From an uncultured Alphaproteobacteria bacterium (GTDB lineage Bacteria > Pseudomonadota > Alphaproteobacteria > Micavibrionales > UBA2020): a stretch of DNA of 64,000 bases. Below the pieces are notes generated by a model that saw only the letters and a program-made list of their open reading frames with translations, had not been told where the DNA came from and made no database searches. Of this stretch, positions 1 through 64,000 are shown piece after piece (the stretch's first letter is position 1; every line of letters begins with the position of its first letter). The stretch covers positions 151,079 to 215,078 of the forward strand of contig CBIHNF010000001.1 of the NCBI GenBank assembly GCA_966211335.1, written 5' to 3'. The position numbers were made by a program, and so were the translations under genes.

Positions 1-2
1 CC

Positions 3-1268
3 CTCGCTTCTGTCCAGAAACTGACGGATGCGACACGCGAACTGCCCGCGGTTGCCAACGCCTTCGGCGCGGTCTGGGACGAAAGCCACGTTGACAGCTA
101 CCACACCGAATTTTACACGACACAAAGCTGCGATTCAAAAGGCCAGAACTGCACGACGCAGATTCATACCCGCCAGGTCTACGATTACACGACGCATACC
201 TACTCCTATAATCAGGCGCAGGGCGAAGCGGCCTATGTGGCGCTTGGAAACTTCCTGCAGAAATTCCCCGACCTGAACGTGCAGGAACGCCTGCATCTCG
301 CCTCCGGCACCGGCGCGGAAAACGAGGACGCCATCAAGACCAGCATGAAGGACCGCTTCAAGGACAAGGCGATGACGGCGGCGGAAGCCTTGGGCCTTGC
401 CAACACCTGGGCATCGGGTTCCAACTTTACCAAATACACGCCCATCATTCGCAATAGCGAAGCGCAGCTGAACAACCTGCTGCCGGCCTGGGCGCAGGGC
501 AAGGGCACCGCGCAGAGCACCAGCTACCGCACCTATTCGCATAGCGATGCGGGCCCGAGAGAATACCAGATTGCGGAAGCCGTGCGCGATAACGCCGTCA
601 CCGCGAATAACTCATCCGTGAAAATTATCGACGGTATCGCCTATGCAGGCAGCGCCGTGCCGAGCCTGTCGCGCCAGATCCGCGATTATGTGGATGTCTC
701 GCTGCACGGCAAGGCCGGCGACCCCGACAAAATGCGCAGCCAGCTGATGAAAAGCGCGCGCGATCTGTACGACAAAAACTTCGAGAACGGTTTTGACGTC
801 AACCCCTTCAAGTGGCTGATGATCGTCCTTTATACCACCCTCGGCATGGCGCTGGGCGGCGGCATGGGCGCCGGCGTCAACTGGCTGCTCGACAAGAAGA
901 AGGAAGCCGCATGGCGCCGCGGCATCGACATCACCAAGTGGAAACCCATCACCTTCAAGAAGCGCGAAAAGCTGCCGCCGGTCTATAAAGGCCGCGACGA
1001 GGTTGCGCCGCAGGCACCGAAACAAGAACCGAAACCGGTCACTTACCCCAGCGCCAGCGACGTTTTTGCAGCTGAAGCCAAGAAGGCTGACAGCGGCAAT
1101 GTCATCACGCTGCCGAAAGAAGCAACGGAAACGCCGGAAGTGCCGGAAACTATTCCGCCGCAAACGCCGGCCAACCAGAACAAGCCTGTGGAGGACGCAG
1201 CCAAGCAGGCCGCGAACAGTGCCACCATGGCCGAGCGCTGGCGCCGCATTCGCGATTTCAAGCTGTAA
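3..1268 (+). CDS. Hypothetical membrane-anchored protein, 5'-partial; the reading frame is open from the window edge
   Basis: Frame 3 has no stop from nt 3 through to the listed 237..1268 ORF, so the GTG at 237 is probably not the true start. There is one hydrophobic Gly-rich segment (WLMIVLYTTLGMALGGGMGAGVNWLL), followed by a Lys/Pro/Glu-rich tail. I recognise no family. Confidence 0.55.
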   Translation, partial: LASVQKLTDATRELPAVANAFGAVWDESHVDSYHTEFYTTQSCDSKGQNCTTQIHTRQVYDYTTHTYSYNQAQGEAAYVALGNFLQKFPDLNVQERLHLASGTGAENEDAIKTSMKDRFKDKAMTAAEALGLANTWASGSNFTKYTPIIRNSEAQLNNLLPAWAQGKGTAQSTSYRTYSHSDAGPREYQIAEAVRDNAVTANNSSVKIIDGIAYAGSAVPSLSRQIRDYVDVSLHGKAGDPDKMRSQLMKSARDLYDKNFENGFDVNPFKWLMIVLYTTLGMALGGGMGAGVNWLLDKKKEAAWRRGIDITKWKPITFKKREKLPPVYKGRDEVAPQAPKQEPKPVTYPSASDVFAAEAKKADSGNVITLPKEATETPEVPETIPPQTPANQNKPVEDAAKQAANSATMAERWRRIRDFKL

Positions 1269-1273
1269 ATCCG

Positions 1274-2875
1274 TCAGGCTTTCCTTGCCGCTATCGTCGG
1301 CAGCAGGCTGGAGAATTCTTTATAGTCGACGGGCTTCACGAGGTAGTGGTCAAAGCCCGCCTCGACCGCGAGTTCCTTGTCACGCGCCTGCCCCCAGCCC
1401 GTCTGCGCGATCAGCACTGTATTTTTAAAGGCAGGGTCTTTGCGCAATTCGCGCGCCACGTCATAGCCGTTCATGCCCGGCAGGCCGATATCGAGCATGA
1501 TGATATCGGGATGCAGCACGCGCGCTTTTTCCAGCGCCTCGAGGCCGTCATGCGCCAGCACCGGCAGGTGCCCCAGCATTTCGATCATCCAGCCGGTGGT
1601 CTTGGCGGAGTCAACATTGTCGTCAACGACGAGAATGTGCAGGGCTTCCGCCACCTCTGCCTTGGCGCGGGCGGCGGCCAGCGCCGGATCATCCGTCACG
1701 CCGACGGCGAGCGGCAGGCGGATGGTGAAGGCGCTGCCGTTGTTCAGCCCCGCGCTTTCCGCCGTGATGCTGCCGCCATGCATGTCAACAAGGCGGCGCA
1801 CGAGAGCAAGACCAATGCCAAGGCCGCCTTTGGAGCGTTCCAGATGCCTGTCGACCTGCGTGAAAAGGTCAAAAACTTTCGGCAGCATGTCGCCCGGAAT
1901 GCCAAGGCCGTTATCGGCCACGGTCACCACCGCCTCACCGCCGTCACGCCGCGCGGTTAGGGTGATGCGCCCGCCATCCGGCGTGTATTTCGCGGCGTTG
2001 TTGAGCAGGTTGCTGACAGCCTGCGAAATCCTGGTGCTGTCGGCATCGAGCCAAAGCGGCTCCTCCGGCACCTCGATGACCAGCTTGTGGCGCGCGGTGT
2101 CGATCAGCGGCTGGCTGGTTTCAACCGCCGACTTCAGCGCCGACTGCAGCGTGATACGTTCCTTGCGCAGATCAATCTTGCCCTGGCTGACGCGGGAGAC
2201 ATCGAGCAAGTCATCGATCAGCCGGACAAGGTGGGTCAGCTGCCTGTCCATCATGCCGCGCACTTCTTCCGCCTGCGGGCCATCCGGCGCCATACGCAGG
2301 ATTTGCAAACCGTTGCGGATAGGGGCAAGCGGGTTGCGCAGTTCATGCGCCAAAGTGGCTAGGAATTCATCCTTGCGGCGGTCGGCGTCCCTCAGCGCGA
2401 CGGCGTACTGGCGGCTTTCATGCAGCAGGTATTCGTTTTCATCGGCGGTCACCTTTAGGGAGTCGCGCTGGCGGGCCAGCTGCAGCTGCTGCCGTGCGAG
2501 GGAGAAGAACACATCCGCCTTGCTGCGCAGCACATCCGCCTCGATCGGCTTTTGCAGGAAGTCGACGGCGCCGGCTTCATAACCGCGGAAGCGGCGCTGG
2601 CGGTCAGCCTCCCCTGCGGTCAGGAAAATAATCGGCACGCGGCGCGTGCGCTCCGTCCCGCGCATGAGTTCGGCGAGTTCAAAGCCGTCCATGCCGGGCA
2701 TCTGCACATCAAGCAGGGCGAGGGAAATTTCATGGGTGAGCAAAATTTCCAGCGCCTCGGTGCCGGAGCGCGCCTTTAAAATGACAAGGTTGTCGCGGCG
2801 CAGCAGCGCTTCCAGCGCCATCAGGTTTTCGGGCAGGTCGTCGACGAGCAGGAAATAAACCGGGTCTTTTGGCAT
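1274..2875 (-). CDS. Hybrid sensor histidine kinase (REC-coiled coil-HisKA-HATPase-REC)
   Basis: The N-terminal receiver reads LLVDDLPENL...LLDVQMPGMDGFEL. The H-box is LATLAHELRNPLAPI and the ATPase G-boxes are DNGLGIP and GGLGIGLALV. The C-terminal receiver reads ILVVDDNVDSA...MLDIGLPGMNGYDV. It is the last gene of the operon with cheB, cheR and the CHASE3 kinase. Confidence 0.9.
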   Translation of the reverse strand: MPKDPVYFLLVDDLPENLMALEALLRRDNLVILKARSGTEALEILLTHEISLALLDVQMPGMDGFELAELMRGTERTRRVPIIFLTAGEADRQRRFRGYEAGAVDFLQKPIEADVLRSKADVFFSLARQQLQLARQRDSLKVTADENEYLLHESRQYAVALRDADRRKDEFLATLAHELRNPLAPIRNGLQILRMAPDGPQAEEVRGMMDRQLTHLVRLIDDLLDVSRVSQGKIDLRKERITLQSALKSAVETSQPLIDTARHKLVIEVPEEPLWLDADSTRISQAVSNLLNNAAKYTPDGGRITLTARRDGGEAVVTVADNGLGIPGDMLPKVFDLFTQVDRHLERSKGGLGIGLALVRRLVDMHGGSITAESAGLNNGSAFTIRLPLAVGVTDDPALAAARAKAEVAEALHILVVDDNVDSAKTTGWMIEMLGHLPVLAHDGLEALEKARVLHPDIIMLDIGLPGMNGYDVARELRKDPAFKNTVLIAQTGWGQARDKELAVEAGFDHYLVKPVDYKEFSSLLPTIAARKA

Positions 2876-2880
2876 GTCGT

Positions 2881-3465
2881 TTACTTTTCACCTGCAGTTT
2901 GAAGGGCTGCCGCAATTTCGGCAAGGGTGAGGATTTCGGCGCTGGCGCAGGCTTTGGCGGCTGCTTCCGGCATGGCGGAGGCATAGGCAGTATCCGGCCG
3001 CTGCACCAGCGCCCGGCCGCCAGCACCGGCAATGGCGGCAAGCCCGGCCGCGCCGTCATTATTGGCGCCGGTCAGGATGACGCCGATGGTGTTTTCGCCA
3101 TAGGCATCCGCGGCGCTTTCAAACAAAACGTCGATGGAAGGCCTTGAATACAGCACCGGCTCATCGCTGGAGAGGGACAGCGTGCCGCTGCCTTCCACCA
3201 GCAAATGGTAATCAGGCGGCGCGATATAGACATGCCCGGGCTCGAGCGGTTCTTTATCCTCCGCCTCCTGCACCTTGACCTTGCATTTCGCGCCCAAAAG
3301 TTCGGCAACGACGCTTTTTTTGTCGGGCGGCACATGCATGACGATGACGACCGGCAGAGAGAAATTTTCCGGCAGGGCGGGCAGAATGGCGTAAAAAGCC
3401 TCCAGCGCGCCGGCGGAGGCGCCCATGACGACGATATTGTCAAAAGATTTACGCGCTGCCGTCAT
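2881..3465 (-). CDS. cheB: CheB-type protein-glutamate methylesterase, catalytic domain only (no receiver domain)
   Basis: NIVVMGASAGALEAF... contains the CheB GASAGG-like serine motif, with VVIVMHVPP and a YIAPPDYHLLVE-type segment. At 194 aa it is too short to carry an N-terminal REC domain. Its start overlaps the cheR stop (ATGA, 3462-3465). Confidence 0.85.
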   Translation of the reverse strand: MTAARKSFDNIVVMGASAGALEAFYAILPALPENFSLPVVIVMHVPPDKKSVVAELLGAKCKVKVQEAEDKEPLEPGHVYIAPPDYHLLVEGSGTLSLSSDEPVLYSRPSIDVLFESAADAYGENTIGVILTGANNDGAAGLAAIAGAGGRALVQRPDTAYASAMPEAAAKACASAEILTLAEIAAALQTAGEK

Positions 3466-4286
3466 ACGCCGCCCCGCTTCTGGTAGATTTTTTCATCACG
3501 CGCGAATTCGGTGAAGGACTCCGCATGGCTTGAAAAGCGCAAGGATTCCTTGGAGCCGAGGCCGAGGAAGCCCTGCCGCGACAGGGAGTCGCGGAAGAGG
3601 CCGATCGCCCTGTCCTGCAGTGGCCGGTCGAAATAGATCAGCACGTTGCGGCAGGAAATGACCTGCACTTCGGCGAAGACGGAATCGGTGACAAGGCTGT
3701 GGTCGGAAAACACCGTGCGCTGGCGCAGCGTTTTATCGAAGGAAGCTGCGCTGTAGGCAGCCGTGTAATAATCGGATAGCGACGATTTGCCACCGGATTT
3801 CTGGTGATTTTCGGTGAACTGGCGGATGCGGTCAAGGCTGTAGACGCCGGCTTCGGCTTTTTTCAGCGCCTCGGGGTTGATGTCGGTCGCGTAGAACTGT
3901 GTCCGGCTTTCGAGACCCTCCTCGCGGAACATGATGGCGAAGGAATAAAGCTCCTCCCCCGCACTGCAGCCAGCGATCCACACCTTGAGGGAGGGATAAG
4001 TGCGCAGATGCGGAATAACCTTTTCCCGGAAGGCCTTGAAATAAGCCGGGTCGCGGAAGACTTCCGAGACCTGCACCGTCATGAAGGCCAGCATCTGCGG
4101 CAGAGTTGAGGGGTCATGCAGCACGCGGTCCTGCAGCTGGGAATAGCTGGTGCAGCCGAAATGATGCCGCGCCTGGTTAAGCCGGCGCTTCAGCGACGCC
4201 ATGGAATAGCCGCGGAAGTCGTAGTGATACTGCCGGAAAATCGCCTCGAGCAGCAGCTTCATCTCGATGTCGTCGATCTTATCCAA
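3462..4286 (-). CDS. cheR: CheR-type protein-glutamate O-methyltransferase
   Basis: The N-terminal helical CheR domain reads LLEAIFRQYHYDFRGYSMASLKRR. The SAM-binding core is LKVWIAGCSAGEELYSFAIMF, followed by ISCRNVLIYF. Confidence 0.9.
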   Translation of the reverse strand: MDKIDDIEMKLLLEAIFRQYHYDFRGYSMASLKRRLNQARHHFGCTSYSQLQDRVLHDPSTLPQMLAFMTVQVSEVFRDPAYFKAFREKVIPHLRTYPSLKVWIAGCSAGEELYSFAIMFREEGLESRTQFYATDINPEALKKAEAGVYSLDRIRQFTENHQKSGGKSSLSDYYTAAYSAASFDKTLRQRTVFSDHSLVTDSVFAEVQVISCRNVLIYFDRPLQDRAIGLFRDSLSRQGFLGLGSKESLRFSSHAESFTEFARDEKIYQKRGGV

Positions 4287-4319
4287 TTCAAGTTCCTGCT
4301 TTCGGGGGCGTACCGCTCA

Positions 4320-7300
4320 TCATCTCGGCATCCAGACCCGGACGAGGGAGAGAAGTTTTTCGACGTCGAGTGGTTTGGCCATGTAATCGTTCGCGCCGGC
4401 ATCAAGGCAGCGCTCCTGGTCGTCCTTCATCGCTTTTGCGGTCAGCATGATGACGGGCAGTTTTTTCAGCTCCGGCATGCGGCGGATTTCGCGGGTGGCG
4501 GTCAGGCCATCCATTTCCGGCATCATGACGTCCATCAGCACAAGGTCAATCGCCTCGCCTTTTTCCTTGAAGGACGTCAGCGCCGTCAGCGCCTCGCGCC
4601 CGTTGCGGGCGATATGGACGATAGCGCCTTCGGGCTCGAGGATATTGGTGAGGGCATAAACGTTGCGGACGTCATCCTCCACCACAAGAATACGGCGGCC
4701 CTGCAGCACTTCGTCGCGGCTGCGCGCCTGTTCCAGCATTTTCTGCTGTGCGGCCGGCAGGTCCGACACGACCTGATGCAGGAAGAGCGTGACTTCATCC
4801 AGCAGCCGCTCCGGCGATTTGGCGCCCTTGATAATGATGGATTTGGAATAGCGGCGCAGGCGATGCTCTTCCTCCGACGACAATTCGCGGCCGGTGTAGA
4901 CGATGACCGGCGGGAAGGAATAGGCGTCTTCACTGCTTAAAGTTTCCAGCAGCGTATAACCTGAGGCATCCGGCAGCGAGAGATCGAGCACCATGCAGTC
5001 GAAAGTTTCGGTTTTCAGTTTTTCAAGGCATTCGCCCGCGGTGCCGACGCCGACGGTCTGCACATCGGCGGTGCCGAGCAGTTTGCCGACGCTGTCGCGC
5101 TGCACGGCGTCATCCTCCACAATCAGGACGCGGCGCATATGCTTGTCGAGGCGGGATTCAAGCTTTTTCAGCACATCGACCAGCTCTTCGCGCTTCACCG
5201 GTTTCAGCATATAGCCGATAGCGCCGAGCTGCAGCGCCTTCTGCGCGTAATCGCCGCCGGAGACGACGTGCACCGGAATGTGCCGCGTGCGCGGGTTGCG
5301 CTTGAGGCGGTCGAGGACGGAGAGGCCGGAGTTATCGGGCAGGCCGACGTCCAGCACCACCGCGCTCGGCAGGTATTGCTTGGCAAGCGCCAGCGCCTCT
5401 TCCGCGGTGTTGGAGATGATGCACTGGAAGTCGAGCTCATGCGCAAGGTCGTAGAGGATGCGGGCAAAGGATTCATCATCCTCGACCACCAGTATGGTGT
5501 GACTCGTGGCGGTCAGCCGTTCGCGGTCGTCTTCCACCCATTTGATTTTATGTTTGCTGTTGCGCGGCGGCACGGGCGCTTCCGGCACGGCGGCGGCGGG
5601 CAGTTCGGGGGCGAGGTTGAACGTCGGCTTCAGCACCGTCTTTTCGTCATAGCTTTCCGGCAGCACGAGCGTGAAGGTCGAGCCTTTGCCGGGTTCGCTC
5701 TCGAGCTCGATGGAGCCGCCGAGCAATCTTGCGAACTCGCGTGAGATGGAAAGGCCAAGGCCGGTGCCGCCGTATTTGCGGCTGATGGTACCGTCCGCCT
5801 GGCGGAAGGCATCGAAAATGGCTTTTTGCTGTTCCTTCGACACGCCAATGCCGGTATCCGTCACTGCCAGCGCAATGCGGCCGTCGTCGCGGCGGCTGAT
5901 GGCGAAAGTGACGCCGCCCTTTTCGGTGAATTTGAAGGCGTTCGAGAGCAGGTTTTTCAAGACCTGCTCCAGCCGCTGGCGGTCGGTGTCGATGGTGTCC
6001 GGCAGCCCCTCGCCCAGCTTGTTGTCGAGGCGGAGACCCTTCTGCTGCGCGATCGGCTCGAAGATGCGGGACATATCGCTGATGAGGCGGGACAGCGGCA
6101 CCGCTTCCGGCCGGATCTCCATATGCCCCGCCTCGATTTTGGAAAGGTCGAGAATGTCGTTGATGAGCGCCAAGAGGTCATTACCCGCCGCCTGAATGGT
6201 GAGGGCGTATTTGACCTGCTCGGCCGTCAGGTTCTTCTCCGGATTGTCGGCCAGCAGTTTGGCGAGGATGAGGGAGGAGTTGAGCGGCGTGCGCAGCTCA
6301 TGGCTCATATTGGCAAGGAAGTCGGACTTATAGCGGCTCGCCTGTTCCAGCTCTTTCGCCTTGAAATCGACAAGGGCTTTCGCGGTCGCGAGATCATCGC
6401 GCTGCACTTCAAGCTGCTGGGTTTGTTCTTCCAGCTGGGAGTTGGTCTGCTCCAGCTCCGCCTGCTGCTGCTCGAGCCGGCTTTGCGAATCCTTCAGCGC
6501 GCGGGATTGTTCTTCCAGCTCCTCGTTGTTGACGCGCAGCTCTTCTGACTGCGCCTGCAGCTCTTCCGCCTGACGCTGCGTTTCTTCGAGGAAGTCCTGC
6601 AGGTTGGCGCGGTAGTTGGCGGAGCGGATGGCGACGCTGACGGTTTCCGAGACATTCGACAACAGCTCGGTCACATAGCTGTCGATGGGGTGGATGAAGC
6701 CAAGCTCGACGACGCCGTTGACGAGGCCTTCGGAGGACGCCGGCGAGATGATTAGATGGCGCGGCTTGCCGCGGCCGAGGCCGGAGCCCGCGGCGATATA
6801 ACCGTCCGGCAGGTCGTTGATGACGATGGTGCGCGCGTCTTTCGCGGCGGCGCCGAGGAGCCCCTGCCCCAGCGCGAAGCCCTGCGGCACGGCGGCATCA
6901 TCCGGCAGGCCGAAGGCGGCGATGCGGCGGTATTCTCCGCCTTCGCGCACGAAGAAGGCGCCGGCATGCGCATCGGCATATTGCGCGATGTATTTCAGCA
7001 CGTTTTCGCCGAGCTGTTCCATGCGCTGGTCGCCCGCCATGACCATGCTGAGGCCAACCTGGCCGGACTGCAGCCATTGCTGCCGCACGCGCGCCATGGA
7101 GTTGCGGCGCACCAGATAGGCCACAACGGCCGAGAGCAGCACACCCAGCAAACAGGTGATGGCGCCGCTGACCAGCGTGGTGCGGTAGGATTCCTGCATT
7201 TCAAGGATGCGCTGCTGGCGAACAACGCTTTCATCCCGCTTCATATCATCGACCGCACCGCGCAGCGCGTCCATATAAGTCTTGCCGCGGTCGGACAGCA

Positions 7301-7787
7301 CAACCGCCATGGCGGCATCGAGCCCTTTATCGCGGCGGAGGTCGATGGTTTCTTTCAGCTCCTGCAGCTTGGCGGCGATATTGCTGCGCAGCGTCGCAAG
7401 GCGTATTTCATGCTCGGGGTTGTCGGCGGTCAGGCGCTCGACATTGCCAATTTGCTCGCCAATGCTGGCAACGGCGTTTTCATAGGGCGCGAGATATTTG
7501 ACATCGCCCGTCAGCACATAGCCGCGCTGCCCTGTTTCGGCGTCTTTCATGTACGACAGCAGATCGCTGACGCTGGCCAGAACCTCATGCGTATGCGCGA
7601 CCGCCTGCTGGCCATCCAGCAATGCTTTCGTATTCGCGTAGGAGAGCACGCCCGAGCCGATGAAGAACAGCACCACGGCCGCAAGCCCGAGGGAGACGAC
7701 GAAGTCCGACTTCATCTGGCGGCTGGCATTGGTAGAGCCGTCTGTCACATAGCCGGATTTTGGGGCGGGGGCGGTTGAGGCGGGCAT
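4320..7787 (-). CDS. CHASE3-TM-GAF-coiled coil hybrid histidine kinase with three C-terminal receiver domains
   Basis: A CHASE3-like periplasmic region (THEVLASVSDLLSYMKDAETGQRGYVLTGDVKYLAPY) is flanked by two hydrophobic helices. It is followed by a GAF-like region, a long heptad coil, the H-box FLANMSHELRTPLNS and the HATPase motifs DTGIGV and GGTGLGLSI. Three REC domains follow (ILVVEDDESFA, VLIVEDDAVQ, ILVVEDDVRN). The start could be the internal Met at codon 25. Confidence 0.9.
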   Translation of the reverse strand: MPASTAPAPKSGYVTDGSTNASRQMKSDFVVSLGLAAVVLFFIGSGVLSYANTKALLDGQQAVAHTHEVLASVSDLLSYMKDAETGQRGYVLTGDVKYLAPYENAVASIGEQIGNVERLTADNPEHEIRLATLRSNIAAKLQELKETIDLRRDKGLDAAMAVVLSDRGKTYMDALRGAVDDMKRDESVVRQQRILEMQESYRTTLVSGAITCLLGVLLSAVVAYLVRRNSMARVRQQWLQSGQVGLSMVMAGDQRMEQLGENVLKYIAQYADAHAGAFFVREGGEYRRIAAFGLPDDAAVPQGFALGQGLLGAAAKDARTIVINDLPDGYIAAGSGLGRGKPRHLIISPASSEGLVNGVVELGFIHPIDSYVTELLSNVSETVSVAIRSANYRANLQDFLEETQRQAEELQAQSEELRVNNEELEEQSRALKDSQSRLEQQQAELEQTNSQLEEQTQQLEVQRDDLATAKALVDFKAKELEQASRYKSDFLANMSHELRTPLNSSLILAKLLADNPEKNLTAEQVKYALTIQAAGNDLLALINDILDLSKIEAGHMEIRPEAVPLSRLISDMSRIFEPIAQQKGLRLDNKLGEGLPDTIDTDRQRLEQVLKNLLSNAFKFTEKGGVTFAISRRDDGRIALAVTDTGIGVSKEQQKAIFDAFRQADGTISRKYGGTGLGLSISREFARLLGGSIELESEPGKGSTFTLVLPESYDEKTVLKPTFNLAPELPAAAVPEAPVPPRNSKHKIKWVEDDRERLTATSHTILVVEDDESFARILYDLAHELDFQCIISNTAEEALALAKQYLPSAVVLDVGLPDNSGLSVLDRLKRNPRTRHIPVHVVSGGDYAQKALQLGAIGYMLKPVKREELVDVLKKLESRLDKHMRRVLIVEDDAVQRDSVGKLLGTADVQTVGVGTAGECLEKLKTETFDCMVLDLSLPDASGYTLLETLSSEDAYSFPPVIVYTGRELSSEEEHRLRRYSKSIIIKGAKSPERLLDEVTLFLHQVVSDLPAAQQKMLEQARSRDEVLQGRRILVVEDDVRNVYALTNILEPEGAIVHIARNGREALTALTSFKEKGEAIDLVLMDVMMPEMDGLTATREIRRMPELKKLPVIMLTAKAMKDDQERCLDAGANDYMAKPLDVEKLLSLVRVWMPR

Positions 7788-8122
7788 GGCGGCATTCCAT
7801 TCAATACGTTACGGCGAAAGCAGGCCGCCCGCGGAAATTCCGCCGGCGTTCTGTCGGGGCAGCAATGGCAGGAAGAAGCCAAATCTAAAGGTCGCAAAGC
7901 CGGTTTGGAGTAAACCCCTTAGCCGGTACGCCCTGATGGTTGAAAAAGCCGCCCCCCAAGATAGGCATGTTAAGGTCTTCATCCAGCTAAAACAACAACT
8001 TAAACCTGCACGAGCCGCCGCAGTGAATGTACGCACGGGGTTAAAAAAAGTTCCCGGCCCCCCGCGGCGTTATTTACATACCGGAGCATGGCGAGGGCGG
8101 ACTTGACTCCCGCCCCCGATAA

Positions 8123-8137
8123 GAACAAAATAGGAAC
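8123..8137 (+). promoter_or_regulatory. Candidate LexA (SOS) box, GAAC-N7-GAAC
   Basis: The sequence is GAACaaaatagGAAC, about 20 nt upstream of the ATG at 8157 of the Y-family polymerase. It matches the direct-repeat GTTC-N7-GTTC / GAAC-N7-GAAC LexA operator described for Alphaproteobacteria. Confidence 0.55.
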
Positions 8138-8156
8138 AAAGGGGCGATTCCGCATT

Positions 8157-9446
8157 ATGTCATCTTCCACCACTCCGCTCGACCTGCGCTGGCTCTATGT
8201 CGACTTCAACAGCTACTTCGCGAGCGTGGAGCAGCAGCTGAACCCGGCCCTGCGCGGCCGGCCGGTAGCCGTGGTGCCGGTGCTGACCGATTCAACCTCC
8301 GCCATCGCCGCGAGCTATGAGGCGAAAGCCTTCGGCATCAAAACCGGCACGCCGGTCTGGGAGGCGAAAAAGATCTGCCCCGATATCGCCATCGTCCTCG
8401 CGCGGCACGACAAATATGTCGAATTCCACCAGGCCATTCTGGCGGAGATGGACAATCATATTCCCGTCTCCAAAGTCTGCTCGATCGATGAAGTCGCCTG
8501 CGCGCTGATGAAGAACGAAAGAAGCGTGGAGCGGGTGACGGAGATTGCCGCCAGCATCAAGCGCGGCCTCCGGGAGAATGTGGGTGAATTCGTCAAATGC
8601 TCGATTGGCGTTGCGCCCAGCAAGTACCTCGCCAAGGTTGCGACCGACCTGCAAAAGCCGGACGGCTTCACTATTCTGCGCGGGGAGGATTTGCCGGGCC
8701 GCCTGCTGGAGCTAAAGCTGCGCGACCTGCCCGGCATCGGCCACAATATGGAGCTGCGGCTGAACAAGGCCGGCATCCGCACCATGCGCCAGCTTTACGC
8801 CCTGCAGCCGCGGCATATGCGCGCCATCTGGGGGAATATCTGGGGCGAGAAAATGTGGTACTACCTGCGCGGCGCGGATCTGCCCGACGCGGATGAAAAC
8901 ACCGAAACACGCTCCATCGGCCATAGCCATGTGCTGGCGCCGGAGGTGCGCCCGCCGGCGGAAGCCTATCAGGTCGCAAAGCGCCTGACCATGAAGGCAA
9001 CCGCGCGCCTCCGCCGTGCCGAATTCTACGCCAGCCGCTTTGCCCTCTCGATCAGCCTTGAAAACGGCACGCGTTACGGGCGGGAAGCCCAGTGCCGCGC
9101 TTCAATGGACAGCTTCACCTTCCTCGAGCTGCTGGAAAAAATGTGGCGGGAAATCATGAAGGAGGTGCGCGGCGCGCGTATCAAGAAACTCGGGGTCACC
9201 CTCTACGGACTGACGCCCGAAGCGGAAGTGACCGTGCAGCAGGACCTATTCGACCTCTTGACCGCCCCCGCCGCCGCAAAACGCCAGCAGGTGAACGAAA
9301 CGCTTTCAACAACCATGGACAAACTCAACCAGAAATTTGGCAAAAACACCGTCCTCCTCGGCATGGCGCCGTCGGGAGGAAAAGACGGCACCTCGACCAA
9401 GGTGGCATTCAACCGGATACCGGATGTGGAGGAGTTTAGGGAGTGA
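8157..9446 (+). CDS. Y-family (DinB/UmuC superfamily) DNA polymerase
   Basis: The catalytic motifs LYVDFNSYFASVEQ and CSIDEVACAL are present, with a LPGIGHNMELRL helix-hairpin-helix-like segment. I prefer the ATG at 8157 (MSSSTTPLDLRW) over the listed 8088 start because the putative operator lies between them. Confidence 0.85.
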   Translation: MSSSTTPLDLRWLYVDFNSYFASVEQQLNPALRGRPVAVVPVLTDSTSAIAASYEAKAFGIKTGTPVWEAKKICPDIAIVLARHDKYVEFHQAILAEMDNHIPVSKVCSIDEVACALMKNERSVERVTEIAASIKRGLRENVGEFVKCSIGVAPSKYLAKVATDLQKPDGFTILRGEDLPGRLLELKLRDLPGIGHNMELRLNKAGIRTMRQLYALQPRHMRAIWGNIWGEKMWYYLRGADLPDADENTETRSIGHSHVLAPEVRPPAEAYQVAKRLTMKATARLRRAEFYASRFALSISLENGTRYGREAQCRASMDSFTFLELLEKMWREIMKEVRGARIKKLGVTLYGLTPEAEVTVQQDLFDLLTAPAAAKRQQVNETLSTTMDKLNQKFGKNTVLLGMAPSGGKDGTSTKVAFNRIPDVEEFRE

Positions 9447-9957
9447 GCTGGCCTATCCAGCTGTGCTCCGGGCTTTCAATCCTCAACGCCGTGCGCAGCC
9501 ATTCCCTTGCAGCGTCATCAAGGCAGGGGAGTGCCGTCGCAAAATCCTGCGCATCGATATCGCGCATATGTTTTGATTTATAAAGCAGCGCTATTTCCAG
9601 CGGCAGCGCCCCGCCCGATGCCGCAAACCTGCTGCGCGGCAGGCGGATGGCGCGATTGCGGCGATAAACCCAGTCATCGCCGTCAAATTCGTTCAGCAGA
9701 ACTTCCAGCGTGTTGCCGTCTTCGAAATGGCAGTATATTTCATGCACCGGCAATTCGAGCCGCTCGCCCTGCCACAGATGCGGCGTGCTTTTTGCCATGT
9801 ATTCGATTTTCAAAAGCTGCGGCATCTGAAGCAGAAACCGCTGGTCATCCCGCGCCAGCGCAATCTCGACATCTTTATGCGCCCTAGTCTGCCGCCCCAC
9901 CGCCATATCAACAGCCCAGCCGCCCGCGATCCAGTAGGGCGCGGGAAACACTTTCAT
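9436..9957 (-). CDS. Nucleotidyltransferase of the aminoglycoside-2''-adenylyltransferase (AadB-like) family
   Basis: YWIAGGWAVDMAVGRQTRAHKDVEIAL aligns by eye with the WIGGGWAIDARLGRVTRKHDDIDL active-site region of ANT(2'')-Ia. Its 3' end overlaps the polymerase 3' end by 11 nt (convergent). Confidence 0.6.
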   Translation of the reverse strand: MKVFPAPYWIAGGWAVDMAVGRQTRAHKDVEIALARDDQRFLLQMPQLLKIEYMAKSTPHLWQGERLELPVHEIYCHFEDGNTLEVLLNEFDGDDWVYRRNRAIRLPRSRFAASGGALPLEIALLYKSKHMRDIDAQDFATALPCLDDAAREWLRTALRIESPEHSWIGQLTP

Positions 9958-10136
9958 ACGCTCAAGCGTAAATCCAAGTTCGGGAGACAGGGCGATATCC
10001 TTCTATCTAAAAACATTGGGATTCGGCAACGACATCTCTTCTTTGGCGAAAAGATAATATTGGCTCAAAGGCGTATCCGGCCTCTGCAAATGTTTGAGAA
10101 TTCTAGACAGCTATAAAAAATTAAATATTAAATAGA

Positions 10137-10757
10137 CTACGCATTTTTATCAGCGTTAATATTTGACGATTCCAAATTTTCGCCATCCTCAATAAATTCC
10201 TTGATGTGTTTAAACGCGACCGTTTTCTCTTCTAAGAAAATTTCGTAACCCCTCCTCATAGATTGTAAAAGAGCTACAAAATCTCTGACTAAACGAGCAA
10301 TAAATTTTGTAAAATTATCTTCTCCTGATTTTTTATTATTTTCTGTTTTAAGTTCACTCAATAATTTGTCACGAAACTGAGGATAGTATTCTTCAAATAA
10401 ATCCTGCCAAACTGTCTCGTTTATGTCGCAGTCTAAATGGTGGGCTAAACTATTTCTCACTTTATTAATTTTTAGACAGATGTTTGAAGTTCTTTGGTCA
10501 ATTATACCCATCGAGCAACAAAGCTTAGGTTTAATTGCAAAATTAATTTTGGATAAGTCGATCAGTTCAGGATACTTAAGTTCCATTTTGAGCATTTCAT
10601 CCAAACAGTTCTCGATATAAAGGTGTCCTCGCAAAATTACCGATATTGGATCGGAAGAATTTAATTCGACACGAGCTTTGTTTAAATCAAAAGTGAAATC
10701 TTTTTCGACGTCAAACCCACGCCTGATTTCATCAAAAATGCTCGACTTTTTGGACAT
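10137..10757 (-). CDS. Hypothetical protein with a HEPN-type RNxxxH motif, encoded in an AT-rich islet
   Basis: Composition is strongly AT-rich relative to the flanks. The protein is helical and K/E/N/I-rich and contains KVRNSLAHH, which fits Rx4H with Asn after Arg. I chose the start at MSKKSSIF (10757) because the listed 10811 start would run into the tRNA. Confidence 0.6.
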   Translation of the reverse strand: MSKKSSIFDEIRRGFDVEKDFTFDLNKARVELNSSDPISVILRGHLYIENCLDEMLKMELKYPELIDLSKINFAIKPKLCCSMGIIDQRTSNICLKINKVRNSLAHHLDCDINETVWQDLFEEYYPQFRDKLLSELKTENNKKSGEDNFTKFIARLVRDFVALLQSMRRGYEIFLEEKTVAFKHIKEFIEDGENLESSNINADKNA

Positions 10758-10776
10758 AAATTTTTGATCTAAAAAT

Positions 10777-10868
10777 TGGCGGAGACGGTGAGATTCGAAC
10801 TCACGATACATCTTACGACGTATGACGATTTAGCAAACCGTTGCCTTCAGCCACTCGGCCACGTCTCC
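10777..10868 (-). tRNA. tRNA-Ser (anticodon GCU)
   Basis: The reverse complement reads GGAGACG-TG-GCC-GAGTGGCTGAA-GGC...ACGGT-TTGCTAA-ATCGT-(long variable arm)-GTGAG-TTCGAAT-CTCAC-CGTCTCC-G-CCA. The 7-bp acceptor stem pairs perfectly, the T-loop is TTCGAAT and the anticodon loop is UU-GCU-AA. It is 92 nt with an encoded CCA. Confidence 0.93.
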
Positions 10869-10961
10869 AGCGTTATCGGCGGATAATATACGGATAATTC
10901 GCAAAAACCAAGATTCTTCGACTGGCGCAGTTTGTTATTTGATTTCAAATAAATAGCAGCT

Positions 10962-11717
10962 TCAGCCCTTCAGCGCCGCCGCGTTGGCGCGGATGTTGGC
11001 GGGGGTGAGGCTGCCAAACACAAGGCTGGCGACGCCGGGAGTTTCGGTGACAAAGCGGATATTTTCGGCGAGATCGCCGAGGGGCCCGAGGTGGCCGGAG
11101 GCGAGGCCTTTTTTGACCAGCACGGGTTTGCCAGATGCCGCCGCCGCATCGATCACGGCGCGTTCATCGAGGTAGCCTTTGTTATAGGCGACCATGGCGC
11201 AGTCGGACTTTTCAAGCGCGGCGATGCCGCCCGCGATGGTGTAGGTGGAAACGCCGAAGCTGCCGATAAGCCCCCGCGCTTTAAATTCCGCCAGCACGTC
11301 CAGCACCGCCGTTTCGGTGATGACTTTCACATCATCGCGGTTGCTGTGGACGAGGATGCAGTCGATATAATCTGTCTTGAGGCGCTTCAGGCTGCGCTCG
11401 ACGCTTGCGACCGTATGTTCGCGCGTGAAGATATATTCTGATGTCGCGCCGTCAAACTCCTCCCCCGTCTTGGTGACGAGGAAGAATTTATCCCGCCGCG
11501 CGCCGAGCAGTTTGCCCAAGCGCTCTTCTGCCGTGCCATAGGCAGGCGCGGTATCGAGCAGGGTGATGCCGCAGTCGATCGCGGTATCGAGCAGGGTTTC
11601 AATTTCCGCATCCGTTGGCAGCATGAAGCCGTCGCCGCCCGGATACTTAACGCCGGTGTTGCGGCCGAATTTGACGGTACCGAGGCCCAGCTTGCTGACA
11701 TTTTTCCAACTCAGCAT
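10962..11717 (-). CDS. Aldo/keto reductase family oxidoreductase
   Basis: LGLGTVKFGRN...GITLLDTAPAYGTAEERLG...DYIDCILVHS are typical AKR motifs. I prefer the start at MLSWKN (11717), whose ATG overlaps the upstream gene's TAA (TAATG). Confidence 0.8.
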   Translation of the reverse strand: MLSWKNVSKLGLGTVKFGRNTGVKYPGGDGFMLPTDAEIETLLDTAIDCGITLLDTAPAYGTAEERLGKLLGARRDKFFLVTKTGEEFDGATSEYIFTREHTVASVERSLKRLKTDYIDCILVHSNRDDVKVITETAVLDVLAEFKARGLIGSFGVSTYTIAGGIAALEKSDCAMVAYNKGYLDERAVIDAAAASGKPVLVKKGLASGHLGPLGDLAENIRFVTETPGVASLVFGSLTPANIRANAAALKG

Positions 11718-12889
11718 TACGCCTCCAGCTTGCGGAAGGTCGCGGCTTCCCAAGGGTAAGATCCGACATCCGCCGTCGGCAGCGGCGGCGCGCCGGATTT
11801 GGCGACGGGGTGAATATCTTTATCCTTCAGCCAGTCGAACACGCGGTCGGACAAGACCGGCGCGAAGGTGAGTTTCGTCGGCCATGCCATGAGCACGCGG
11901 CCGCGTTGATGCACATGCGGGCCCGGCGGCAGGTCGCCTTTCGCATCAAACGGTTCCGCGCGGTCGCCGTACCATGTCGCCCATTCTCTGGTCGTCCAGT
12001 CGATATCGGGGAAGACATCCTGCAGTTCTTTCTGCGCGAATTTGATAGCCTCGTCATCGGTCAGCGTCGCGCTTTGTTCCGCCACCGCGCCGCCGAGGTA
12101 CCAGACGAATTCGCCGGGCACGCCTGTCGGGTGGCTCGTCACCGTCATGCGCGGCTTGGGGCTGCTGACAATGCCGTGGCCGTGCAGGGCATAGGGCATG
12201 GGCTTCACCATGATCTGCCGCAGCGGCCGGCGCTGGGCATGATTGTCTTTCACCTTCAGTAATTGCAGCGCGAGTTCATTGCCGGTGCCGGCGGTGAAAA
12301 TAACCAGCTGCGCGCGCATGACGTTGCCGGAGACAACCACCTGTCCGTCCGGCAGCAGTTCCGTCACCTCGCCCTTGAACAACCGGCCTTTGAGATGTTT
12401 GGCGAGGGCGTGGATAAGCGATCTCACCTCCAGCACCTTTTCCGGCAGCTGGTAGACGGGGCCTTTGAATTTTTTCTTGAGACGGAGCACTTCCGGGAAT
12501 TCGTCTTTCTTCAGCTTTTTCGTGGCGGCGTTCACGAGCTTCGCCGCGCCCAAGACTGCGACGTCGGACAGAATGGAGCCCGCCGGCCACATGATTTGCG
12601 TGTCGGACAGGAACTCGACCGCGGTGAGGTCAATTTCTCCCCAGCCCTCGAAGCTCGACTGCCAGCGCTCCGGCATTTTGGCGAGCTGTTCGGCGTGCTT
12701 GGTCAGACTGCCCTGCAGCACATATTTCTGCCCGCCGTGGATCATGCCCTGCGAGGCGAGGGTCTGCCCCGACCCGAGTTTATCTTTCTCGATGAGGATA
12801 ACGTTATAGCCGGCGCGCTTCAGCGTATTGCAGAGCCAGAGCCCCGCAACGCCGCCGCCGAAAATAATCATGTCGTATTCTAATGCCAT
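11717..12889 (-). CDS. FAD-dependent oxidoreductase (DAO/GlpD-like N-terminus)
   Basis: YDMIIFGGGVAGLW...IEKDKLGSGQTLASQGMIHGGQKY is a Rossmann GxGxxG dinucleotide fold with a GlpD-like HGG motif. I prefer the start at MALEYD (12889); the listed longer start would overlap the upstream membrane-protein gene. Confidence 0.75.
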   Translation of the reverse strand: MALEYDMIIFGGGVAGLWLCNTLKRAGYNVILIEKDKLGSGQTLASQGMIHGGQKYVLQGSLTKHAEQLAKMPERWQSSFEGWGEIDLTAVEFLSDTQIMWPAGSILSDVAVLGAAKLVNAATKKLKKDEFPEVLRLKKKFKGPVYQLPEKVLEVRSLIHALAKHLKGRLFKGEVTELLPDGQVVVSGNVMRAQLVIFTAGTGNELALQLLKVKDNHAQRRPLRQIMVKPMPYALHGHGIVSSPKPRMTVTSHPTGVPGEFVWYLGGAVAEQSATLTDDEAIKFAQKELQDVFPDIDWTTREWATWYGDRAEPFDAKGDLPPGPHVHQRGRVLMAWPTKLTFAPVLSDRVFDWLKDKDIHPVAKSGAPPLPTADVGSYPWEAATFRKLEA

Positions 12890-12906
12890 AGCTTCAATAT
12901 ATCGTC

Positions 12907-13761
12907 CTAAAGGAATAAGGGAAGCGTGATGACGAAGGCGGCGGCGCCCCAGGCCAGCTGTTCCCGCACGGTGCGTTCTTTCCACAAATAGGCGCTGAGG
13001 ACGAGGATGACGGGCTTCGTCATAGCCTGCACCGTCACGACGACGGTGACAGGGTTGATGGTGACCTGCTGATAGGCCTTCACGAGTTCGGTTGCCGCAT
13101 AAAAAATGCCCGCGAGGATGGCAGGGCGCGTCAGCGCGGCGGCGCGGAAATTATCCAGCGTGCGGAAATTCCAGGCGATGGCAACAAGAAACACCACCGC
13201 ATAGGCGGCAATGGAGAGCACATACCAGTTGGCATCTTGGGTGATGATATGGTCGATAATGGAAATGCCCGCCGAAATGCCGACCAGCTTGGTATAGGAC
13301 AACCTGTCGCGCGGCGTTAAATCCGACAGGTGGCCTTTGAGGAAAAAGCCGACCGCCAGGAGGCACAGCCCGATGCTGGAAAACCATTCCTGCGGCTTCA
13401 GGGTTTCGCCAAAGGCGGCGTTGCCGATGGTGATCAGGCCGAGGCTCAGCGGCGTCACGTAATGGCGCGACGACAAACTCACCTTCATCAATTCCTGGCT
13501 GACGATGAAGAGGTAGCAGAGCAATGCGCCCTTCAGCGCGGCCAGCGCCGGCAAGACCGGATTGGCTTCAAACTTTTGCAGCCCTTCCGTGAGCAGATCG
13601 GCATAAAGCGGATAGACCAGCGCGAGCCCGGCCAGCGTCCAGCCGCCGATAAACAGCGGGGCGGTGCGGTGATCCAGCTTCAGGCTGCAGATTTTGAGCG
13701 TGACAAGGTGCCCGACCGTCAGCAGGAAAAGCAGCAGGAGCAGCAGGTGGCCTTGGGTCAT
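12907..13761 (-). CDS. Polytopic integral membrane protein (about 9-10 hydrophobic helices; DMT/EamA-like topology, family not confirmed)
   Basis: Hydrophobic segments recur along the whole 284 aa. It is on the same strand as, and 17 nt upstream of, the FAD-oxidoreductase/AKR pair. Confidence 0.6.
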   Translation of the reverse strand: MTQGHLLLLLLFLLTVGHLVTLKICSLKLDHRTAPLFIGGWTLAGLALVYPLYADLLTEGLQKFEANPVLPALAALKGALLCYLFIVSQELMKVSLSSRHYVTPLSLGLITIGNAAFGETLKPQEWFSSIGLCLLAVGFFLKGHLSDLTPRDRLSYTKLVGISAGISIIDHIITQDANWYVLSIAAYAVVFLVAIAWNFRTLDNFRAAALTRPAILAGIFYAATELVKAYQQVTINPVTVVVTVQAMTKPVILVLSAYLWKERTVREQLAWGAAAFVITLPLFL

Positions 13762-13837
13762 GATTATCCGTTATTATGCAAATATGTGCAGGCGGTTTGC
13801 CCATCATAATAGGCTGAAAAGCGCTGAACAGGGCAAA

Positions 13838-13866
13838 TTGACAAGGGGTGAGGCGTTTTATAGATT
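13838..13866 (+). promoter_or_regulatory. Sigma70-like promoter candidate (TTGACA-17-TAGATT)
   Basis: TTGACA at 13838-13843, a 17-nt spacer and TAGATT at 13861-13866, about 80 nt upstream of the ATG at 13947. Confidence 0.4.
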
Positions 13867-13946
13867 ATGTCATTCCTTTGCCAGATAAAGCCTTCGATTC
13901 GCCGCGATGATTGCGGGGAGCCGTTTAATTTTTGGAAGCACGAAAC

Positions 13947-14285
13947 ATGGCGTCGAAACCCTCGAAAGATTTTAACGACAAGGCGAAAAGCTTTCTCTAT
14001 TCGCTGTCCGTGCGCCCGAAATATTCGCGCCGCACCGATTTTTCGGCCGACATTAAACAGGCGGCCGAGCGCATCCGCGAACTCGCGCGGGAGGAAGGTT
14101 ATTCGCCTTCCGTCCGCATCAAGTTTGATGACGGCGCGCTTGGCAAGCTCGGCATCTTCTTCATGAACGCGCCGGAAAAATTTGCGGCGAAAGTGAAGAA
14201 GATCGACGGCATCCATTCCGTCGAAAAACCCACCGAGCGCAAGGCATCGCCGGGCGGCCGCAGCAAGGGCCGTGGCCCTCGCTAA
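13947..14285 (+). CDS. Hypothetical small basic protein
   Basis: The ORF has coding-like composition. It contains FFMNAPEKFAAKVKKIDGI, a motif shared with the next gene, and ends in a Lys/Arg/Gly/Pro tail. I recognise no family. Confidence 0.5.
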   Translation: MASKPSKDFNDKAKSFLYSLSVRPKYSRRTDFSADIKQAAERIRELAREEGYSPSVRIKFDDGALGKLGIFFMNAPEKFAAKVKKIDGIHSVEKPTERKASPGGRSKGRGPR

Positions 14286-14324
14286 ATAATTCCGTGGGCC
14301 GCGTTAATTCTCTCAGGATATCAC

Positions 14325-14885
14325 ATGACCAATAAAGTTTACGTCGTCGCCGTCGATTTCACTGTGGGCGGACTGCAGAACGCCGTCATGAATACGCTGG
14401 CGCTGCGGCAGGATATTTTCGAGCTTGCCAATGCGGGCACAGAGCAAATCTATTTCCACCGCTATAAGGACGACATGCTGGGCGGCGCGCCGAACCTGCT
14501 GCTGGAATGCAGCGAAGAATTTTTGGAAAAAGTGAAGACCCTGCCGCGCTACGGCAATAGCCTTGATTTGTGGACGGGCTTCGATACCTTCCGCGCCGGA
14601 CACGCCGGCCCCGTTGATGCGGCACAGCTGAAGCGCGTGACGGCAAAGGAAACCACCGACCCTGACCTTGATGTTGCGACATGGAGGCTGCAGGATGACA
14701 TTATCCGCCTCGGCCAGAACCACGCGCTTGAAGGCAAGGTGCTGGTGCGGCAGGTGGACGGGTTGAAGGGTTTCGTCTCCGTCATCTGCCCCGATGATTT
14801 TGCCGAAAAAATCCTGTCCCTGCCCCGCTGCGCCAAAATTTCCGCCACCGTGAACAAGCCGCGCAAAAACGGACCGAAGCCCTAA
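14325..14885 (+). CDS. Hypothetical protein with an internal duplication
   Basis: Two copies of a related segment end in LLECSEEFLEKVKTLPRYG and VICPDDFAEKILSLPRCA. The C-terminal tail is KPRKNGPKP. I recognise no family. Confidence 0.55.
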   Translation: MTNKVYVVAVDFTVGGLQNAVMNTLALRQDIFELANAGTEQIYFHRYKDDMLGGAPNLLLECSEEFLEKVKTLPRYGNSLDLWTGFDTFRAGHAGPVDAAQLKRVTAKETTDPDLDVATWRLQDDIIRLGQNHALEGKVLVRQVDGLKGFVSVICPDDFAEKILSLPRCAKISATVNKPRKNGPKP

Positions 14886-14888
14886 AAT

Positions 14889-15566
14889 TTAAGCGAGAAT
14901 CTTCTTCACCACCGGCACGATCTGCGTGAACGGGGTGTCGATGATGTGATGCGCGCCGGCGTCAATCAGGTGCTGCACGGGGTGCATACCCCAGGCAACG
15001 CCGATGGTATGGGTATTGGCGGCGATGCCCATTTTGACGTCCATGATGGTGTCACCGACCATGACGGTCTGGCGCGGGTCGGCATCCAGTTCCCGCATCA
15101 CGCTCAGCAGCATGTCGGGTTCCGGCTTTTCTTTTTCCTTGCGGCGGATGATGTCATCCCAGGTGCGGTGCGCCGCAAAAAGGTTATGCACGCCGTGCTG
15201 TTCCAGCAAATGCAGCAGCGGCGCTTCGGGCTTGGAGGTCACAATCGCCAGCGTATGGCCGTCATCGCGGAGGCGCAGCAGCGCTTCCTCGACGCCCTGA
15301 AACAGCAGCGGGGTTTTATCCGGCTCCCCCGCCATCGACCACTGGTCGACAAGCGTGAAGACGGAGCCGAGGTGTTTTTCCTGATGGTCGCGCGGAATGC
15401 CCCATTTAAAATCAAATTGCATCGGGCTGCTGTAGCCGTGGCGGATGGCTTCATAATCCGGAAACGGCATGCCGTTTTTTTCGGAGTAATGCGCAATCGC
15501 GCGCTCGAACAGCGTGTAGCTGTCTAAAATAGTGCCGTCGACGTCGAAGACGATTAAGCCGGGCAT
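14889..15566 (-). CDS. HAD-superfamily hydrolase (phosphoglycolate-phosphatase-like)
   Basis: HAD motif I is IVFDVDGTILDS, motif II-like is LAIVTSK and motif IV is MVGDTIMDV. It lies 6 nt downstream of the TerD-like gene. Confidence 0.85.
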   Translation of the reverse strand: MPGLIVFDVDGTILDSYTLFERAIAHYSEKNGMPFPDYEAIRHGYSSPMQFDFKWGIPRDHQEKHLGSVFTLVDQWSMAGEPDKTPLLFQGVEEALLRLRDDGHTLAIVTSKPEAPLLHLLEQHGVHNLFAAHRTWDDIIRRKEKEKPEPDMLLSVMRELDADPRQTVMVGDTIMDVKMGIAANTHTIGVAWGMHPVQHLIDAGAHHIIDTPFTQIVPVVKKILA

Positions 15567-15572
15567 GATGCG

Positions 15573-16334
15573 TCAAGCCCGCGCGAGGTTGGGAAGGTAA
15601 TACTCCCATTCAACGTCATCGCCGAGGAATTCGTCGATATTGCGGAAGCGCCAGCCATCGGCATCGCGCCAGATGTGGCAGAAGACGTAGTTATAAGCCT
15701 TGTGCGGGCCCACTTCCGGCACGACGGAGTTTTGCAGCGCGCTCACTTGCGTTTTGCTGTCGGCGAGGCGGATGGAGGGGTTCTTGAATTCGCCAAGATG
15801 GTATTTGCTGTCGCTCTTCACCGTAAAGAACAGGTGGTGATAGTTCGGCGGCAGGCCTTTTGTTTCGACAAAAATCTGCTCGTCATCACCGCTGGCGGCG
15901 CCGCCCTGTTCATCGCCCGTGTGGTAGATTTTTTTGGACGGGTCGATCAGGCTGTTGTCTTCCGTGCCAATCACGGTCTGCAGTTTCAGCTCGGCATTAA
16001 AAATATAGCAGTCAAGATCAAGGTCATACTGCTCCGCCGTTTTGTCGCGGCCCTTGGCGTCGCTATCTTTCGACAGCGTTTGTGCGTACATGCCGAAGGT
16101 GATCAGCTTCATGAAAGAGAGGAAGAAAATGCGGAAGAAATCAAACGGCTTCATCATGGCATCGACCGTCTTGCCGAGCGTGTCGCCGTCTTTCGCGGCA
16201 TCGGCGATTTTCACCTCCAGCTGCGGCAGGTCGCGCGCGTCCCACGACAGGCCGACGAGGAAGCGCTGCGCCCCCTCTTCGGAAATCTGCAGCCGCCCGC
16301 CGCCGCCCTTCTGTACGTCCGTCGCGCCTGTCAT
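15573..16334 (-). CDS. TerD-domain protein with a hydrophobic insertion of about 60 aa
   Basis: VGLSWDAR, YDLDLDCYIF, HTGDEQGGAASGDDEQIFV, SIRLAD and GWRFRNI parallel the TerD motifs VGLGWDAR, DLDASAF, HTGDNRTGEGDGDDE, IRLVN and EWKFRAVG. The insertion between the first two motifs contains FDFFRIFFLSFMKLITFGMY. Confidence 0.8.
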   Translation of the reverse strand: MTGATDVQKGGGGRLQISEEGAQRFLVGLSWDARDLPQLEVKIADAAKDGDTLGKTVDAMMKPFDFFRIFFLSFMKLITFGMYAQTLSKDSDAKGRDKTAEQYDLDLDCYIFNAELKLQTVIGTEDNSLIDPSKKIYHTGDEQGGAASGDDEQIFVETKGLPPNYHHLFFTVKSDSKYHLGEFKNPSIRLADSKTQVSALQNSVVPEVGPHKAYNYVFCHIWRDADGWRFRNIDEFLGDDVEWEYYLPNLARA

Positions 16335-16339
16335 GGCTG

Positions 16340-17803
16340 TTACTCCTCCAGCTTTTTCTTGAGGATATCGTTGACGAGGCCGGGGTTGGCCTTGCCGCCC
16401 GATTTCTTCAGAATTTGGCCGACGAAGAAGCCGAACAATTTATCTTTGCCGCCTTTATATTCGGCGACTTTGTCGGGGTTTTCTTTCACGACTTCGGTCA
16501 CGATTTTTTCAATCGCGCCGGTATCCGTCACCTGACGGAGGCCGCGGGATTCGACGATTTCCGCTGCTTCCTTGCCGGTTGCGAACATTTCCGCAAAAAC
16601 TTCCTTGGCGATCTTGCCGGAAATGGTGTTGTCGGAAATCAGCGCGATCAGGCCGCCGAGCTGTTCTGCTTTGACAGGACTGTCGTGGAATTCTTTTTCC
16701 GCTTTTTTGAGCGCGCCCAAGAGTTCCGACAGCACCCAGTTCGCAGCGAGCTTCGCATCGCGGCCCTTGGCGACAGTTTCAAAATAATCGGTGCGTTCTT
16801 TTTCGGCAATCAAGACGCCGGCGTCCTGGATGGAAAGGCCGTAGTCCTTCATGAAGCGGTGCTTTTTCGCATCCGGCAGCTCGGGCATGGATTTGCGGAT
16901 ATCCTCGACGAAGCTGTCTTCGACGACGAGCGGCAGCAGGTCGGGGTCGGGGAAATAGCGATAGTCATGAGCGTCTTCCTTCGAGCGCATCGTGCGCGTC
17001 GTGCCGTTCTTGGTATCGAAGAGGCGCGTTTCCTGATCAATCTTGCCGCCGCCTTCGATGACTTCAACCTGGCGGCGCGCTTCATACTCGACCGCCTGCT
17101 GCACGAAGCGGACGGAGTTGACGTTCTTGATCTCGCAGCGGGTGCCAAGCTCCGCGCCCGGTCGGCGGACGGAAACGTTGACGTCGCAGCGCATGGAGCC
17201 TTCATCCATGTTGCCGTCGCAGGTGCCAAGGTAGCGCACAATGGCGCGCAGCTTGGTCACATAGGCGCCAGCTTCCTCGGCGGAGCGCATGTCGGGCTTC
17301 GACACAATCTCCATCAGCGGGTTGCCGGAGCGGTTGAGGTCGACAAAACTTTTGCTGGGATGCTGGTCATGCAGCGATTTACCGGCGTCCTGTTCCAGGT
17401 GCAGACGCTCGATGCCGATTTTCTTGACGGAGCCGTCGGGCAAATCAATTTCAATCTCGCCGTTGCCAACGATGGGGTGCTGGTACTGCGAAATCTGGTA
17501 GCCCTGCGGCAGGTCGGGGTAGAAATAGTTTTTGCGCTCGAAGACCGACACATTGTTAATAACGGCGTTGAGGCCAAGGCCGGTGCGCACCGCTTTCGCA
17601 ATGCATTCCTTGTTGATGACGGGCAGCATGCCGGGCATGCCGGCATCGATGGGGGAGACCTGCGCGTTGGGCGCAGCGCCAAAATCGGCCGAGGCGCCGG
17701 AGAACAGTTTCGACTTGGTCAGAACCTGCGCATGGACTTCAAGCCCGATAACAATTTCCCAGTCGCCGGTTTCGCCTTTGATGAGCGCGTGTGATGCGGA
17801 CAT
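16340..17803 (-). CDS. gatB: Asp-tRNA(Asn)/Glu-tRNA(Gln) amidotransferase subunit B
   Basis: [13 protein letters not shown]...SKLFSG...[15 protein letters not shown]...[10 protein letters not shown] are canonical GatB motifs. It sits in gatC-gatA-gatB order. Confidence 0.97.
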
Positions 17804-17815
17804 TTTCTTTTCTCC

Positions 17816-19300
<1,485 letters not shown>

Positions 19301-19305
19301 ATAAA

Positions 19306-19593
19306 TTACTCCACCACTTTCGGCACGACGAAGAAACCGGCCGTGCTTTCAGGCGCGTTTTTGAGGATTTTTTCAGGGATGCCGCCATCGGTCACGATGT
19401 CTTCGCGGGCATGCATTTTCATCTGGACGACGGAGGTGAGCGGCTCGACCCCTTCCGTGTTGACGGCGTTCAGCTCTTCGATCATCTTGAGGATGTTCGA
19501 GAGTTCGCCTGCCACTTTGTCCTTTTCGCTTTCCTCCACCTTGATGCGGGCGAGGCGCGCGATCTTCGTGACCGTATTTTTATCGATAGACAT
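19306..19593 (-). CDS. gatC: Glutamyl-tRNA(Gln) amidotransferase subunit C
   Basis: [21 protein letters not shown]...[12 protein letters not shown] is typical GatC, about 95 aa. The listed 125-aa start would overlap ruvX. Confidence 0.9.
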
Positions 19594-19636
19594 CAGCCGT
19601 TTCCTTGACATAGATAAAATAACGAAAGAATTTAGC

Positions 19637-20119
19637 ATGGCAGTTGTCGCAATCAAAGAACTCCGCAGTGTTTTGCCGCCCAAAACGCGGCTTTTGGGCG
19701 TGGATCATGGCGAAAAGACGCTTGGTTTGGCCCTGTCGAACCCGGAATTGACCCTTGCCACCCCCTTCAAGACCCTGCGCCGCGTCAAATTTCTGGAAAA
19801 TATCCGCGAGCTGGCCGCCATTGCCAGCGAATATAATGTCGGCGGCATCATCTTCGGCCTGCCCCTCAATATGGATGACTCGGAAGGCCCGCGGGCGCAG
19901 AGCGTGCGCCACTACGCCATGAACCTCATCACCGAAAAAAAGACCCTCGGCTTTGAGCCCGTGATCGGCTTTTTTGACGAGCGCCTCTCGACCTTCGCAG
20001 CGGAGGAATTTCTGAGTGAAAACAATCGCATGGACCGCAAAAAACGCGATGAAATCATCGATGCGCTGGCGGCTGCCCATATCCTGCAGGGCGCGCTCGA
20101 TACCATCAACAAGGCTTGA
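19637..20119 (+). CDS. ruvX: Putative pre-16S rRNA nuclease / Holliday-junction-resolvase-like YqgF
   Basis: LLGVDHGEKTLGLALSN...GIIFGLPLNMDDSEGP...DERLST..A are YqgF motifs. It is the in-frame C-terminal part of the listed 19124..20119 ORF and is divergent from gatC. Confidence 0.88.
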   Translation: MAVVAIKELRSVLPPKTRLLGVDHGEKTLGLALSNPELTLATPFKTLRRVKFLENIRELAAIASEYNVGGIIFGLPLNMDDSEGPRAQSVRHYAMNLITEKKTLGFEPVIGFFDERLSTFAAEEFLSENNRMDRKKRDEIIDALAAAHILQGALDTINKA

Positions 20120-20175
20120 CCCGCGACGCCTTGGAAGATAGACATAATCCTCTTTACCAGCGGAAAGTCAGACCC

Positions 20176-20652
20176 ATGCAGCCGACGACCAAGACCTTTG
20201 CCCAGTTCACCGACTACAGCTGGCGCACCAGCGCACCGGTCGAGATTACGAGCGAGGCGGAAGCCCTGCAGCATGCGACCGCGCGCAGAGCCATTCTGTT
20301 CACGACCTTCGACCAAACCTCCGTCACCATCAACGGCAAGGAAATGACCGGCGAGCCGGAAAACCGCTCCGCCCGCCGCTATGTCGGCATCGACAAAGTC
20401 TATACCCGCGACGAAGTGATTCAGTCGATGGAAGACGAAAAGAAAACCCTCTCCCGCGACTGGGCCGCCGCCGTCAACGGCGTGATCCGCGAATACAAGA
20501 AAATGCCGGCCGACAGCCTGCACATCACCGGCCTCGAGCGGCAGGGCGAATTCATCACGCTGAAAGCAGGCGAGAAAGTTTTTGACCGCACCGGCAAGCA
20601 GCTTTACCCCGCTGCGGGCAATGCTGCGCCGAAGGTAACGCCGAAGCCTTAA
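20176..20652 (+). CDS. Hypothetical protein; its N-terminus weakly resembles the 37.5-39.4 kb paralog family
   Basis: FAQFTDYSW...(24 aa)...RRAILFTTFDQTSVTI compares with FEKLNDYTL...(20 aa)...RRIFNFRACQVTEI in the array. It ends in PKVTPKP. The ATG at 20176 is preceded by GGAAAG. Confidence 0.5.
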   Translation: MQPTTKTFAQFTDYSWRTSAPVEITSEAEALQHATARRAILFTTFDQTSVTINGKEMTGEPENRSARRYVGIDKVYTRDEVIQSMEDEKKTLSRDWAAAVNGVIREYKKMPADSLHITGLERQGEFITLKAGEKVFDRTGKQLYPAAGNAAPKVTPKP

Positions 20653-21524
20653 TTCTTATGCAGCACTTTAAAAATCGCCGATGAATCCAGCTCGCCGTCG
20701 CCGGTCTTGATGACTTCGTCGAGGTGCAGCGTCGTCAGCGTCGCGGCGGGAAGGTCGATTTTCAGCTTGGCGGCGGTCTGCATGACGATGCCCATATCCT
20801 TGCGGTGCAAGGCGGCCTTGAAGCCGGGTTTATAGTCGTTGCTAAGCATGCGAGCCCCGTGCACTTCCATGATTTTGCTGCCGGCAAAGCCGCCCATGAG
20901 GGCTTCGCGCACCTTGGCGCCATCAACGCCGGATTTTTCGGCGAGCAGCAGCGCTTCGGACACCGCCTCTATCGTGACGGCGACGACGATCTGGTTGCAG
21001 GCCTTGGCCACCTGCCCCGCGCCGGTATCCCCCACATGCACGATGTTTTTACCCATTTTCTCAAAATAGGGTTTCACGCGCGCAAAAATATCGGGCGCGC
21101 CGCCGCACATGATGGAGAGGGTGCCGGCAATGGCCCCCGCTTCGCCGCCGCTGACGGGCGCATCCAGCATATGGACGCCTTTTTCATTCTGCAGCCGCGC
21201 TGCGAACTGCTTGGTTGAATCCGGCGAAATGGTGCTCATATCCACAATCACGCTACCGGGTTTTGCCCCTGCGGCCAGACCATCTTTGCCGAAGATAACT
21301 TCTTCCACATCCGGCGTGTCGGAAACGCAGGTGAAAATGATATCGGCGTTTTCGGCGACTTGCCTTGGGGAGGCATAGGCCTTGCCGCCGGCGGCGATCA
21401 CGGGCGCGGCGCGGTCTGCCTTGCGGGCGAAGACCGCCACATCGAACCCTGCCTTGCGCAAATTCAGCGCCATCGGCTGCCCCATGATGCCAAGGCCGAT
21501 GAATCCCAGTTTTTCAGTTGTCAT
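20649..21524 (-). CDS. NAD(P)-dependent 3-hydroxyisobutyrate / 2-hydroxy-3-oxopropionate (tartronate semialdehyde) reductase family dehydrogenase
   Basis: The Rossmann motif is LGFIGLGIMGQPMALNL, with DAPVSGG and KACNQ typical of the HIBADH family. Its ATG overlaps the addA stop (4 nt). Confidence 0.85.
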   Translation of the reverse strand: MTTEKLGFIGLGIMGQPMALNLRKAGFDVAVFARKADRAAPVIAAGGKAYASPRQVAENADIIFTCVSDTPDVEEVIFGKDGLAAGAKPGSVIVDMSTISPDSTKQFAARLQNEKGVHMLDAPVSGGEAGAIAGTLSIMCGGAPDIFARVKPYFEKMGKNIVHVGDTGAGQVAKACNQIVVAVTIEAVSEALLLAEKSGVDGAKVREALMGGFAGSKIMEVHGARMLSNDYKPGFKAALHRKDMGIVMQTAAKLKIDLPAATLTTLHLDEVIKTGDGELDSSAIFKVLHKN

Positions 21525-24500
21525 GGTGCAGCAGGGCCTTTTTTGTCAGGAGTTTTATTGTCGGGTTTATGGTGGGGCTTGAGGTCGATGCGTTTCAAGG
21601 CGGCATCGAGCTTCTTGTTCGGCAGCGGCATCAGCTTCGCTTCGCGGGTGTAGAGCAGCGCGCATTTGATCTGCTTGTCCGGGTAAATCTGCTGCAGCGC
21701 CATGCGGTAGGAGGCAAGCTGGACGATGTATTTGTCCGATACTTCCGCCAGCTTCTTCGGCACCTTGGCCGAATTCTTGAAGTCGACGATGAGCACAGTT
21801 TTATCATCTACGACCAATCTATCGATCTGGCCGGACATCAATTGTTTCTGCCCGCCCTTGTCGAAGTGGCCGGTGATGGAGACTTCCGCGCGGCTGTTGG
21901 GGCCGAAGAGGGCGCCGAATTCAGGGTCGCTCAAAATCTTCATGACCTGTTTTGCCGACGCATCCTGATCCGCCGCCGACAGGTTCCAGCCGGGTTTGGA
22001 CAGGTGCTTGCGGGCCGCAACTTCGCGCTCGTCGGGCGGCAGGCTGGGCAGGAATTCAAACAGTTCGTGGATGACGGTGCCGAGGCGGCGGGAATAGGTC
22101 TCCCGCTCCGCTTCCAGCGGCGAGGGGGCGGAGTAATTGTCATTCGATGATTTATATTCCGACGGGCGGAATTTTTTTACCGGTGCCGCTTCCTGTTTCG
22201 GCAGCGTGCGCGCCCAGACGGGAATGCCCACGGCTTTCGCCTTGCCGATGGGCTTCAACCCGTCCGGCACGGCGCGCGCGGTTTGCTTGACGCTGAAGCG
22301 GAGAACTTTTTCTGGCTCCGGCGGCGGCAACGCATCTGCTTCCGGCGCGGCGTCCTTCTTCGCCGCTTTGTCGAAGGAGGCGGCGAGAGGTTTATTATCG
22401 TTGGCGGATTTCGGCGCCTCAACTTCTTCCGTGCCCTTCAGGTAATTCTGCAGGCCGGTTTTGATGAGGCTGTACCATGATTTTTCCGAACGGCGGTCGG
22501 CGTTCTGGAAGCCGTGCACGTAGAGGCGATCACCGGCACGGGTCATGGCGACATAGAGCAGGCGGCGGAATTCGCGGTCGCGCTCCAGCTCGGCCTTTTC
22601 GCGTTCGGCGGCGAAGGCTTTCGATTCAAGGTCGGAGCGCGCGACCCAGAGCGGCACGGTGCGGGAGCCTTCCGGCCAGAGGAATTTCGGCCGTGCGCGG
22701 GCGTTGTCTTCCGGCAGGCCGGTGGTATCGGGCAAAATAACGATGGGCGCTTCCAATCCCTTGGCGCCATGCACGGTCATGATATGTACGCGCGGTGTTT
22801 CGGGGTTGAGGTTAATTTCCCGCTTAACTTCCGCTTCGCCGGCATCGAGCCAGGCGAGGAAGCCTTGCAGCGAGGCGACGTGGTTTTTCTCGAACCGTTC
22901 GACGGCGTTGAGGAATTCGACCAGCGGGTCTTCCGCTTCAAAACCCAAGCGCGCGTACATGGCGTTGAGGCCGGACTTCTGGTTGCCGGGGCAGGTATTC
23001 ATCAAAATTGACGAATAAAACTCGTACGGCCGCTCGGCATTGAAGGTCTGCCGGAGGTTCGAGAGATATTCAAGGGCATCCTTATAAATGCGGCCCGCAT
23101 CGCCCGGCTTGGCATTTTTGTTTTCCTCGGCCTTTGCCTGCAGCGCGGCCCATAAATCTGCCGGGCGGCCGACGGCCAGGTCTTCCAGTTGCTGGTCGTT
23201 CATGCCGATGAGCGGGGTTTTGAGGACGGAGGCGAGTTTGTAATCATCGCGCGGGAACAGGAGGGATTCACCAAGCGCGACAAGATCCATGACGGCAATC
23301 TGCTCGCGGAGCGACATGCGGTCGGCACCGGCGACAGGAATGTCGCGTTTTTTGAGCGCGCGCACGACGTCATCGACGAAAGCAGAACGGCGGCGGACGA
23401 GGATGAGGATATCGGCAGGGTTGATGGGGCGTTTGCGGGATTCAAGCTGCTCGCCGCTATCCAGCCAGCCTTTAATTTGCTCGGCGATATTATCGGCGAG
23501 ATCGCCTGCGGGGTCTTTGCCGGATTCCATTTCGGTCGGCAGCGACCACGGTTTGGTCGGCGGCTGTTCTTCGCCGCGCACGACGGGGTGCACCTCGACC
23601 ACGCCCGCCTGCCCGCGGCGGAAGGGCGTGTGGTGGACTTGCTTCTTGCCGGCGTCTTCTTCAAAGAACAAACCGTCCGATGCTTCAGGGTTGGTGAAAA
23701 CGGCATCCACCGCCTGCGTAATCGCAGGGCTGGAGCGGAAGGCGATTTCCATTTCAACTTCGCGCCATTTACCGCCGGACTGTTTTACGAGATCGGCAAA
23801 GAATTTTTTGCGGAGGTTGAATTCCTTGGGGTCGGCCCGCTGGAAGCTGAAGATGGATTGTTTTTCATCGCCGACGACGAAGATGGTGTGGTCTTTTGCC
23901 GCTTTGCGCTGCGCGTTGGTGAAAAATTCGCGCGCGATGGCGGCGACAAGCTGCCACTGGTCGGGGTTGGTGTCCTGCGCTTCATCGACGAGGATATGCT
24001 GCAGGTTGCCCGGCAGTTTTTGCAGCACCCAGGCGGCGGCATTGTCCTGATTCATCATCTTGTTCGCGCTATGCACAAGGTCGTCATAGTCGAGCAGGTT
24101 GAGGGAGCGTTTTTTCTCGCCGTATTTTTCGAGGATGGCGCCGGAGAGGCGCAAAATGGACTCCGTGCCGCGCGCGACGTTCATGGTGGAAATGGCTTCG
24201 ATGCCGTCCATCAGGCGTTCGGCTTCCTGCTCCATCGCGTCTTGCGCGGCGGCGGTTGCCTTGGTGGTCAGCCGTTTGCGCATTTCGCGGTCTTGCGTCA
24301 GGAAGACGGAAGCGTAATCCCAGAACAATTCCTGCCGCTGTTCGGGGTGCAGAATCCAGGCCTTAATCATCTTGGCTTTTTCAAGGTCGCTGGGGGAGCC
24401 GCCGGCGAGAATGTCTGCGGCATCTTTCAAAGCATCAAGATCCGGCGAATTGCCGTTGAGGCCGATGTCGGTGTTCAGAAGCGCGTTCATATCGACAGGG

Positions 24501-25246
24501 TCGCGGCCCTTGGTGGCGCCGAGGGTTTTGTAAACCGCGTCAATCGTCGGCTCCATGCCGCCCGCGGCGGTGAAGGTCGAGAGCAGCTGGCCGCGGCGGT
24601 AGGTCAGTTCGTTGATGAGGGCGGAAAAATCATCTTCCGACATTTCCGGCGTCACCATGTTGACGGCCTTGGCAAGCTCGGTATCGGGATGTTTGCGCAC
24701 TTCCCGCAGCACATCGGCCTGCGCCGAGCGCAGCATTTCGGCGGAGGTCTGGTCGTCCATCACGTCGAAATACGGCGGAATGCCCGATTCAATCGGGAAG
24801 CGGCGCAAAAGGTTCTGGGAGAAGGAGTGGATTGTCTGCACGCGCATGCCGCCGTAGGCATCGAGGAATTCGGCAAACATCTGGCGGGCGCGCGTGGTCA
24901 CTTCCGGCGTCGGCTTGCGGCCGGTCAGTTTGGTCAGTTTGTCGGTCAGCTTGTCGTCATCGCAGGTGGCCCAGGTGCTGAGTTCTTCGCGGATGCGGTT
25001 GGTCATGACGGAGGCCGCGGCCTTGGTAAACGTCAGGCACAAAATCTGGTCAGGCTTCGAGCCATTCAGCATCAGGCGCAGCACGCGGTCGGTTAAAACT
25101 TTTGTCTTGCCGGTACCGGCCGAAGCCGTCACCCAGACGGAAGCCTGCGGATCAGACGCCTGACGCTGCACGACGTTGGGATCGGGGCGGCCTTTGCTGC
25201 CGCCGGCGGCTTTCAATTGCTTTTTGGGGGTCGAACCATCGGCCAT
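21521..25246 (-). CDS. addA: Double-strand break repair helicase-nuclease AddA (alphaproteobacterial type)
   Basis: UvrD/PcrA helicase motifs are present: ASAGTGKTKVLT (Walker A), ILVDEAQDTNP, VGDEKQSIFSFQRA, TVHGAKGLEAP and YVAMTRA. A C-terminal PD-(D/E)XK-like nuclease region reads GQIDRLVV...IVDFK. It lies immediately downstream of addB with a TAATG overlap. Confidence 0.93.
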   Translation of the reverse strand: MADGSTPKKQLKAAGGSKGRPDPNVVQRQASDPQASVWVTASAGTGKTKVLTDRVLRLMLNGSKPDQILCLTFTKAAASVMTNRIREELSTWATCDDDKLTDKLTKLTGRKPTPEVTTRARQMFAEFLDAYGGMRVQTIHSFSQNLLRRFPIESGIPPYFDVMDDQTSAEMLRSAQADVLREVRKHPDTELAKAVNMVTPEMSEDDFSALINELTYRRGQLLSTFTAAGGMEPTIDAVYKTLGATKGRDPVDMNALLNTDIGLNGNSPDLDALKDAADILAGGSPSDLEKAKMIKAWILHPEQRQELFWDYASVFLTQDREMRKRLTTKATAAAQDAMEQEAERLMDGIEAISTMNVARGTESILRLSGAILEKYGEKKRSLNLLDYDDLVHSANKMMNQDNAAAWVLQKLPGNLQHILVDEAQDTNPDQWQLVAAIAREFFTNAQRKAAKDHTIFVVGDEKQSIFSFQRADPKEFNLRKKFFADLVKQSGGKWREVEMEIAFRSSPAITQAVDAVFTNPEASDGLFFEEDAGKKQVHHTPFRRGQAGVVEVHPVVRGEEQPPTKPWSLPTEMESGKDPAGDLADNIAEQIKGWLDSGEQLESRKRPINPADILILVRRRSAFVDDVVRALKKRDIPVAGADRMSLREQIAVMDLVALGESLLFPRDDYKLASVLKTPLIGMNDQQLEDLAVGRPADLWAALQAKAEENKNAKPGDAGRIYKDALEYLSNLRQTFNAERPYEFYSSILMNTCPGNQKSGLNAMYARLGFEAEDPLVEFLNAVERFEKNHVASLQGFLAWLDAGEAEVKREINLNPETPRVHIMTVHGAKGLEAPIVILPDTTGLPEDNARARPKFLWPEGSRTVPLWVARSDLESKAFAAEREKAELERDREFRRLLYVAMTRAGDRLYVHGFQNADRRSEKSWYSLIKTGLQNYLKGTEEVEAPKSANDNKPLAASFDKAAKKDAAPEADALPPPEPEKVLRFSVKQTARAVPDGLKPIGKAKAVGIPVWARTLPKQEAAPVKKFRPSEYKSSNDNYSAPSPLEAERETYSRRLGTVIHELFEFLPSLPPDEREVAARKHLSKPGWNLSAADQDASAKQVMKILSDPEFGALFGPNSRAEVSITGHFDKGGQKQLMSGQIDRLVVDDKTVLIVDFKNSAKVPKKLAEVSDKYIVQLASYRMALQQIYPDKQIKCALLYTREAKLMPLPNKKLDAALKRIDLKPHHKPDNKTPDKKGPAAP

Positions 25247-28200
25247 TATTTTGACCCTCCTTTACCAGCTGTCGGTGTGCGGCGCGCCGTGGTCTTCTTG
25301 GTTTTTTTCTTGGCGCCCGTCTGCTTCACGGTGCTCCACTCGCCGGCACGGCTGAGGTGTTCGTAGTTATGGTAGCGCGGCGCCCATTCGGGCTTCGGCG
25401 TCGAAAGGTATGGCGTTTTCTTGTCGTTGAAGGTTTTGACCAGATTCGTCACGCCTTCGCGCGCTTCGGAGACGAGCTGTTTCACATCGCCCTTGACCTT
25501 GGTCACTTCCGCCGCCGGACGGCCGCCGGAGAGTTTCCAGTACTGGATTTCGCCGACTTCATTGGCATCAATTTTATCGAAGCCCCCTGTGAAGGCGATG
25601 AGCGCTTCGAGCGTCAGCTGCGGAGAAAACCCAAGTGCGACGGATTTCTGCGTCGGTACGGCGCCGGTTTTATAGTCGATGATCACGGTCTGGTCATCCG
25701 CGTTGCGGTCGATACGGTCGGCGATGGCGGTGAGGGTGAAGGTTTCGCCATCCCCCAGATCAATCTCCAGCTTGCCGCGCACTTCTGTGCCGAGGTTGCG
25801 GGTCATTTCGCGGCGCTCGGCTTCAAACTTCACGAACCATTTGGCAATACGCTCGAAGCGCGGCCACCAGAAGGACTGCACCGACGGGTTGTTGAGGCGC
25901 GTCTTGAAAGCATCCTCGCCGATTTTCAGCAATTCTTCATAGGCGTTGTCCGGCATGCGGTCAGGATATTTTTTCACAAAGGCATCCAGCGCATCGTGCG
26001 TAAACGTGCCGCGTTCGGAAACGGACGGCGAGGCATCGAGCGGGTCACGCGGGCGGATTTTGAGGATGTATTTGGCGTAAACGGTATAGGGGTCGCGCAT
26101 GAGCGCTTCAATGGCGGTCGCCGGCAGCTGCTTTGGGCGCACGGCGACGGGCGGGCGCGGCTCCGGCGGCGCAATCGGCGTCACTTCGGACGGCGTATGC
26201 ATGGCGGTGTGGATGTCCAGCAGCTGGCTCTTGTTCTGGATATCATCGGCAAGGCCCGCGCCCTTCAACACCATCATAAGGCGCGTCAGGAAGGGCGATG
26301 CCACGGTCGGCGCATCGCCGGAGCGGACGGAGCGGGAGAGCAGCACATTGGGGTTGGAAATGGCCTGCATAAACTGATGCGCCGAATGGCCGATGGATTC
26401 ATCAAGCGGCGGCAGGCCGATCGCTTTCACCATGTCGGGCGAGAGCCAGGGCGATTCATCTGGCCGCTTCGGCCAGACTTCATCGTTGAGGCCGCCGACG
26501 ATGACGGTGTCGGATTTCACGAGGCGCGCCTGTTCGGGCGTCAGGATTTTCAGCATCGGATGCGGCTGCGTTGCCGGCTGCACGTTCACATCGCGCATAA
26601 GGCCGTGCAGGACGTCCACATAGTCGCGGCCCGTGACATCGGGGATATATTTGGCGGCTTCTCGCAGCTGCGTCAGGAAACGGGCGGATTTAACGCCGTG
26701 ATCGCCGCGCCACAAACGGTCGGCACCGGATTCTTTATCGTCTTTCGCCAGGGCTTCGGCGAAGCGGATGTGATCATCCAGGAATTCCTTGAACGGCAGC
26801 GGCTTGGCCGAGGCCATTTTGTCGAAGAAGTTCTTGCCGGCGGTTTCCAGCGCATTCACGACATCGTCGAGTTCTTTTTTGGCGGCATCCAGCTCCGTCT
26901 GCGGTTTATGATCCGGCCTGCGTGCGGCGCGGTTAAAGGCGGCGGTGAGTGTCTGGCGGAGTCCTTCCGCGCCCGGCGCGGGGCGGGGGCCGTGGAGCGC
27001 GATATCTTCCAATTTGAAAAGTTTTTCGGCAAAGCCGGATTGCGCTTCACCCAAGGCGGCGAGCGGGTGCTTCAACGCCTCCAGCATTGGCACCGGGGCC
27101 CATTCTTCCGCCGCCATATTTGCGGTCGCGAGCAGGTAAATGCCGCTTTGTGTTTCGGCGAGGGATTTGCCGGCGCTGTCTTCACATTCAATTTTCCAGT
27201 GGCGCAGGCGCGCGGCGACGCGGCGGGCGAGCGAGCGGTCACCCGTGACAAGGGCGGCGGTGCGACCCGGCACTTCCAGCGTTTCGCGCATTTTGAGCGC
27301 AATGACGGAGGCTTCTTCCTGCTGGGAGCCTGCGGTAATCAAATCCATTCCGTTTAAGGATTGTACGTCAATTTCGCGCTCGCCCGTCGGTGCTACAGGG
27401 CCGTTTTTATTGGCGGCTTTGCGGGGCGTCTTGCGGCGGGCGGTCAAGTTGCTCCAGCCTTCCGAGGTGCCGGCGGGGCGCATGACTTCGCGCATCAGTT
27501 TTTGCCGCTCGGTATTCGTGGTTTTCAAATCATTGGCGCGCACATGCTTGGGCGCGGGCAGCGTTTCCTGCCAGTGCTGCACATCGGCGCGGTCGACGCC
27601 GAAGGCATTCAGCATTTTCTTGAAGGCGTATTGCGGATGCACGGGGCCCACAACATCCCAGCTTTTCTGGTCGAGCGATTTGTCAACGCCCGGCAGCACC
27701 ACCGCGCCCTGCGGCAGCTGCGAAACGGAACTCAGCAGTGACAACACCGCCGGCGTCGTATCGGTAAAGCCGACGGCGATCATGGGTTTTGTGGTGGGGT
27801 TTTGCTTCCAGTGGAAGGCCTGAATTTCAATCAACGCGTTTTTATGGTCTTCGGGGTCGACCATGCCGAGCTTTTCAAGGCGCTGCGGCCATGTATGGCT
27901 GAGGATTTTCAAAAATTCAGCAGTATGTGACCACTGCGCTTTGAATTCCGGCGGCACCAGCTTGTCGACATTCTTCAGCTCAATGTTATTGCGCTGCAGT
28001 TCATCGAGGAAGCGGCCAAGCTCGCCACCAAGCTTGATAGCTTTCTGTACCGAAGACGCCATGCCGGGGATTTTCAAAATTTCTTCGGCCAGCATGAGTT
28101 GGCGGTGGAGGCGCGGCACGGCGGGCGGAATATCCATCAGCGCCTGCGACAAAATCGGGTTGTCGGAAACCTTCAGGCCCAAATCGTCATTGTCCATGTC

Positions 28201-28476
28201 CCCGGGGCTGTCGATGCGCGGCATGATGCCGGGCTTGCCGCCCTGCTGTTCCATGAAGGCCTGACGCAGCAGGTCGCGCGTCGCGCGGTCGGGCACCAGA
28301 ATGGTGTAGTCAGAAAGCCTTAAGGGATCATCGCCGGTGCGGTCGAGGATGCCGCGCGCAACAGCATCAAGGAAGGGTTTGTCCGGCGCGACGGTGAAGA
28401 CGCGCTGTGTGCTGGCTGGTAGCGGCGAACCTGAAGTGGTCACGGCAGCTTTGTCCCTTCGCAATCCGCCAGCCAA
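25246..28476 (-). CDS. addB: Double-strand break repair protein AddB
   Basis: The 1076-aa protein is translationally coupled to addA. It has a C-terminal RecB-family nuclease region (GKLEIDL...AIADRIDR...IIDYKTG) and a degenerate N-terminal helicase-like region typical of alphaproteobacterial AddB. Confidence 0.88.
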   Translation of the reverse strand: MAGGLRRDKAAVTTSGSPLPASTQRVFTVAPDKPFLDAVARGILDRTGDDPLRLSDYTILVPDRATRDLLRQAFMEQQGGKPGIMPRIDSPGDMDNDDLGLKVSDNPILSQALMDIPPAVPRLHRQLMLAEEILKIPGMASSVQKAIKLGGELGRFLDELQRNNIELKNVDKLVPPEFKAQWSHTAEFLKILSHTWPQRLEKLGMVDPEDHKNALIEIQAFHWKQNPTTKPMIAVGFTDTTPAVLSLLSSVSQLPQGAVVLPGVDKSLDQKSWDVVGPVHPQYAFKKMLNAFGVDRADVQHWQETLPAPKHVRANDLKTTNTERQKLMREVMRPAGTSEGWSNLTARRKTPRKAANKNGPVAPTGEREIDVQSLNGMDLITAGSQQEEASVIALKMRETLEVPGRTAALVTGDRSLARRVAARLRHWKIECEDSAGKSLAETQSGIYLLATANMAAEEWAPVPMLEALKHPLAALGEAQSGFAEKLFKLEDIALHGPRPAPGAEGLRQTLTAAFNRAARRPDHKPQTELDAAKKELDDVVNALETAGKNFFDKMASAKPLPFKEFLDDHIRFAEALAKDDKESGADRLWRGDHGVKSARFLTQLREAAKYIPDVTGRDYVDVLHGLMRDVNVQPATQPHPMLKILTPEQARLVKSDTVIVGGLNDEVWPKRPDESPWLSPDMVKAIGLPPLDESIGHSAHQFMQAISNPNVLLSRSVRSGDAPTVASPFLTRLMMVLKGAGLADDIQNKSQLLDIHTAMHTPSEVTPIAPPEPRPPVAVRPKQLPATAIEALMRDPYTVYAKYILKIRPRDPLDASPSVSERGTFTHDALDAFVKKYPDRMPDNAYEELLKIGEDAFKTRLNNPSVQSFWWPRFERIAKWFVKFEAERREMTRNLGTEVRGKLEIDLGDGETFTLTAIADRIDRNADDQTVIIDYKTGAVPTQKSVALGFSPQLTLEALIAFTGGFDKIDANEVGEIQYWKLSGGRPAAEVTKVKGDVKQLVSEAREGVTNLVKTFNDKKTPYLSTPKPEWAPRYHNYEHLSRAGEWSTVKQTGAKKKTKKTTARRTPTAGKGGSK

Positions 28477-28777
28477 TATATATTGGCAGGCAGCGTTGAA
28501 AAACCGAATCTGGATGTCTCAAGGTTGATGGTCATAATTAGAACGAAACGGTTCTAAAAGATATGGGCCATCTGGTCTTATCCACAGCAAATTCAGGTCA
28601 GGTTATGTGCTATGGCTCGAAGCCTATTTCATTCATATGAAAAGTCAAGGCGTGGCCGTAAAAATTACCTGCCCTTTTTCGCCGATTGCACCCTAGACGG
28701 GTAACAAGCGGAAAGCGTATGTTGCGTTAAGTTGCGCGGCGCAGAAAAAGCCGCCTCAATAAGGGATCAATAAAATT

Positions 28778-29158
28778 ATGGCAAATATAGACCGCCCCCT
28801 TTCCCCGCACCTGCAGGTCTATCGCTGGAAGCTGACGATGGCGATGTCCATCCTGCACCGCATGACCGGCGTGGGCCTCGCCTTCGGCGCGATTATCCTG
28901 ACCTGGTGGCTGCTCGCCGCCTGGATGGGCCCGCAAAGCTTTGCGCAGTTTCATGACCTTGCGCATTCCATTGTCGGGCAGCTGATGCTGTTCGGCTGGG
29001 TCTGGGCCTTCAGCTACCACTTCTTCAACGGCATCCGCCACATGGTCTGGGACACCGGACGCTGGCTTGACCTCAAGCACGCTTTTGCCAGCGGCTGGGT
29101 TGTGCTGATTTTGTCGTTCATTTCCGCCGGCGCCATCTGGTGCGCGGCCACCAACTAA
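28778..29158 (+). CDS. sdhC: Succinate dehydrogenase cytochrome b556 subunit
   Basis: RPLSPHLQVYRWKLTMAMSILHRMTGV is the canonical SdhC N-terminus. It is the first gene of sdhCDAB. Confidence 0.93.
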   Translation: MANIDRPLSPHLQVYRWKLTMAMSILHRMTGVGLAFGAIILTWWLLAAWMGPQSFAQFHDLAHSIVGQLMLFGWVWAFSYHFFNGIRHMVWDTGRWLDLKHAFASGWVVLILSFISAGAIWCAATN

Positions 29159-29175
29159 GAGCAGGACGTTTCAAC

Positions 29176-29586
29176 ATGGCACATGGCCAGCCTTCCCTTC
29201 GCACCCCCCTTGGCCGCGCGCGTGGCATGGGTTCTGCCCAATCCGGCACGCACCACTGGTGGATGCAGCGGGTTTCTTCCATCGCGCTGCTGCCTTTAAG
29301 CCTGTTCTGGCTGTTCTCGCTGCATAATATTGTTGATGCTGATCACGCGCATTTCGTGAACTGGATCGGCCACCCGGCGATTGCGATTGCCGCTATTCTT
29401 TTCGTCATCGCCAGTTTCTACCATGCCGCCCTTGGCCTGCAGGTGGTGGTTGAAGACTATGTGCATCATGAAGGCTGGAAACTTGGCCTTCTGCTGCTAA
29501 ATCAGATTGGCTTTATTTTTATGGGCGTCGCTTGCGTTGCCGCCATTGTGTGGCTTAGCCTCGCCGCTCACGTCATTTCCGGGTAA
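29176..29586 (+). CDS. sdhD: Succinate dehydrogenase hydrophobic membrane anchor subunit
   Basis: [23 protein letters not shown] is followed by three hydrophobic helices. I prefer the ATG at 29176 because the listed 29140 start overlaps the end of sdhC. Confidence 0.88.
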
Positions 29587-29591
29587 TCACC

Positions 29592-31382
29592 ATGCAACAG
29601 ACCTATCCTATCGTCGAACATGAATATGACGTCGTTGTCGTCGGCGCCGGCGGCGCAGGCCTCCGCGCCACTTTCGGCATGGCGGAAAAAGGCCTAAAAA
29701 CCGCCTGCATCACGAAGGTGTTCCCGACCCGCTCGCACACTGTCGCGGCGCAGGGCGGCATTTCTGCCGCGCTTGGCAACAACGGTGAAGACGACTGGCG
29801 CTGGCACATGTACGACACCGTCAAGGGCTCCGACTGGCTCGGCGACCAGGACGCAATTGAATATATGTGCCGTGAAGCTATTCCCGCGGTGATCGAGCTG
29901 GAACACTACGGCGTGCCGTTCAGCCGCACCGATGAAGGCAAGATTTACCAGCGCGCCTTCGGCGGCATGACGACGCATATGGGCAAGGGCACCGCGCGCC
30001 GCACCTGCGCCGCTGCCGACCGCACAGGCCACGCCATTCTGCACACGCTGTACCAGCAGTCCCTGAAACACAAAGCCGAATTCTTCATCGAATATTTCGC
30101 GCTCGACCTCATCATGGATGATGAAGGCGTTTGCCGCGGCGTGATGGCGTGGAATTTGGCGGATGGCACCATCCACCGCTTCCGCGCGCATTCGGTTGTG
30201 CTGGCGACGGGCGGTTACGGCCGCGCCTATTTCTCCTGCACCTCGGCGCATACCTGCACGGGCGATGGCAATGCCATGGTCCTGCGCGCGGGCCTGCCGC
30301 TGCAGGACATGGAATTCATCCAGTTCCACCCGACCGGCATTTACGGCGCCGGCTGCCTGATCACCGAAGGCGTGCGCGGCGAAGGCGGCTACCTCACCAA
30401 TTCCGAAGGCGAGCGGTTTATGGAGCGCTATGCGCCTTCCGCTAAAGATCTCGCTTCGCGAGATGTCGTCTCCCGCTCCATGACCATCGAAATCCGCGAA
30501 GGCCGCGGCGTCGGCGACCAAAAAGACCATATCCACCTGCACCTTGAACACCTTGACCCCGCCATCATCCGCGAGCGCCTGCCGGGCATTGCGGAGACCG
30601 CGCGCATCTTCTCCAACGTCGATGTGACGAAGGCGCCGATCCCCGTGCTGCCGACGGTGCATTACAACATGGGCGGTATTCCGACCAACGTGCATACGGA
30701 AGTCGTCAACCCGACGAAGGATGACCCCGACCGTATCGTGCCGGGCCTGATGGCGGTGGGGGAAGCGGCCTGCGTTTCCGTGCATGGCGCGAACCGCCTC
30801 GGCTCCAACTCCCTCCTCGACCTCGTCGTCTTCGGGCGCGCGGCCGCAATTCAGGCGGCGAAAGTGATTACCCCCGGCGCATCGCACAAGCGCCTGCCGG
30901 CCGATGCCGGCAGCAATTCGCTGGAACGCCTTGACCGGTTGCGCAATGCAAAGGGCGCGACGCGCACCTCCGCCCTCCGCCTCAACATGCAGAAAACGAT
31001 GCAGGAACACTGCGCGGTTTTCCGCACCTCGAAGCTGCTCAAAGAAGGCGTCGACAAGATGGGCAAGCTCTTTGGCGGCAGAGCCGACCTTGGCGTTGCC
31101 GACCGCTCCATGATCTGGAACTCGGACCTTGTCGAAACCATCGAGCTTGATAACCTGATGTATCAGGCCGTTGCCTCCGTCGTTTCTGCGGAAAACCGCA
31201 AAGAATCCCGCGGCGCGCATGCGCATGAAGACTTCCCCGACCGCAACGATCAGGAATGGATGAAGCACAGCGTCGTCTACGTGAACGACGAGGGCAAGAC
31301 CAGCATGACCTACCGCCCCGTCCATATGCGCACGCTGACGAATGAAGCTGAAGTGGTGCCGCCGAAAGCGCGGGTTTACTAA
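29592..31382 (+). CDS. sdhA: Succinate dehydrogenase flavoprotein subunit
   Basis: [26 protein letters not shown] (covalent-FAD His), FHPTG and RGEGG are present, with a conserved C-terminus. Confidence 0.97.
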
Positions 31383-31385
31383 GCC

Positions 31386-31826
31386 ATGAAGCGCTGCGCC
31401 TTCGCCTCCCTCGCTGTTGTTGCCGCTGTTATTTCGGTATCAGCCGCGATTGCGGCGACGACCAGCACCGAGACGATCGAGAAATGCTGGAAACCCGGCA
31501 TGAGCCATGACGCAGCGATGGATTGCGAAGCCGCTGAACTGAAAATCGTCGAAAAGCAGCTTGATAATCTTTACGCAAAGCTACACGCAGAAGCCAAGGA
31601 ATGGGAAAGCGAGTCGCCTGATAGCGTTGCCTATCAAGGGCTAAATGAAAATTTAAGCAAAAGCGAGGCTGCCTTCAAAGCGTTTGTGAAAGCACAATGC
31701 GGTTATGAAGTTCAGCTCTATGGTACGGGAAACGGAGCAGGAGACGCTATGTCTCTTTGCCCAATTCGCCTGATTTCAGAGCAGCTCAAAAGTCTTGAGC
31801 CCACTAAAAATCCACGCAAGAACTAG
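31386..31826 (+). CDS. Exported DUF1311 / LprI-like (lysozyme-inhibitor-like) protein
   Basis: A signal peptide (MKRCAFASLAVVAAVISVSAAIA) is followed by C...M.DC...E....EKQLDNLYAKL...AFKAFVKAQC, the Cys-framed helical DUF1311 pattern. GC is visibly lower than in sdhA. Confidence 0.65.
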   Translation: MKRCAFASLAVVAAVISVSAAIAATTSTETIEKCWKPGMSHDAAMDCEAAELKIVEKQLDNLYAKLHAEAKEWESESPDSVAYQGLNENLSKSEAAFKAFVKAQCGYEVQLYGTGNGAGDAMSLCPIRLISEQLKSLEPTKNPRKN

Positions 31827-31834
31827 CCCGATTT

Positions 31835-31905
31835 GTCATCGGGAACGCAGTGAGGGATCTCCTCTTGCTGAAGAAGTGGAGATTTCTCGCTGCGCTCGAG
31901 ATGAC
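31835..31905. repeat. Imperfect 28-bp inverted repeat (hairpin-forming element) between convergent genes
   Basis: GTCATCgggaACGCAGtGAGggATCTCC (31835-31862) pairs with GGAGATttCTCgCTGCGcTcgaGATGAC (31878-31905), separated by a 15-nt loop. It could act as a bidirectional terminator or be a REP/MITE-like unit. Confidence 0.5.
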
Positions 31906-31916
31906 AGTGTTTCGGA

Positions 31917-32210
31917 TTACGGCTGAACGCGTTTCAGGCTTTTCGCATCAATCGCGTTGTTTTTGACGGTGACTTCGTAGGCGCGCTCGGTGCCGCCAAA
32001 CTGGGGTTTCAGGGCGACGGTGTTGAAAGCGGTGCCGGCCTTGCCCTGGCGCTTCATTTCATCGAAGCCGCGGGTGATGACTTTAATATCATCATCGGGG
32101 CCGAAGCAGCCGCCGCTGGTGACGGAGGCCGAAAAAACCTCGACGCCGTCTTTTTTGAAGCTGACGTTGGAAAAGCTGGCCATGATGCCGAGGGGCTGAT
32201 GCTTGGGCAT
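31917..32210 (-). CDS. Hypothetical small protein
   Basis: This 97-aa ORF, or about 88 aa from MASFSNVSF, lies inside the sdhA-sdhB gap and is convergent with the DUF1311 gene. Composition is coding-like but I recognise no family. Confidence 0.4.
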   Translation of the reverse strand: MPKHQPLGIMASFSNVSFKKDGVEVFSASVTSGGCFGPDDDIKVITRGFDEMKRQGKAGTAFNTVALKPQFGGTERAYEVTVKNNAIDAKSLKRVQP

Positions 32211-32418
32211 GCTGAAAATCCTTTAAATGAAAATTTGAAAACCGGATATTCAAGTACCAACTGCGCCTGTTTCTGTCAATCGCACCCGCCTTGGGGCAAT
32301 ATGGCAAAAAGCCAAGTGGTTGAAATTAAAATAATTTGCAAGTTCCCCCTTTCCTTCCGGCGCCAAAATGCATATTTTTGAGTGACTGTTTTCACTAAAC
32401 GCCAGCGGAATAAACCAG

Positions 32419-33213
32419 ATGGTCGAATTTAGCCTTCCGAAGAACTCCAAAATCACCGACGGGCAGAGCTTTAAAGCCGCCCCCGACGCGAAAAAGACGC
32501 GCAACTTCCGCGTCTACCGCTGGAATCCGGACGACAAAAAAAACCCGCGCCTCGACAGCTATGAAATCGACATGGCCAAATGCGGGCCCATGGTTCTGGA
32601 CGCGCTCATCTACATCAAGAACGAAGTCGACCCGACGCTGACCTTCCGCCGCTCCTGCCGCGAAGGGGTCTGCGGTTCCTGCGCGATGAACATCGATGGC
32701 ACCAACACGCTGGCCTGCACAAAGCACCTTGATGATATCAAGGGCGAGGTGAAAATCACCCCTCTGCCGCATATGCCGGTCATCAAGGACCTCGTGCCGG
32801 ATCTTTCCATTCCCTATGCGCAGCTGGCCACCATCGAGCCATGGATGAAAAAGGAATCGCCGGCGCCGAGCCGCGAGAACCTGCAAAGCTCCGATGATGC
32901 GAATTTGCTGAACGGCGATGACGGCAAAGGCCCCGCCGCCTGCATTTTGTGCTTCTGCTGCTCGACGTCCTGCCCCAGCTACTGGTGGAACGGCGAGCGC
33001 TTTTTGGGCCCCGCCGTTCTTATTCAGGCCTACCGCTGGATTGCCGATACGCGCGATGAAGGCACCGGCGAGCGCCTTGACCAGCTGGAAGACCCCTTCC
33101 GGTTGTACCGCTGCCACACCATTATGAACTGCACCAATGCCTGCCCCAAGGGCCTCAACCCGGCGCTGGCGATTGCAGAGATCAAAAAGTTAATGGTCGC
33201 GCGCAAAGTCTAA
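32419..33213 (+). CDS. sdhB: Succinate dehydrogenase iron-sulfur subunit
   Basis: The three Cys clusters are present: [27 protein letters not shown] and [17 protein letters not shown]. Confidence 0.97.
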
Positions 33214-33294
33214 GACTTTCATGCGCTAAAAACCGCTCCTTGCCACAAGTTTTATTGCGGCTATGATATTGGCTATCCAATATAAGGAATTGCC

Positions 33295-34164
33295 ATGCAA
33301 GCAGCTCAACCGATGGTTACGCCCGATGTGCCCAATCACGTGACGCAGCACAAGCATCACGTTGAACTGTCGGCGACGATGGTGAAGGCGAAGCTGGGCG
33401 CGCGGCAGCCGAAAATCGCCATCATCCTCGGCTCCGGCCTTGGCGGGCTTGGCGACAAGGTGACGGATGCAGTCAAGATTTCCTATACCGAGCTGCCGGG
33501 TTTCCCCACCCTTACCATTCCCGGCCATAACGGCGAATTGATTGCGGGGAAATTAAACGGCGTCGAGGTCATCGCCCTCAAAGGCCGCAAGCATTTTTAC
33601 GAGACGGAAGACCCCTACCCGCTGAAAACCATGATCCGCACATTAAAAGCCGTGGGTGTTGATACGCTGTTCGTCTCGAATGCAGCCGGCAGCCTGCGCG
33701 CCGATATTGGCGTGTCCGAACTCATGATGATCACCGACCATATCAACTACATGGGCTTCAACCCGCTGGTCGGCGCGAATGACGAGAATTTCGGCCCCCG
33801 TTTTGTGCCGCTGACGGATGCCTGGGACGCAGACCTCCGCGCCAAGCTGAAAACCGCTGCAAAGAAAATCAACATTCCGCTGCATGAAGGCGTCTACATC
33901 GCCTTCCGCGGCCCGACGTTTGAAACCCCCGCCGAAATCCGCATGGCGAAAACCATGGGCGCCGATGCCGTCGGCATGTCGAGCGTGCCGGACTGCATTA
34001 TCGCGCGGCACTGTGGTATGCGCGTTGTGGGTTGTTCCTGCATCACAAATATGGGCGCAGGCTTGTCGGATGAAAAAATCAGCCATGCGCATACGTTGGA
34101 AAACGCTGGCCGGGGTGCTGCGAATTTTGAAAAGCTGGTGCAGGAGTTTGTGACGCTGCTATGA
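33295..34164 (+). CDS. Purine nucleoside phosphorylase (trimeric PNP/PunA type)
   Basis: AIILGSGLGGL...LPGFPTLTIPGHNGELIAGKL...GRKHFYE...VSNAAGSL...GPRF...FRGPTFETPAEIRM...GADAVGMS are canonical PNP-family motifs. Confidence 0.9.
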   Translation: MQAAQPMVTPDVPNHVTQHKHHVELSATMVKAKLGARQPKIAIILGSGLGGLGDKVTDAVKISYTELPGFPTLTIPGHNGELIAGKLNGVEVIALKGRKHFYETEDPYPLKTMIRTLKAVGVDTLFVSNAAGSLRADIGVSELMMITDHINYMGFNPLVGANDENFGPRFVPLTDAWDADLRAKLKTAAKKINIPLHEGVYIAFRGPTFETPAEIRMAKTMGADAVGMSSVPDCIIARHCGMRVVGCSCITNMGAGLSDEKISHAHTLENAGRGAANFEKLVQEFVTLL

Positions 34165-34907
34165 AGTGCATCGACCTGCCATCGCCGAACTTTAATGACC
34201 GTCGCGAAGGCACGTCGCTGGATTACATCGTCATCCATTACACCAGCATGGATTCCACGAAAGCCGCGCTTGACCGGCTGACCGACCCGAAGTCGGAGGT
34301 CAGCGCCCATTACCTGATTGACGAAAAAGGCAATATCTACACGCTGGTGGATGAGGAAAAACGCGCCTGGCACGCCGGCATTTCCAGCTGGATGGGGAAG
34401 GATGATTTGAATTCCCGCTCCATCGGCATTGAAATGTCGAACCGCGACAACCAGCCCTATACGAATGAGCAGCTTTTCTCGCTCGCGCTGCTGTGCAAGG
34501 ACATCATGTTCCGCCGCGGGATTGCGCCGGAAAATATTTTGGGCCATTCCGATATTGCGCCAGACCGCAAACAGGACCCCGGCTACCACTTCCCTTGGGC
34601 AAAAATGGCGCGGCACGATATTGGCCGCTGGCCGAAGCCGACTATTAAAGACAAATTCAACGCCGCCGCCGTCGCGCGCAGCCCGCGCCAGCTGAAAGAA
34701 CTGTTCAAGGCGGCCGGCTATGGCGTGGAAGCGCATGGCAAGAACAAGCCCGCGCTGAAAGACATCATCAACGCCTTCCAGCAGCGGTATGAGCCGGAAT
34801 TGTTCAAGGACCCGACGGCGACGCCCGGCAAGGCGACGGCCGATACGGTCGCGAAACTCCGCGCCCTCGCCCGCATCAACCAGAACCCCGCTAAAAAACC
34901 CAAATGA
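34161..34907 (+). CDS. N-acetylmuramoyl-L-alanine amidase (AmpD/AmiD-like Amidase_2) with a C-terminal peptidoglycan-binding-like repeat
   Basis: PSPNFNDRR...IVIHYTSM...SAHYLIDEKG...AWHAGIS.W...NSRSIGIE...GHSDIAPDRKQDPG, followed by a C-terminal LKELFKAAGYGV...INAFQQRYEP. Confidence 0.85.
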   Translation: MKCIDLPSPNFNDRREGTSLDYIVIHYTSMDSTKAALDRLTDPKSEVSAHYLIDEKGNIYTLVDEEKRAWHAGISSWMGKDDLNSRSIGIEMSNRDNQPYTNEQLFSLALLCKDIMFRRGIAPENILGHSDIAPDRKQDPGYHFPWAKMARHDIGRWPKPTIKDKFNAAAVARSPRQLKELFKAAGYGVEAHGKNKPALKDIINAFQQRYEPELFKDPTATPGKATADTVAKLRALARINQNPAKKPK

Positions 34908-35641
34908 TTATTACGGATGCGCCATCCCCCAATTTCGGGCCGCGCGCGCATGGCAAAACACCGAGCCTGCTGATTTTGCATTACACCGATACGGCAACCG
35001 CCTTTGACGCGCTGCAGATTTTGCAGTCGCCGGAACGTCAGGTGTCATCTCACTATCTTGTCGATGAGCAGGGCATGGTGATGCGATTGGTGCCGGAGGA
35101 GATGCGCGCCTGGCATGCCGGCAAATCATGGTGGCAGGGAGAGGAAGATATCAATTCCACCTCCATCGGCATCGAGATTCAAAATCCGGGCCACGGTTTT
35201 GGCTATGTGCCTTTTCCGGAGGTGCAGATGGCGGCGGTGGCAAACCTCTGCCGCGATATCATCGCGCGCCATAAAATTCTGCCCTACCATGTGCTGGCGC
35301 ATTCCGATATTGCGCCGGAGCGGAAAAAGGACCCCGGCGAACTTTTCCCGTGGATGTCACTGGCCAACCAGAAAATCGGTTTGTGGCCGGAGCCGACCGA
35401 TACTGAAAAGCTGGATGCCGAGGAAACACCCGCGACGGAGGAAGACATCAAATCCCTCCTCACCCGCTACGGCTATGATCCGCGCCTTGATGCCAAAACC
35501 CTTATCACCGCCTTCCAGCGCCACTTCGAGCCGGAGGCGTTCTGGGATGACGAAAAGGTCGGCCTCATCACCGCCCGCACGGTATACCGCGCCAAAGCCC
35601 TTGTGCGTCAAAGGCTTGCGCTGCGACCGAAGGCGCTTTAA
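34904..35641 (+). CDS. N-acetylmuramoyl-L-alanine amidase (AmpD/AmiD-like), tandem paralog
   Basis: It has the same motif series: PSPNFGPR, LILHYTDT, SSHYLVDEQG, AWHAGKSWW, NSTSIGIE, AHSDIAPERKKDPG and ITAFQRHFEP. There is a 4-nt overlap with the upstream copy. Confidence 0.85.
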   Translation: MIITDAPSPNFGPRAHGKTPSLLILHYTDTATAFDALQILQSPERQVSSHYLVDEQGMVMRLVPEEMRAWHAGKSWWQGEEDINSTSIGIEIQNPGHGFGYVPFPEVQMAAVANLCRDIIARHKILPYHVLAHSDIAPERKKDPGELFPWMSLANQKIGLWPEPTDTEKLDAEETPATEEDIKSLLTRYGYDPRLDAKTLITAFQRHFEPEAFWDDEKVGLITARTVYRAKALVRQRLALRPKAL

Positions 35642-35692
35642 GTATTCATAATCACCTTGACGGGCTGCCCTTGCGGGTCTACTCTGCCACGA

Positions 35693-36080
35693 AACCAGAG
35701 GGCCGGATGACCGCGGTAGCGATATCGAGGAAAGTCCGGGCTCCATGAGAATCCGGTGCCGGATAACGTCCGGCGAAGGTGACTTCAGGGAAAGTGCCAC
35801 AGAGAACATACCGCCAACCGTCCCTTCGGGGTCGCGGCAAGGGTGAAAAGGTGCGGTAAGAGCGCACCGCGGTCTTGGTAACAAGACTGGCATGGAAAAC
35901 CCCACCGGGAGCAAGACCAAATAGGGAGAGCACGTAACGGCTTCGGCCGCGACAGGGCCCGTTTTTCAGCCCCGCTTTCCGGGTTGGTTGCTAGAGGCTG
36001 CAAGTAATTGCAGTTCGAGATGAATGGTCATCCGTGCCCGCAAGGGCGCGACAAAACCCGGCTTACAGGCCCTCTGGTTT
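35693..36080 (+). ncRNA. rnpB: RNase P RNA, bacterial type A
   Basis: GAGGAAAGTCCGGGCTCC lies at about 35727-35744, with GGGTGAAAAGGTGCGGTAAGAGCGCACC and ACAAAACCCGGCTTACAG. The terminal P1 pairing is CCAGAGGGCC...GGCCCTCTGG, followed by a T-run. All ORFs listed across this interval are spurious. Confidence 0.93.
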
Positions 36081-36112
36081 ATTTTTTTTGAGTTGATTGA
36101 AGGATACGCATC

Positions 36113-37408
36113 ATGAGCTATGACACCGTCGAAGGCATCCATTACATTTTTGACCGCTATGCGTTCATCAATCAAATCATGGCGGACGGCGGCTTTCCGG
36201 TGCGGATTTCTGAAAGCTCCGACAAGGCGGAAATTTCCAAGGCCTTCGGCCATGCGCGCGGCATGTACCACCCCGACCGCCAGGCCCGTACGGGGGAGGA
36301 AATGCGCAAGAAGGCCGAACAGAAAACCCTGCTGATTGGCGATTGCGAGCGCTTCCTCAACAACCCCGAGCTGAAAAGTTTTTACGACGCCAAGCTGGCC
36401 GAATTCCGCGAGAATACGCCGCATCTTGTCAGCAAGGACGGCACGGCGATGATTGATTTGTCGCGCACCTTCTTCGATATTTCGGCGCTGCTGTCGGACA
36501 AAGTCGTCGATACCTCCGGCTTCGAGGCGCAGGTGAAATCCATGCTGCAGTACGATGAATCGCGCGTTGAGCAGGCGAAAAGCCTGTTCGATATGCTGCC
36601 CGATAACCCGAAGGTGCAGGGCGTTTACCGCGACGCGCTGACGCAGAAGTATGTTTACCTGACGTTGCTTGAAGATTCCGCTTGGGCGAAAGTCGGCTAC
36701 ATGAACCGCAAGGAAAAAGAAGAAGGCTTCCTGGCCTCGCCGAAGGACTACACCAAGCGCATTGAAGCCGCGCTGCAAAAATCTGCCGCGCGCGATATTG
36801 AATCGACCGTCGAGCGCAACGGGGAAATTGCACGCCTCGGCATGGCGCGGACGCCGCTGATGCTGGATGCCGTTGAAGGTACCATGCCGACCGCCGTGAA
36901 CGAACAGACCGCGCCCGAGCAATACGAAGGCCTGATGGTGAAGTTCAAGGAAGTCGCCCGCAAGAACTTTGAAATTCGCGCCGAATATGTGCGCGATGTG
37001 GCAAAGCAAAAGCAGGAAGTGCTGGAAACCCTTTGCACCCTCTCGCCGACGGAAGAGCTGATGACGCCGGACCTCGCCAAAGACACCGTGGTTGATTTCA
37101 TTCTGCTCAACCCGCCGGAAGACGGGCAGCAGAAGGCGCTGTTCCGCATGTTCCTCGATACCGCGACCGGCAATGCCGGCATCGCCGAAACCTATAAGGG
37201 CGAAACCCTGGCGGATATCAAAACCGCGGGCGTGCCGCGCGGCACCTTCGCCATCACCCGCAACCCCGAGATCAGCGATATCATGGTGGAAGCCGGCGCG
37301 GCGGCGGAGCGCTACCTTGATAAAGTCGAGGCGGCGAAACCCAAAGCCGAGCAGACACCCAAGCAGAAGATTCGCAAGCCGAAAGCGCCGAAGGCTCCCG
37401 GCCAATAA
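36113..37408 (+). CDS. Orphan J-domain-containing protein (431 aa) with an uncharacterised C-terminal region
   Basis: SSDKAEISKAFGHARGMYHPDRQ...MRKKAEQKTLLIGDCERFLNNPELKSFYD fits J-domain helix II, the HPD loop (nt 36269-36277) and helices III-IV. There is no G/F region and no zinc finger. It ends KIRKPKAPKAPGQ. The 518-aa antisense ORF is R/G/L-rich and was rejected. Confidence 0.7.
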   Translation: MSYDTVEGIHYIFDRYAFINQIMADGGFPVRISESSDKAEISKAFGHARGMYHPDRQARTGEEMRKKAEQKTLLIGDCERFLNNPELKSFYDAKLAEFRENTPHLVSKDGTAMIDLSRTFFDISALLSDKVVDTSGFEAQVKSMLQYDESRVEQAKSLFDMLPDNPKVQGVYRDALTQKYVYLTLLEDSAWAKVGYMNRKEKEEGFLASPKDYTKRIEAALQKSAARDIESTVERNGEIARLGMARTPLMLDAVEGTMPTAVNEQTAPEQYEGLMVKFKEVARKNFEIRAEYVRDVAKQKQEVLETLCTLSPTEELMTPDLAKDTVVDFILLNPPEDGQQKALFRMFLDTATGNAGIAETYKGETLADIKTAGVPRGTFAITRNPEISDIMVEAGAAAERYLDKVEAAKPKAEQTPKQKIRKPKAPKAPGQ

Positions 37409-37453
37409 TCTGGAAAACGAATTCAGCTTTTTTTCTAATATGTTAATCGTTGA

Positions 37454-37482
37454 TTGACATAGTAGTCCTGCTTTCGTAGGGT
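37454..37482 (+). promoter_or_regulatory. Sigma70-like promoter candidate (TTGACA-17-TAGGGT) ahead of the paralog array
   Basis: TTGACA at 37454-37459, a 17-nt spacer and TAGGGT at 37477-37482, within the 112-nt AT-richer gap between the J-domain gene and paralog 1. Confidence 0.35.
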
Positions 37483-37520
37483 GCCGCTGTCCCAAAATTG
37501 CTGCGATTTGAAGGTGCTCC

Positions 37521-37886
37521 ATGGCTGAAGTTTACGCTGCCCTCAATCCTTATACGCTGCGCGTTGTCGAAGAGGAAAAACGCACCCTCGACAATTACGG
37601 CTCGCAGTATATGACGCATCTTTCTTCCATCACCCGCACGTTCAATTTTCTGGCGGCGCAGGTGGAGACGGTGACGCGCGACCTGCTGTACCAGTCGCAC
37701 GGGTCGGAGCGCGGCGGTGCAGCCTCCGTCGCCACCCTGAGCCGCGTCGAAGGCTTCGACGAGCTGCCGAGTACGGCGGAAGTGCGCTACATGCACGAAA
37801 AACTGAAATCCCTCGGCGGTACGCCGCCCGCGCTGGAAGAAACCCTTGGCGGTTTCAAGAAGCAGCTAAAGCCGGTCGGGCCGTAA
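37521..37886 (+). CDS. Small protein, paralog 1 of a five-member tandem family
   Basis: Family motifs: LNPYTLRV; TRTFNFLAAQVETV; GFDELPSTAEVRYMHEKLKSLGGTPPALEE; tail KKQLKPVGP. It is closest to paralog 4. Confidence 0.7.
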   Translation: MAEVYAALNPYTLRVVEEEKRTLDNYGSQYMTHLSSITRTFNFLAAQVETVTRDLLYQSHGSERGGAASVATLSRVEGFDELPSTAEVRYMHEKLKSLGGTPPALEETLGGFKKQLKPVGP

Positions 37887-37890
37887 CGCC

Positions 37891-38241
37891 ATGGTCGTCA
37901 GCGAAGACTTCTACAAAATCAACGATCACAGCATTGCCCAGCGCACCAACCAGCGCGTCTGGGATGATGCCAACTGGACGCGCGATTCCACGCTCTGCCG
38001 TGAATTCAACTTCCAGTCCCGTCAGGTGACGGTGACGAACGAGGCCATGGTGTGGAAGAAAGCGGGTAACGAGCCTGCGGTCGGCACCAGCACTTTCGTT
38101 CAGAATTTCAGCGATATCGAGGGCCGCGGCGAGATTGAGCGCGCCCATGCGAAGCTCATCGAACTCGGCGGCGCACCGCCCGCGCTCGAGGATATTTTCG
38201 GCGCCGGTAAAAAGCCCGCCCGCCTGCCAACCGCGGATTGA
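37891..38241 (+). CDS. Small protein, paralog 2 of a five-member tandem family
   Basis: Family motifs: INDHSIAQ; CREFNFQSRQVTVT; NFSDIEGRGEIERAHAKLIELGGAPPALED; tail GKKPARLPTAD. It starts 4 nt after the paralog 1 stop. Confidence 0.7.
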   Translation: MVVSEDFYKINDHSIAQRTNQRVWDDANWTRDSTLCREFNFQSRQVTVTNEAMVWKKAGNEPAVGTSTFVQNFSDIEGRGEIERAHAKLIELGGAPPALEDIFGAGKKPARLPTAD

Positions 38242-38245
38242 ACAT

Positions 38246-38620
38246 ATGCCCCCCATCTTCAGAAAGATTGACGAATACACGCTGCAGGCCATTACGCCGC
38301 TGGGGGAGAAAGACGAGTGGGGTAACGCGCGCATCCGCCGCATTTTCAATTTTCAGGCGCGCGACGTGACGACGCTGTACGAGCGCGGCGGCAAGGTGGA
38401 CTATAAAATTCCCGGCCATAGCAACTATGTTGAGAAAGCCGCCGCTGCCATGGCGGTCACCAGCAGCATGACCCAGCGCAGCTTCAGCGATTTCGACAGC
38501 ATGGAGGAAATCATCGCCATGCACGCCAAGCTCAAGTCACTCGGCGGCACGCCGCCCGCTATCGACGATCTGGTCAACACGCTGCCGAAAAAACCAGCGA
38601 AACTGACGCCGCCCCAGTAG
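38246..38620 (+). CDS. Small protein, paralog 3 of a five-member tandem family
   Basis: Family motifs: IDEYTLQA; RRIFNFQARDVTTL; SFSDFDSMEEIIAMHAKLKSLGGTPPAIDD; tail PKKPAKLTPPQ. The start is at the ATG at 38246, 4 nt after the paralog 2 stop. The listed 38135 start would overlap paralog 2. Confidence 0.7.
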   Translation: MPPIFRKIDEYTLQAITPLGEKDEWGNARIRRIFNFQARDVTTLYERGGKVDYKIPGHSNYVEKAAAAMAVTSSMTQRSFSDFDSMEEIIAMHAKLKSLGGTPPAIDDLVNTLPKKPAKLTPPQ

Positions 38621-38641
38621 AAATTCAGTAAAGGAAACATC

Positions 38642-39010
38642 ATGCAGGAAGAATTCAACCGCGTCGGCGATTACACACTCCGTATCGATTTCCGCCGCAA
38701 TGATATTGAACGCGGCGGCGTGCAGAAATGCGACGGCTATACGAAGCTGTTCAACTTCCTGTCCCGTCAGGTGACGACGATCCACCGCGACTGGCTGTCG
38801 GAAGGCCGCGGCAGCAGCGCCGGGGGCAATTCCGCCGTCGCCGCCTCGACCACGATTGAAAGTTTCGACTCCCTGCCGTCGGATGCGGAAGTAAAATACA
38901 TGCATGCAAAACTCGTCACCCTTGGCGGCACGCCGCCCGAGCTGGAAGATGTCTTGCCGAAAACGCCGGCGAAACTGCCCGCCGCGCTGCGCCCCGCCAA
39001 TCAGGGTTAA
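38642..39010 (+). CDS. Small protein, paralog 4 of a five-member tandem family
   Basis: Family motifs: VGDYTLRI; TKLFNFLSRQVTTI; SFDSLPSDAEVKYMHAKLVTLGGTPPELED; tail PKTPAKLPAALRP. The RBS is AAAGGAAA. Confidence 0.7.
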   Translation: MQEEFNRVGDYTLRIDFRRNDIERGGVQKCDGYTKLFNFLSRQVTTIHRDWLSEGRGSSAGGNSAVAASTTIESFDSLPSDAEVKYMHAKLVTLGGTPPELEDVLPKTPAKLPAALRPANQG

Positions 39011-39034
39011 GATATTTTACGTAAGGTTAAAGCC

Positions 39035-39352
39035 ATGTCCGATGAAAATACCGAAACCTTTGAAAAGCTGAACGATTATACGCTGTCAGTGCGCACCAAT
39101 TTTTCCCATCAGCCGGAGAGCGACCCGACGCTGCGGCGTATTTTTAACTTCCGTGCGTGCCAAGTGACGGAGATTTACAGCGTCTGGTACAGCGAAGCTG
39201 TCAGCACCACGATGCTGCAAACCCGCTTCAGCGACCTCGACAGCCAGGACGAGGCGGAGCTGCTGCGGGACAAGCTGCGCAGCATGGGCGGCCGCCCGCC
39301 GGAAAGCGCACCGCCGCGCACCCTACCCGGCAAAAATTCTCTCCATCCCTAA
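39035..39352 (+). CDS. Small protein, paralog 5 (most divergent) of a five-member tandem family
   Basis: Family motifs: LNDYTLSV; RRIFNFRACQVTEI; RFSDLDSQDEAELLRDKLRSMGGRPPES. Confidence 0.65.
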   Translation: MSDENTETFEKLNDYTLSVRTNFSHQPESDPTLRRIFNFRACQVTEIYSVWYSEAVSTTMLQTRFSDLDSQDEAELLRDKLRSMGGRPPESAPPRTLPGKNSLHP

Positions 39353-39367
39353 ACCCCCGCGCTGCAC

Positions 39368-39396
39368 AAAAAAGCCTTATTTAATCAGGCCTTTTT
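39368..39396 (+). terminator. Weak hairpin plus T-run after the paralog array
   Basis: AAAAAAGCCT-tatttaatc-AGGCCTTTTT forms a short bulged stem followed by a T-run. Confidence 0.3.
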
Positions 39397-39409
39397 GCAC
39401 ATCTACGCG

Positions 39410-39438
39410 TTGACGCATTTTTAGCGCCGCGATACATT
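39410..39438 (+). promoter_or_regulatory. Sigma70-like promoter candidate for the dcw cluster (TTGACG-17-TACATT)
   Basis: TTGACG at 39410-39415, a 17-nt spacer and TACATT at 39433-39438, directly upstream of rsmH. Confidence 0.45.
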
Positions 39439-39452
39439 GAAAGCAGCGTTGA

Positions 39453-40562
39453 ATGTCGCAGGGTTTTCCACTTTTGGGGGTGTGGCCTGCCGTTCGGCAA
39501 AAAATAAAAAACTTGGAGTTTCCGGGGCATCGTTCCCCGGGAGCCGTCATCGGGGTTGCACTGCAGTTGAAGAAGACGTCACCGTCAAAAGTCGCCGCCA
39601 CAAGCGGAACGACCGGTCATATTCCGGTCATGCTGGCCGAGGTGCTTGAAACCCTCAGCCCCCGCGACGGGGGCGTGTATGTGGACGGCACCTTCGGCGC
39701 GGGCGGCTATACCCGCGCGATACTCGAGGCCGCCGACTGCACCGTCTACGCGATCGACCGCGACCCCGCCGCCATCGAGCGCGCGAAACCCTTTCAAAAA
39801 CAATACGGCGACAAGCTTCAAATGCTGCACGGTTGCTTCGGCGATGCGGAAAACCTGCTGGCGGCGGCGGGCGTAGAGAGCATCGACGGCTTCGTTCTTG
39901 ACCTTGGCGTCTCCTCCATCCAGCTGGAAACGCCGGAGCGCGGCTTTTCCTTCCAGTCGGATGGACCCTTGGACATGCGCATGAGCCTTGCCGGCCTCAG
40001 CGCCCGCGATGTCGTCAACAAGGCGGCGGAAAAAGACCTTGCCGATATACTGTTCACCTATGGCGAAGAACGCGCCAGCCGCGCGATTGCCAAAAAAATC
40101 GTCGCCGCCCGCGCGTTGAGCCCCATAGAGACGACGCTGCAGCTCGTCGATGTCATCCACAGCGTGCTGCCGATGCACGGCGGCCTTAAAACCGATACCG
40201 CGACCCGGACCTTTCAGGCGCTCCGCATCTACGTCAATGACGAGCTGGGGGAGCTGGAGCGGGCGCTGGACGCCGCCGAAAATCTGCTGGCGATCGACGG
40301 ACGCCTCGTCGTCGTCTCCTTCCACTCGCTGGAAGACTGGCGCGTGAAAAACTTCTTCCGCGAAAAATCGGGGCGCGAACCCAATGCTTCCCGCCACCTG
40401 CCGCAGCGGCCCGATGCGCCGGTGCCGAGCTTCCGCATGGAAGCGAACAACGGCGTGAAGCCGTCGCAGGAAGAGATTTCAAGAAACGCGCGCTCGCGTT
40501 CGGCGCACCTGCGCTACGGCATTCGCACTTCGGCACCTGTCATGGAGGCGCGGCATGCGTAA
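39453..40562 (+). CDS. rsmH: 16S rRNA (cytosine1402-N4)-methyltransferase RsmH (MraW)
   Basis: HIPVMLAEVLETL...GVYVDGTFGAGGYTRAIL...DLGVSSIQLE...RGFSF..DGPLDMRM...SFHSLEDWRVK are canonical. The true start is probably internal, since conserved sequence begins about 55 codons in. Confidence 0.92.
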   Translation: MSQGFPLLGVWPAVRQKIKNLEFPGHRSPGAVIGVALQLKKTSPSKVAATSGTTGHIPVMLAEVLETLSPRDGGVYVDGTFGAGGYTRAILEAADCTVYAIDRDPAAIERAKPFQKQYGDKLQMLHGCFGDAENLLAAAGVESIDGFVLDLGVSSIQLETPERGFSFQSDGPLDMRMSLAGLSARDVVNKAAEKDLADILFTYGEERASRAIAKKIVAARALSPIETTLQLVDVIHSVLPMHGGLKTDTATRTFQALRIYVNDELGELERALDAAENLLAIDGRLVVVSFHSLEDWRVKNFFREKSGREPNASRHLPQRPDAPVPSFRMEANNGVKPSQEEISRNARSRSAHLRYGIRTSAPVMEARHA

Positions 40563-41337
40563 GACGACCCTGCTCTGGCTGTTCTTGGCCGCGATCTGCG
40601 GCGGCATGCTGTTCCACACCAGCCAGCAGGTGACGGACGGCCGCACAAAACTCGCCTCCATAGAAGCCGCAACGCAGAAGGAAGATGAATCCCTGCGCGT
40701 CCTGCAGGCGGAATGGAGCTACCTGAACCAGCCCGACCGGCTGGAAAAACTCTCGAAGCAGTATCTCGACCTTGCACCCTTAAAGGGCAAGCAGTTCGCC
40801 AAGGTCGCCGACCTTGAAGCAAAACCGGCCAGCGCGAAAGCAGATGACGTCGCCGCCCCCGTGATTGCCGATGAAGGGAATGGCACCGCAACGCTGCCCG
40901 TACCGGATGAAAAAGTGGATATCGCAAAAACGGAAGTCGCGAAAACAGAGAATACAAAACCCGCGCCCGCCAAACCGGAACTGGCCCTGACCCCCGTAGT
41001 GCCCGCAAAACCGCTGCCGCTGAAAATTGAAAAAGCCTCCGGCGATGAACTTGTCTCGCCGCTGAAAGCGCAAGCGAAACCGGCCACGCCGAAAACCGCG
41101 ACAGCTTCTGCCGCCTCCGTTGCCCATGCGCCTTTGCGCGGCTATGTCTATTCACCGCCAAAGCCGGCGGCCCTGCGCGGCGGCGTTTATCACCCGCCCG
41201 CAAAACCCGCGGCTGGAAAAGTATCGCCGGTTTATAACTACAAAGCCCCCAGCTACCCCACCCTTCAGGGCGCGACCGGCGGCCAGCGCGACTTCGGCGA
41301 TGTGATCAAAAGCCTTGGCGGGAGCCCCCACCCATGA
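40555..41337 (+). CDS. ftsL: Cell division protein FtsL-like, with a long Pro/Ala/Lys-rich C-terminal extension
   Basis: It occupies the position between rsmH and ftsI. An N-terminal TM helix (LLWLFLAAICGGMLF) is followed by a coiled-coil (LRVLQAEWSYLNQPDRLEKLSKQYLDL), as in alphaproteobacterial FtsL. About 170 further residues of low-complexity PAKP-type sequence follow. Confidence 0.75.
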   Translation: MRKTTLLWLFLAAICGGMLFHTSQQVTDGRTKLASIEAATQKEDESLRVLQAEWSYLNQPDRLEKLSKQYLDLAPLKGKQFAKVADLEAKPASAKADDVAAPVIADEGNGTATLPVPDEKVDIAKTEVAKTENTKPAPAKPELALTPVVPAKPLPLKIEKASGDELVSPLKAQAKPATPKTATASAASVAHAPLRGYVYSPPKPAALRGGVYHPPAKPAAGKVSPVYNYKAPSYPTLQGATGGQRDFGDVIKSLGGSPHP

Positions 41338-43070
41338 GCGAATATGAAGATAACGACCAGACCATCCCCGGTACGCAATCAAGCGTGCTGGGTCAGGCAA
41401 AATTGCGCCTGATCATGGTGGCGGGACTTTTACTGCTCGGCTATACCGCCATTTCGCTGCGCCTTGTCGACCTGACGCTGCTGCGCTCCAAACCCGTGCA
41501 GCAGGTGGCGGTTGATCCTGAAACCGATGTGCGACCGCTGGACAAACCCCTCCGCGGGACCATCCTCGACCGTAACGGGGAGCTCGTCGCAACCTCGCTT
41601 GCCATGGCTTCTGTCTATGCGGATACGACGGCGATCGACAACAAGGCACAGGTGGCAAAAGAACTCAGCGCCATCCTGACGGACGCGAGCCAGGAAGAAC
41701 TGCTGCGGAAATTATCCTCCGGCAAAAAATTCATCTGGATCGAGCGCAACATTACGCCGAAGCAGGAATATGCCATCAACGCGCTCGGCCAGCCCGGCCT
41801 TTCCTTCCAGGATGAAGACCGCCGCATTTATCCCGGCGCCAGCCTCACCTCACACCTCATCGGCTATACCGACGTCGACGGCCACGGCATTTCCGGCATC
41901 GAGAAGTTTGCCAACAAGCAGCTGGAAAAAGGCGACGAGCCGGTGAAGCTGACCATCGACCTCCGCGTGCAGCACATCATGCACCGCGAACTTGCCGCCA
42001 GCATCGCCAAGTTCCACGCCAAGGCCGGCATGGGCATTGTGATGGATGTGAATACGGGCGAAATCATTTCCATGGTCTCCCTGCCGGACTTCGACCCGCA
42101 CCACCCCGGCGATTCCTCCGATGACGCGAAATTCAACCGCGATACGCTCGGCGTTTTCGAGATGGGCTCGACCTTCAAGCTGTTCTCCATCGCCTCGGCG
42201 CTTGACAGCGGCAAGGTGAATTTTGGCTCCAGCTTTGATGCGGGCGAGCCTATTCATTACGGCCGCTTCACCATTACCGACTATCACGCTAAGAAACGTG
42301 TCCTCTCCGTCCCTGAAATTTTCATCTATTCCTCCAACATCGGCACCGCGCGCATGGCGGCGGCGGTGGGCGGCGACCATCTGGAAAACTTCTATAAATC
42401 GATCGGCTTTTTTGCGCCTGTGCCCGTGGAATTGCCCGAGCGCGGCCAGCCACTGTACCCGAAGCCGTGGCGCGATATTTCGACCCTCACCTGCTCCTTC
42501 GGCCACGGCATTGCGGTGTCGCCGCTGCATGTCATCCGCGCGGCTTCGGCGCTGGTCAACGGCGGCATCCTGGTGACGCCGACGCTGCTGAAGAAGGATA
42601 CCGAAAATTTAAGCCTGACGCCTGAAGGCGAGCGCGTGATCAAGCCGCAAACATCCCTTATGATGCGCCAGCTGATGGCGCTGAACGTGGCGGATGGTTC
42701 GGGCGCGCAGGCGGCGGTGGACGGCTACAACGTCGGCGGCAAGACCGGTACGGCGGAGAAAAACAAAAACGGGCGGTACGAACATAACCTTCTCGTTTCC
42801 TCCTTCATGGGCGCCTTTCCGATCGACAATCCGCGTTATGCCGTGCTGACGATATTGGACGAGCCGCAGGGCATTCCCGAAACGCATGGTTTCGCCACCG
42901 CCGGCTGGACCGCCGCGCCCGTCGTCTCCAAAGTTGTCGAACAAATGGCGCCGCTCTACCACATTTCACCCGCGCTTGATTCCCGCCCCGATATTTTGCG
43001 GGAAATGGGCATGTACCTGAAAGAAGTCAAAGAAGGAAAAAGCCTTGCAGCTACTGGATATGATCGCTGA
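41334..43070 (+). CDS. ftsI: Peptidoglycan D,D-transpeptidase FtsI (PBP3)
   Basis: The transpeptidase motifs STFK (GSTFKLFS), SSN (YSSNIG) and KTGT (GGKTGTAEK) are present, in dcw position. Confidence 0.95.
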   Translation: MSEYEDNDQTIPGTQSSVLGQAKLRLIMVAGLLLLGYTAISLRLVDLTLLRSKPVQQVAVDPETDVRPLDKPLRGTILDRNGELVATSLAMASVYADTTAIDNKAQVAKELSAILTDASQEELLRKLSSGKKFIWIERNITPKQEYAINALGQPGLSFQDEDRRIYPGASLTSHLIGYTDVDGHGISGIEKFANKQLEKGDEPVKLTIDLRVQHIMHRELAASIAKFHAKAGMGIVMDVNTGEIISMVSLPDFDPHHPGDSSDDAKFNRDTLGVFEMGSTFKLFSIASALDSGKVNFGSSFDAGEPIHYGRFTITDYHAKKRVLSVPEIFIYSSNIGTARMAAAVGGDHLENFYKSIGFFAPVPVELPERGQPLYPKPWRDISTLTCSFGHGIAVSPLHVIRAASALVNGGILVTPTLLKKDTENLSLTPEGERVIKPQTSLMMRQLMALNVADGSGAQAAVDGYNVGGKTGTAEKNKNGRYEHNLLVSSFMGAFPIDNPRYAVLTILDEPQGIPETHGFATAGWTAAPVVSKVVEQMAPLYHISPALDSRPDILREMGMYLKEVKEGKSLAATGYDR

Positions 43071-44520
43071 CCTTGACGCGCCCAAAGGCGCGGGCGGCGT
43101 TAACATCACCGGCCTCACCTCTGACTCGCGCGAGGTGCGCGCAGGGTATCTGTTCGCCGCCTTCCCCGGCACGAAGCAGGACGGCCGCCAGTTCGTGAAA
43201 GACGCGATTGCCAAGGGCGCCGTTGCCGTGCTGGTACCGGAAGGCACCGTCGTCGATGAGCCGGGCAGCGCCATCATCATCAGCGATAAAAACCCGCGCC
43301 AGCGCTTTGCGCGCATGGCGGCCGCGTATTTTGGCAAGCAGATGGATGTCGTGGTCGCCGTGACCGGCACCAACGGCAAAAGCTCGACCGTCAATTTCTG
43401 CCGCCAGATGTGGCAATCGATGGAACATGCCGCCGCATCGCTCGGCACCATCGGCATCATCGCCCCCGGCATTAACCGCGCAGGCTCTCTCACCACGCCG
43501 GACCCCGTGACGCTGCATTCCGAAATCGCGGAGCTGGAAGCATCCGGCGTCACGCACCTCGCGCTTGAAGCCTCGAGCCAGGGGATGGACCAGTTCCGCC
43601 TTGACGGGTTGCAGCTGACTGCTGCGGGTTTCACCAACCTGACGCGCGATCACCTGGATTATCACGGCACGATGGACAATTACTTCGCGGCCAAGGCGCG
43701 GCTGTTCACCGAAATGCTGCCGCCCACCGGCATCGCCATCATCAACGCCGACAGTCCGGAGGCGGGAAAATTACGTGACCTTTGCAAAGCGCGCGGCATC
43801 CGCGTCATCGATTACGGCCGCGCGGCGAATGACATTAAACTTGTGCAGCGCAAGCCGTTGCCGGACGGCCAGTTCATCGAACTGAAACTGTTTGGCGAAC
43901 GCTATGAACTTGAATTGCCCCTCGTCGGCGACTTCCAGGCGGAAAACGCGCTGTGTGCGCTCGGCCTTGTGCTGGCGGAAGACCCCGATAACCGCCTGCT
44001 GCATATGCAGGGCGTCTATGCGCTCGAGCGCCTGCAAAGCGTGCGCGGCAGGCTGGAATTTGCGGCCAAGCACCCGAATGGCGCCGCCATTTACGTTGAT
44101 TACGCGCATACGCCGGACGGATTGGAAGTGATGCTGAAGGCGCTCCGCCCGCATACGCCGCGCCACCTGCATGTCGTCTTCGGCTGCGGCGGCGACCGCG
44201 ATAAGGGCAAGCGCCCGATGATGGGCGAGATTGCCGCCCGCGTTGCCGATAAAGTCTATGTGACGGACGACAACCCCCGCACGGAAGATGCCGCCATGGT
44301 GCGCGCCGATATCATGAAGGGCGTTGCCGGCAGCCCGAAGGTCAAAGAAATTGCCGGCCGCCGTGACGCCATCCGCGAAGCGATCCGCCACCTCGGCCCC
44401 GACGATGTGCTGGTGATTGCCGGCAAGGGCCATGAGCAGGGCCAGATTGTGGGCAAGGAAGTATTGCCCTTTGACGATGTAACCGAAGCCAAAGCGGCTG
44501 TACTGGAAGTGACGAAATGA
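43045..44520 (+). CDS. murE: UDP-N-acetylmuramoyl-L-alanyl-D-glutamate--2,6-diaminopimelate ligase
   Basis: SDSREV, VTGTNGKSST and DYAHTPDGLE are present, with the DNPR motif (TDDNPRTED) typical of mDAP-adding MurE. The start is uncertain (TTG at 43045 or ATG at 43060). Confidence 0.95.
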   Translation: MQLLDMIADLDAPKGAGGVNITGLTSDSREVRAGYLFAAFPGTKQDGRQFVKDAIAKGAVAVLVPEGTVVDEPGSAIIISDKNPRQRFARMAAAYFGKQMDVVVAVTGTNGKSSTVNFCRQMWQSMEHAAASLGTIGIIAPGINRAGSLTTPDPVTLHSEIAELEASGVTHLALEASSQGMDQFRLDGLQLTAAGFTNLTRDHLDYHGTMDNYFAAKARLFTEMLPPTGIAIINADSPEAGKLRDLCKARGIRVIDYGRAANDIKLVQRKPLPDGQFIELKLFGERYELELPLVGDFQAENALCALGLVLAEDPDNRLLHMQGVYALERLQSVRGRLEFAAKHPNGAAIYVDYAHTPDGLEVMLKALRPHTPRHLHVVFGCGGDRDKGKRPMMGEIAARVADKVYVTDDNPRTEDAAMVRADIMKGVAGSPKVKEIAGRRDAIREAIRHLGPDDVLVIAGKGHEQGQIVGKEVLPFDDVTEAKAAVLEVTK

Positions 44521-45986
44521 CGGACGAGAAACCAAACCTCTGGACCGGCACGGAAGCCGCCGCGGCAACCCATGGCGCGATGAGCCATGATTTCAAAGTC
44601 ACCGGCGTCTCCATCGACTCCCGCAGCATCAAGCCGGGCGACCTGTTCGTCGCGCTGAAGGGGGAGAATTTCGACGGCCACAACTTTGTCGATGCCGCTT
44701 TCAAGGCAGGTGCCGGCGCGGCGCTGGTCGCCAAATCCTATGCGCCTGCTGCGGGCGGCGCACTGCTGCGCGTCGATGAAACGCTGGCCGCCATGGAAGA
44801 CCTCGCCAAGGCCGCGCGTGACCGCACCAAGGCCGTCGTCATCGGCGTCACGGGCTCGGCCGGTAAGACGGGCACGAAGGAACTCCTGTCCATCATGCTC
44901 TCGGCCCTTGGCGAAACCCACGCCTCCAAGAAAAGCTTCAACAACCACTGGGGCGTGCCGCTCTCCCTCTCCAACCTGCCGCGCGAGGCAAAATACGCCG
45001 TCTTTGAAATGGGCATGAACCATTCAGGCGAAATGGCGGCACTGACGAAACAGGTGCGCCCGAACATCGCCCTTATCACCACCATCGAGCCTGCGCATAT
45101 CGAGCATTTCAAAACCGTCGAGCAGATTGCCGACGCCAAGGCCGAAATCTTCCAGAGCATGGATGAAAGCGGCATTGCGGTTTTAAATCAGGACAATCCG
45201 CATTTCGCGCGCCTGCGCGCCGCGGCGGAGCGTGCCGGCATCCGCAAAATCTACGGCTTCGGCGAAGATGATGCGGCGCAGTCGCGCCTTGTCGATTGCA
45301 TGCTGCATGCCGATTCATCGCGCGTCACCGCCGATATTCTGGGCGAGCGCGTGAAATTCAAGCTCAACATTCCCGGCAAGCATATTGTGCTGAATTCGCT
45401 CGGCGCGCTCACTGTTGTTAAAGCCGCCGGTGGCAATCTGCAGCAGGCGGTGGAAGCGCTCCGCAATTCCGAGCCCACGGAAGGCCGCGGCAACCGCCAT
45501 TCGATTGTGCTGGAGGAAGGCAAACCGCCGCTCACCATCATCGACGAAAGCTATAACGCCAACCCCGCCTCCATGCTGGCGGCGTTCAAGGTGTTTGAAA
45601 TGGTCAACCCCGTGCCGGGCGGCCGCCGCATTGCGGTGCTGGGCGATATGCTGGAGCTTGGCAAAGACGGCCCCCGCCTGCATGCGGAGCTGGCAAACCC
45701 GCTCTTACGCGCGAAAACCGATTTGCTGTTCTGCTGCGGCCCGCAGATGGACGCGCTCTATCAGGCGCTGCCCGAACCCTGGCGCGGCGGCCATGCGGAT
45801 GACAGCCGCGCCCTTGCAAAAAAACTGCTGGAGGCCGTAAAGCCCGGCGATGTCCTGCTGGTGAAAGGCTCCGCCGGCAGCAAGATGGGATATATCGTGC
45901 ATGCGCTGCAGGCGCAGGCCCCCGCCCGCGCCAAGCCGACAGGCCCCGGTGCGGCGGATAAAGAAGGACAAACCGATGCTATATAA
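44517..45986 (+). CDS. murF: UDP-N-acetylmuramoyl-tripeptide--D-alanyl-D-alanine ligase
   Basis: [47 protein letters not shown] and LVKGS are present. A short Ala/Pro-rich C-terminal tail overlaps the mraY start. Confidence 0.95.
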
Positions 45987-47061
45987 CCTCCTGTTCCCGC
46001 TGGCGTCTGACTGGCAGATCTTCAACCTGTTCAAATACGTCAGCTTCCGCACCGGCGGCGCGATCATGACGGCGATGATCATCTCCTTCGCCATCGGCCC
46101 CTTCTTCATCCGCTGGCTGAAATCGAAACAGGGCGAAGGCCAGCCTATCCGCGCGGACGGGCCCGAAACCCATTTCAAGAAAAAGGGCACGCCCACCATG
46201 GGCGGGCTGATGATATTATTCTCCGTCACCCTCTCGACGCTGCTCTGGGTGAATATTTTCAACCCCTATATGTGGCTGGTGCTTTTCGTCTTCATCGGCT
46301 TTGGCGCGATCGGCTTTTGCGATGATTACGCGAAGCTGACCAAAAGCGGCCATAAGGGCCTGCCCGGCAAGATGCGGCTGTTTTTGGAAAGCTCGATTGC
46401 GCTGGTGGCGGTCCTCTCCATCATGAACCTCACCGTCGGCCCGCTCGGCACCAGCCTTGCGTTTCCGTTCTTCAAGGACTTTTTGCTCGACCTTGGTTAC
46501 TTCTTCGTGCCGCTCGGCATTCTTGTCATCGTCGGCGGCGCCAATGCGGTGAACCTGACGGATGGTCTGGACGGCCTTGCCATCGGCCCGATCATGATTA
46601 CGGCGGCAAGCTTTGGCGTTATTTCCTATCTCGTCGGACACTATGAATTCGCCAACTACCTGCAGATCCACTACGTGAAAGATGCCGGTGAATTATCCGT
46701 CTTCTGCGGCGCGCTGGTGGGGGCAGGCCTCGGCTTCCTCTGGTTTAACGCACCGCCGGCGGCGGTCTTTATGGGTGACACAGGCTCCCTCTCCATGGGC
46801 GGTGCACTTGGCACCCTAGCCGTTATCACTAAGCATGAAATCGTTCTTGGCATTATCGGCGGCTTGTTCGTCATCGAAACTTTGTCCGTCATCATTCAGG
46901 TCGTGTCCTTCAAGACGCGCGGCAAGCGTGTGTTTAAAATGGCGCCGATCCACCATCACTTTGAAAAAATGGGCTGGCCGGAAACGAAGGTCGTCATCCG
47001 CTTCTGGATCATCTCGATCATCTTCGCGCTGATCGGCCTTTCAACGCTGAAGCTGAGGTAA
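45976..47061 (+). CDS. mraY: Phospho-N-acetylmuramoyl-pentapeptide transferase
   Basis: MLYNLLFPL...[11 protein letters not shown]...KKGTPTMGG...[13 protein letters not shown]...MGDTGSL...APIHHHFE. Confidence 0.96.
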
Positions 47062-47063
47062 TT

Positions 47064-48479
47064 GTGATCGACCTCTCGCCCCTTAAAGACAAAATCAACG
47101 GCAAGCCGGTGCTCATCGTCGGCCTTGGCAAATCCGGCATGCCGGTTTTTGATGCCTGCCAGGCTGCCGGCATTGATACGATTTTGTGGGATGATAACGA
47201 GGCGAGCCGCAAGGCCGCCGTGGACAAAGGCGCCAAGGTTCAAGACCCCAAAGATATCGATTTTTCGACCATCGCCTTCATTTGTCTCTCGCCGGGCATT
47301 CCGCTGACGCACCCGAAGCCGCACCCCGCCGTACTGCAGGCGAAAGCCGCCAATGTTGAGGTGCTTGGCGATATTGAATTGTTCCACCGCGCCAAGCCGC
47401 GCGCCAAAACCATCGGCATCACCGGCACCAACGGCAAGTCGACGACGACGGCTCTGATCGGTCATATTTTAAAAGAAGCGAAAGTGCCCTCCGCCGTCGG
47501 CGGTAATATTGGCGAAGCAGTGTTGACGCTGCCGGACTTGCCCGACGACGGCGTTTATGTGCTCGAAATGTCGTCCTACCAGACCGACCTTTCCACAACC
47601 TTCGCGCCGAATATTTCGCTGCTCGTGAATTTAAGCCCCGACCATCTTGATCGCCACGGCGATATGGCCGGCTACATTGCCGCGAAAGAGCGCATGTTCC
47701 GCGGGCCCGGCACGGCCGTCATCAGCATGGATGATGATTTCTGCACCGGGGTTTATGACCGCGTCAAAAAGCAGGCGCAGCGCAAGATTGTCGCCATATC
47801 CACCATCCGCCCCATGATGCATGGCGTTTTTGCCTCGAAAGAAGGCGCGCTGTTTGACGGTAAAGACAAGGTCATGGACTTGAATACCGCCAAAGCCCTG
47901 CCGGGCCAGCACAACTGGCAGAATGCAGCCCTTGCCTATGTCGCCTGCCGTGAAGTGGGCGTGCCGGCGGAATTGATTGTGAAGGGCATGCAAAGTTTCC
48001 CGGGGCTTGCCCACCGGCAGAATTTCGTCCTCGCCATTGGCGGCGTCAGCTTTATTAACGACAGCAAGGCGACCAACGACCAGGCGGCCGCTATGGCCCT
48101 TCGCACCTACAGCCCCATTTACTGGATTGCGGGCGGCAAGCCGAAGGATGGTCATTACCCGGATTGCGAAAAGCACCTGAATAACGTGCGCCACGCCTTT
48201 TTGATTGGCGAGGCGGAGGAGGCCATGGCCGAGTGGCTGACCGGCAAAAACATTCCCGTCACGCGCTGCGGCACCATGGACAAAGCGATTGAAGCCGCCT
48301 TCAAACTGGCTGCGGAAGAGAGGCTCGATAAATCCTTCGTCCTTCTCTCCCCCGCCTGCGCAAGCTTTGACCAGTACAAAAACTTCGAGCAGCGCGGCGA
48401 AGCCTTTGTCGCGCTGGTGAAACAGTTGAAAGCCGCGCAGCCGGAAACCGTGAAATCCCAAAAAGGAGCCTCGGCATGA
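47064..48479 (+). CDS. murD: UDP-N-acetylmuramoylalanine--D-glutamate ligase
   Basis: GLGKSG, ITGTNGKSTTTAL and NDSKATN are present, in dcw position. The start codon is GTG. Confidence 0.94.
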   Translation: MIDLSPLKDKINGKPVLIVGLGKSGMPVFDACQAAGIDTILWDDNEASRKAAVDKGAKVQDPKDIDFSTIAFICLSPGIPLTHPKPHPAVLQAKAANVEVLGDIELFHRAKPRAKTIGITGTNGKSTTTALIGHILKEAKVPSAVGGNIGEAVLTLPDLPDDGVYVLEMSSYQTDLSTTFAPNISLLVNLSPDHLDRHGDMAGYIAAKERMFRGPGTAVISMDDDFCTGVYDRVKKQAQRKIVAISTIRPMMHGVFASKEGALFDGKDKVMDLNTAKALPGQHNWQNAALAYVACREVGVPAELIVKGMQSFPGLAHRQNFVLAIGGVSFINDSKATNDQAAAMALRTYSPIYWIAGGKPKDGHYPDCEKHLNNVRHAFLIGEAEEAMAEWLTGKNIPVTRCGTMDKAIEAAFKLAAEERLDKSFVLLSPACASFDQYKNFEQRGEAFVALVKQLKAAQPETVKSQKGASA

Positions 48480-49642
48480 ACCAGATTGTCCGCACGGATA
48501 AGTCGATCGTCGGGCGCTGGTGGTGGTCGGTCGACCGCTGGGCTTTGGGCGCGCTGCTGGTGCTGGCGGGCCTTGGCATTGTCCTCGTCTCCGCCGCCTC
48601 GCCAGCCGTTGCGGAAGGTCACGGGCTGCCCCCGTTCTTCTTCGTCTACCGCCACCTTGCCTTCCTCGCGCCGTCCCTGCTGCTGATGTTCTCCGTCTCG
48701 ATGCTGAACCGCAAGATGCTGTGGCGCGTGGCTTCCGTCACGCTGCTCGCTTCCATGTTCCTGATGGTTGTGGCGATATTCTTCGGCATGGAGATTAAAG
48801 GCGCGACGCGCTGGGTACACTTCCTTGGCTTTTCGCTGCAGCCATCTGAATTCGCCAAGCCATGCTTCGCCATTGTTTCCGCCTGGCTGCTGACGCGCAC
48901 ACAGTATGACGAAAAATTTCCGGGCCAGCCGATTGCCTGGGGCATTTTCCTCTCCGTTATCGGTCTGTTGATGCTGCAGCCGGATTTTGGCATGTCCTTT
49001 GTCATGTCGGCGATCTGGGGCACGCAGATTTTCCTCTCTGGCCTGCCCATGCTTTTGGTGCTGGTGCTGGTGGCGGGCGGGGTGATGGCGGTGACGGGGG
49101 CGTATTTCTTCTTCCCGCACGTCGCATCGCGCATTGACCGCTTTCTTGATCCGGCATCGGGCGATAATTATCAGGTACAAAAATCGCTGGATGCGTTTTC
49201 CAACGGCGGCCTTTTTGGCACCGGACCCGCGCATGGCGTCATTAAAATGAACCTGCCGGACGCGCATGCCGACTTTATTTTTGCGGTGGCGGGGGAGGAA
49301 ATGGGGCTGCTGGCCGCTATTTTCATCGTCCTCGTCTTCTGCTTCATCCTTATCCGCAGCATCACGCGCGTGATGAACAGTGATGATCTTTTCATCGTGC
49401 TTGGCGCAGGGGGCCTCTTGATGCAGTTCACGCTGCAGAGCCTGATACATATGGGCTCATCGCTGCAGCTGCTGCCGGCCAAGGGCATGACGCTGCCGTT
49501 CATCAGCTATGGCGGTTCGTCGCTGCTGTCCCTCGGTCTCGGCATGGGCTTCCTGCTGGCCCTCACACGCAAGCGGCAACAAAATTCATCGACCACTATG
49601 TGGCGCAACTGGACGACGCAATTCGGGGAAAACAATGCCTGA
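48476..49642 (+). CDS. ftsW: Cell division peptidoglycan polymerase FtsW (SEDS family)
   Basis: This polytopic protein has LQPSEFAKP, DFGM, LPDAHADFIFAVAGEE and PAKGMTLPFISYGGSS motifs. Confidence 0.94.
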   Translation: MNQIVRTDKSIVGRWWWSVDRWALGALLVLAGLGIVLVSAASPAVAEGHGLPPFFFVYRHLAFLAPSLLLMFSVSMLNRKMLWRVASVTLLASMFLMVVAIFFGMEIKGATRWVHFLGFSLQPSEFAKPCFAIVSAWLLTRTQYDEKFPGQPIAWGIFLSVIGLLMLQPDFGMSFVMSAIWGTQIFLSGLPMLLVLVLVAGGVMAVTGAYFFFPHVASRIDRFLDPASGDNYQVQKSLDAFSNGGLFGTGPAHGVIKMNLPDAHADFIFAVAGEEMGLLAAIFIVLVFCFILIRSITRVMNSDDLFIVLGAGGLLMQFTLQSLIHMGSSLQLLPAKGMTLPFISYGGSSLLSLGLGMGFLLALTRKRQQNSSTTMWRNWTTQFGENNA

Positions 49643-50723
49643 CAACCAAAAAACCATTATCCTAGCCGCCGGCGGCACGGGCGGACACTTGTTCCCCGCA
49701 GAAGCTCTGGCCCAGGAACTACTGGAGCGCGGACATAAAGTTGTCATCTTCACCGACAAGCGCGGCAATGCGTTTAAAAGCCTTGGCGACCGCGCGACCA
49801 TTCATATTGTCAGTGCCGCAACACTTGGCGGCGGCGTCATGAAAAAATTGAAAGCTGTGGTGGATATGGGCCGCGGCGTGCTGCAGTCCTTCGGCCTGCT
49901 GCGCAAATACAAACCCGCCTTGATTGTCGGCTTTGGCGGTTATCCGTCTTTCCCCGGCGTGCTGGCGGGGCAGGTCATGCGTATCCCGACAATTTTGCAC
50001 GAGCAGAACGCTGTACTGGGCAAGGCGAACAAGGTCCTCGCCGACCATGCGGTGCAAATCGCGTTGTCGCTGCCGGACACGAAAGACATCAAGCCCGGCA
50101 ATCAGAACAAGGTGACCGTGACCGGCAACCCCGTGCGCGCCGGCATTGTCGCGGTGCGGGACAGTCTGTATGAGCCGCCGAATGGAGAAATGCGCATTTT
50201 CATCACCGGCGGCAGCCAAGCGGCGAAAGTCTTTGCGGATGTGATGCCGGGCGCGGTGCAGAAATTGTCACCCGAATTGCAAAAGAAGCTCTTCGTTGTG
50301 CACCAGTGCCGCGAGGATGCGATTGCGGAGACGGAAAAGCGCTACCGCGCGGCGAACATCCACGCCGAAGTGAAATCCTTCTTCTCCGATATGCCGGAAC
50401 GCTTAAAGACCTGCCAGCTGTTTATCGGTAGAGCTGGTGCTTCGACTGTGGCGGAGGTCGCAACCGTTGGCCGCCCGGCCATTTTCGTGCCCTACCCCGG
50501 TCATGCCGATATGCAACAAAAATATAACGCCGAGGTGCTGGAGAAAAAAGGCGCCGCCTGGATCATGCTGCAGGAACATTTCAATGCCGAAAGCGTTTCG
50601 GCGAAGCTGACCGAAATTATGCAGACGCCGGGCCTGCTGGCGAACGCCGCCGCTGCTGCCAAAAGCTGCGGCCAGCCGAATGCCGCAAAAAACCTTGCCG
50701 ACCTTGTTGAAAAGAAACTATAA
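49635..50723 (+). CDS. murG: UDP-N-acetylglucosamine--N-acetylmuramyl-(pentapeptide) pyrophosphoryl-undecaprenol N-acetylglucosamine transferase
   Basis: ILAAGGTGGHLFPAEALA, HEQNAVLGKAN and GRAGASTVAE are present. The start at MPDNQK overlaps the end of ftsW by 8 nt. Confidence 0.95.
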   Translation: MPDNQKTIILAAGGTGGHLFPAEALAQELLERGHKVVIFTDKRGNAFKSLGDRATIHIVSAATLGGGVMKKLKAVVDMGRGVLQSFGLLRKYKPALIVGFGGYPSFPGVLAGQVMRIPTILHEQNAVLGKANKVLADHAVQIALSLPDTKDIKPGNQNKVTVTGNPVRAGIVAVRDSLYEPPNGEMRIFITGGSQAAKVFADVMPGAVQKLSPELQKKLFVVHQCREDAIAETEKRYRAANIHAEVKSFFSDMPERLKTCQLFIGRAGASTVAEVATVGRPAIFVPYPGHADMQQKYNAEVLEKKGAAWIMLQEHFNAESVSAKLTEIMQTPGLLANAAAAAKSCGQPNAAKNLADLVEKKL

Positions 50724-50766
50724 CAATAATCCAATTTTTCAGGCCTATTTTTAGAAAGCGCACCTT

Positions 50767-52236
50767 ATGAAACAGACCTTCCCCTTCGCCATCGGCACGC
50801 TGCATATCATCGGCATCGGCGGTATCGGCATGAGCGGCTATGCGGAAGTGCTGCATAACTTAGGGTATAAGGTGCAGGGCTCCGATCAGGCGGAAAACGC
50901 GAATGTGGTGCGCCTGCGCTCCCTCGGCATCCGCGTGCTGCTCGGCCATTCGTCGGAGAATATTATCGACGACAAGGGCGTGCCTTGCGCCGTCGTTGTG
51001 AAATCAACGGCGGTGAAGGACACCAACCCCGAAATCGTAGCGGCGGTGGAGCAGCATATTCCCGTCATTCCGCGCGTGACGCTTTTGTCGGAACTCATGA
51101 AGTCGAAATGGTGCATCAACATTTCCGGCACGCACGGCAAGACGACGACGACGTCCATGATCGGCACCGTGCTGGAAAAATCCGGCCTCGACCCGACCGT
51201 GATTAACGGCGGCATCATCAACGCCTATGGCACCAACACGCGCATGGGCTCCAGCAACTGGATGGTTGTGGAGTCGGATGAAAGCGACGGCACCTTCGCA
51301 CATCTGCCTTCCGTCGCGTCCATCATCACCAACATCGACCCCGAGCATCTGGATTATTTCGGCACCTTCGAGAAGGTCAAAGAAGCCTACGTCAATTACG
51401 CGCAGAACCTGCCGTTCTACGGCATTGTCGTTGCCTGCATTGACCATCCGGTAGTGGCGGAGCTGATTCCGCAATTCCGCCGCCGTGTGATTTCATACGG
51501 CTTTTCGGATGCAGCCGATATTCAGGCCTTCAACGTGCAGACGACGCCGGACGGGCTTACCTATGACATCCGCTTCAACGACCCGCGCCTCTCGACCTAC
51601 CCAAAAGAGATCAAGGGCGTGAAGCTGCCGATGTTCGGGCCGCATAACGTGCTGAACTCCCTCACCTCCTTCGCGGTCGGGCACCATATTGGCATTCCGT
51701 ATGAAAAAATCGTCGAGGCACTATCCAAATTCTCCGGCGTCAAGCGCCGCTTCTCCACCACGGGCATCGTCAATAACATCACGGTGATTGACGATTACGG
51801 CCATCACCCCGTTGAGATCGCCGCCGTGCTGAAAGCGGGCCGCGATGCGATTTCCGGCCGCGGCACGGGGCGCGTGATTGCCATCATGCAGCCGCACCGC
51901 TATTCGCGCCTGTCGTCGCTGTTTGACCAGTTCTGCAACTGCTTCACGCTGGCCGATGAAGTGATTATCGCCGAAGTCTATGCCGCCGGCGAGGAGCCGA
52001 TTGCGGGCGTCAACAAAGATGCGCTCGCCAGCTGCGTGCGCAAATCCGGCAAGGATAAAGTCCATGCCCTGCAAAAGCCGGAAGACTTGGCGCCGCTCAT
52101 CGCCTCTATCGCCAAGCCCGGTGATTTCGTCATCTGCCTTGGCGCTGGCACCATTACGCAATGGGCGCATGCGCTGCCGCGCCAGCTGGAAGAATTGTTC
52201 GGCACCGCGCCGAAAGCGGCGAACGGCCATCATTAA
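50767..52236 (+). CDS. murC: UDP-N-acetylmuramate--L-alanine ligase
   Basis: HIIGIGGIGMSGYAEVL, ISGTHGKTTTTSM and DDYGHHPVEI are present. Confidence 0.96.
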   Translation: MKQTFPFAIGTLHIIGIGGIGMSGYAEVLHNLGYKVQGSDQAENANVVRLRSLGIRVLLGHSSENIIDDKGVPCAVVVKSTAVKDTNPEIVAAVEQHIPVIPRVTLLSELMKSKWCINISGTHGKTTTTSMIGTVLEKSGLDPTVINGGIINAYGTNTRMGSSNWMVVESDESDGTFAHLPSVASIITNIDPEHLDYFGTFEKVKEAYVNYAQNLPFYGIVVACIDHPVVAELIPQFRRRVISYGFSDAADIQAFNVQTTPDGLTYDIRFNDPRLSTYPKEIKGVKLPMFGPHNVLNSLTSFAVGHHIGIPYEKIVEALSKFSGVKRRFSTTGIVNNITVIDDYGHHPVEIAAVLKAGRDAISGRGTGRVIAIMQPHRYSRLSSLFDQFCNCFTLADEVIIAEVYAAGEEPIAGVNKDALASCVRKSGKDKVHALQKPEDLAPLIASIAKPGDFVICLGAGTITQWAHALPRQLEELFGTAPKAANGHH

Positions 52237-53237
52237 TGACGCCTTTCATGACCAAGCCGCCGCTGCCGCATAAATTCGCCAAAGGCCTGCTGGAGAAGCT
52301 GCCGAAGGTGCGCGGCCGCGTGACGGAAAACGCAGCCTTGGGCCATATGACATGGTTCGGCGTCGGCGGCCCTGCGGAAATTCTGTTCAAGCCGGACGAC
52401 AAGGAAGACCTTATCAACTTCGTCGCGCATTGCCCGAAGGATGTGCCGATCACGCTGCTGGGTGTTGCCTCCAACCTTATCATCCGCGATGGCGGCATTC
52501 CCGGTGTTGTGATCCGCCTCGGCCGCGAATTTGCGAATATTGATGCCTTTGGCGAAAGCGTGACCGCGGGTGCGGGCGCGCTCGACATGAACGTCGCGCT
52601 GATGGCGGCAAAGCACGGTATTGCGGGGCTCGAATTCCTGTCGGGCATTCCCGGCACGATTGGCGGGGCGCTGCGCATGAACGCCGGTGCCTATGGCGGC
52701 GAAACCAAGGACGCGCTGGTGACGGCGGAAGTCCTGTTCCGCGACGGCAATGTGAAAGATATGACGGCCACAGACATGGGCCTCAGCTACCGGCATAACG
52801 CGCTGCCGAATGATGTGATTTTTATCGGCGCGACCTTCCGCGGCACCCCCGGCGACAAGGCCGAGATTGAAGCGCGCATGGATGACATTAAAAAGAAGCG
52901 CAGCGAAAGCCAGCCCATCCGCACCAAAACCGGCGGCTCCACCTTCGCCAACCCGGAAGGCGATGCGCGCGCCTGGCAGCTGATTGACCAGGCCGGCTGC
53001 CGCGGTTTCCGCATTGGCGATGCCGAGATTTCACCGCTGCACTGCAACTTCATGATCAACACCGGCAATGCCAGCGCCGCGGATATCGAGCGGCTTGGTG
53101 AAGAGGTACGGAAACGCGTGTTTGAAAAATCGGGCGTCACCTTGCGCTGGGAAATCAAGCGCATCGGCGTGCCGCTGGAAAAAGACGCCGATATCGCGGC
53201 ATTTATGTCGGCAGCTTCAGGTCAGCCCAGTCATTAA
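52236..53237 (+). CDS. murB: UDP-N-acetylenolpyruvoylglucosamine reductase
   Basis: TWFGVGGPAE, LGVASNLIIRD, GIPGTIGGALRMNAGAYG and GSTFANP are present. The start ATG overlaps the murC TAA (TAATG). Confidence 0.94.
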   Translation: MTPFMTKPPLPHKFAKGLLEKLPKVRGRVTENAALGHMTWFGVGGPAEILFKPDDKEDLINFVAHCPKDVPITLLGVASNLIIRDGGIPGVVIRLGREFANIDAFGESVTAGAGALDMNVALMAAKHGIAGLEFLSGIPGTIGGALRMNAGAYGGETKDALVTAEVLFRDGNVKDMTATDMGLSYRHNALPNDVIFIGATFRGTPGDKAEIEARMDDIKKKRSESQPIRTKTGGSTFANPEGDARAWQLIDQAGCRGFRIGDAEISPLHCNFMINTGNASAADIERLGEEVRKRVFEKSGVTLRWEIKRIGVPLEKDADIAAFMSAASGQPSH

Positions 53238-53895
53238 AATGTCCTGCACAGCCCAGCGCCATCAATTCCGCGCCACTGTTTTTATCTGCATGAAAGCCTG
53301 TATAGGCGTAAACCCTTAAACCTGTTGCCAGCGCCGCCTTGATGCCGGTCGGGCTATCCTCGATCGCGAAAGAATGTTTCGGGTCGGCATCCAGCTGCTC
53401 CATGGCGCGCAGGTACACATCCGGCCGGGGTTTCTGGATGTCGCCGGCCTCGAACCAGTTGGTGCCGAAAATCGCCGCAAGCTCCGCGCCGCGGCCGTTA
53501 TCGGCATAGCGCAGGGCCGCCATGGCGCGCTCGACGGGGTTGTTGGAGACGAAAGCCAGTGTAGCACCGCCCGATTTCAAGGCCGTCAGCGTCTCGATCA
53601 CATTCGGCGCCATGGGGATGCCGCCCGGCACGTTTTTTAAATGGCGCATCATAAAAGCTTCGCGTTCCGCATAAAGCGTCGCGTAATCGACCTCGATGCC
53701 GAAATGGACGCCGAGATTACGGCTTAAAGTTTCGCGGCCCTGCCCGTGGAAGTGCTTTTTAAAGGTATCCAGCGTCAAAGGCGCGTTAATACTTGCGCCG
53801 TAGAGCGCATTGAAGCGGTCAATCAGCGGCGGCAGGGCGAATTGTTCGGTCGCCATCAAAGTATTGTCGAAGTCGACGAAAAGAAATGTTTTCAT
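53203..53895 (-). CDS. HAD-superfamily hydrolase (beta-phosphoglucomutase-like subfamily)
   Basis: MKTFLFVDFDNTLM is HAD motif I, FVSNN is motif II-like and IEDSPTGIKAA is motif IV. It lies on the opposite strand inside the dcw cluster, and its 3' end overlaps the murB 3' end by 35 nt. Confidence 0.8.
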   Translation of the reverse strand: MKTFLFVDFDNTLMATEQFALPPLIDRFNALYGASINAPLTLDTFKKHFHGQGRETLSRNLGVHFGIEVDYATLYAEREAFMMRHLKNVPGGIPMAPNVIETLTALKSGGATLAFVSNNPVERAMAALRYADNGRGAELAAIFGTNWFEAGDIQKPRPDVYLRAMEQLDADPKHSFAIEDSPTGIKAALATGLRVYAYTGFHADKNSGAELMALGCAGHFNDWADLKLPT

Positions 53896-53940
53896 TTTTC
53901 CGAAGTTTGCTATTTTAGAAGACAGGGGACTATAGCTGCT

Positions 53941-54912
53941 ATGACTGCACAAACCGAAAAAATGGTACCACAGGGCCGTAAAACAGTCGCCGTGCTTATG
54001 GGCGGCTGGTCGACGGAACGCGATGTTTCGCTGTCATCCGGCGCGGCCTGCGCACGTGCGTTGCGCGAAAAAGGCTATACGGTGCGCGAAATTGACGTCC
54101 AGCGCGACCTTTCCAAGCTGTTGCAGCAGCTGGAGCCCCGCCCCGATGTGGTTTTCAACGCCCTGCACGGGCGCGGCGGTGAAGACGGCGCCATTCAGGG
54201 CGTCCTTGAAATCCTTGATATTCCTTATACCCATTCCGACCCCCTCGCCTCCGCCCTTGCCATGAACAAGCAAAAGGCGAAGGAAGTGCTGAAGCCCATG
54301 GGCGTGCCCTGCCCCGACGGCGCACTGGTGAAGATTGACGAAATTCAAAAGGGCTATGAGCCCTTCAAGCCGCCCTATGTGGTGAAGCCGAATAACGAAG
54401 GCTCCTCCGTCGGCGTATATATTGTGCGCGCGGGCGACAACAAGCCGCCACTCGGGCTCGACAAATGGTCCTATGGTCCGTATGCGCTGGTTGAAAAATA
54501 CATTCCGGGCCGCGAACTTTCCGTCGCCGTGATGGGATCGAAGACGCAAAAAGCCAAAGCGCTGACAGTTACGGAAATCAAGACCGCGCTCGACTTTTAC
54601 AACTACGAAGCGAAGTACGCCAATGGCGGTTCGGTACATGTTTTACCGGCTCCGATTGCGCCCGACGTGTTTGCGGAAGCGATGCGCATTGCCGCTTTCG
54701 CGCATGAGAAACTGGGCTGCACCGGTGTCAGCCGCACGGATTTCAGGTACAATGATAATGAACCAGGTGTTTCGGGTCTTTTCTACCTCGAAACGAATAC
54801 GCAGCCCGGCATGACGCCGACGTCGCTGGTTCCGGAACAGGCTGCGCATATGGGGATGACTTTTGGGGACCTTGTGGAATGGCTCGTCGAAAACGCGGCG
54901 GTCCATACATAA
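53941..54912 (+). CDS. ddl: D-alanine--D-alanine ligase
   Basis: VAVLMGGWSTERDVSLSSG, FNALHGRGGEDGAIQG, VVKPNNEGSSVG and LETNTQPGMT are present. The start is at the ATG at 53941; the listed 53746 start overlaps the HAD gene. Confidence 0.95.
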   Translation: MTAQTEKMVPQGRKTVAVLMGGWSTERDVSLSSGAACARALREKGYTVREIDVQRDLSKLLQQLEPRPDVVFNALHGRGGEDGAIQGVLEILDIPYTHSDPLASALAMNKQKAKEVLKPMGVPCPDGALVKIDEIQKGYEPFKPPYVVKPNNEGSSVGVYIVRAGDNKPPLGLDKWSYGPYALVEKYIPGRELSVAVMGSKTQKAKALTVTEIKTALDFYNYEAKYANGGSVHVLPAPIAPDVFAEAMRIAAFAHEKLGCTGVSRTDFRYNDNEPGVSGLFYLETNTQPGMTPTSLVPEQAAHMGMTFGDLVEWLVENAAVHT

Positions 54913-54938
54913 GGCGATACTTGGGGACTAACACAGTG

Positions 54939-55766
54939 ATGAAGTTCTTTGGCAAACGCGGGCCTAACCTCTCGCGCAGGGGCATGCGGCTTTTTGTGCT
55001 CCGTTTCAAGACGGCGGGCATTGCCCTCGGCTTGATTTTGCTCGCCTCGGGCTCCGGCCTTTATGGGTGGCGCACGGGCTCCTTCGCCCGCGCCGGCGAC
55101 TATATTTCGGCAAAAACCCTTAAAATCACGGCCTCTGCAGGTTTTCGCGTCAAAGACATCCTTGTCACGGGGCGCGACCATATTGAAGCGAATGACCTGC
55201 TCTCGCACCTGAACGTCGCGCATAACGCGCCGATTTTCGGCATTGATATCGCCTTTGCGCAAAAATCCATCGCCTCCATCCCTTGGGTGCAGGATGTGAC
55301 CGTGACGCGCCGTCTGCCGGATAAAATTGTCGTGCAGATCACCGAGCGCGACCCCGTCGCCCTCTGGCAGTACCAGAAGAAGCTGTCGCTGATTGATGAA
55401 ACCGGCCGCGTACTGACCAGCCGCGGTTTGGAAGCGTACCAGAGCCTGCCGCTTGTAGTGGGCGAGGACGCGCCGGAACATATCAAGGAACTGCTGGGTT
55501 TGCTGAAAGCCGAGCCGGAAGTGGCCGACGAGCTGCAGAGCGCGGCACGCATCGGCGGCCGCCGCTGGGACCTGCATCTGAAGAGCGACATGACCGTGAA
55601 ACTGCCGGAAGAAGACGTTGAACTGGCCCTGCGTCAGCTTGTCGCCATGGCGGAAAACGACCATTTACTGGAGAAAAACATCAAGAATATCGATCTCCGC
55701 ATCCCCGACCAGATGGTCGTGGAACCGGTGCAGACGACCGAAACCGACCAAAAAAAAACTATTTAA
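54939..55766 (+). CDS. ftsQ: Cell division protein FtsQ
   Basis: An N-terminal TM helix (IALGLILLASG) is followed by a POTRA region (ITASAGFRVKDILVTGRDHIEANDL) and ...WVQDVTVTRRLPDKIVVQITERDP. It is in dcw position. Confidence 0.9.
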   Translation: MKFFGKRGPNLSRRGMRLFVLRFKTAGIALGLILLASGSGLYGWRTGSFARAGDYISAKTLKITASAGFRVKDILVTGRDHIEANDLLSHLNVAHNAPIFGIDIAFAQKSIASIPWVQDVTVTRRLPDKIVVQITERDPVALWQYQKKLSLIDETGRVLTSRGLEAYQSLPLVVGEDAPEHIKELLGLLKAEPEVADELQSAARIGGRRWDLHLKSDMTVKLPEEDVELALRQLVAMAENDHLLEKNIKNIDLRIPDQMVVEPVQTTETDQKKTI

Positions 55767-55786
55767 AAAATTGAACCGATAAACTT

Positions 55787-57169
55787 TTGAAGCGGAGACA
55801 CATGATGAAAAAGGACAACGAGCTCAAAGCGGAGCCGAAGGCACAAGGGATTCAGCGGCCGAAGCCGAAACACCCGGTTGCAAAGCAGAAGCAGGAAAAC
55901 CTCTTCGGCAAGAACATTATCGCCGCGCTTGATATCGGCTCCTCCAAGGTCGTGTGCTTTATCGCGGAAATCAAAAGCCACGGCACGATTGAAGTCATCG
56001 GCATCGGCCATCAGGCCTCCAAAGGCGTCAAGGCCGGCAGCATCATCGATTTGAAAGCGGCGGAAACCGCCGTCGCCCATGCCGTGGAAGCGGCAGAGCT
56101 GATGGCCAAAGATCGTCTGCAGGGCCAGCCCATCCGCTCCGTCTTCGTCAACGTGCCGGGATCGCACACCCTCTCGCACCGCCTTGGCATCAACGTGAAA
56201 ATTTCCGGCCATGAAGTGTCGGAGCGCGATTTGCGCAATGCGCTTGGCCAAAGCCGCAACGTCGTGGTGCCGGGCCGTGATGAACTCATCCACATCATCG
56301 CCTCCACCTATACCATCGACAAGCAGCGCGGGATTTTAGAACCGCGCGGCATGGTGGGGCAAAACCTTGAAGTCACAATTTCACCGGTGACAGCGTTGTC
56401 GTCGGCGACGCGCAACATCTCCTCCGTCGTGCACCAGAACAACCTGGAAGTCGAAGGATATTGCGCAAATCCTTATGCCGCAGGGCTTGCGGCGCTGGTG
56501 GATGATGAAAAGGAACTCGGCTGCACCGTCGTCGATATGGGCGGCGGCACGACGAGCATCGGCGTCTTCATGGAAGGCAAACTGATTTACACCTCCGCCG
56601 TGCCCGTCGGCGGCCAGCATGTGACGAGCGATGTCGCACGCGGGCTTGTGACCAGCATCAGCGATGCGGAGCGCATCAAAACTTTGTACGGCTCCGCCCA
56701 TGCAACGGGCATGGATGACGGCGCGATGATTGACGTGCCACCGATTGGCGAGGAAGAACATTCGCAGCCGAATTACGTTGCGAAATCGCTGCTCGTCGGC
56801 ATTATCCAGCCGCGCATTGAGGAAACATTTGAATTGGTGCGCGCGAAGCTGATTGATAGCGGCATTGATAAAATGGCGGGACGCCGCGTTGTCCTCACCG
56901 GCGGCGCATCGCAATTGCCGGGGCTTTGCGATATCGGACAGCTTATTCTCGACCGTCAAATTCGCCTGGGCCGTCCGCAGAAAATCAAAGGCCTTGCAGA
57001 TTCAACCAGCGGCCCTGCGTTTTCTGCCTGCGCGGGTCTCTTGCATTACGGCGCGGAGCACGCGGAAGAAATTCCGCGCCTGCCGCAAAACTACGCGTTC
57101 CAGTTGCCGGTCAACTTCAACGGCAATCTTTTGCAAAAGGTCACAACTTGGTTGAAGGAGAACTGGTAA
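55787..57169 (+). CDS. ftsA: Cell division protein FtsA
   Basis: IAALDIGSSKVVCFIAE, VVDMGGGTTSIGVF and VLTGGASQLPGL are actin-fold motifs. The exact start among the N-terminal Met codons is uncertain. Confidence 0.94.
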   Translation: MKRRHMMKKDNELKAEPKAQGIQRPKPKHPVAKQKQENLFGKNIIAALDIGSSKVVCFIAEIKSHGTIEVIGIGHQASKGVKAGSIIDLKAAETAVAHAVEAAELMAKDRLQGQPIRSVFVNVPGSHTLSHRLGINVKISGHEVSERDLRNALGQSRNVVVPGRDELIHIIASTYTIDKQRGILEPRGMVGQNLEVTISPVTALSSATRNISSVVHQNNLEVEGYCANPYAAGLAALVDDEKELGCTVVDMGGGTTSIGVFMEGKLIYTSAVPVGGQHVTSDVARGLVTSISDAERIKTLYGSAHATGMDDGAMIDVPPIGEEEHSQPNYVAKSLLVGIIQPRIEETFELVRAKLIDSGIDKMAGRRVVLTGGASQLPGLCDIGQLILDRQIRLGRPQKIKGLADSTSGPAFSACAGLLHYGAEHAEEIPRLPQNYAFQLPVNFNGNLLQKVTTWLKENW

Positions 57170-57345
57170 CGGACTCAATACGTTCGACATTCGGATAAGG
57201 CTGCCCTTTCTTTGAGTCTATTCGCTCAGGATTAGGGGAATTAGAGTTCAAAAAAAATTGCAAAATCAATGCAGAATGACTCTGGAAAGCTTGATTCGTT
57301 TTAATATAGAATCATCCAATCATCGAAGCGGGAGAAATAAAAACA

Positions 57346-59154
57346 ATGGCTATCAACATCAGAATGCAAACACAGACGAATAGACTGAAACCGAAGATCG
57401 CCGTTATCGGCGTCGGCGGCGCGGGCGGCAATGCCGTCAACAACATGATTCATTCCGGCCTTGAAGGCTGCGAGTTCCTGGTGTGCAACACCGACGCGCA
57501 AGCGCTTGAAGGCAATTCATCGCCCCATAAAATCCAGCTCGGCGTGAATGTCACGCGCGGTCTTGGCGCTGGCGCGAACCCTGAAATCGGCAGAGCTGCT
57601 GCGGAAGAAAGCATCGACGAAATTCTTGCCTACCTTGAAGGCGCGAACATGGTGTTCGTGACCTGCGGTATGGGCGGCGGCACCGGTACCGGCGCTGCTC
57701 CCGTTATCGCGCAAGCGGCACGCGAAGCCGGCATCCTCACCGTCGGCGTTATCACCAAGCCCTTCAGCTTTGAAGGCACCCACCGCATGAAACTTGCAGA
57801 CAACGGCATCGCCGAGCTGCAAAAACATGTCGATACCCTCATCGTCATCCCCAACCAGAACTTGTTCCGCATCGCGAACGAGAAAACCACGTTTGCCGAC
57901 GCGTTCAAGATGGCGGATGAAGTGCTGCAGGCCGGCGTCCGCGGCGTGACCGACCTCATGGTCATGCCGGGCCACATCAACCTCGACTTTGCCGATATCC
58001 GCGCCGTCATGGCCGAAATGGGCAAAGCGATGATGGGCACGGGCGAAGCCGAAGGCGAACGCCGCGCGGTGGAAGCTGCCGAGAAAGCAATCTCCAACCC
58101 GCTGCTCGACGATGTGTCGCTGAAAGGCGCCAAGGGCGTCCTCATCAACATCATGGGCGGCCTTGATATCACCCTGTTTGAAGTTGACGAAGCCGCCAAC
58201 CGCATCCGCGAGGAAGTGGACGCTGACGCCAACATCATCTTCGGCTCGACCTTCGATCCGACGCTGCAGGGCAAGATCCGCGTATCGGTCGTGGCCACCG
58301 GCATCGACGTGTCGAACGCCGCTGCCCGTCCGCTGCATCTTTCCAACCAGATCGTTGAACCCGCGCGCGGCCGCAACCAGCCGAACCGCACGGGCTATGC
58401 ATCCTCCGCCACCCCCGGCTATACCTCCTACGAACGTCCGGCCGCTGCGCCGGTCCGCGCGGCGGATGGCTACGGCATGGGCGGCATTCCGGCTTCCATC
58501 CTGCCGGCGCAAGCATCGCGCCAGCAGGGCGTGACCGCCGGCACCACCTACCAGCCGGCAGCCGCACGCACCACAGCACCGCCCGTGACCGCCGCAGCCC
58601 CTGCTGCAGCAACCGCAGGTGATGGCTGGGAGCGTTCGCCCGAGCCGCAAATGACCGCAGGCCATGCGTCCTCGACGACCTATGCAACCGGTGGCGCCGC
58701 CACCGCGCGCAAGCTCGACAACGATGACATGGACGAGGCGCAGACCTTTACCCGCCCCTCGACCCCGCCTGTCACGCAAAACTACCCGCAGCGCAACGTC
58801 GCGGCGCCGGCCACCACGGGCCAGCAGCCGCGCGCCGAGCGCCATGGCGGCAGCTTCATTCCGCCGAAGCCGGTGGATCCCCGCCACGCTGGTGCCGCCG
58901 CACCCGCAGGTTCCGACCTGTTCGCTGGCGAACAGCTGGCGGCGCCGAAAGCGGAAGTTGCTGCTGAAAAACAGGTGAAGAAGACCCCGTCCCTGTTCGA
59001 ACGTTTTACTCTCCAGCGCGAGAAGGAGGTTACGGCTCCTGCTCAAGCTGCGCCGCGGATGGAAGTTTCTCCGAAACTCACCGTCGAAGACGGCGGCAAG
59101 CAGGCGGAAGACGAGCTGGATATTCCGGCTTTCCTCCGCCGCCAGGCAAACTAA
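57346..59154 (+). CDS. ftsZ: Cell division GTPase FtsZ with a long disordered C-terminal linker
   Basis: The tubulin signature [11 protein letters not shown] is present, with [17 protein letters not shown] and NLDFADI. The C-terminal conserved peptide is [15 protein letters not shown] Pro/Ala-rich linker of about 250 aa separates it from the core. Confidence 0.97.
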
Positions 59155-59182
59155 CGCCTCAACGCTTCGCGATGATAAAAAA

Positions 59183-59208
59183 CCCCGGGAGCGATCCCGG
59201 GGTTTTTT
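59183..59208. terminator. Rho-independent terminator, bidirectional
   Basis: CCCCGGGA-gcga-TCCCGGGG is flanked by an A-run upstream and a T-run downstream. It lies between the convergent ftsZ and the small minus-strand ORF. Confidence 0.8.
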
Positions 59209-59235
59209 CTTTGTCGTGTTGTCAGGGCCGAATAA

Positions 59236-59379
59236 TCAGCGCTGCGCAGCAGCCGGCACCGGCGCTTTCGGCGCCTCCTTCTGCTGCGGTACGTCCAGCG
59301 TCGCGATGGCCGTGAACAGTGTGGCGATAGCCGCGAGTTTGAAGGCGGCGGCGAGGACGTTTTTGGTATGCGGTTTCAT
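59236..59379 (-). CDS. Small (47 aa) hydrophobic-N-terminus peptide, below the ORF-track length cutoff
   Basis: I translated it manually as MKPHTKNVLAAAFKLAAIATLFTAIATLDVPQQKEAPKAPVPAAAQR. It starts 20 nt after the upstream gene's stop on the same strand and is followed by the bidirectional terminator. The 60-aa plus-strand ORF here looks like a shadow. Confidence 0.4.
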   Translation of the reverse strand: MKPHTKNVLAAAFKLAAIATLFTAIATLDVPQQKEAPKAPVPAAAQR

Positions 59380-59399
59380 GTCATTATCTTTCGATTGAA

Positions 59400-59798
59400 T
59401 TAGCGGCTTGCAGCAGGCGCGACCGGTTTGGCCGAGAGAATGTTGCGGTAGTGGCTCGTCACCTGGCTGCGGTAGCCGTTGACCTGAAGGTCATACTGCT
59501 GGCCGCGCTGCAGCTGGCCCTGGACGTCGGAGGAGTTGAACTTGCCCTTCAGCCAGTTGTCCGTGTTCTGGAAGACTTCCTTATCAGTGAAGACGATATA
59601 TTTGCTGTCGATGTCATCGCCGTTGCGGGTGACCTGACGCTCTTTATCCGTCACGGTCACGCGCACGGTTTCGGTGGGGCTGGTCTGGCTGGCGATTTCA
59701 ACGCCGGCGCCGACGATAATGCCGGCGGCGACGAGGCCGAAGAGCAGGTTGAATGCCGACGGCGCGCCGCGCAGCGGGTTGGGGAAATTATTTCTCAT
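59400..59798 (-). CDS. Small exported or membrane-anchored protein, paralog A
   Basis: An N-terminal hydrophobic segment (AFNLLFGLVAAGIIVGAGV) is followed by ETVRVTVTDKE...SKYIVFTDKEVFQN...KGKF...YDLQVNG...YRNILSAKPV, which is shared with the upstream gene. Confidence 0.6.
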   Translation of the reverse strand: MRNNFPNPLRGAPSAFNLLFGLVAAGIIVGAGVEIASQTSPTETVRVTVTDKERQVTRNGDDIDSKYIVFTDKEVFQNTDNWLKGKFNSSDVQGQLQRGQQYDLQVNGYRSQVTSHYRNILSAKPVAPAASR

Positions 59799-59825
59799 GG
59801 TTATACACTCCTCATATTTTTTAAA

Positions 59826-60170
59826 TTATTGCCGCGGGCCTTCAACCAGCTTCGCGGATTTGATGCTGCGGCTATATGACGGCGGCCACAGCTGGATATT
59901 CGCCGATTTCAGGTTGAATTCGTAGAAAGCGCCTTCCTTGATATCTGCGCCCTTCACGCCCGGCACTTCGTTGAAGGTGTCGAACTTGCCTTTGTTGGTA
60001 TAGATGAAATAAGGGCGCTTGGACGCATCGGGGTCTTCCGACGCCTCGACCTTGCCGGTCACGCGGGCGCGCACGGTTTCAGGATAGTCGGTAAATTTGT
60101 AGAGGGCGGCGGGTGCCATAAGGGTGCCGGTCACAAGCGCCGCGCCGAGGAAGATGCCAGATAACTTCAC
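59826..60170 (-). CDS. Small exported protein, paralog B
   Basis: A signal-like N-terminus (MKLSGIFLGAALVTGTLMAPA) is followed by ETVRARVTGKVE...RPYFIYTNKGKFDTFN...KGADI...YEFNLKS...YSRSIKSAKLV. Confidence 0.6.
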   Translation of the reverse strand: MKLSGIFLGAALVTGTLMAPAALYKFTDYPETVRARVTGKVEASEDPDASKRPYFIYTNKGKFDTFNEVPGVKGADIKEGAFYEFNLKSANIQLWPPSYSRSIKSAKLVEGPRQ

Positions 60171-60458
60171 GCTGCTAACTTTCCTATTATAAGGTCTAAC
60201 AATCTGCCGGGATTCTCTAAAGGTCTGAAAAGGTTATAGACAGTCGAATTCTTTATGTCAAACATAACTTTGGAAAATAATCATCTTTACGGTGTAGAGA
60301 ACCCGCTAAACTGCCAGTTAAATCAGCCGTTTAACCCTGTAACAATCTGTCATGAAGAGTGACTTCTGGTGCATTGCCGCATTTGTTACAACAGGGTGAA
60401 GGAAAGTCTTCCTTGTCAAAGTCAACTATCCCGTTCAAACAGCCTCAGGTTTTAAAAA

Positions 60459-61415
60459 ATGCTGACCTCGGTCTCGCAACATACCGTCAAAAACCCGATC
60501 ACCATTACCGGTGTCGGCGTTCACTCGGGCGCGGCCGCGACCATGACCATCAAGCCGGCCATGGCCTTCACCGGCATCCTGTTTGTGCGCACGGACATTA
60601 AAGACCGCCCGAATGTCATTTCCGCCCGCTGGAACAACGTGACCGACACCAAGCTCTGCACCGTTTTGTCGAACGCCGAAGGCGCGACCGTTTCGACCGT
60701 CGAACACCTGCTCTCTGCTTTCGCGGCGCTGGGCCTTGATAACGCCGTCATCGAAATCGACGGCCCTGAAATTCCGATCATGGACGGCAGCGCGAAAGCC
60801 TTCGTTGCCGCCATCGACAAAACCGGCCTGCTGCGCCAGAACGAGCATCGCCGCGTCGTCCGCATCAAGAAAACCGTGACCTATCAGGAAGGCGACAAGG
60901 AAGTCACCCTGTCTCCTTCTGACAGCCAGGTCTTCGGCTTTGAAATCGAATTCGCCAACCAGCTGATCGGCCGCCAGAAATACAGCCACCAGCTGAAGGA
61001 AGAATCCTACCGCCAGGATATTTCGACCGCGCGCACCTTCGGCTTCCTGCATGAAGTTGAAGCCTTACGTAAAATTGGCCTCGCCCGCGGCGGCAGCCTT
61101 GAAAATGCCATCGTCATTGACGGCGACCGCGTGATGAACGAAGGCGGCCTGCGCTTCAAAAACGAATTCGTCCGCCACAAAATCCTCGATGCCATCGGTG
61201 ATATTTACCTGATGGGCCTGCAGATGGTGGGGCAATACCACGGCGTGAAAGCCGGCCATGCCATGAACAACAAGATCCTGCATGTGCTGTTCTCCCAGCC
61301 GGATGCTTACGAAATTGTCGAACTGGGGTCGGAAGCGCCGCGCCGCGTGACCGTGCCGGTTGGCAAGTTCTATGGCGAAATCGACGCCCATGTGGCGGCG
61401 TCCGTCGTCGCCTAA
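60459..61415 (+). CDS. lpxC: UDP-3-O-acyl-N-acetylglucosamine deacetylase
   Basis: TGVGVHSG, TVEHLLSA, GPEIPIMDGSA, ARTFGF and HKILDAIGD are canonical LpxC motifs. Confidence 0.96.
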   Translation: MLTSVSQHTVKNPITITGVGVHSGAAATMTIKPAMAFTGILFVRTDIKDRPNVISARWNNVTDTKLCTVLSNAEGATVSTVEHLLSAFAALGLDNAVIEIDGPEIPIMDGSAKAFVAAIDKTGLLRQNEHRRVVRIKKTVTYQEGDKEVTLSPSDSQVFGFEIEFANQLIGRQKYSHQLKEESYRQDISTARTFGFLHEVEALRKIGLARGGSLENAIVIDGDRVMNEGGLRFKNEFVRHKILDAIGDIYLMGLQMVGQYHGVKAGHAMNNKILHVLFSQPDAYEIVELGSEAPRRVTVPVGKFYGEIDAHVAASVVA

Positions 61416-61513
61416 GGCTTTATCGCCTAAGCCATTCTTTTCATTTCCGCTCTGCCCAAACCATGGTATAAAAACCATAGGTTTTGTATTCCTTTTGTTC
61501 TAGGCATTCTGGC

Positions 61514-62338
61514 ATGTTCATCCGTCAAAAGCTGGCTACCTGTTTCTGCATTCTCGCGCTCTTGAGCCTGACCGCCTGCGCGTCGGACAAAAAGGACGAC
61601 AAGGATTCCGCCGCCGAGCCTCAGGTGCCTGTGGAGCAGATGTATAACCGCGCCGCCCACACCCTTGATACCGGCGAATACTCGAGAGCCGCCAAGCAGT
61701 TTGACGAAGTCGACCGCCAGTACCCCTATTCGCAATGGGCGACGCGCAGCCAGCTGATGGCGGGCTACGCCCATTACAAAAACCTGAAGTACGATGAAGC
61801 CGTGCTGTCGCTCGACCACTTCATTGAACTGCACCCCGGCGACCCCGATGCCGCCTATGCCTATTACCTCCGCGCGCTGTGCTACTACGAACAAATTTCC
61901 GACGTGCGCCGCGACCAGAAGATGACCCAGCTCGCGCTCGACAACCTGCGCCAGATCGTCGACCGTTTCCCGGACAGCAAATATGCCCGTGACGCGCAGC
62001 TGAAAATCGATTTGACCACCGACCACCTGGCCGGCAAGGAAATGGAAATCGGCCGCTATTACCTCGAGCGCAACCAGTTCCAGGCTTCCATCCCGCGCTT
62101 CCAGAAAGTTGTCGACCAGTTCCAGACCACGACGCATGTGCCGGAAGCCCTGCACCGGTTGACGGAAGCCTATCTCTCGCTCGGCCTTGTCGATGAAGCG
62201 AAGAAGACCGCCGCCATTCTCGGCCATAACTATCCCAACAGCAGCTGGTATAAAGACAGCTACAAGCTATTTAACAAGAACTATGCGCAGGGCGGCAACA
62301 AGACGCTCTACGAAAAAACCGTCGGCAAAATGTTCTAG
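61514..62338 (+). CDS. bamD: Outer membrane protein assembly factor BamD (YfiO)
   Basis: The lipobox LSLTAC follows a signal peptide. TPR-like repeats include YNRAAHTLDTGEYSRAAKQFDEV, YPYSQWA and FPDSKYARDAQLKI. It is in the conserved lpxC-bamD-recN position. Confidence 0.9.
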   Translation: MFIRQKLATCFCILALLSLTACASDKKDDKDSAAEPQVPVEQMYNRAAHTLDTGEYSRAAKQFDEVDRQYPYSQWATRSQLMAGYAHYKNLKYDEAVLSLDHFIELHPGDPDAAYAYYLRALCYYEQISDVRRDQKMTQLALDNLRQIVDRFPDSKYARDAQLKIDLTTDHLAGKEMEIGRYYLERNQFQASIPRFQKVVDQFQTTTHVPEALHRLTEAYLSLGLVDEAKKTAAILGHNYPNSSWYKDSYKLFNKNYAQGGNKTLYEKTVGKMF

Positions 62339-62358
62339 GCCATTTTTAAGAGGGCTCC

Positions 62359-64000
62359 ATGTTAAGCAGCCTGACCATCCAGAACGTCATCCTGATCGAC
62401 AAGCTCACGCTTGAGGCGGACAAGGGGCTACTGGCCCTGACCGGTGAAACGGGCGCCGGCAAATCCATTCTCCTCGATGCGCTGGGCCTTGCCCTTGGCG
62501 CCAGAGCCGACGCCAACCTTGTGCGTCATGGCGAAGAACAGGCGAGCGTCACGGCGAGTTTTGAGCCGAAAGCCAACCACCCGGTTTACGCGCTGCTGAA
62601 AGACAAGGCGATTGATGCCGAAGGCGCGCTCATCCTGCGCCGCACGGTATCGAAGGATGGCCGCAGCAAGGGCTTTATCAACGATGCTCCTGTCTCTATC
62701 CAGCTGCTGAAGGAAGCCGGCGCGCTGCTGGTGGAAATCCACGGCCAGTTTGAAACCCAAGGCCTGCTCGACCCCGCAACGCACCTTGCGACGCTCGACA
62801 ATTACGCCGGCATTGCAGGCGATACCGCCGTGACGCGTGCGGCTTGGAAGCTGTGGCGGCAGGCAAAAGACAAGCTCGACCGCGCCATGACCGATATTGA
62901 AGCCGCGCGGCTGCAGGAAGAATATCTGAAGTACACAGTGGCCGAACTCGAAAAGCTCGACCCGCAGCCCGGCGAAGAGGAAATACTCGCCGAAAAACGT
63001 CAACTGCTTTTGAACCGCGAAAAAATGTCGGACGCCTTCCAGACCGCGAGCGACATCATTGAAGGCGAAGACGGTGCGCAGGCGCTGCTGAGCCGCTTGC
63101 AGGGCACGCTCGAAAAACTCTCCGCCAAGGCCGGCCCATCCATCAGCCCGCTGATTGACTCCCTTGCCCGCGCGCGCGGGGAGATTGACGATATCGCCTG
63201 GCAGATTGAAAAACTGAAAAACGGCGGCGGAACAACGGCCGATAAACTGGAAGATGTGGAGGAGCGTTATTTCTCCCTCAAAGAAATCGCCAAGAAGCAC
63301 CGCACCACGGTTGAAGGGCTGATCGCCGTTTATGACGACCTGTCGCAAAAGCTGCGCCTGATCACTCATCAGGAAGACACCCTCGCCGCCTTCAGCCGCG
63401 ATGTGGAAGACGCCCGCCAAAAGTTCATGGCCGCGGCGGAGAAGACCAGCGCGAAACGCCTCAAGGCCGCGCAGAAGCTGGCCAAGTCCGTAAATGCCGA
63501 ATTGCCGGACCTGAAGCTCGATAAAGCCCGCTTCGATGTTGAATGCGTCCGCGGCCGCGATGAAGACAGCTGGAATGCGGACGGTTTTGACCGCGTGCAA
63601 TTCGTCGTTTCCACCAACCCCTCGACCCCCGCAGGCCCCATTCACAAAATCGCTTCCGGCGGGGAACTCAGCCGCTTTATGCTGGCTCTGAAAGTCATTC
63701 TCGCTGAAACGGGCTCTATTCCGACGCTCATCTTTGACGAGGTTGACAGCGGCATCGGCGGCGCGACGGCGGACGCCGTGGGCGAACGGCTGCAGCGCCT
63801 TGCCAATAAATATCAGGTGCTGGTCGTGACCCACAGCCCGCAGGTCGCGGCCAGAGCCGCGCACCACTGGCACGTTGCCAAAACGGCAGCGGCGAAGGGC
63901 GCAAAGGCAGCGCCCGTCATCACCCGCATCACGCCGCTGACCGCCGCCGCGGCGCGTCAGGAAGAAATCGCCCGCATGCTCTCCGGCGCCGAAATCACCA
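62359..64000 (+). CDS. recN: DNA repair protein RecN, 3'-partial; it runs off the window
   Basis: I translated it manually as MLSSLTIQNVILIDKLTLEADKGLLALTGETGAGKSILLDALGLALG (Walker A). Later SGGELSRFMLAL and LIFDEVDSGIGG appear. It is absent from the ORF track because there is no stop before the window end. The 481-aa antisense ORF 62428..63873 is a shadow. Confidence 0.93.
   Translation, partial: MLSSLTIQNVILIDKLTLEADKGLLALTGETGAGKSILLDALGLALGARADANLVRHGEEQASVTASFEPKANHPVYALLKDKAIDAEGALILRRTVSKDGRSKGFINDAPVSIQLLKEAGALLVEIHGQFETQGLLDPATHLATLDNYAGIAGDTAVTRAAWKLWRQAKDKLDRAMTDIEAARLQEEYLKYTVAELEKLDPQPGEEEILAEKRQLLLNREKMSDAFQTASDIIEGEDGAQALLSRLQGTLEKLSAKAGPSISPLIDSLARARGEIDDIAWQIEKLKNGGGTTADKLEDVEERYFSLKEIAKKHRTTVEGLIAVYDDLSQKLRLITHQEDTLAAFSRDVEDARQKFMAAAEKTSAKRLKAAQKLAKSVNAELPDLKLDKARFDVECVRGRDEDSWNADGFDRVQFVVSTNPSTPAGPIHKIASGGELSRFMLALKVILAETGSIPTLIFDEVDSGIGGATADAVGERLQRLANKYQVLVVTHSPQVAARAAHHWHVAKTAAAKGAKAAPVITRITPLTAAAARQEEIARMLSGAEIT

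Follow-up and report, generated by a model that had tools for sequence, protein, structure and literature searches.

The four co-directional genes analysed here probably form a self-contained signalling cassette of the CfcA/BmsA/RsbK kind, in which a CheR-type methyltransferase and a CheB-type methylesterase would tune a membrane hybrid histidine kinase (HK1) through its signalling helix (S-helix), and HK1 would in turn phosphorylate the receiver of the protein encoded by the fourth gene (HK2). They lie in an alphaproteobacterial stretch of 64 kb that was analysed as a whole and is called the window hereafter (Table 1). CheR/CheB-type methylation is textbook chemoreceptor biology. For a conventional sensor kinase, methylation of this type is on record in a single case, the RsbK/RsbM pair of Bacillus cereus, where there is no esterase; the cassette adds to this precedent an esterase and a second kinase. 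Our comparative data narrow the idea of kinase methylation to a 67-residue helix and four nearly invariant glutamates, and point to the N-terminal receiver of the fourth gene product as the likely conserved phosphoacceptor.

Table 1. Features of the four-gene locus, in positions of the window.
Feature	Position	Strand	Basis or remark
HK1, CfcA/BmsA/RsbK-type membrane hybrid histidine kinase, 1155 aa	4320..7787	-	Pfam, ORF
HK1 CHASE3 sensor domain, aa 61-193, between two hydrophobic segments	7209..7607	-	PF05227, E = 2.6e-44
HK1 GAF domain, aa 255-387	6627..7025	-	PF13185, E = 7e-11
HK1 E/Q-rich signalling helix (S-helix), aa 396-462, LQDFLEETQRQAEELQAQSEELRVNNEELEEQSRALKDSQSRLEQQQAELEQTNSQLEEQTQQLEVQ	6402..6602	-	proposed methyl-accepting segment
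HK1 kinase core, HisKA/DHp aa 487-554 and HATPase_c aa 602-711	5655..6329	-	Pfam
HK1 three receivers, about aa 763-875, 886-1005 and 1033-1149	4341..5501	-	Pfam Response_reg
CheR-type protein-glutamate O-methyltransferase, 274 aa, CheR_N and SAM-binding domain	3462..4286	-	Pfam PF03705, PF01739
Receiver-less CheB-type methylesterase/deamidase, 194 aa	2881..3465	-	Pfam PF01339, E = 1.2e-60
HK2, fourth gene, 533 aa, CfcD-like partner	1274..2875	-	Pfam
Divergent intergenic region between HK1 and a DinB/Pol IV-like gene (8088-9446, +)	7788..8087	.	

The genes all lie on the minus strand and, as the initial annotation had it, in the order HK1, CheR, CheB and HK2, with a spacing that we re-read directly from the letters: a gap of 33 nt separates HK1 from CheR, CheR and CheB overlap by the 4 nt ATGA, the ATG of CheB lying on the stop codon of CheR, and a gap of 5 nt precedes HK2. 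The CheR start codon is a TTG with an AGGA just before it. Gene packing is tight and translationally coupled. The divergent intergenic region is presumed to hold the operon promoter; consensus promoter and terminator scans of positions 900-8300 gave counts close to the shuffled expectation. The absence of MCP, CheA and CheW, claimed beforehand for the locus, extends to the whole window, where none was detected. The signalling domain of Escherichia coli Tsr and CheW were used as phmmer queries against the stop-to-stop ORFs of at least 70 aa in the window and gave no match. Among the same ORFs, no further histidine-kinase core (HisKA and HATPase queries) and no further REC were found. Finally, Pfam analysis of 24 further ORFs, including all others of at least 500 aa in the window, returned housekeeping domains or no match, and no MCP.

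From its N- to its C-terminus, HK1 comprises a first transmembrane segment (about aa 29-50), a periplasmic CHASE3 domain, a second transmembrane segment (about aa 205-226), a GAF domain (GAF_2 in Pfam), the S-helix, the DHp/CA core (HisKA and HATPase_c) and three Response_reg domains. In the AF2 model, the membrane segments are spanned by helices 20-93 and 167-250. Homologues with about 65% identity number in the thousands and have the same Pfam architecture. Conservation among orthologues is moderate for CHASE3 (top-residue frequency of 0.55), has the same value for GAF and reaches 0.71-0.79 in the receivers. The predicted phospho-acceptor is His496, in an invariant H-box (FLANMSHELRTPLNS); the acceptor aspartates of the receivers (D813, D935 and D1086) are conserved and their DD/D/K residues are invariant.

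The S-helix sits between the GAF domain and the H-box of the DHp, and carries Glu-Glu pairs at positions 408/409, 415/416 and 422/423, with a spacing of seven residues. Its top-residue frequency is 0.84, with at least 90% conservation in 60% of the columns; it is as conserved as the DHp and far more so than the CHASE3, GAF and CA domains of HK1, and the helix segment directly after it (aa 463-480) is variable. In the alignment, E416, E422, E423, N421 and N449 are invariant and E415 is present in 51 of 52 sequences, while Glu and Gln interchange at several other positions. It is at solvent-exposed b/c heptad positions (EE, N), and not at the core Leu positions only, that the helix is most invariant. 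On the basis of the alignment, we propose E415, E416, E422 and E423 as candidate methylation sites. The S-helix is predicted to be helical in the AF2 monomer, as part of a helix that continues from 370 to 448, with low-confidence breaks at 449-451 and 464-465; the pLDDT of the DHp is below 50, as expected for a dimeric domain. We looked for a chemoreceptor-like hairpin, and the monomer shows this one continuous helix, with low confidence beyond. By inspection, no position of HK1 or of the consensus S-helix fits the chemoreceptor methylation consensus [ASTG][ASTG]xx[EQ][EQ]xx[ASTG][ASTG], and we therefore do not class the S-helix as MCP-like. The helix is rare, being matched by 640 of 1.84 billion representative proteins at E <= 1e-3. 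An occurrence of the motif outside kinases with the same core was considered and rejected: the eight architecturally divergent long matches that were scanned with Pfam are all [GAF]-S-helix-HisKA-HATPase kinases, seven of them with GAF.

To judge from their sequences, both enzymes have intact catalytic residues. CheR, which among solved structures comes closest to B. subtilis CheR (5FTW, E = 1.9e-26), keeps the motifs VFRD, GCSAGEE, ATDI and CRNVLIYF. The initial annotation had described CheB as devoid of a REC domain, and this is confirmed: CheB_methylest (aa 12-188) is its only Pfam domain and it aligns to residues 154-335 only of 1A2O. Its triad S17, H44 and D137, aligned with Ser164, His190 and Asp286 of 1A2O, is invariant in 29 relatives, and all of the best 120 CheB relatives are 187-205 aa long.

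To follow the cassette in other genomes, loci were anchored on the receiver-less CheB and completeness was counted where the flank was sufficient. The cassette is complete in 58 of 67 such loci, from about ten phyla, so that the four genes do co-occur phylogenetically, a check proposed in the initial annotation; CheR is present in 73 of the 80 related loci. Since it is conserved in most related loci and in many phyla, the arrangement is far from chance. Loci anchored on HK1 also contain the cassette (3/3, from Planctomycetota, Acidobacteriota and Alphaproteobacteria), with unrelated flanks, and it is found on 56 plasmid records, including conjugative plasmids of Rhizobiaceae. The cassette is no oddity of this genome: it is already described, and it is very common in bacteria of soil, rhizosphere and water as well as on plasmids of rhizobia.

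Such clusters had been taken to be functionally uncharacterised, which is incorrect in part, as CfcA, BmsA, P. brassicacearum 3082-3079 and RsbK/RsbM/RsbY have been studied (PMC4951495, PMC8175716, PMC6849547). By analogy, the cassette corresponds to cfcABCD(E) of Pseudomonas putida, to BmsA of P. alkylphenolica and to the RsbK-RsbM-RsbY module of B. cereus: the kinase architecture, the CheR immediately downstream and the adjacent partner beginning with a receiver are those of a CfcA/RsbK-type cassette. A CHASE3-GAF hybrid kinase that has three receivers is followed by CheR, CheB and a further hybrid kinase with a REC, and this gene order is shared with cfcABCDE of P. putida KT2440, with BmsA and with P. 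brassicacearum 3082-3079, clusters that likewise contain no MCP, CheA or CheW (PMC4951495, PMC8175716, bioRxiv 10.1101/2024.11.25.625174). In cfcABCDE, the CheR and CheB genes are cfcB and cfcC (PMC4951495, PMC8175716, PMC6849547). HK1 can be likened, by architecture and numbering, to P. putida CfcA (PP_3761), both having three receivers, no HAMP and a histidine numbered H496, which in CfcA is the autophosphorylation residue and on which the diguanylate cyclase CfcR depends for its activity; the REC most closely related to that of CfcR belongs to CfcD (PMC4951495). In Pseudomonas, c-di-GMP and biofilm formation are under the control of the cassette, which responds to salt. On the other hand, the host is here alphaproteobacterial, and both the fifth small receiver gene and a CfcR-like REC-GGDEF-EAL gene are absent from the window. 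In addition, P. putida mutants of the other cfc genes keep the CfcR-dependent crinkly phenotype (authors' unpublished result, PMC4951495), so any modulatory role would be subtle or conditional.

RsbK of B. cereus has the architecture CHASE3-HAMP-GAF-S-helix-HK-REC; its signalling helix is methylated by RsbM, the CheR-type enzyme encoded next to it, and signalling is repressed (PMC4574943, PMC12848376); HK1 as a methyl acceptor therefore has a precedent. In both systems, a CHASE3-GAF-S-helix-HK-REC kinase adjoins a CheR-type methyltransferase and the partner starts with a receiver (PMC4574943, PMC12848376). However, RsbK has a HAMP and a single receiver whereas HK1 has no HAMP and three receivers, and RsbY is a PP2C phosphatase feeding sigma-B whereas the partner is here a second kinase. 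Unlike the cassette, the B. cereus module has no CheB-type esterase; RsbM is thus an orphan methyltransferase, and reversible methylation of a kinase is nowhere demonstrated in the literature that we found. The initial proposal that methylation has been recruited to a two-component kinase, with HK1 as the likely acceptor, is partly supported by the co-occurrence of the four genes, with no MCP, CheA or CheW, in many phyla, by the RsbK precedent and by the conserved helix. Both HK1 and HK2 lack an Hpt domain, which counts against the proposed phosphotransfer.

HK2 contains a Response_reg domain (aa 9-119), HisKA (aa 168-232), HATPase_c (aa 279-390) and a C-terminal Response_reg. Its N-terminal receiver shows about 70% identity across loci, independently of the output domain, which can be a HisKA kinase, an HWE kinase, a PAS-GGDEF-EAL protein or a PAS-kinase; the rest of HK2 is poorly conserved (0.51-0.58). 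The candidate acceptor Asp of this receiver lies in LLDVQMPGMDG. The idea that it is a displaced CheB receiver finds no support in its sequence: among solved structures it comes closest to PleD D1 (E = 3.5e-24) and to generic receivers, and no CheB receiver appears among the 60 best listed matches. It is the analogue of the RsbY receiver, in a pattern that parallels RsbK to RsbY.

In the proposed mechanism, HK1 would respond, through CHASE3, to a cue in the periplasm or the membrane and, through GAF, to one in the cytoplasm, the cue in Pseudomonas being presumably salt or osmotic stress, and would autophosphorylate on His496. The co-encoded CheR would methylate conserved surface-exposed Glu on the long E/Q-rich helix that links GAF to DHp, and CheB would take the methyl groups off and may deamidate Gln. 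Methylation would change the packing of the helix and hence set the bias between kinase and phosphatase, in the way known from chemoreceptors and reported for RsbK/RsbM. Because it has no receiver, CheB would be unregulated, and adaptation without a CheA-CheB feedback loop could come from conformation-dependent availability of the substrate. HK1 would hand its phosphoryl group on to the conserved receiver at the N-terminus of the fourth gene product, which would here switch the second hybrid kinase, with a downstream partner probably encoded elsewhere; the three receivers of HK1 itself could act as relay, sink or inhibitory elements. Such a system would have in common with canonical chemoreceptor adaptation the two enzyme families CheR and CheB, a substrate consisting of a long helix with Glu/Gln at heptad spacing on its exposed face, and a covalent modification that sets kinase bias. 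In contrast, the canonical pathway comprises an MCPsignal domain, CheA and CheW, none of which is found in the window, and a CheB whose N-terminal receiver, missing here, is phosphorylated by CheA. Chemoreceptors, moreover, carry on their substrate helix a consensus that the HK1 helix does not match, and are coupled to their kinase through CheW, whereas here the kinase is fused to the sensor.

One would also wonder whether CheR and CheB could be ordinary adaptation enzymes for chemoreceptors encoded elsewhere, their position between two kinases reflecting co-regulation only. Their catalytic domains are complete, MCPs may exist in the genome beyond the window, and an MCP or CheW does lie within 10 kb in 4 of the 80 related loci, albeit only in these. 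We nevertheless find this explanation most improbable: the four-gene order is kept across about ten phyla and travels as a unit on plasmids, the CheR score against the CheR equivalog model is 63.9 bits, far under the cut-off of 435, CheB lacks the receiver that couples to CheA, and lineages that as a rule have no flagellar chemotaxis, Bacteroidota among them, carry the cassette too. For the orthologous CheR and CheB of P. putida, a role in chemotaxis has been excluded (PMC4951495, citing Garcia-Fontana 2013). It is very unlikely, too, that the methyl acceptor is HK2 or a receiver domain instead of HK1. It is true that no gene is linked to the fourth one as tightly as CheB, and that the pair is kept in Nostoc loci without adjacent HK1 or CheR and is fused into a single 814-aa ORF (CheB-REC-PAS-kinase) in a Sericytochromatia MAG. 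However, HK2 is poorly conserved past its N-terminal receiver, no conserved E/Q heptads are seen in its linker, nor any conserved acidic helix in HK2 as a whole, and its output domain is freely replaced, whereas the hyper-conserved acidic helix belongs to HK1 and the precedent puts methylation on the CHASE3-GAF kinase (PMC4574943).

An alternative is that the S-helix is conserved for the mechanics of signalling or the docking of receivers, and not for recognition by an enzyme. The helix would then be purely mechanical or a docking site for the receivers of HK1 itself, CheR and CheB would have another target, or CheB would be a one-time deamidase, and there would be no reversible methylation cycle. 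In many kinases, function depends critically on the signalling helix between sensor and DHp, the RsbK receiver interacts with the S-helix and the HK region (PMC4574943), and B. cereus has no esterase partner. We consider this alternative unlikely, since the exposed EE and N positions, and not only the core Leu, are the most invariant ones, the helix co-occurs with both enzymes and their invariant catalytic residues, and aa 463-480 vary although the signal must pass there too.

A further reading, in our opinion distinctly unlikely, is that of a complete, MCP-free adaptation machine for a two-component system, in which methylation of the HK1 helix would be reversible and the fourth-gene receiver would exert feedback control on the esterase in trans, amounting to a split, permuted CheB. 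If true, the control of CheB in trans would provide a temporal, exactly adapting, chemotaxis-like response for a non-motility output (c-di-GMP or a second kinase). The HK1 C-terminal tail (...RVW[MLI]x[RK]) is conserved and could, on this split-CheB reading, tether an enzyme in the manner of the NWETF pentapeptide. The constant adjacency of CheB and the fourth gene, their translational coupling and the one natural CheB-REC-PAS-kinase fusion are hints of such a control.

Apart from the HK1 cassette, CheB/CheR fusion proteins with PAS_10 (KEGG-style 'two-component system, chemotaxis family, CheB/CheR fusion protein') contain a heptad coiled coil xxNEELx, e.g. NEELQSTNEELETSKEELQSVNEEL, that weakly resembles SEELRVNNEELEEQ of HK1, with 15-23 bits in a small database, a likeness that may be compositional. 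In these proteins CheB and CheR are joined to each other and to PAS, whereas here they are separate genes and there is no PAS. As in the cassette, the coiled coil is linked to CheB/CheR outside chemoreceptors.

The ORF calls and direct reading of the junctions reproduced exactly the positions and junctions that the initial annotation had assigned to the four genes, and Pfam confirmed their domain content, including a CheB without receiver. The cassette is real and had been correctly described. A spacer of 33 nt separates HK1 from cheR, which starts with TTG preceded by AGGA; the CheR stop and the CheB start share ATGA, and 5 nt lie between CheB and the fourth gene, HK2. The operon is limited by a divergent gene upstream and a convergent ORF downstream. 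Promoter and terminator scans around it remained at background level, and no output regulator was seen near it in the window. Both HK1 and HK2 lack an Hpt domain.

Positions and content of the cassette genes and of two gene clusters in the window
Feature	Position	Strand	Length	Domains or genes
HK1	7787..4320	-	1155 aa	CHASE3, GAF_2, HisKA, HATPase_c, three Response_reg stretches (Pfam)
CheR	4286..3462	-	274 aa	CheR_N + CheR (Pfam)
CheB	3465..2881	-	194 aa	CheB_methylest alone, aa 12-188 (Pfam)
HK2 (fourth gene)	2875..1274	-	533 aa	Response_reg-HisKA-HATPase_c-Response_reg (Pfam)
AddA/AddB-type helicase-nuclease pair	21521-28476			
dcw cell-division/cell-wall cluster, complete	39453-59154			mraW, ftsI, murE, murF, mraY, murD, ftsW, murG, murC, ddl, ftsA, 602-aa FtsZ

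We then consider the chemotaxis partners. All ORFs of the window that run from stop to stop and reach 70 aa or more were translated and searched by phmmer, the queries being the window's own domains together with CheW and the Tsr signalling domain of E. coli. Matches to kinase, receiver and chemotaxis queries were confined to the four cassette genes, and no MCP, CheW-like domain, further kinase or receiver was found in these ORFs. A Pfam scan of 24 further ORFs, which took in every remaining one of at least 500 aa, returned housekeeping functions such as a DinB-type polymerase, GatA/GatB, AddA/AddB-like nucleases, SdhA and the dcw cluster. The absence of MCP, CheW and CheA partners holds within the 64-kb window, which, given these housekeeping genes, is core chromosome; the two-nuclease AddAB and the 602-aa FtsZ point to an alphaproteobacterium as its probable source. 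Directly upstream of the cassette, positions 10000-12000 (G+C 0.49 versus about 0.59 elsewhere) may be a small acquired island; it holds ORFs 10137-10811, with no Pfam match, and 10962-11753, which adjoin an aminoglycoside-2''-adenylyltransferase-like ORF (9436-9957) and the DinB-type polymerase (8088-9446).

Receiver-less CheB has thousands of relatives, the best 120 of which are all 187-205 aa long. Scanning an alignment of such proteins against one genome per species yielded 80 loci from Alpha-, Beta- and Gammaproteobacteria, Planctomycetota, Verrucomicrobiota, Bacteroidota, Gemmatimonadota, Myxococcota, Bdellovibrionota, Acidobacteriota and Cyanobacteria, only four of which contain an MCP or CheW anywhere. 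Domain mapping gave a nearly constant order: CHASE3-GAF-helix-HK-REC-REC-REC, CheR, CheB without REC, and a protein starting with REC. The co-occurrence analysis proposed in the initial annotation was run as an automatic count, and the cassette is complete in 58 of the 67 loci with sufficient flanking DNA; the nine failures include at least one parsing artefact (L080). Four of the nine are Nostoc MAGs (L065, L070, L078, L086), in which a REC-PAS-HisKA-HATPase-REC protein directly follows the receiver-less CheB, no CHASE3-GAF kinase is adjacent, and CheR is missing or several kb off. A fifth incomplete locus, that of Anabaena azotica (L084), has CheR adjacent and an HK1-type kinase about 4 kb further upstream. 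Within the cassette, the tightest linkage is therefore that between CheB and the fourth gene.

Seen from the HK1 side, the identical four genes occur among unrelated neighbours in Fimbriiglobus ruber, an Acidobacteriota MAG and Acidisphaera sp., and HK1 homologues from Planctomycetota, Acidobacteriota and Alphaproteobacteria share about 65% identity along 1150 residues. Plasmids likewise carry the cassette: it was found on 56 records, many of them conjugative, from Agrobacterium, Rhizobium, Ensifer, Brucella and Sphingobium, with the annotation "response regulator / CheR / CheB / response regulator". Horizontal transfer of the cassette as a unit is the simplest explanation for its conservation across phyla, and the cross-phylum identity together with carriage on conjugative plasmids suggests that such transfer is frequent. 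Beside the copy on the conjugative A. tumefaciens plasmid pAtCFBP6626a (L090), the opposite strand additionally encodes a single-domain response regulator.

Judging from their sequences, both CheR and CheB should be active. CheR scores far below the NCBIfam equivalog threshold (63.9 versus 435 bits) and has B. subtilis CheR (5FTW) as its closest solved structure; 71 cassette CheRs keep the arginine-containing FRD motif, the SAM-binding GCSxGEE and ATDI, and CRNVLIYF. Of full-length CheB models (NCBIfam), CheB covers the C-terminal half only. Its residues S17, H44 and D137, invariant across 29 relatives, align with Ser164, His190 and Asp286 of S. typhimurium CheB. Removal of the receiver relieves inhibition of the CheB esterase, and the cassette CheB is therefore expected to be constitutively active unless regulated in trans. 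In a Candidatus Sericytochromatia MAG (L068:8985-11429, plus strand), an 814-aa ORF fuses receiver-less CheB (aa 9-183) to a fourth-gene REC-PAS-PAS-HisKA-HATPase protein, the order CheB-REC being the reverse of canonical CheB. This single instance, possibly an assembly artefact, hints at a physical complex between CheB and its partner.

Between GAF and the H-box, HK1 residues 396-462 form a long E/Q-rich heptad helix, the S-helix. Its mean top-residue frequency is 0.84 across 52 aligned full-length orthologues taken from the surveyed loci, and 60% of its columns reach 90% conservation or more. This equals the level of the DHp (0.87) and lies far above CHASE3 and GAF (0.55 each), CA (0.74) and the helix stretch that follows, aa 463-480 (0.61). 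The best-conserved residues include exposed ones as well as core leucines: E416, E422, E423, N421 and N449 are invariant, E415 is kept in 51 of 52 sequences and E408/E409 are 92-98% conserved, while E and Q interchange at 397, 401, 426, 439, 446, 451 and 454. The Glu-Glu pairs 408/409, 415/416 and 422/423 are spaced seven residues apart, as are chemoreceptor methylation sites, but they lack the small-residue consensus that canonically flanks the latter. In its second half, the helix resembles a degenerate repeat of its first half (Bacteroidota QQEELQQTNEELEEK, Alphaproteobacteria QQAELEQTNSQLEEQ). Searching 1.84 billion representative proteins with a 73-residue helix segment gave no more than 640 matches at E <= 1e-3. 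The eight architecturally divergent long matches scanned with Pfam are, without exception, S-helix-HisKA-HATPase kinases; in seven of them GAF precedes the S-helix, and their sensors include HAMP and dCache. The helix is thus specific to this family and not a generic coiled coil. The AF2 monomer of HK1 (pLDDT 75) is continuous over helix 370-448 and unreliable through the DHp.

The receiver acceptors D813, D935 and D1086 of HK1 are invariant. Its C-terminus (window 4320-4340), like that of nearly all orthologues, reads ...LSLVRVW[MLI]x[RK]-COOH, with an invariant Trp as fourth residue from the end. The NWETF pentapeptide, which tethers CheR and CheB to chemoreceptors, has its Trp at the same spacing; the HK1 tail may simply be where receiver helix alpha-5 ends.

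The N-terminal receiver of HK2 is about 70% identical across loci, whatever follows it, and only 23-36% identical to the other HK1/HK2 receivers. The output of the fourth gene can be a HisKA kinase that may or may not end in a receiver, an HWE kinase (rhizobia, receivers 77-80% identical), PAS-GGDEF-EAL (a Burkholderiaceae MAG) or a PAS-kinase (cyanobacteria). In CfcR-like REC-PAS-GGDEF-EAL and in REC-HWE_HK fourth genes (L073:6763-10047; L012, L016, L018, L034), the receiver is 52-80% identical to that of the window. A constant receiver with a variable output, paralleling RsbY (REC-PP2C) and the CfcD/CfcR relationship, argues that the HK2 receiver is the cognate phosphoacceptor of HK1, with an interchangeable output. 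We also considered a displaced CheB receiver and rejected this origin, as among the 60 best matches listed the HK2 receiver resembles PleD D1 and not the CheB receiver.

The initial annotation regarded such clusters as functionally uncharacterised. On the contrary, the cassette belongs to a module that is already known, occurs widely and has been characterised in part, with studies in P. putida, P. alkylphenolica, P. brassicacearum and B. cereus. The P. putida KT2440 cluster is cfcABCDE (PMC4951495). CfcA (PP_3761), a hybrid kinase of CHASE-GAF type, carries three receivers (bioRxiv 10.1101/2024.11.25.625174). The response regulator CfcR, a diguanylate cyclase, requires His496 of CfcA in order to be active (PMC4951495); the likeness of CfcA to HK1 comes from architecture and numbering (His496, three receivers, no HAMP). 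The CheR/CheB pair, cfcB and cfcC, is excluded from chemotaxis; mutants of the cfc genes other than cfcA retained the CfcR-dependent phenotype, and the CfcD receiver is the nearest relative of that of CfcR (PMC4951495). BmsA of P. alkylphenolica and 3082-3081-3080-3079 of P. brassicacearum are the same cluster (PMC8175716). In B. cereus, the signalling helix of RsbK (CHASE3-HAMP-GAF-S-helix-HK-CA-REC) is methylated by the adjacent CheR-type RsbM, which has no esterase partner, and this methylation holds the RsbK-RsbY-sigma-B pathway off; 127 RsbK-like kinases were counted in ten phyla (PMC4574943). That RsbK and CheR are associated in genomes had already been noted in 2010, according to PMC12848376. 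Stimulation of the CfcA system by salt is cited in bioRxiv 10.1101/2024.11.25.625174. Anecdotally, the Fimbriiglobus ruber cassette (L087:634-7676) adjoins kdpFABC and a sigma-54 response regulator, a setting that fits this salt/osmotic role.

With the RsbM precedent, the proposal that the kinase is the probable methyl acceptor, and that methylation is rewired to a phosphorelay, is reasonable. By analogy, CheR would methylate Glu residues on the HK1 helix and thereby bias kinase output. The anatomy of the cassette suggests that CheB would reverse this modification, that HK1 would phosphorylate the N-terminal receiver of HK2, and that its own three phosphorylatable receivers could act as relay, sink or inhibitor. 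One could assume instead that CheR and CheB act on distant MCPs, but this is unlikely in view of the cross-phylum linkage of the cassette, its carriage on plasmids and the P. putida data. HK2 is also an unlikely acceptor: its conservation is concentrated in the N-terminal receiver (0.76, versus 0.51-0.58 for linker, DHp and CA), and the conservation analysis found no conserved acidic helix in the latter three. On the other hand, the S-helix may be purely mechanical, CheR and CheB having some other target. Whether the methylation is reversible, whether the system adapts, and which roles the receiver-less CheB and the second kinase play are questions now sharply testable at named residues.

Finally, among proteins P0397-P0516, fragments named "CheB/CheR fusion protein" or carrying PAS_10 contain a heptad coiled coil of the type NEELQSTNEELETSKEELQSVNEEL, with a weak likeness (15-23 bits) to the HK1 SEELRVNNEELEEQ stretch. 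It may represent another class of methyl-accepting helix outside the MCPs.

Follow-up and report, generated by a model that had tools for sequence, protein, structure and literature searches.

A lineage-restricted J-domain protein and a neighboring paralog array heading the dcw cluster of Micavibrio-like bacteria: probably two separate units

J-domain proteins set where Hsp70 acts. The class A protein DnaJ carries a G/F-rich linker, a CXXCXGXG zinc finger, and C-terminal beta-sandwich domains, whereas in the class C (type III) proteins HscB, DjlA, and DjlB/DjlC the HPD-containing J-domain is the only feature in common with DnaJ and is joined to a family-specific domain expected to confer client or site specificity. 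The dcw cell-division/cell-wall cluster, for its part, usually has mraZ as its first gene, upstream of rsmH. The window analyzed here, a 64,000-nucleotide stretch from an uncultured Alphaproteobacteria bacterium (GCA_966211335.1, CBIHNF010000001.1:151079-215078), bears on both systems: on the + strand, the gene for a 431-aa class C ('orphan') J-domain protein (36113–37408) is followed by an array of five small paralogous genes and then by the head of a dcw cluster (39453–43070). A preliminary description had suggested that the first two form a J-protein/client module; the comparison presented below makes it rather probable that they are two separate units lying side by side, a stand-alone class C co-chaperone and an independent dcw-head paralog operon, whose adjacency does not mark an obligate J-protein/client pair. 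Judged from sequence searches, in which the J-protein alignment was used for the genome scan and a small-family subtype alignment (A6) for the metagenomes, both protein families are uncharacterized and confined to Micavibrio-like bacteria. For the J family, which is placed in predatory Alphaproteobacteria of this kind, there are at least 51–58 homologous clusters together with 20 GTDB species loci, which come without exception from Micavibrio-like or alphaproteobacterial MAGs, plus the M. aeruginosavorus strains ARL-13 (G2KM51) and EPB (M4VFM1), and the small family has just 190 representatives among 1.84 billion. Nothing relevant was found in the literature on Micavibrio in combination with the J-domain or mraZ.

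The small genes, all on the + strand and separated by gaps of only 4–24 nt, encode proteins of 121 aa (37521–37886, subtype 9), 116 aa (37891–38241, subtype 1), 124 aa (38246–38620, subtype 2, with an ERGG...Y insertion), 122 aa (38642–39010, subtype 8), and 105 aa (39035–39352, subtype 3, a short form that always stands last). The third gene is read from ATG 38246; the TTG at 38135 given in a mechanical ORF list was rejected as its start, the orthologues beginning with MP(T/P)F. The five proteins are 28–44% identical, with invariant FNF and GG.PP motifs. The paralogs are ancient, forming a set of 3–7 copies with no known relatives, and their distinct subtypes stand in a constant order from genome to genome. 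Beyond the array, also on the + strand, lie the ORFs of rsmH, whose conserved core starts at about 39630, of an ftsL-like gene (40555–41337), and of ftsI (41334–43070); the syntenic loci give Methyltransf_5, PBP_dimer/Transpeptidase, and Mur ligase Pfam matches. Behind the array, 22 of 22 loci have the order rsmH-ftsL-ftsI-mur, and in each of them the rsmH core, located with an RsmH query, starts 170–330 nt past the array. The constant neighbor of the array is thus the dcw cluster and not the J-protein gene, and the array belongs, by position, to the head of this cluster, where it occupies the usual place of mraZ. The small proteins themselves were considered as MraZ and rejected, since none of the five gives a Pfam or NCBIfam match (PF02381) at E up to 1 and the predicted fold differs. 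A defense-system or phage origin was discarded, with no PADLOC match and no meaningful PHROGs match.

Between the J-protein stop codon, with the T-run after it, and the first paralog lies a conserved promoter-like element (37438–37482, + strand), composed of an imperfect palindrome, ATATGTTAAT-N5-ATTGACATAG, at 37438–37462, which contains TTGACA (37454–37459), followed by a 17-nt spacer and TAGGGT (37477–37482). The palindromic element is unique in the window, against a chance expectation of 0, and stands ahead of the first paralog both in loci with the J-protein gene (L003, L006, L007, L013, and L035) and in loci without it (L026, L027, and L028). From its consensus and conservation it appears to be a sigma-70-like promoter/operator of the array. 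A different arrangement is found in L009–L011 and L019, where a stretch of 12 nt without a palindrome separates the J-protein gene from the first paralog (in the L009 subclade, GGAG lies between the J-protein stop and the paralog ATG), and from this short gap co-transcription of the two is very likely in these loci.

The module reading supposes that the J-protein recognizes the paralogs, its clients or adaptors, through its C-terminal region and delivers them to DnaK, so that a hetero-oligomer is folded, assembled, or taken apart, with loci lacking the gene using a J-protein encoded elsewhere or the housekeeping DnaJ. Comparison of neighborhoods over 10–20 kb per locus showed, as would suit this reading, that J-protein orthologues are linked to the small family in other genomes, the gene lying on the same strand directly upstream of a 3–5 copy array in 12 distinct, related loci; this adjacency spans J-protein identities down to 49% and FtsI identities down to 56%, and it is probably ancestral in one clade and vertically inherited, as seen on the FtsI tree. 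The 12-nt gap with a ribosome-binding site in the L009-type loci favors it as well, as does the plausibility of multi-paralog hetero-oligomers as chaperone clients. However, adjacency is not general wherever either family occurs. In 9–10 loci (L026–L031, L033, L034, and a JGI contig) the array occupies the same syntenic site without an adjacent J-protein gene; L026 and L035, from genomes about 80% identical in DNA, differ by a clean 1.3-kb indel of this gene only, with flanks 75–89% identical. Conversely, 8–9 loci have the J-protein gene with no small-family member within 10 kb and in unrelated contexts: prfA and ispG flank it in M. aeruginosavorus and flagellin and flgE in L005, and in the rest its neighbors are glmS, eno, or other genes. 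In a locus tree built from FtsI only, loci with and without the J-protein gene are interleaved (L003/L013 group with L026 at 100% bootstrap, and L031, without it, falls inside the other J-bearing clade), which implies repeated and independent losses: the adjacent gene probably disappeared on four or more occasions from loci that kept the array. The separate promoter-like element of the array in the window is a further argument against the module, and the 2.25 and 2.56 Mb contigs bearing an L026-type array contain no representative of the ten J-protein clusters nearest to the L003/L035 type, a suggestive observation only. Both kinds of protein do end, as had been noted, in Lys/Pro tails that are predicted to be disordered (37337–37405, + strand, in the J-protein, with pLDDT 39–53 in the last blocks), and this was counted for the module; the likeness is one of composition, the tails of the J-protein homologues being variable and K/P/A-rich, and homology of either the tail or the C-terminal beta domain of the J-protein to the small family was rejected by profile-profile comparison (hhalign probability 0.3).

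Of the preliminary description, then, the five related same-strand small proteins behind the J-protein hold good, and both kinds of tail exist; the two families are linked in other genomes, so that the lack of linkage which it named as refuting does not apply. The likeness of the tails, however, is not homology, and the module as a whole, opposed by the J-less arrays, the array-less J-protein genes, the interleaved tree, the separate promoter-like element, and the constant dcw partner, is an unlikely reading that keeps some weight. Gene adjacency alone would have overstated the link. The persistence of the adjacency over wide divergence, with likely co-transcription in L009–L011/L019, would nonetheless suit a functional link, contrary to the two-unit reading. 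Genomes with J-less arrays might have the J-protein elsewhere, and M. aeruginosavorus might have the small family elsewhere.

In the two-unit reading, which we prefer, docking of the J-domain on DnaK-ATP would set off ATP hydrolysis, and the rest of the protein, which is family-specific and consists of the helical region, the small beta domain, and the Lys/Pro tail, would select the client or cellular site, both by analogy to the known mechanism of J-domain proteins. The five small genes would form their own operon, driven by the palindromic promoter/operator 3' of the J-protein gene, and their products may work in hetero-oligomers on, or together with, the machinery of division and envelope. 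Since the array probably survived four or more losses of the J-protein gene, the adjacency of the two would represent a shared location, with added co-transcription in one subclade, and not an obligate pair.

The AlphaFold2 model of the first paralog (pLDDT 86.6) places two C-terminal helices behind a meander sheet of five strands. No relatives of the small family were found among PDB sequences, and Foldseek returned weak matches to CapZ and levivirus coat proteins (E about 5e-3, probability up to 1.0; TM ≤0.46 against the PDB, rmsd mostly 8–20 Å). CapZ and levivirus coat proteins work as dimers, CapZ being a heterodimer of paralogs, and from the dimeric nature of these folds the most likely reading of the paralogs, by analogy, is that they join in hetero-oligomers which act on the machinery of division and envelope or together with it. 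A bolder proposal would make the paralogs a CapZ-like hetero-oligomeric division component or regulator that replaces MraZ at the dcw head in an order of obligate predatory bacteria, with the J-protein as an ancestral adaptor letting DnaK assemble or dismantle the complex in the attack-and-divide cycle and with lineages that lost it relying on another J-protein; taken as a whole, we regard this as distinctly improbable. The array may nevertheless matter more than the J-protein, as a new candidate for how epibiotic predators control division, given its place at the dcw head in all 22 loci.

As for the J-protein itself, whose start is conserved in the family alignment, profile matches and structure prediction together indicate that the ORF at 36113–37408 is a real, lineage-restricted J-domain protein and a predicted DnaK co-chaperone. 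The J-domain (36143–36415, + strand, residues ~11–101) is delimited by Pfam, NCBIfam, and PDB profile matches, the AlphaFold2 model, Foldseek superposition, and invariant columns. Searched with the J-family profile, PDB sequences gave J-domains as all of the top 14 matches, the first being E. coli DnaJ (1bqz, E=4e-4, residues 31–93), and Pfam DnaJ (PF00226) is matched by 9 of 21 J-protein orthologues (best 5.5e-7); a precomputed match is on record for several orthologues. The model (pLDDT 85.3, pTM 0.75) has the four-helix J fold with an antiparallel helix II/III hairpin (helix I, 15–26, extended; II, 38–51; III, 62–83; IV, 85–101) and the HPD tripeptide in the II–III loop; it superposes on 6rzy_A with TM 0.87 and rmsd 1.6 Å and matches the J-domains 2dmx, 2ej7, and 2ctq with Foldseek probabilities of 0.9–1.0, rmsd ranging over 1.6–2.8 Å. 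The preliminary description had read an intact HPD in a J-domain-like segment, no G/F region, zinc finger, or DnaJ/CbpA C-terminal domain, and some 330 further residues that could not be assigned, and it was right on all of these points: CAC CCC GAC is read directly at 36269–36277 (+ strand, residues 53–55) within the J-domain thus superposed; there is no match to the class A/B parts (PF00684, the zinc finger, and PF01556, DnaJ_C), and TIGR02349, with a cut-off of 377 bits, reaches 21.6 through the J-domain only; and residues 110–431 have no relatives in PDB sequence, Pfam, NCBIfam, PADLOC, or PHROGs searches, the Foldseek search with the full model giving no confident match beyond the J-domain. 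The family-specific region (36440–37336, + strand, residues ~110–408) is modeled mostly at pLDDT >85 as a helical part with long helices (166–193, 210–241, and 268–309), a small beta domain (313–382), and a terminal helix (391–408), and is presumed to be a client- or target-binding module.

It could be argued that the J-like segment is a decayed remnant unable to engage DnaK and that the protein works through its C-terminal region alone, since the window protein matches PF00226 (residues 32–92, E=1.2e-4) with 22.5 bits where the gathering score is 27.8, both alignment and model show an atypical helix I that contains an insertion, and one homologue (P0045) has HTD in place of HPD. This is very improbable, however, because all of the 20–21 homologues, with identities down to 27%, retain H53 and D55, and at least 90% of them P54, conservation within the protein is highest over the first 100 residues, and the model fits solved J-domains closely; a YIFDRY motif ahead of the J-domain core is also invariant. 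That cultured strains of M. aeruginosavorus have a lineage-specific J-protein points to a DnaK task peculiar to predators.

Upstream of the J-protein gene lies rnpB, the RNase P RNA gene (35695–36081, + strand; Rfam RF00010, 312.6 bits, E=1.9e-101), followed by the T-run GGTTTATTTTTTTT and ending 31 nt before the J-protein ATG; rnpB precedes the J-protein gene or, in most J-less loci, the array directly. A joint function with rnpB on RNA, whether of the J-protein, of the array, or of both, with the J-protein gene co-transcribed with the RNase P RNA for want of room for its own promoter in these 31 nt and the coat-protein-like sheets of the paralogs binding RNA like the levivirus proteins that they weakly match, is the least credible of the explanations, as the arrays of L031 and JGI 3300056388 lie behind Peptidase_C93 genes, with no rnpB and still ahead of rsmH, J-protein genes of other lineages are far from rnpB, and the fold matches are weak (TM <0.5).

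The two units are worth comparing with the known systems to which each comes closest. The J-domain of the window protein aligns with residues 10–67 of E. coli DnaJ, and the protein lacks all of the other parts that DnaJ and CbpA (class A and B Hsp40) possess. It resembles the class C proteins in joining its J-domain to a family-specific domain, and HscB in particular in having the J-domain at the N-terminus with helices after it, HscB structures being among the Foldseek matches; the alignments to 4it5, 1fpo, and 3bvo, however, extend beyond the J-domain at rmsd 16–23 Å, and the three-helix oligomerization/IscU-binding C-domain of HscB is absent, with no Pfam or NCBIfam HscB match. DjlA has a transmembrane anchor, which the window protein lacks, and these class C examples differ from it further in that its 330-residue region has no known relatives and its family is confined to Micavibrio-like bacteria. 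The small paralogs share with CapZ alpha/beta and the levivirus coat proteins an antiparallel sheet backed by C-terminal helices, a likeness that, with no sequence similarity, is a fold analogy and not an established homology. Finally, the slot of MraZ, directly upstream of rsmH-ftsL-ftsI and behind a promoter-like element, is held here by the paralog array; MraZ is the product of one gene and has tandem MraZ/SpoVT-AbrB-type domains, whereas the array consists of 3–7 diverged paralogs, each predicted to form a five-strand meander sheet with two helices.

On the plus strand of the window, the RNase P RNA gene rnpB (35695–36081; Rfam RF00010, 312.6 bits) is followed by the ORF of a 431-residue protein (36113–37408; the J-protein, or J), by five small genes (37521–37886, 37891–38241, 38246–38620, 38642–39010, and 39035–39352) with intergenic gaps of just 4–24 nt, and then, as read from the ORFs, by rsmH, an ftsL-like gene, and ftsI. 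The ftsL-like gene (40555–41337) encodes 260 residues with a long Ala/Pro/Lys-rich C-terminal extension, much longer than a typical FtsL. Two tandem overlapping Amidase_2 genes (N-acetylmuramoyl-L-alanine amidase type) lie just upstream of rnpB (34161–35641); their synteny with PNP and sdhAB is conserved in most related loci, so that cell-wall genes occupy both flanks of the locus. In the stretch that runs from rnpB up to the ATG of J (35695–36112), the 31 nt separating the two genes hold only a T-run and an AAGGA ribosome-binding site, leaving no room for a promoter of J's own; J expression may thus depend on read-through of rnpB transcription or on a promoter within the rnpB gene, and the same arrangement recurs in four related loci (L003, L007, L009, and L035). 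Far upstream, positions 10001–12000 of the window, which surround a tRNA-Ser(GCT) gene (10777–10868), drop to a G+C content of 0.49, compared with about 0.59 outside this segment, and may represent an integrated element.

The HPD codons of J are read directly at nt 36269–36277, exactly where the preliminary description placed them. Taken alone, the window protein gives a borderline match to Pfam DnaJ (residues 32–92, E = 1.2e-4, 22.5 bits, short of the 27.8-bit gathering score), and the DnaJ and ActJ models of NCBIfam match over the J-domain only; it is the family context that settles the assignment. Pfam DnaJ matches 9 of the 21 family members (best E, 5.5e-7), and H53 and D55 are invariant, with P54 at least 90% conserved, in family alignments reaching down to 27% identity. 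In one homologue, P0045, encoded on a 116-kb contig, His-Thr-Asp replaces His-Pro-Asp. Searched against all PDB sequences, the family profile returns J-domains as its top 14 matches, the first being E. coli DnaJ, spanning helix II, HPD, helix III, and the "...YD" end. The AlphaFold2 model (pLDDT 85.3, pTM 0.75) has helices at residues 15–26, 38–51, 62–83, and 85–101 and is superposed by Foldseek on the J-domain of 6rzy_A (TM 0.87, 1.6 Å), with 2dmx, 2ej7, and 2ctq also matching. The assignment of a J-domain with an intact HPD is therefore sound, and the G/F region, zinc finger, and DnaJ C-domain are absent in Pfam and NCBIfam searches, as had been described, which makes J a class-C J-domain protein.

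AlphaFold2 models residues 110–431 confidently: long helices give way to a small β domain and then to a terminal helix, and a disordered Lys/Pro tail closes the chain. Searches of Pfam, NCBIfam, PADLOC, PHROGs, and the sequences and folds of the PDB gave no match to this region. The J family comprises at least 51 homologous clusters; among the matches listed, homologues come solely from Micavibrio-like genomes and related alphaproteobacterial MAGs, including two cultured predatory strains of M. aeruginosavorus, ARL-13 (G2KM51) and EPB (M4VFM1, called "J domain-containing protein" in UniRef), whose genomes carry AEP09747.1 and AGH98172.1, respectively. No mention of the family was found in the literature searched. 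M. aeruginosavorus HCB189 (NZ_CP195303; locus L016) encodes a second, unrelated J-domain protein of 258 residues (13462–14238; ...FKSHPDRDGG...) on the far side of ispG from the family member, about 2 kb downstream, and ClpB about 4 kb upstream.

The J alignment was scanned over one genome per GTDB species, yielding 20 loci, and the HMMs of both families were run on these and on other fetched loci. J orthologues are linked to the small family at 12 distinct loci (the window, L003/L013, L006–L012, L019, and L035), where J is 49–91% identical to the query and lies between rnpB and an array of three to five copies; in L009–L011 and L019, a 12-nt gap containing GGAG separates the stop codon of J from the ATG of the first paralog. 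The array stands without J at 9–10 loci (L026–L031, L033, L034, a metagenomic contig, JGI 3300056388, and probably L032), with four to seven copies each, and most of these share the sdhAB-PNP-amidase-amidase-rnpB context. J, in turn, stands without the array in M. aeruginosavorus (L001/L017 and L016) and L018, where prfA and ispG flank it, in L005, where it lies between flagellin and flgE, and in L020–L025, where it lies beside glmS, eno, and other genes, the HMM search finding no small-family member within 10 kb of J at these loci. The collinear loci L035 (with J) and L026 (without J), 75–89% identical in DNA, differ at the site solely by a 1.3-kb segment with J, precisely present or absent after the rnpB T-run and ahead of the putative array promoter element. 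Loci with and without J are interleaved in a neighbour-joining tree of FtsI, in which L003/L013 cluster with L026 (100% bootstrap) and the clade of the window has L031 on its side, and the identity of J parallels that of FtsI among loci. The simplest account is therefore that J was ancestrally present at this site and was lost independently at least four times, with the array retained in every case. For the ten nearest J clusters, no listed member is on a large contig with an L026-type array, which is suggestive only.

The 112-nt spacer between J and the array in the window holds a T-run, after which comes an imperfect palindrome at 37438–37462, ATATGTTAAT-N5-ATTGACATAG (the second arm also being given as ATTGACATAT, that is, ATATGTTAAT-N5-ATTGACATAT); the whole element (37438–37482) has a perfect TTGACA separated from TAGGGT by a 17-nt spacer, and occurs just once in the window, against a chance expectation of 0. 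It is kept before the first paralog in loci with and without J alike (L003 7311–7335, L026 7537–7561, L027 7504–7528, L028 7534–7559, and L007 11350–11375), and is absent from L009-type loci, where J abuts the array. Across the six loci including the window, the palindrome reads ATATGTNAAT-N5/6-ATTNACATAT, overlaps the TTGACA −35 box with TA...T 17 nt downstream, and occurs once per locus, each time before the first small paralog. We infer that the element is the array's own promoter/operator, and the palindrome looks like an operator for a dimeric regulator. Two loci with J, L007 (11400–11900) and L008 (11285–12050), carry an extra 0.5–0.8 kb separating J from the first paralog; the L007 insert holds an additional ORF downstream of the palindrome, and L008 is without the palindrome.

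At every array locus that has downstream sequence (22 of 22), the conserved rsmH core starts 170–330 nt past the last paralog and is followed by ftsL, ftsI, murE, murF, and mraY of the cell-division/cell-wall (dcw) cluster. This link holds despite different upstream genes in L031 and the JGI contig, which have Peptidase_C93 genes and no rnpB. The slot directly upstream of rsmH is normally that of mraZ, and a sequence profile search gave no MraZ match for the paralogs.

The preliminary description had proposed a J-protein/client module, in which the small paralogs would be dedicated clients or adaptors of J. The position of J directly upstream of the array in 12 loci fits such a coupling; however, each gene family also occurs without the other beside it, the array in the window has a putative control element to itself, and the neighbour that the array keeps throughout is the dcw cluster, so that functional coupling, although possible, is not favoured and appears rather unlikely. 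Lys/Pro tails, to which attention had also been drawn, are indeed present in both families, but their likeness is compositional only (hhalign probability of 0.3 between the families). We consider it somewhat more probable than not that J is an independent class-C J-protein adjoining a dcw-leader paralog operon. The more unusual feature is this dcw-leader array rather than the J-protein, which is of a well-known kind.

The five related small proteins are true paralogs, 28–44% identical and with invariant FNF and GG.PP motifs. When 1.84 billion representatives were searched exhaustively by HMM, just 190 members of their family emerged; a word-indexed search retrieved 173, none of them annotated and all from MAGs of the kind described above. 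Copy number varies from three to seven per array, and the subtypes stand in the same order from genome to genome: 9 or 7 leads, 2 and 8 follow in turn, and the short subtype 3 is always last (about 105 residues; window 37521–39352 and the L003–L035 arrays). The subtypes are ancient, which, together with their fixed order, argues for non-redundant roles. The family also includes fusions of N-terminal ankyrin repeats to a C-terminal small domain (P0283, P0294, P0304, and P0311; 343–550 residues) and a tandem duplicate of the small domain (P0305, 211 residues). P0310 (1352 residues) has nine stretches matching the domain, and an ankyrin-repeat gene lies near the array in L027 and the JGI contig. 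The AlphaFold2 model of paralog 1 (pLDDT 86.6) comprises a five-stranded meander sheet and a pair of C-terminal helices, together with a basic tail that is disordered. Its sole fold matches, to CapZ α/β and levivirus coat proteins, are weak (E of about 5e-3 and TM of at most 0.46 against the PDB), and the viral BFVD library likewise returned weak levivirus-coat-like matches only. The CapZ and levivirus coat folds act as dimers, CapZ being a heterodimer of paralogs; by this resemblance, it is a reasonable, if unproven, idea that the small paralogs may form a hetero-oligomer.

Follow-up and report, generated by a model that had tools for sequence, protein, structure and literature searches.

Genes for the subunits of one complex often stand in tightly coupled operons, and tandem sets of small paralogs that build a single structure, such as the R-body Reb proteins, the gas-vesicle proteins GvpA/J/M, microcompartment shell proteins and the bactofilins, keep their gene order and hold specialised copies. 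The CapZ alpha/beta core and the levivirus coat proteins (PP7, MS2-type) combine an antiparallel beta-meander with a C-terminal helix on one face, and the known examples dimerise edge to edge by joining their sheets. In the system of HscB, IscU and HscA (a specialised J protein, the small client it serves and an Hsp70), as at the locus described here, a J protein with a non-DnaJ C-terminal domain goes together with small alpha+beta proteins bearing an exposed invariant proline motif. The slot directly upstream of rsmH is normally taken by MraZ (PF02381/UPF0040), a small cytoplasmic protein that works as a ring of many repeated domains. Finally, an obligate epibiotic predator such as Micavibrio must hold off replication and division until it has attached to prey. 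We describe an array of five small paralogs that fills the MraZ slot in a Micavibrio-like bacterium and consider it about one chance in three that they are co-translated subunits of one hetero-oligomeric assembly, with a neighbouring J protein helping in one clade. The likeness to the Reb, Gvp, shell and bactofilin sets lies in the tight operon, the kept order and the specialised copies, with no relation in sequence or fold and no evidence here of a polymer.

Five same-strand ORFs run in tandem over positions 37521-39352 of the window, the whole 64,000-nt stretch of DNA that was analysed, with gaps of 4, 4, 21 and 24 nt, as originally predicted. All lie on the plus strand and represent orthogroups A to E in order: paralog 1 (37521..37886, 121 aa; family HMM E=2e-38), paralog 2, which starts 4 nt downstream of it (37891..38241, 116 aa; E=8e-33), paralog 3 (38246..38620, 124 aa; E=2e-37), paralog 4 (38642..39010, 122 aa; E=4e-42) and paralog 5 (39035..39352, 105 aa; E=6e-34). 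The ORF list began paralog 3 at a TTG at 38135; its orthologues share the ATG at 38246 (MPPIFRK, MPPSFKK, MPTFKK). GC3 of the five ORFs (0.73-0.79) is similar to that of the adjoining genes, and the base composition of the array region is native. As the original prediction had suggested, we computed dN/dS, and the values, 0.17-0.33, indicate purifying selection throughout: four paralogs lie at 0.17-0.27 against the nearest relative, L006 (0.25 for paralog 1, 0.17 for paralog 3, 0.19 for paralog 4 and 0.27 for paralog 5), and paralog 2 gave 0.33 against L001_2. All five are genuine genes, maintained by purifying selection. Long antisense ORFs do overlap the array (for example, 37855-38349 on the minus strand), and at L001 the gene caller picked one in place of the fifth copy, but the view that the paralogs are chance or non-functional frames in GC-rich DNA, or that the antisense ORFs are the real genes, is effectively refuted by more than 200 homologues of the sense-strand proteins with conserved motifs, by selection on the sense frame, by a confident AF2 fold and by conserved gene order. 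None of the five paralogs has a signal peptide or a membrane segment, and the proteins are therefore presumably cytoplasmic.

The three motif blocks first proposed to unite the five ORFs can all be read in the translations, and 13 columns are the same in every copy when the five are aligned (FNF, V, V, F, E, KL, GG and PP). Pairwise identity is 31-44% over all ten pairs, with BLASTP E-values of 1e-9 to 5e-29 in a database of these five proteins only. Paralogs 1 and 4 are indeed nearest neighbours, their 44% identity being the highest of the ten pairs. Paralog 5, thought to be the most diverged, is the shortest copy, with a short loop and an acidic N-terminus, but the fastest-evolving copy is paralog 2, which alone lacks YTL, has no counterpart in L006 and is 46% identical to its only clear orthologue, L001_2. 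The paralogs are mostly acidic to neutral; paralog 3 is basic (pI ~9) and carries a long conserved YERGG...P loop. Alignment of the five copies at the DNA level survives only in the motif regions, and the duplications are therefore old.

Beyond the window we found at least 140 homologues, and an exhaustive HMMER scan of 1.84 billion proteins returned only 205 relatives, each named one being a "hypothetical protein" from a Micavibrio-like MAG. The family is limited to Micavibrio-like predatory Alphaproteobacteria and matches nothing described. Its supposed lack of a recognised domain held across Pfam, NCBIfam, PHROGs, PADLOC, PDB sequence profiles and Foldseek, and the profile searches gave no confident match to a characterised family. 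None of the five paralogs matched Pfam or NCBIfam at E<=1, no weak Pfam match recurred at E<=10 over 121 family members, the PADLOC anti-phage defence profiles gave no match and all PHROGs matches had E>=0.06. A second, more divergent profile (A5), run against 5.8 billion proteins and the PDB, gave no tie to a named family. No relatives were found in IMG/VR, phage records or plasmid records, and cargo of a phage, plasmid or defence island was rejected on these database results together with the native base composition. The JGI label on P0095, SeqA ("negative regulator of replication initiation"), was likewise rejected, at an hhalign probability of 1.2% against E. coli SeqA. Family domains also occur in other settings: P0307 has two in one chain, and in P0277, P0296 and P0298 ankyrin repeats are followed by a C-terminal family domain.

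The fold was modelled for paralog 4 with AF2 from 121 sequences (pLDDT 81.9, pTM 0.67). This model has strands at residues 2-7, 12-21, 27-38, 43-54 and 64-74, a helix at 82-93 and a tail with pLDDT of ~52-55, and each family protein is predicted to be one compact domain in which a five-stranded antiparallel beta-meander is followed by an amphipathic helix at the C-terminal end, a conserved GGxP turn and a short, disordered Lys/Pro tail. G96, P98 and P99, which vary little or not at all, fall after the helix, where pLDDT drops; distant members have weaker forms of this motif, GGxPG or GGxPE. Foldseek returned no significant fold match, the best having E ~1e-2 and TM <=0.46. Those weak matches, to CapZ alpha/beta and levivirus coat at 8-14% identity, suggest on the model a resemblance of fold class and are no evidence of homology or shared function. 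We also noted a local match to ubiquitin-like beta-grasp proteins, a helix and then G-x-P-P (EVxxMHAKLxELGGxPPALE in the family), which was non-significant (E=0.075 and 0.83) and was rejected, as the predicted topology is five strands then a helix, not a beta-grasp. The model points to a possible new protein fold, and perhaps to a new multi-paralog complex, a rarity in bacteria.

Among the copies we distinguish at least five old orthogroups, and about 15 genomes preserve their fixed order (A, B/F, C, D, E), with copy number per genome ranging from 1 (L014) to 7 (L027). Paralog 1 groups with the first copies of L006, L001, L009, L007, L011 and L012 in orthogroup A, orthogroup C has orthologues in 10 loci with the same loop signature, and orthogroup E, always last, supplies the last copy of nine loci and the sole copy in L014. 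The middle region, originally called hypervariable, does differ between paralogs; within each orthogroup, however, its length is fixed and its sequence conserved. It corresponds to the beta4-beta5 loop of one folded domain and is 53% identical within orthogroups versus 12% between them. The five copies of the distant L022 lineage cluster with one another, so that some of the amplification may be specific to that lineage. Because relatives also carry the array, it is not a recent selfish duplication.

The original prediction had seen in this array the pattern of diversifying families of the adaptor, immunity or effector type. One form of such a role would be cargo directed at prey, with the conserved C-terminal module and basic tail as a targeting signal. 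The family is restricted to predatory bacteria, and its domain forms the C-terminal part of some ankyrin-repeat proteins and is also found beside ankyrin genes; ankyrin repeats are frequent in effectors. It also evolves faster than its neighbours, with 71-74% amino-acid identity to L006 versus 91% for the J protein. We nevertheless regard such a role as highly improbable: at least five old orthogroups stand in the same order, dN/dS stays below 0.3 (0.17-0.27), the loop is conserved in each orthogroup, and there is no signal peptide, adjacent toxin or PADLOC match. Ankyrin genes are sporadic neighbours, found only in L001 and L019, and the array's own neighbours (rnpB, the J protein and rsmH) do not make up a polymorphic toxin-immunity locus. 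The J protein, the FtsL-like protein and an L001 membrane protein have Lys/Pro-rich tails too, so that the tails look like a compositional habit of the lineage. M. aeruginosavorus, moreover, is reported to be without type III and IV secretion systems (PMC3189940).

Upstream of the array, a 431-aa J-domain protein is encoded at 36113..37408 (plus strand), its ATG 31 nt past the 3' end of rnpB and its HPD motif at residues 53-55. The Pfam DnaJ match has E=1.2e-4 and, at 22.5 bits, lies below the gathering score of 27.8. In Foldseek searches with the AF2 model (pLDDT 88, pTM 0.80), residues ~30-100 matched J domains and HscB (probability 0.99-1.0, TM by target 0.58-0.86), and across 46 homologues H53 and D55 are invariant and P54 nearly so. 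The protein carries a J-domain fold with an HPD motif. After the J domain come a helical region specific to the lineage and a small C-terminal beta region, and beyond residues ~30-100 no Foldseek match was found; the C-terminal beta-plus-helix region was rejected as a member of the array family at an hhalign probability of 0.2%. All 51 homologues come from Micavibrio-like sources. Whether the array always stands beside this gene had been raised at the outset, and adjacency proved optional. The J gene adjoins the array in the window, L001, L004 (at only 12 nt), L006 and the L012/L013/L030 type, but not in L007, L008, L011, L014, L025, L027 or L029, and at the L022 array no J gene was called as a neighbour. 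In M. aeruginosavorus ARL-13 the J orthologue, GMV_1430, stands alone, and the dcw locus has mraZ and no array.

The paralogs could be dedicated clients or adaptors of the neighbouring J protein and DnaK, with the conserved, exposed GGxP(P) turn or the tail as docking site, much as HscB passes IscU on to HscA via the exposed LPPVK motif of IscU. Immediate proximity, the intact HPD, the presence of HscB among the best Foldseek neighbours and the near-invariant G96, P98 and P99 past the helix are all consistent with this proposal. We think it rather unlikely, however, given the many loci in which the J gene is elsewhere, the solitary GMV_1430, the weakening of the motif in distant members and the lack of an Hsp70 gene nearby. 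The optional J-gene linkage and missing Hsp70 gene also set the locus apart from HscB/IscU/HscA, and the family has no likeness to IscU in sequence or predicted fold.

We favour, at the odds given above, the reading of the paralogs as partners in a shared assembly. Translational coupling would ensure their joint synthesis, and the products would be subunits of a single mixed oligomer that pair edge to edge through their beta-sheets, like the dimers of CapZ alpha/beta or levivirus coat. Each paralog's beta4-beta5 loop would be its own contribution to the assembly, and the beta3-beta4 hairpin (FNFxxRQVTT), with the C-terminal GGxP turn and tail, could form a common interaction surface. In the window's clade, the J co-chaperone, encoded in the same unit as the array, would probably recruit DnaK to assemble or remodel the complex. 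Consistent with such an assembly are the number of homologues (140, and 205 in the scan), the low dN/dS, native GC3 and AF2 fold; the old orthogroups in the same order, each with its conserved loop signature; and intergenic gaps that are typically -4 to +10 nt across arrays. The joining of family domains in P0307 and their fusion to ankyrins, which suggest that the domains work jointly and serve as an interaction module, the sheet-extending dimers of the nearest fold neighbours, the constant order of rnpB, array and rsmH, and the J gene 12 nt from the L004 array, with its HPD intact and J fold recovered, point the same way. Against it stand the non-significant fold matches (E ~1e-2, TM <=0.46), a J gene that does not adjoin the array in roughly half of the genomes and that also occurs in ARL-13 with mraZ and no array, the clustering of the L022 copies, and the dcw cluster's own conserved promoter downstream. 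Copy number ranges from 1 to 7, and a fixed five-subunit stoichiometry therefore cannot be essential. Several specialised copies have been kept for a long time, sometimes in one unit with a J-domain co-chaperone of their own.

The surroundings of the array are constant. The RNase P RNA gene, rnpB (35695..36081, plus strand; full-length match to Rfam RF00010 at 312.6 bits), consistently bounds the locus on its upstream side and lies upstream of the array also in L004, L007, L008, L011, L012 and L014. Downstream, rsmH (mraW), the first dcw gene (39453..40562, plus strand; Pfam Methyltransf_5 E=3e-98), is followed by ftsL-like, ftsI and mur genes. A position beside the dcw cluster had been called unusual; the survey of copy number and synteny in related genomes, also proposed then, reverses this, as an array of 1-7 copies between rnpB and rsmH, directly upstream of rsmH in about 15 genomes, is the family's most constant property. 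This constancy could reflect inherited gene order only.

Such a position invites the view that the paralogs regulate division and cell-wall synthesis, through dcw transcription or the divisome, and may in this lineage have assumed some of the functions of the missing MraZ. The array always stands directly upstream of rsmH-ftsL-ftsI, no mraZ precedes rsmH in the window (tblastn with the L022 MraZ finds nothing there), and M. aeruginosavorus ARL-13 has mraZ in exactly that slot. In L022, however, a genuine mraZ stands downstream of the array, so that the two coexist; the L022 protein matches PF02381, and the MraZ profile test therefore works in this lineage. The array family itself has no Pfam match, gave an hhalign probability of 0.13% against E. 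coli MraZ and has a predicted fold unlike the AbrB-type repeats of MraZ, and on the profile results and this coexistence we rejected an MraZ homologue or simple replacement. The wider regulatory role strikes us as unlikely: the proteins are mostly acidic or neutral, with too few basic residues in their tails for a DNA binder, the dcw cluster keeps its own conserved promoter, and the position may be inherited synteny. As for cell-cycle operator sites, no CtrA boxes (TTAA-N7-TTAA) or DnaA boxes were found in 35600-39700.

It is the genomic position only that suggests a role in linking growth or division to the predatory life cycle. A lineage-specific family kept so long at the start of the gene cluster for division and the cell wall would be a candidate for the control that holds off replication and division before attachment to prey, with the proviso on inherited gene order given above. 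A more specific version, in which Micavibrio-like predators have a cytoplasmic hetero-oligomeric machine of 3-7 paralogs of novel fold, with the J protein and DnaK in one clade, that would gate growth and division via dcw by attack or attachment phase, seems to us distinctly improbable.

The end of the array unit shows some further detail. No intrinsic terminator stands out between the array and rsmH. A weak hairpin with a T-run after paralog 5 (39367..39397, plus strand; -8.1 kcal/mol, z = -1.05, not significant), which the terminator scan did not call, is possibly a leaky end of the array transcript. The promoter scan placed a sigma-70-like promoter of rsmH/dcw at 39410..39438 (plus strand; TTGACG, 17 nt, TACATT), which forms the predicted downstream boundary of the array unit. 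The window, L006, L001, L004 and L014 all share its TTGACG and differ little in the second hexamer, and a conserved leader follows the promoter. The Methyltransf_5 match begins at residue 55 of the rsmH ORF, and the true start of rsmH is probably near 39567.

We found five small ORFs on the + strand between positions 37521 and 39352 of the window, packed as tightly as claimed with gaps of 4, 4, 21 and 24 nt: paralog 1 (37521-37886, 121 aa), paralog 2 (37891-38241, 116 aa), paralog 3 (38246-38620, 124 aa), paralog 4 (38642-39010, 122 aa) and paralog 5 (39035-39352, 105 aa). Paralog 3 starts at an ATG within a longer TTG ORF, and its orthologues have this start in common. Shine-Dalgarno-like sequences precede paralogs 1, 4 and 5; paralogs 2 and 3 begin 4 nt past the preceding stop, a spacing that suggests translational coupling to the preceding copy. 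The three shared motif blocks read as originally quoted, with 13 invariant columns in a five-way alignment, and paralogs 1 and 4, described as nearest neighbours, are the closest pair in a set where all pairwise identities fall at 31-44%. Because paralog DNA can still be aligned only in the motif regions, the duplications are old; GC and GC3 match those of neighbouring genes. That the five ORFs are spurious ranks last among the readings we considered and is scarcely conceivable.

The original prediction regarded the family as unrecognised, and our searches bore this out: for all five paralogs, Pfam, NCBIfam, PHROGs and PADLOC at E ≤ 1 gave no match beyond noise, no Pfam family recurred when all 121 aligned members were scanned at E ≤ 10, and profile searches of PDB sequences returned only a non-significant local ubiquitin match (E = 0.075 and 0.83). 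Among 5.8 billion proteins, word-indexed searching recovered 140 relatives, all unnamed or "hypothetical protein", whose named sources were Micavibrio sp., Alphaproteobacteria MAGs and one MAG labelled Bdellovibrionales. HMMER, run exhaustively over 1.84 billion cluster representatives, yielded only 205 matches at E ≤ 1e-3. A second, more divergent family profile added no named match, IMG/VR contigs, phage records and plasmid records held no family relatives, and membership tests placed the proteins in none of the known families. The family is real, lineage-restricted and without a match to any known family. JGI annotates one family protein, P0095, as "negative regulator of replication initiation" (SeqA), a label that looks spurious since profile comparison with SeqA gave a probability of 1.2%.

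AlphaFold2 modelled paralog 4 (121 homologues; pLDDT 81.9, pTM 0.67) confidently as a single domain, with five long antiparallel strands (residues 2-7, 12-21, 27-38, 43-54 and 64-74), a helix (82-93), a short helix (101-104) and a low-confidence tail. Conserved T12 and L13 map to strand 2, F37-N38-F39 and the RQVTT segment to the beta3-beta4 hairpin, F75 to the position right after strand 5, E83, M87 and L91 to the helix, and G96, P98 and P99 directly after it. Foldseek comparison of this model with PDB and BFVD found nothing at E ≤ 1e-3; CapZ alpha/beta was the best match (E about 1e-2, TM 0.46), and levivirus coat proteins were also among the best (E > 1e-3), each having the meander-plus-C-terminal-helix class in common with the model. 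The family is new, and its predicted fold appears to be new as well.

The family domain also forms the C-terminus of four larger proteins, following ankyrin repeats in P0277, P0296 and P0298 and an N-terminal region with only a weak DUF7426 match in P0310; another protein, P0307, carries two family domains in a single chain. Such fusions point to a protein-protein interaction module able to act in pairs. One stand-alone member adjoins ankyrin genes outside the context of the dcw (division and cell-wall) cluster (loci L017 and L019 in the fusion/ankyrin set), and in locus L001 one such gene lies 5 kb upstream; the ankyrin association is sporadic. Fusions and ankyrin neighbours are the only architectural clues to function.

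In every related locus with sufficient flanking DNA, the array is bounded by the RNase P RNA gene rnpB on one side and rsmH-ftsL-ftsI on the other, and neighbouring copies are mostly -4 to +10 nt apart. There are five copies in the window, L001 and L022, four in L004, L006, L009 and L025, six in L007, L008, L011 and L029, three in L012/L013/L030, a single E-type copy in L014 (5977-6309), and seven in L027 (4867-7466 of a 496-kb metagenome contig). At both extremes, tandem in L027 and single in L014, the array sits between amidase genes and rsmH. L001 (Micavibrio sp. MAG GCA_028283745) has an extra 149-aa predicted membrane protein (7526-7975) between the upstream J-domain gene (J gene) and the array, and its fifth paralog (9538-9861) is missing from the annotation because the public gene call is on the wrong, antisense strand. 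The reading that we prefer, at a probability of roughly 0.35, is that the paralogs would be made together as subunits of one mixed oligomer, which the J protein would serve as accessory chaperone in one clade; its main weakness is a copy number spanning 1 to 7.

A neighbour-joining tree of 48 copies from 11 loci grouped them by array position rather than by genome. First copies make up group A, B/F is the middle group after A, C has a long YERGG...P loop and a pI of ~9, D comes next, and E, short with an acidic N-terminus, invariably ends the array; genomes share the order A, (A'/B/F), C, D, E. The copies are thus several, old, specialised, fixed in order and tightly coupled. The supposedly hypervariable middle, the beta4-beta5 loop of the model, does differ between groups (12% identical), but within groups it is 53% identical, fixed in length and as conserved as the strands. 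Relative to L006, the nearest relative, dN/dS was 0.17-0.27 for the paralogs compared with 0.085 for the J protein, indicating purifying selection, looser than on neighbours; paralog 2, absent from L006, is the fastest-evolving copy. Old orthogroups in the same order under such selection speak against a recent expansion and against the diversifying one first proposed. They also make effector- or immunity-type proteins, our fourth preference, improbable, as do the absence of a toxin partner and of any signal peptide or membrane helix: the five sequences have polar N-termini and no hydrophobic stretch long enough. In L022, a distant, low-GC lineage, the five copies group mainly with one another, so part of the amplification may have arisen independently there, or the signal may be saturated.

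Upstream in the window, sdhB, a PNP_UDP_1 phosphorylase gene and two Amidase_2 genes precede rnpB. The Amidase_2 genes (N-acetylmuramoyl-L-alanine amidase; 34161-35641) are a tandem pair with a 4-nt overlap, lacking any obvious signal peptide; such a pair also lies upstream of rnpB in L001, L004 and L014, with a single copy in L022 and M. aeruginosavorus ARL-13. The ATG of the J gene lies 31 nt past the 3' end of rnpB (35695-36081) on the same strand (36081-36113), with no terminator-like site between the two, and read-through from rnpB may transcribe the J gene and array. The 431-aa J protein has an HPD motif and a sub-threshold Pfam DnaJ match (E = 1.2e-4; 22.5 bits, cut-off 27.8). In its confident AlphaFold model (pLDDT 88, pTM 0.80), the first ~80 residues align structurally with J domains and HscB, and the remaining ~330 have no PDB match. 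By analogy with HscB, IscU and HscA, the paralogs could serve the J protein and DnaK as dedicated clients or adaptors, our second preference and a doubtful one, mainly because J linkage is optional. In the window, L001, L006, L004 (where 12 nt separate it from the first copy) and loci of the L012/L013/L030 type, the J gene is flanked by rnpB and the array; it is missing from this position in L007, L008, L011, L014, L025, L027 and L029, and none is called beside the array in L022; the array does not, then, always adjoin it. An M. aeruginosavorus MAG has the J gene alone between prfA and ispG, and in ARL-13 a lone J gene (GMV_1430, 1254 nt) shows low expression in both phases (PMC3189940 supplementary file 4).

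Downstream of the array, the window continues with rsmH, an FtsL-like gene, ftsI and mur/fts genes through ftsZ. The array always heads the dcw cluster, with a separate promoter boundary. A promoter-like element (TTGACG-17 nt-TACATT, 39410-39438) lies between the last copy and rsmH; across five genomes its first hexamer is invariant, the second nearly so, and the ~130-nt leader that follows (GGGGTTGAATGATGCAGGG ... GGGGTGTGGCCTGCC ... TTTGACAAAAA) is conserved and could be a regulatory RNA or operator. This conservation indicates that the dcw genes have their own promoter. The array is predicted to form a unit of its own upstream, which includes the J gene in loci that have it there; the one hairpin seen after paralog 5, followed by a T-run, is weak and non-significant. 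Searching the 64-kb window by tblastn with the genuine MraZ of a related contig found no mraZ, which has been lost in this lineage. At the dcw locus of ARL-13, an amidase gene and three tiny ORFs come before mraZ (GMV_1909) and mraW, and the array is absent (PMC3189940 supplementary file 4). In L022 the order is array, genuine PF02381 MraZ and rsmH, so array and mraZ are not alternatives. The slot empty of mraZ in the window (39353-39620) thus holds it in both ARL-13 and distant L022. Regulation of division or dcw expression by the paralogs, our third preference, is rather unlikely: their location may reflect inherited synteny, and the array and mraZ can occur together. A conserved multi-paralog array near the mraZ site is notable to specialists in predatory bacteria or division, if not yet compelling.

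The long rsmH ORF from ATG 39453 is probably over-extended (39453-39620): its Pfam MraW domain begins at residue 55 and orthologue alignments at residues 42-56, and an in-frame TTG at 39567, within a conserved stretch, is the likelier start. The FtsL-like gene (40555-41337) encodes an unusually long protein of 260 aa with no Pfam match, conserved in more distant relatives only over its first ~90 residues. It carries a Lys/Pro/Ala-rich C-terminal extension; Lys/Pro tails look like a habit of the lineage, since the J protein and the small paralogs end in similar ones.
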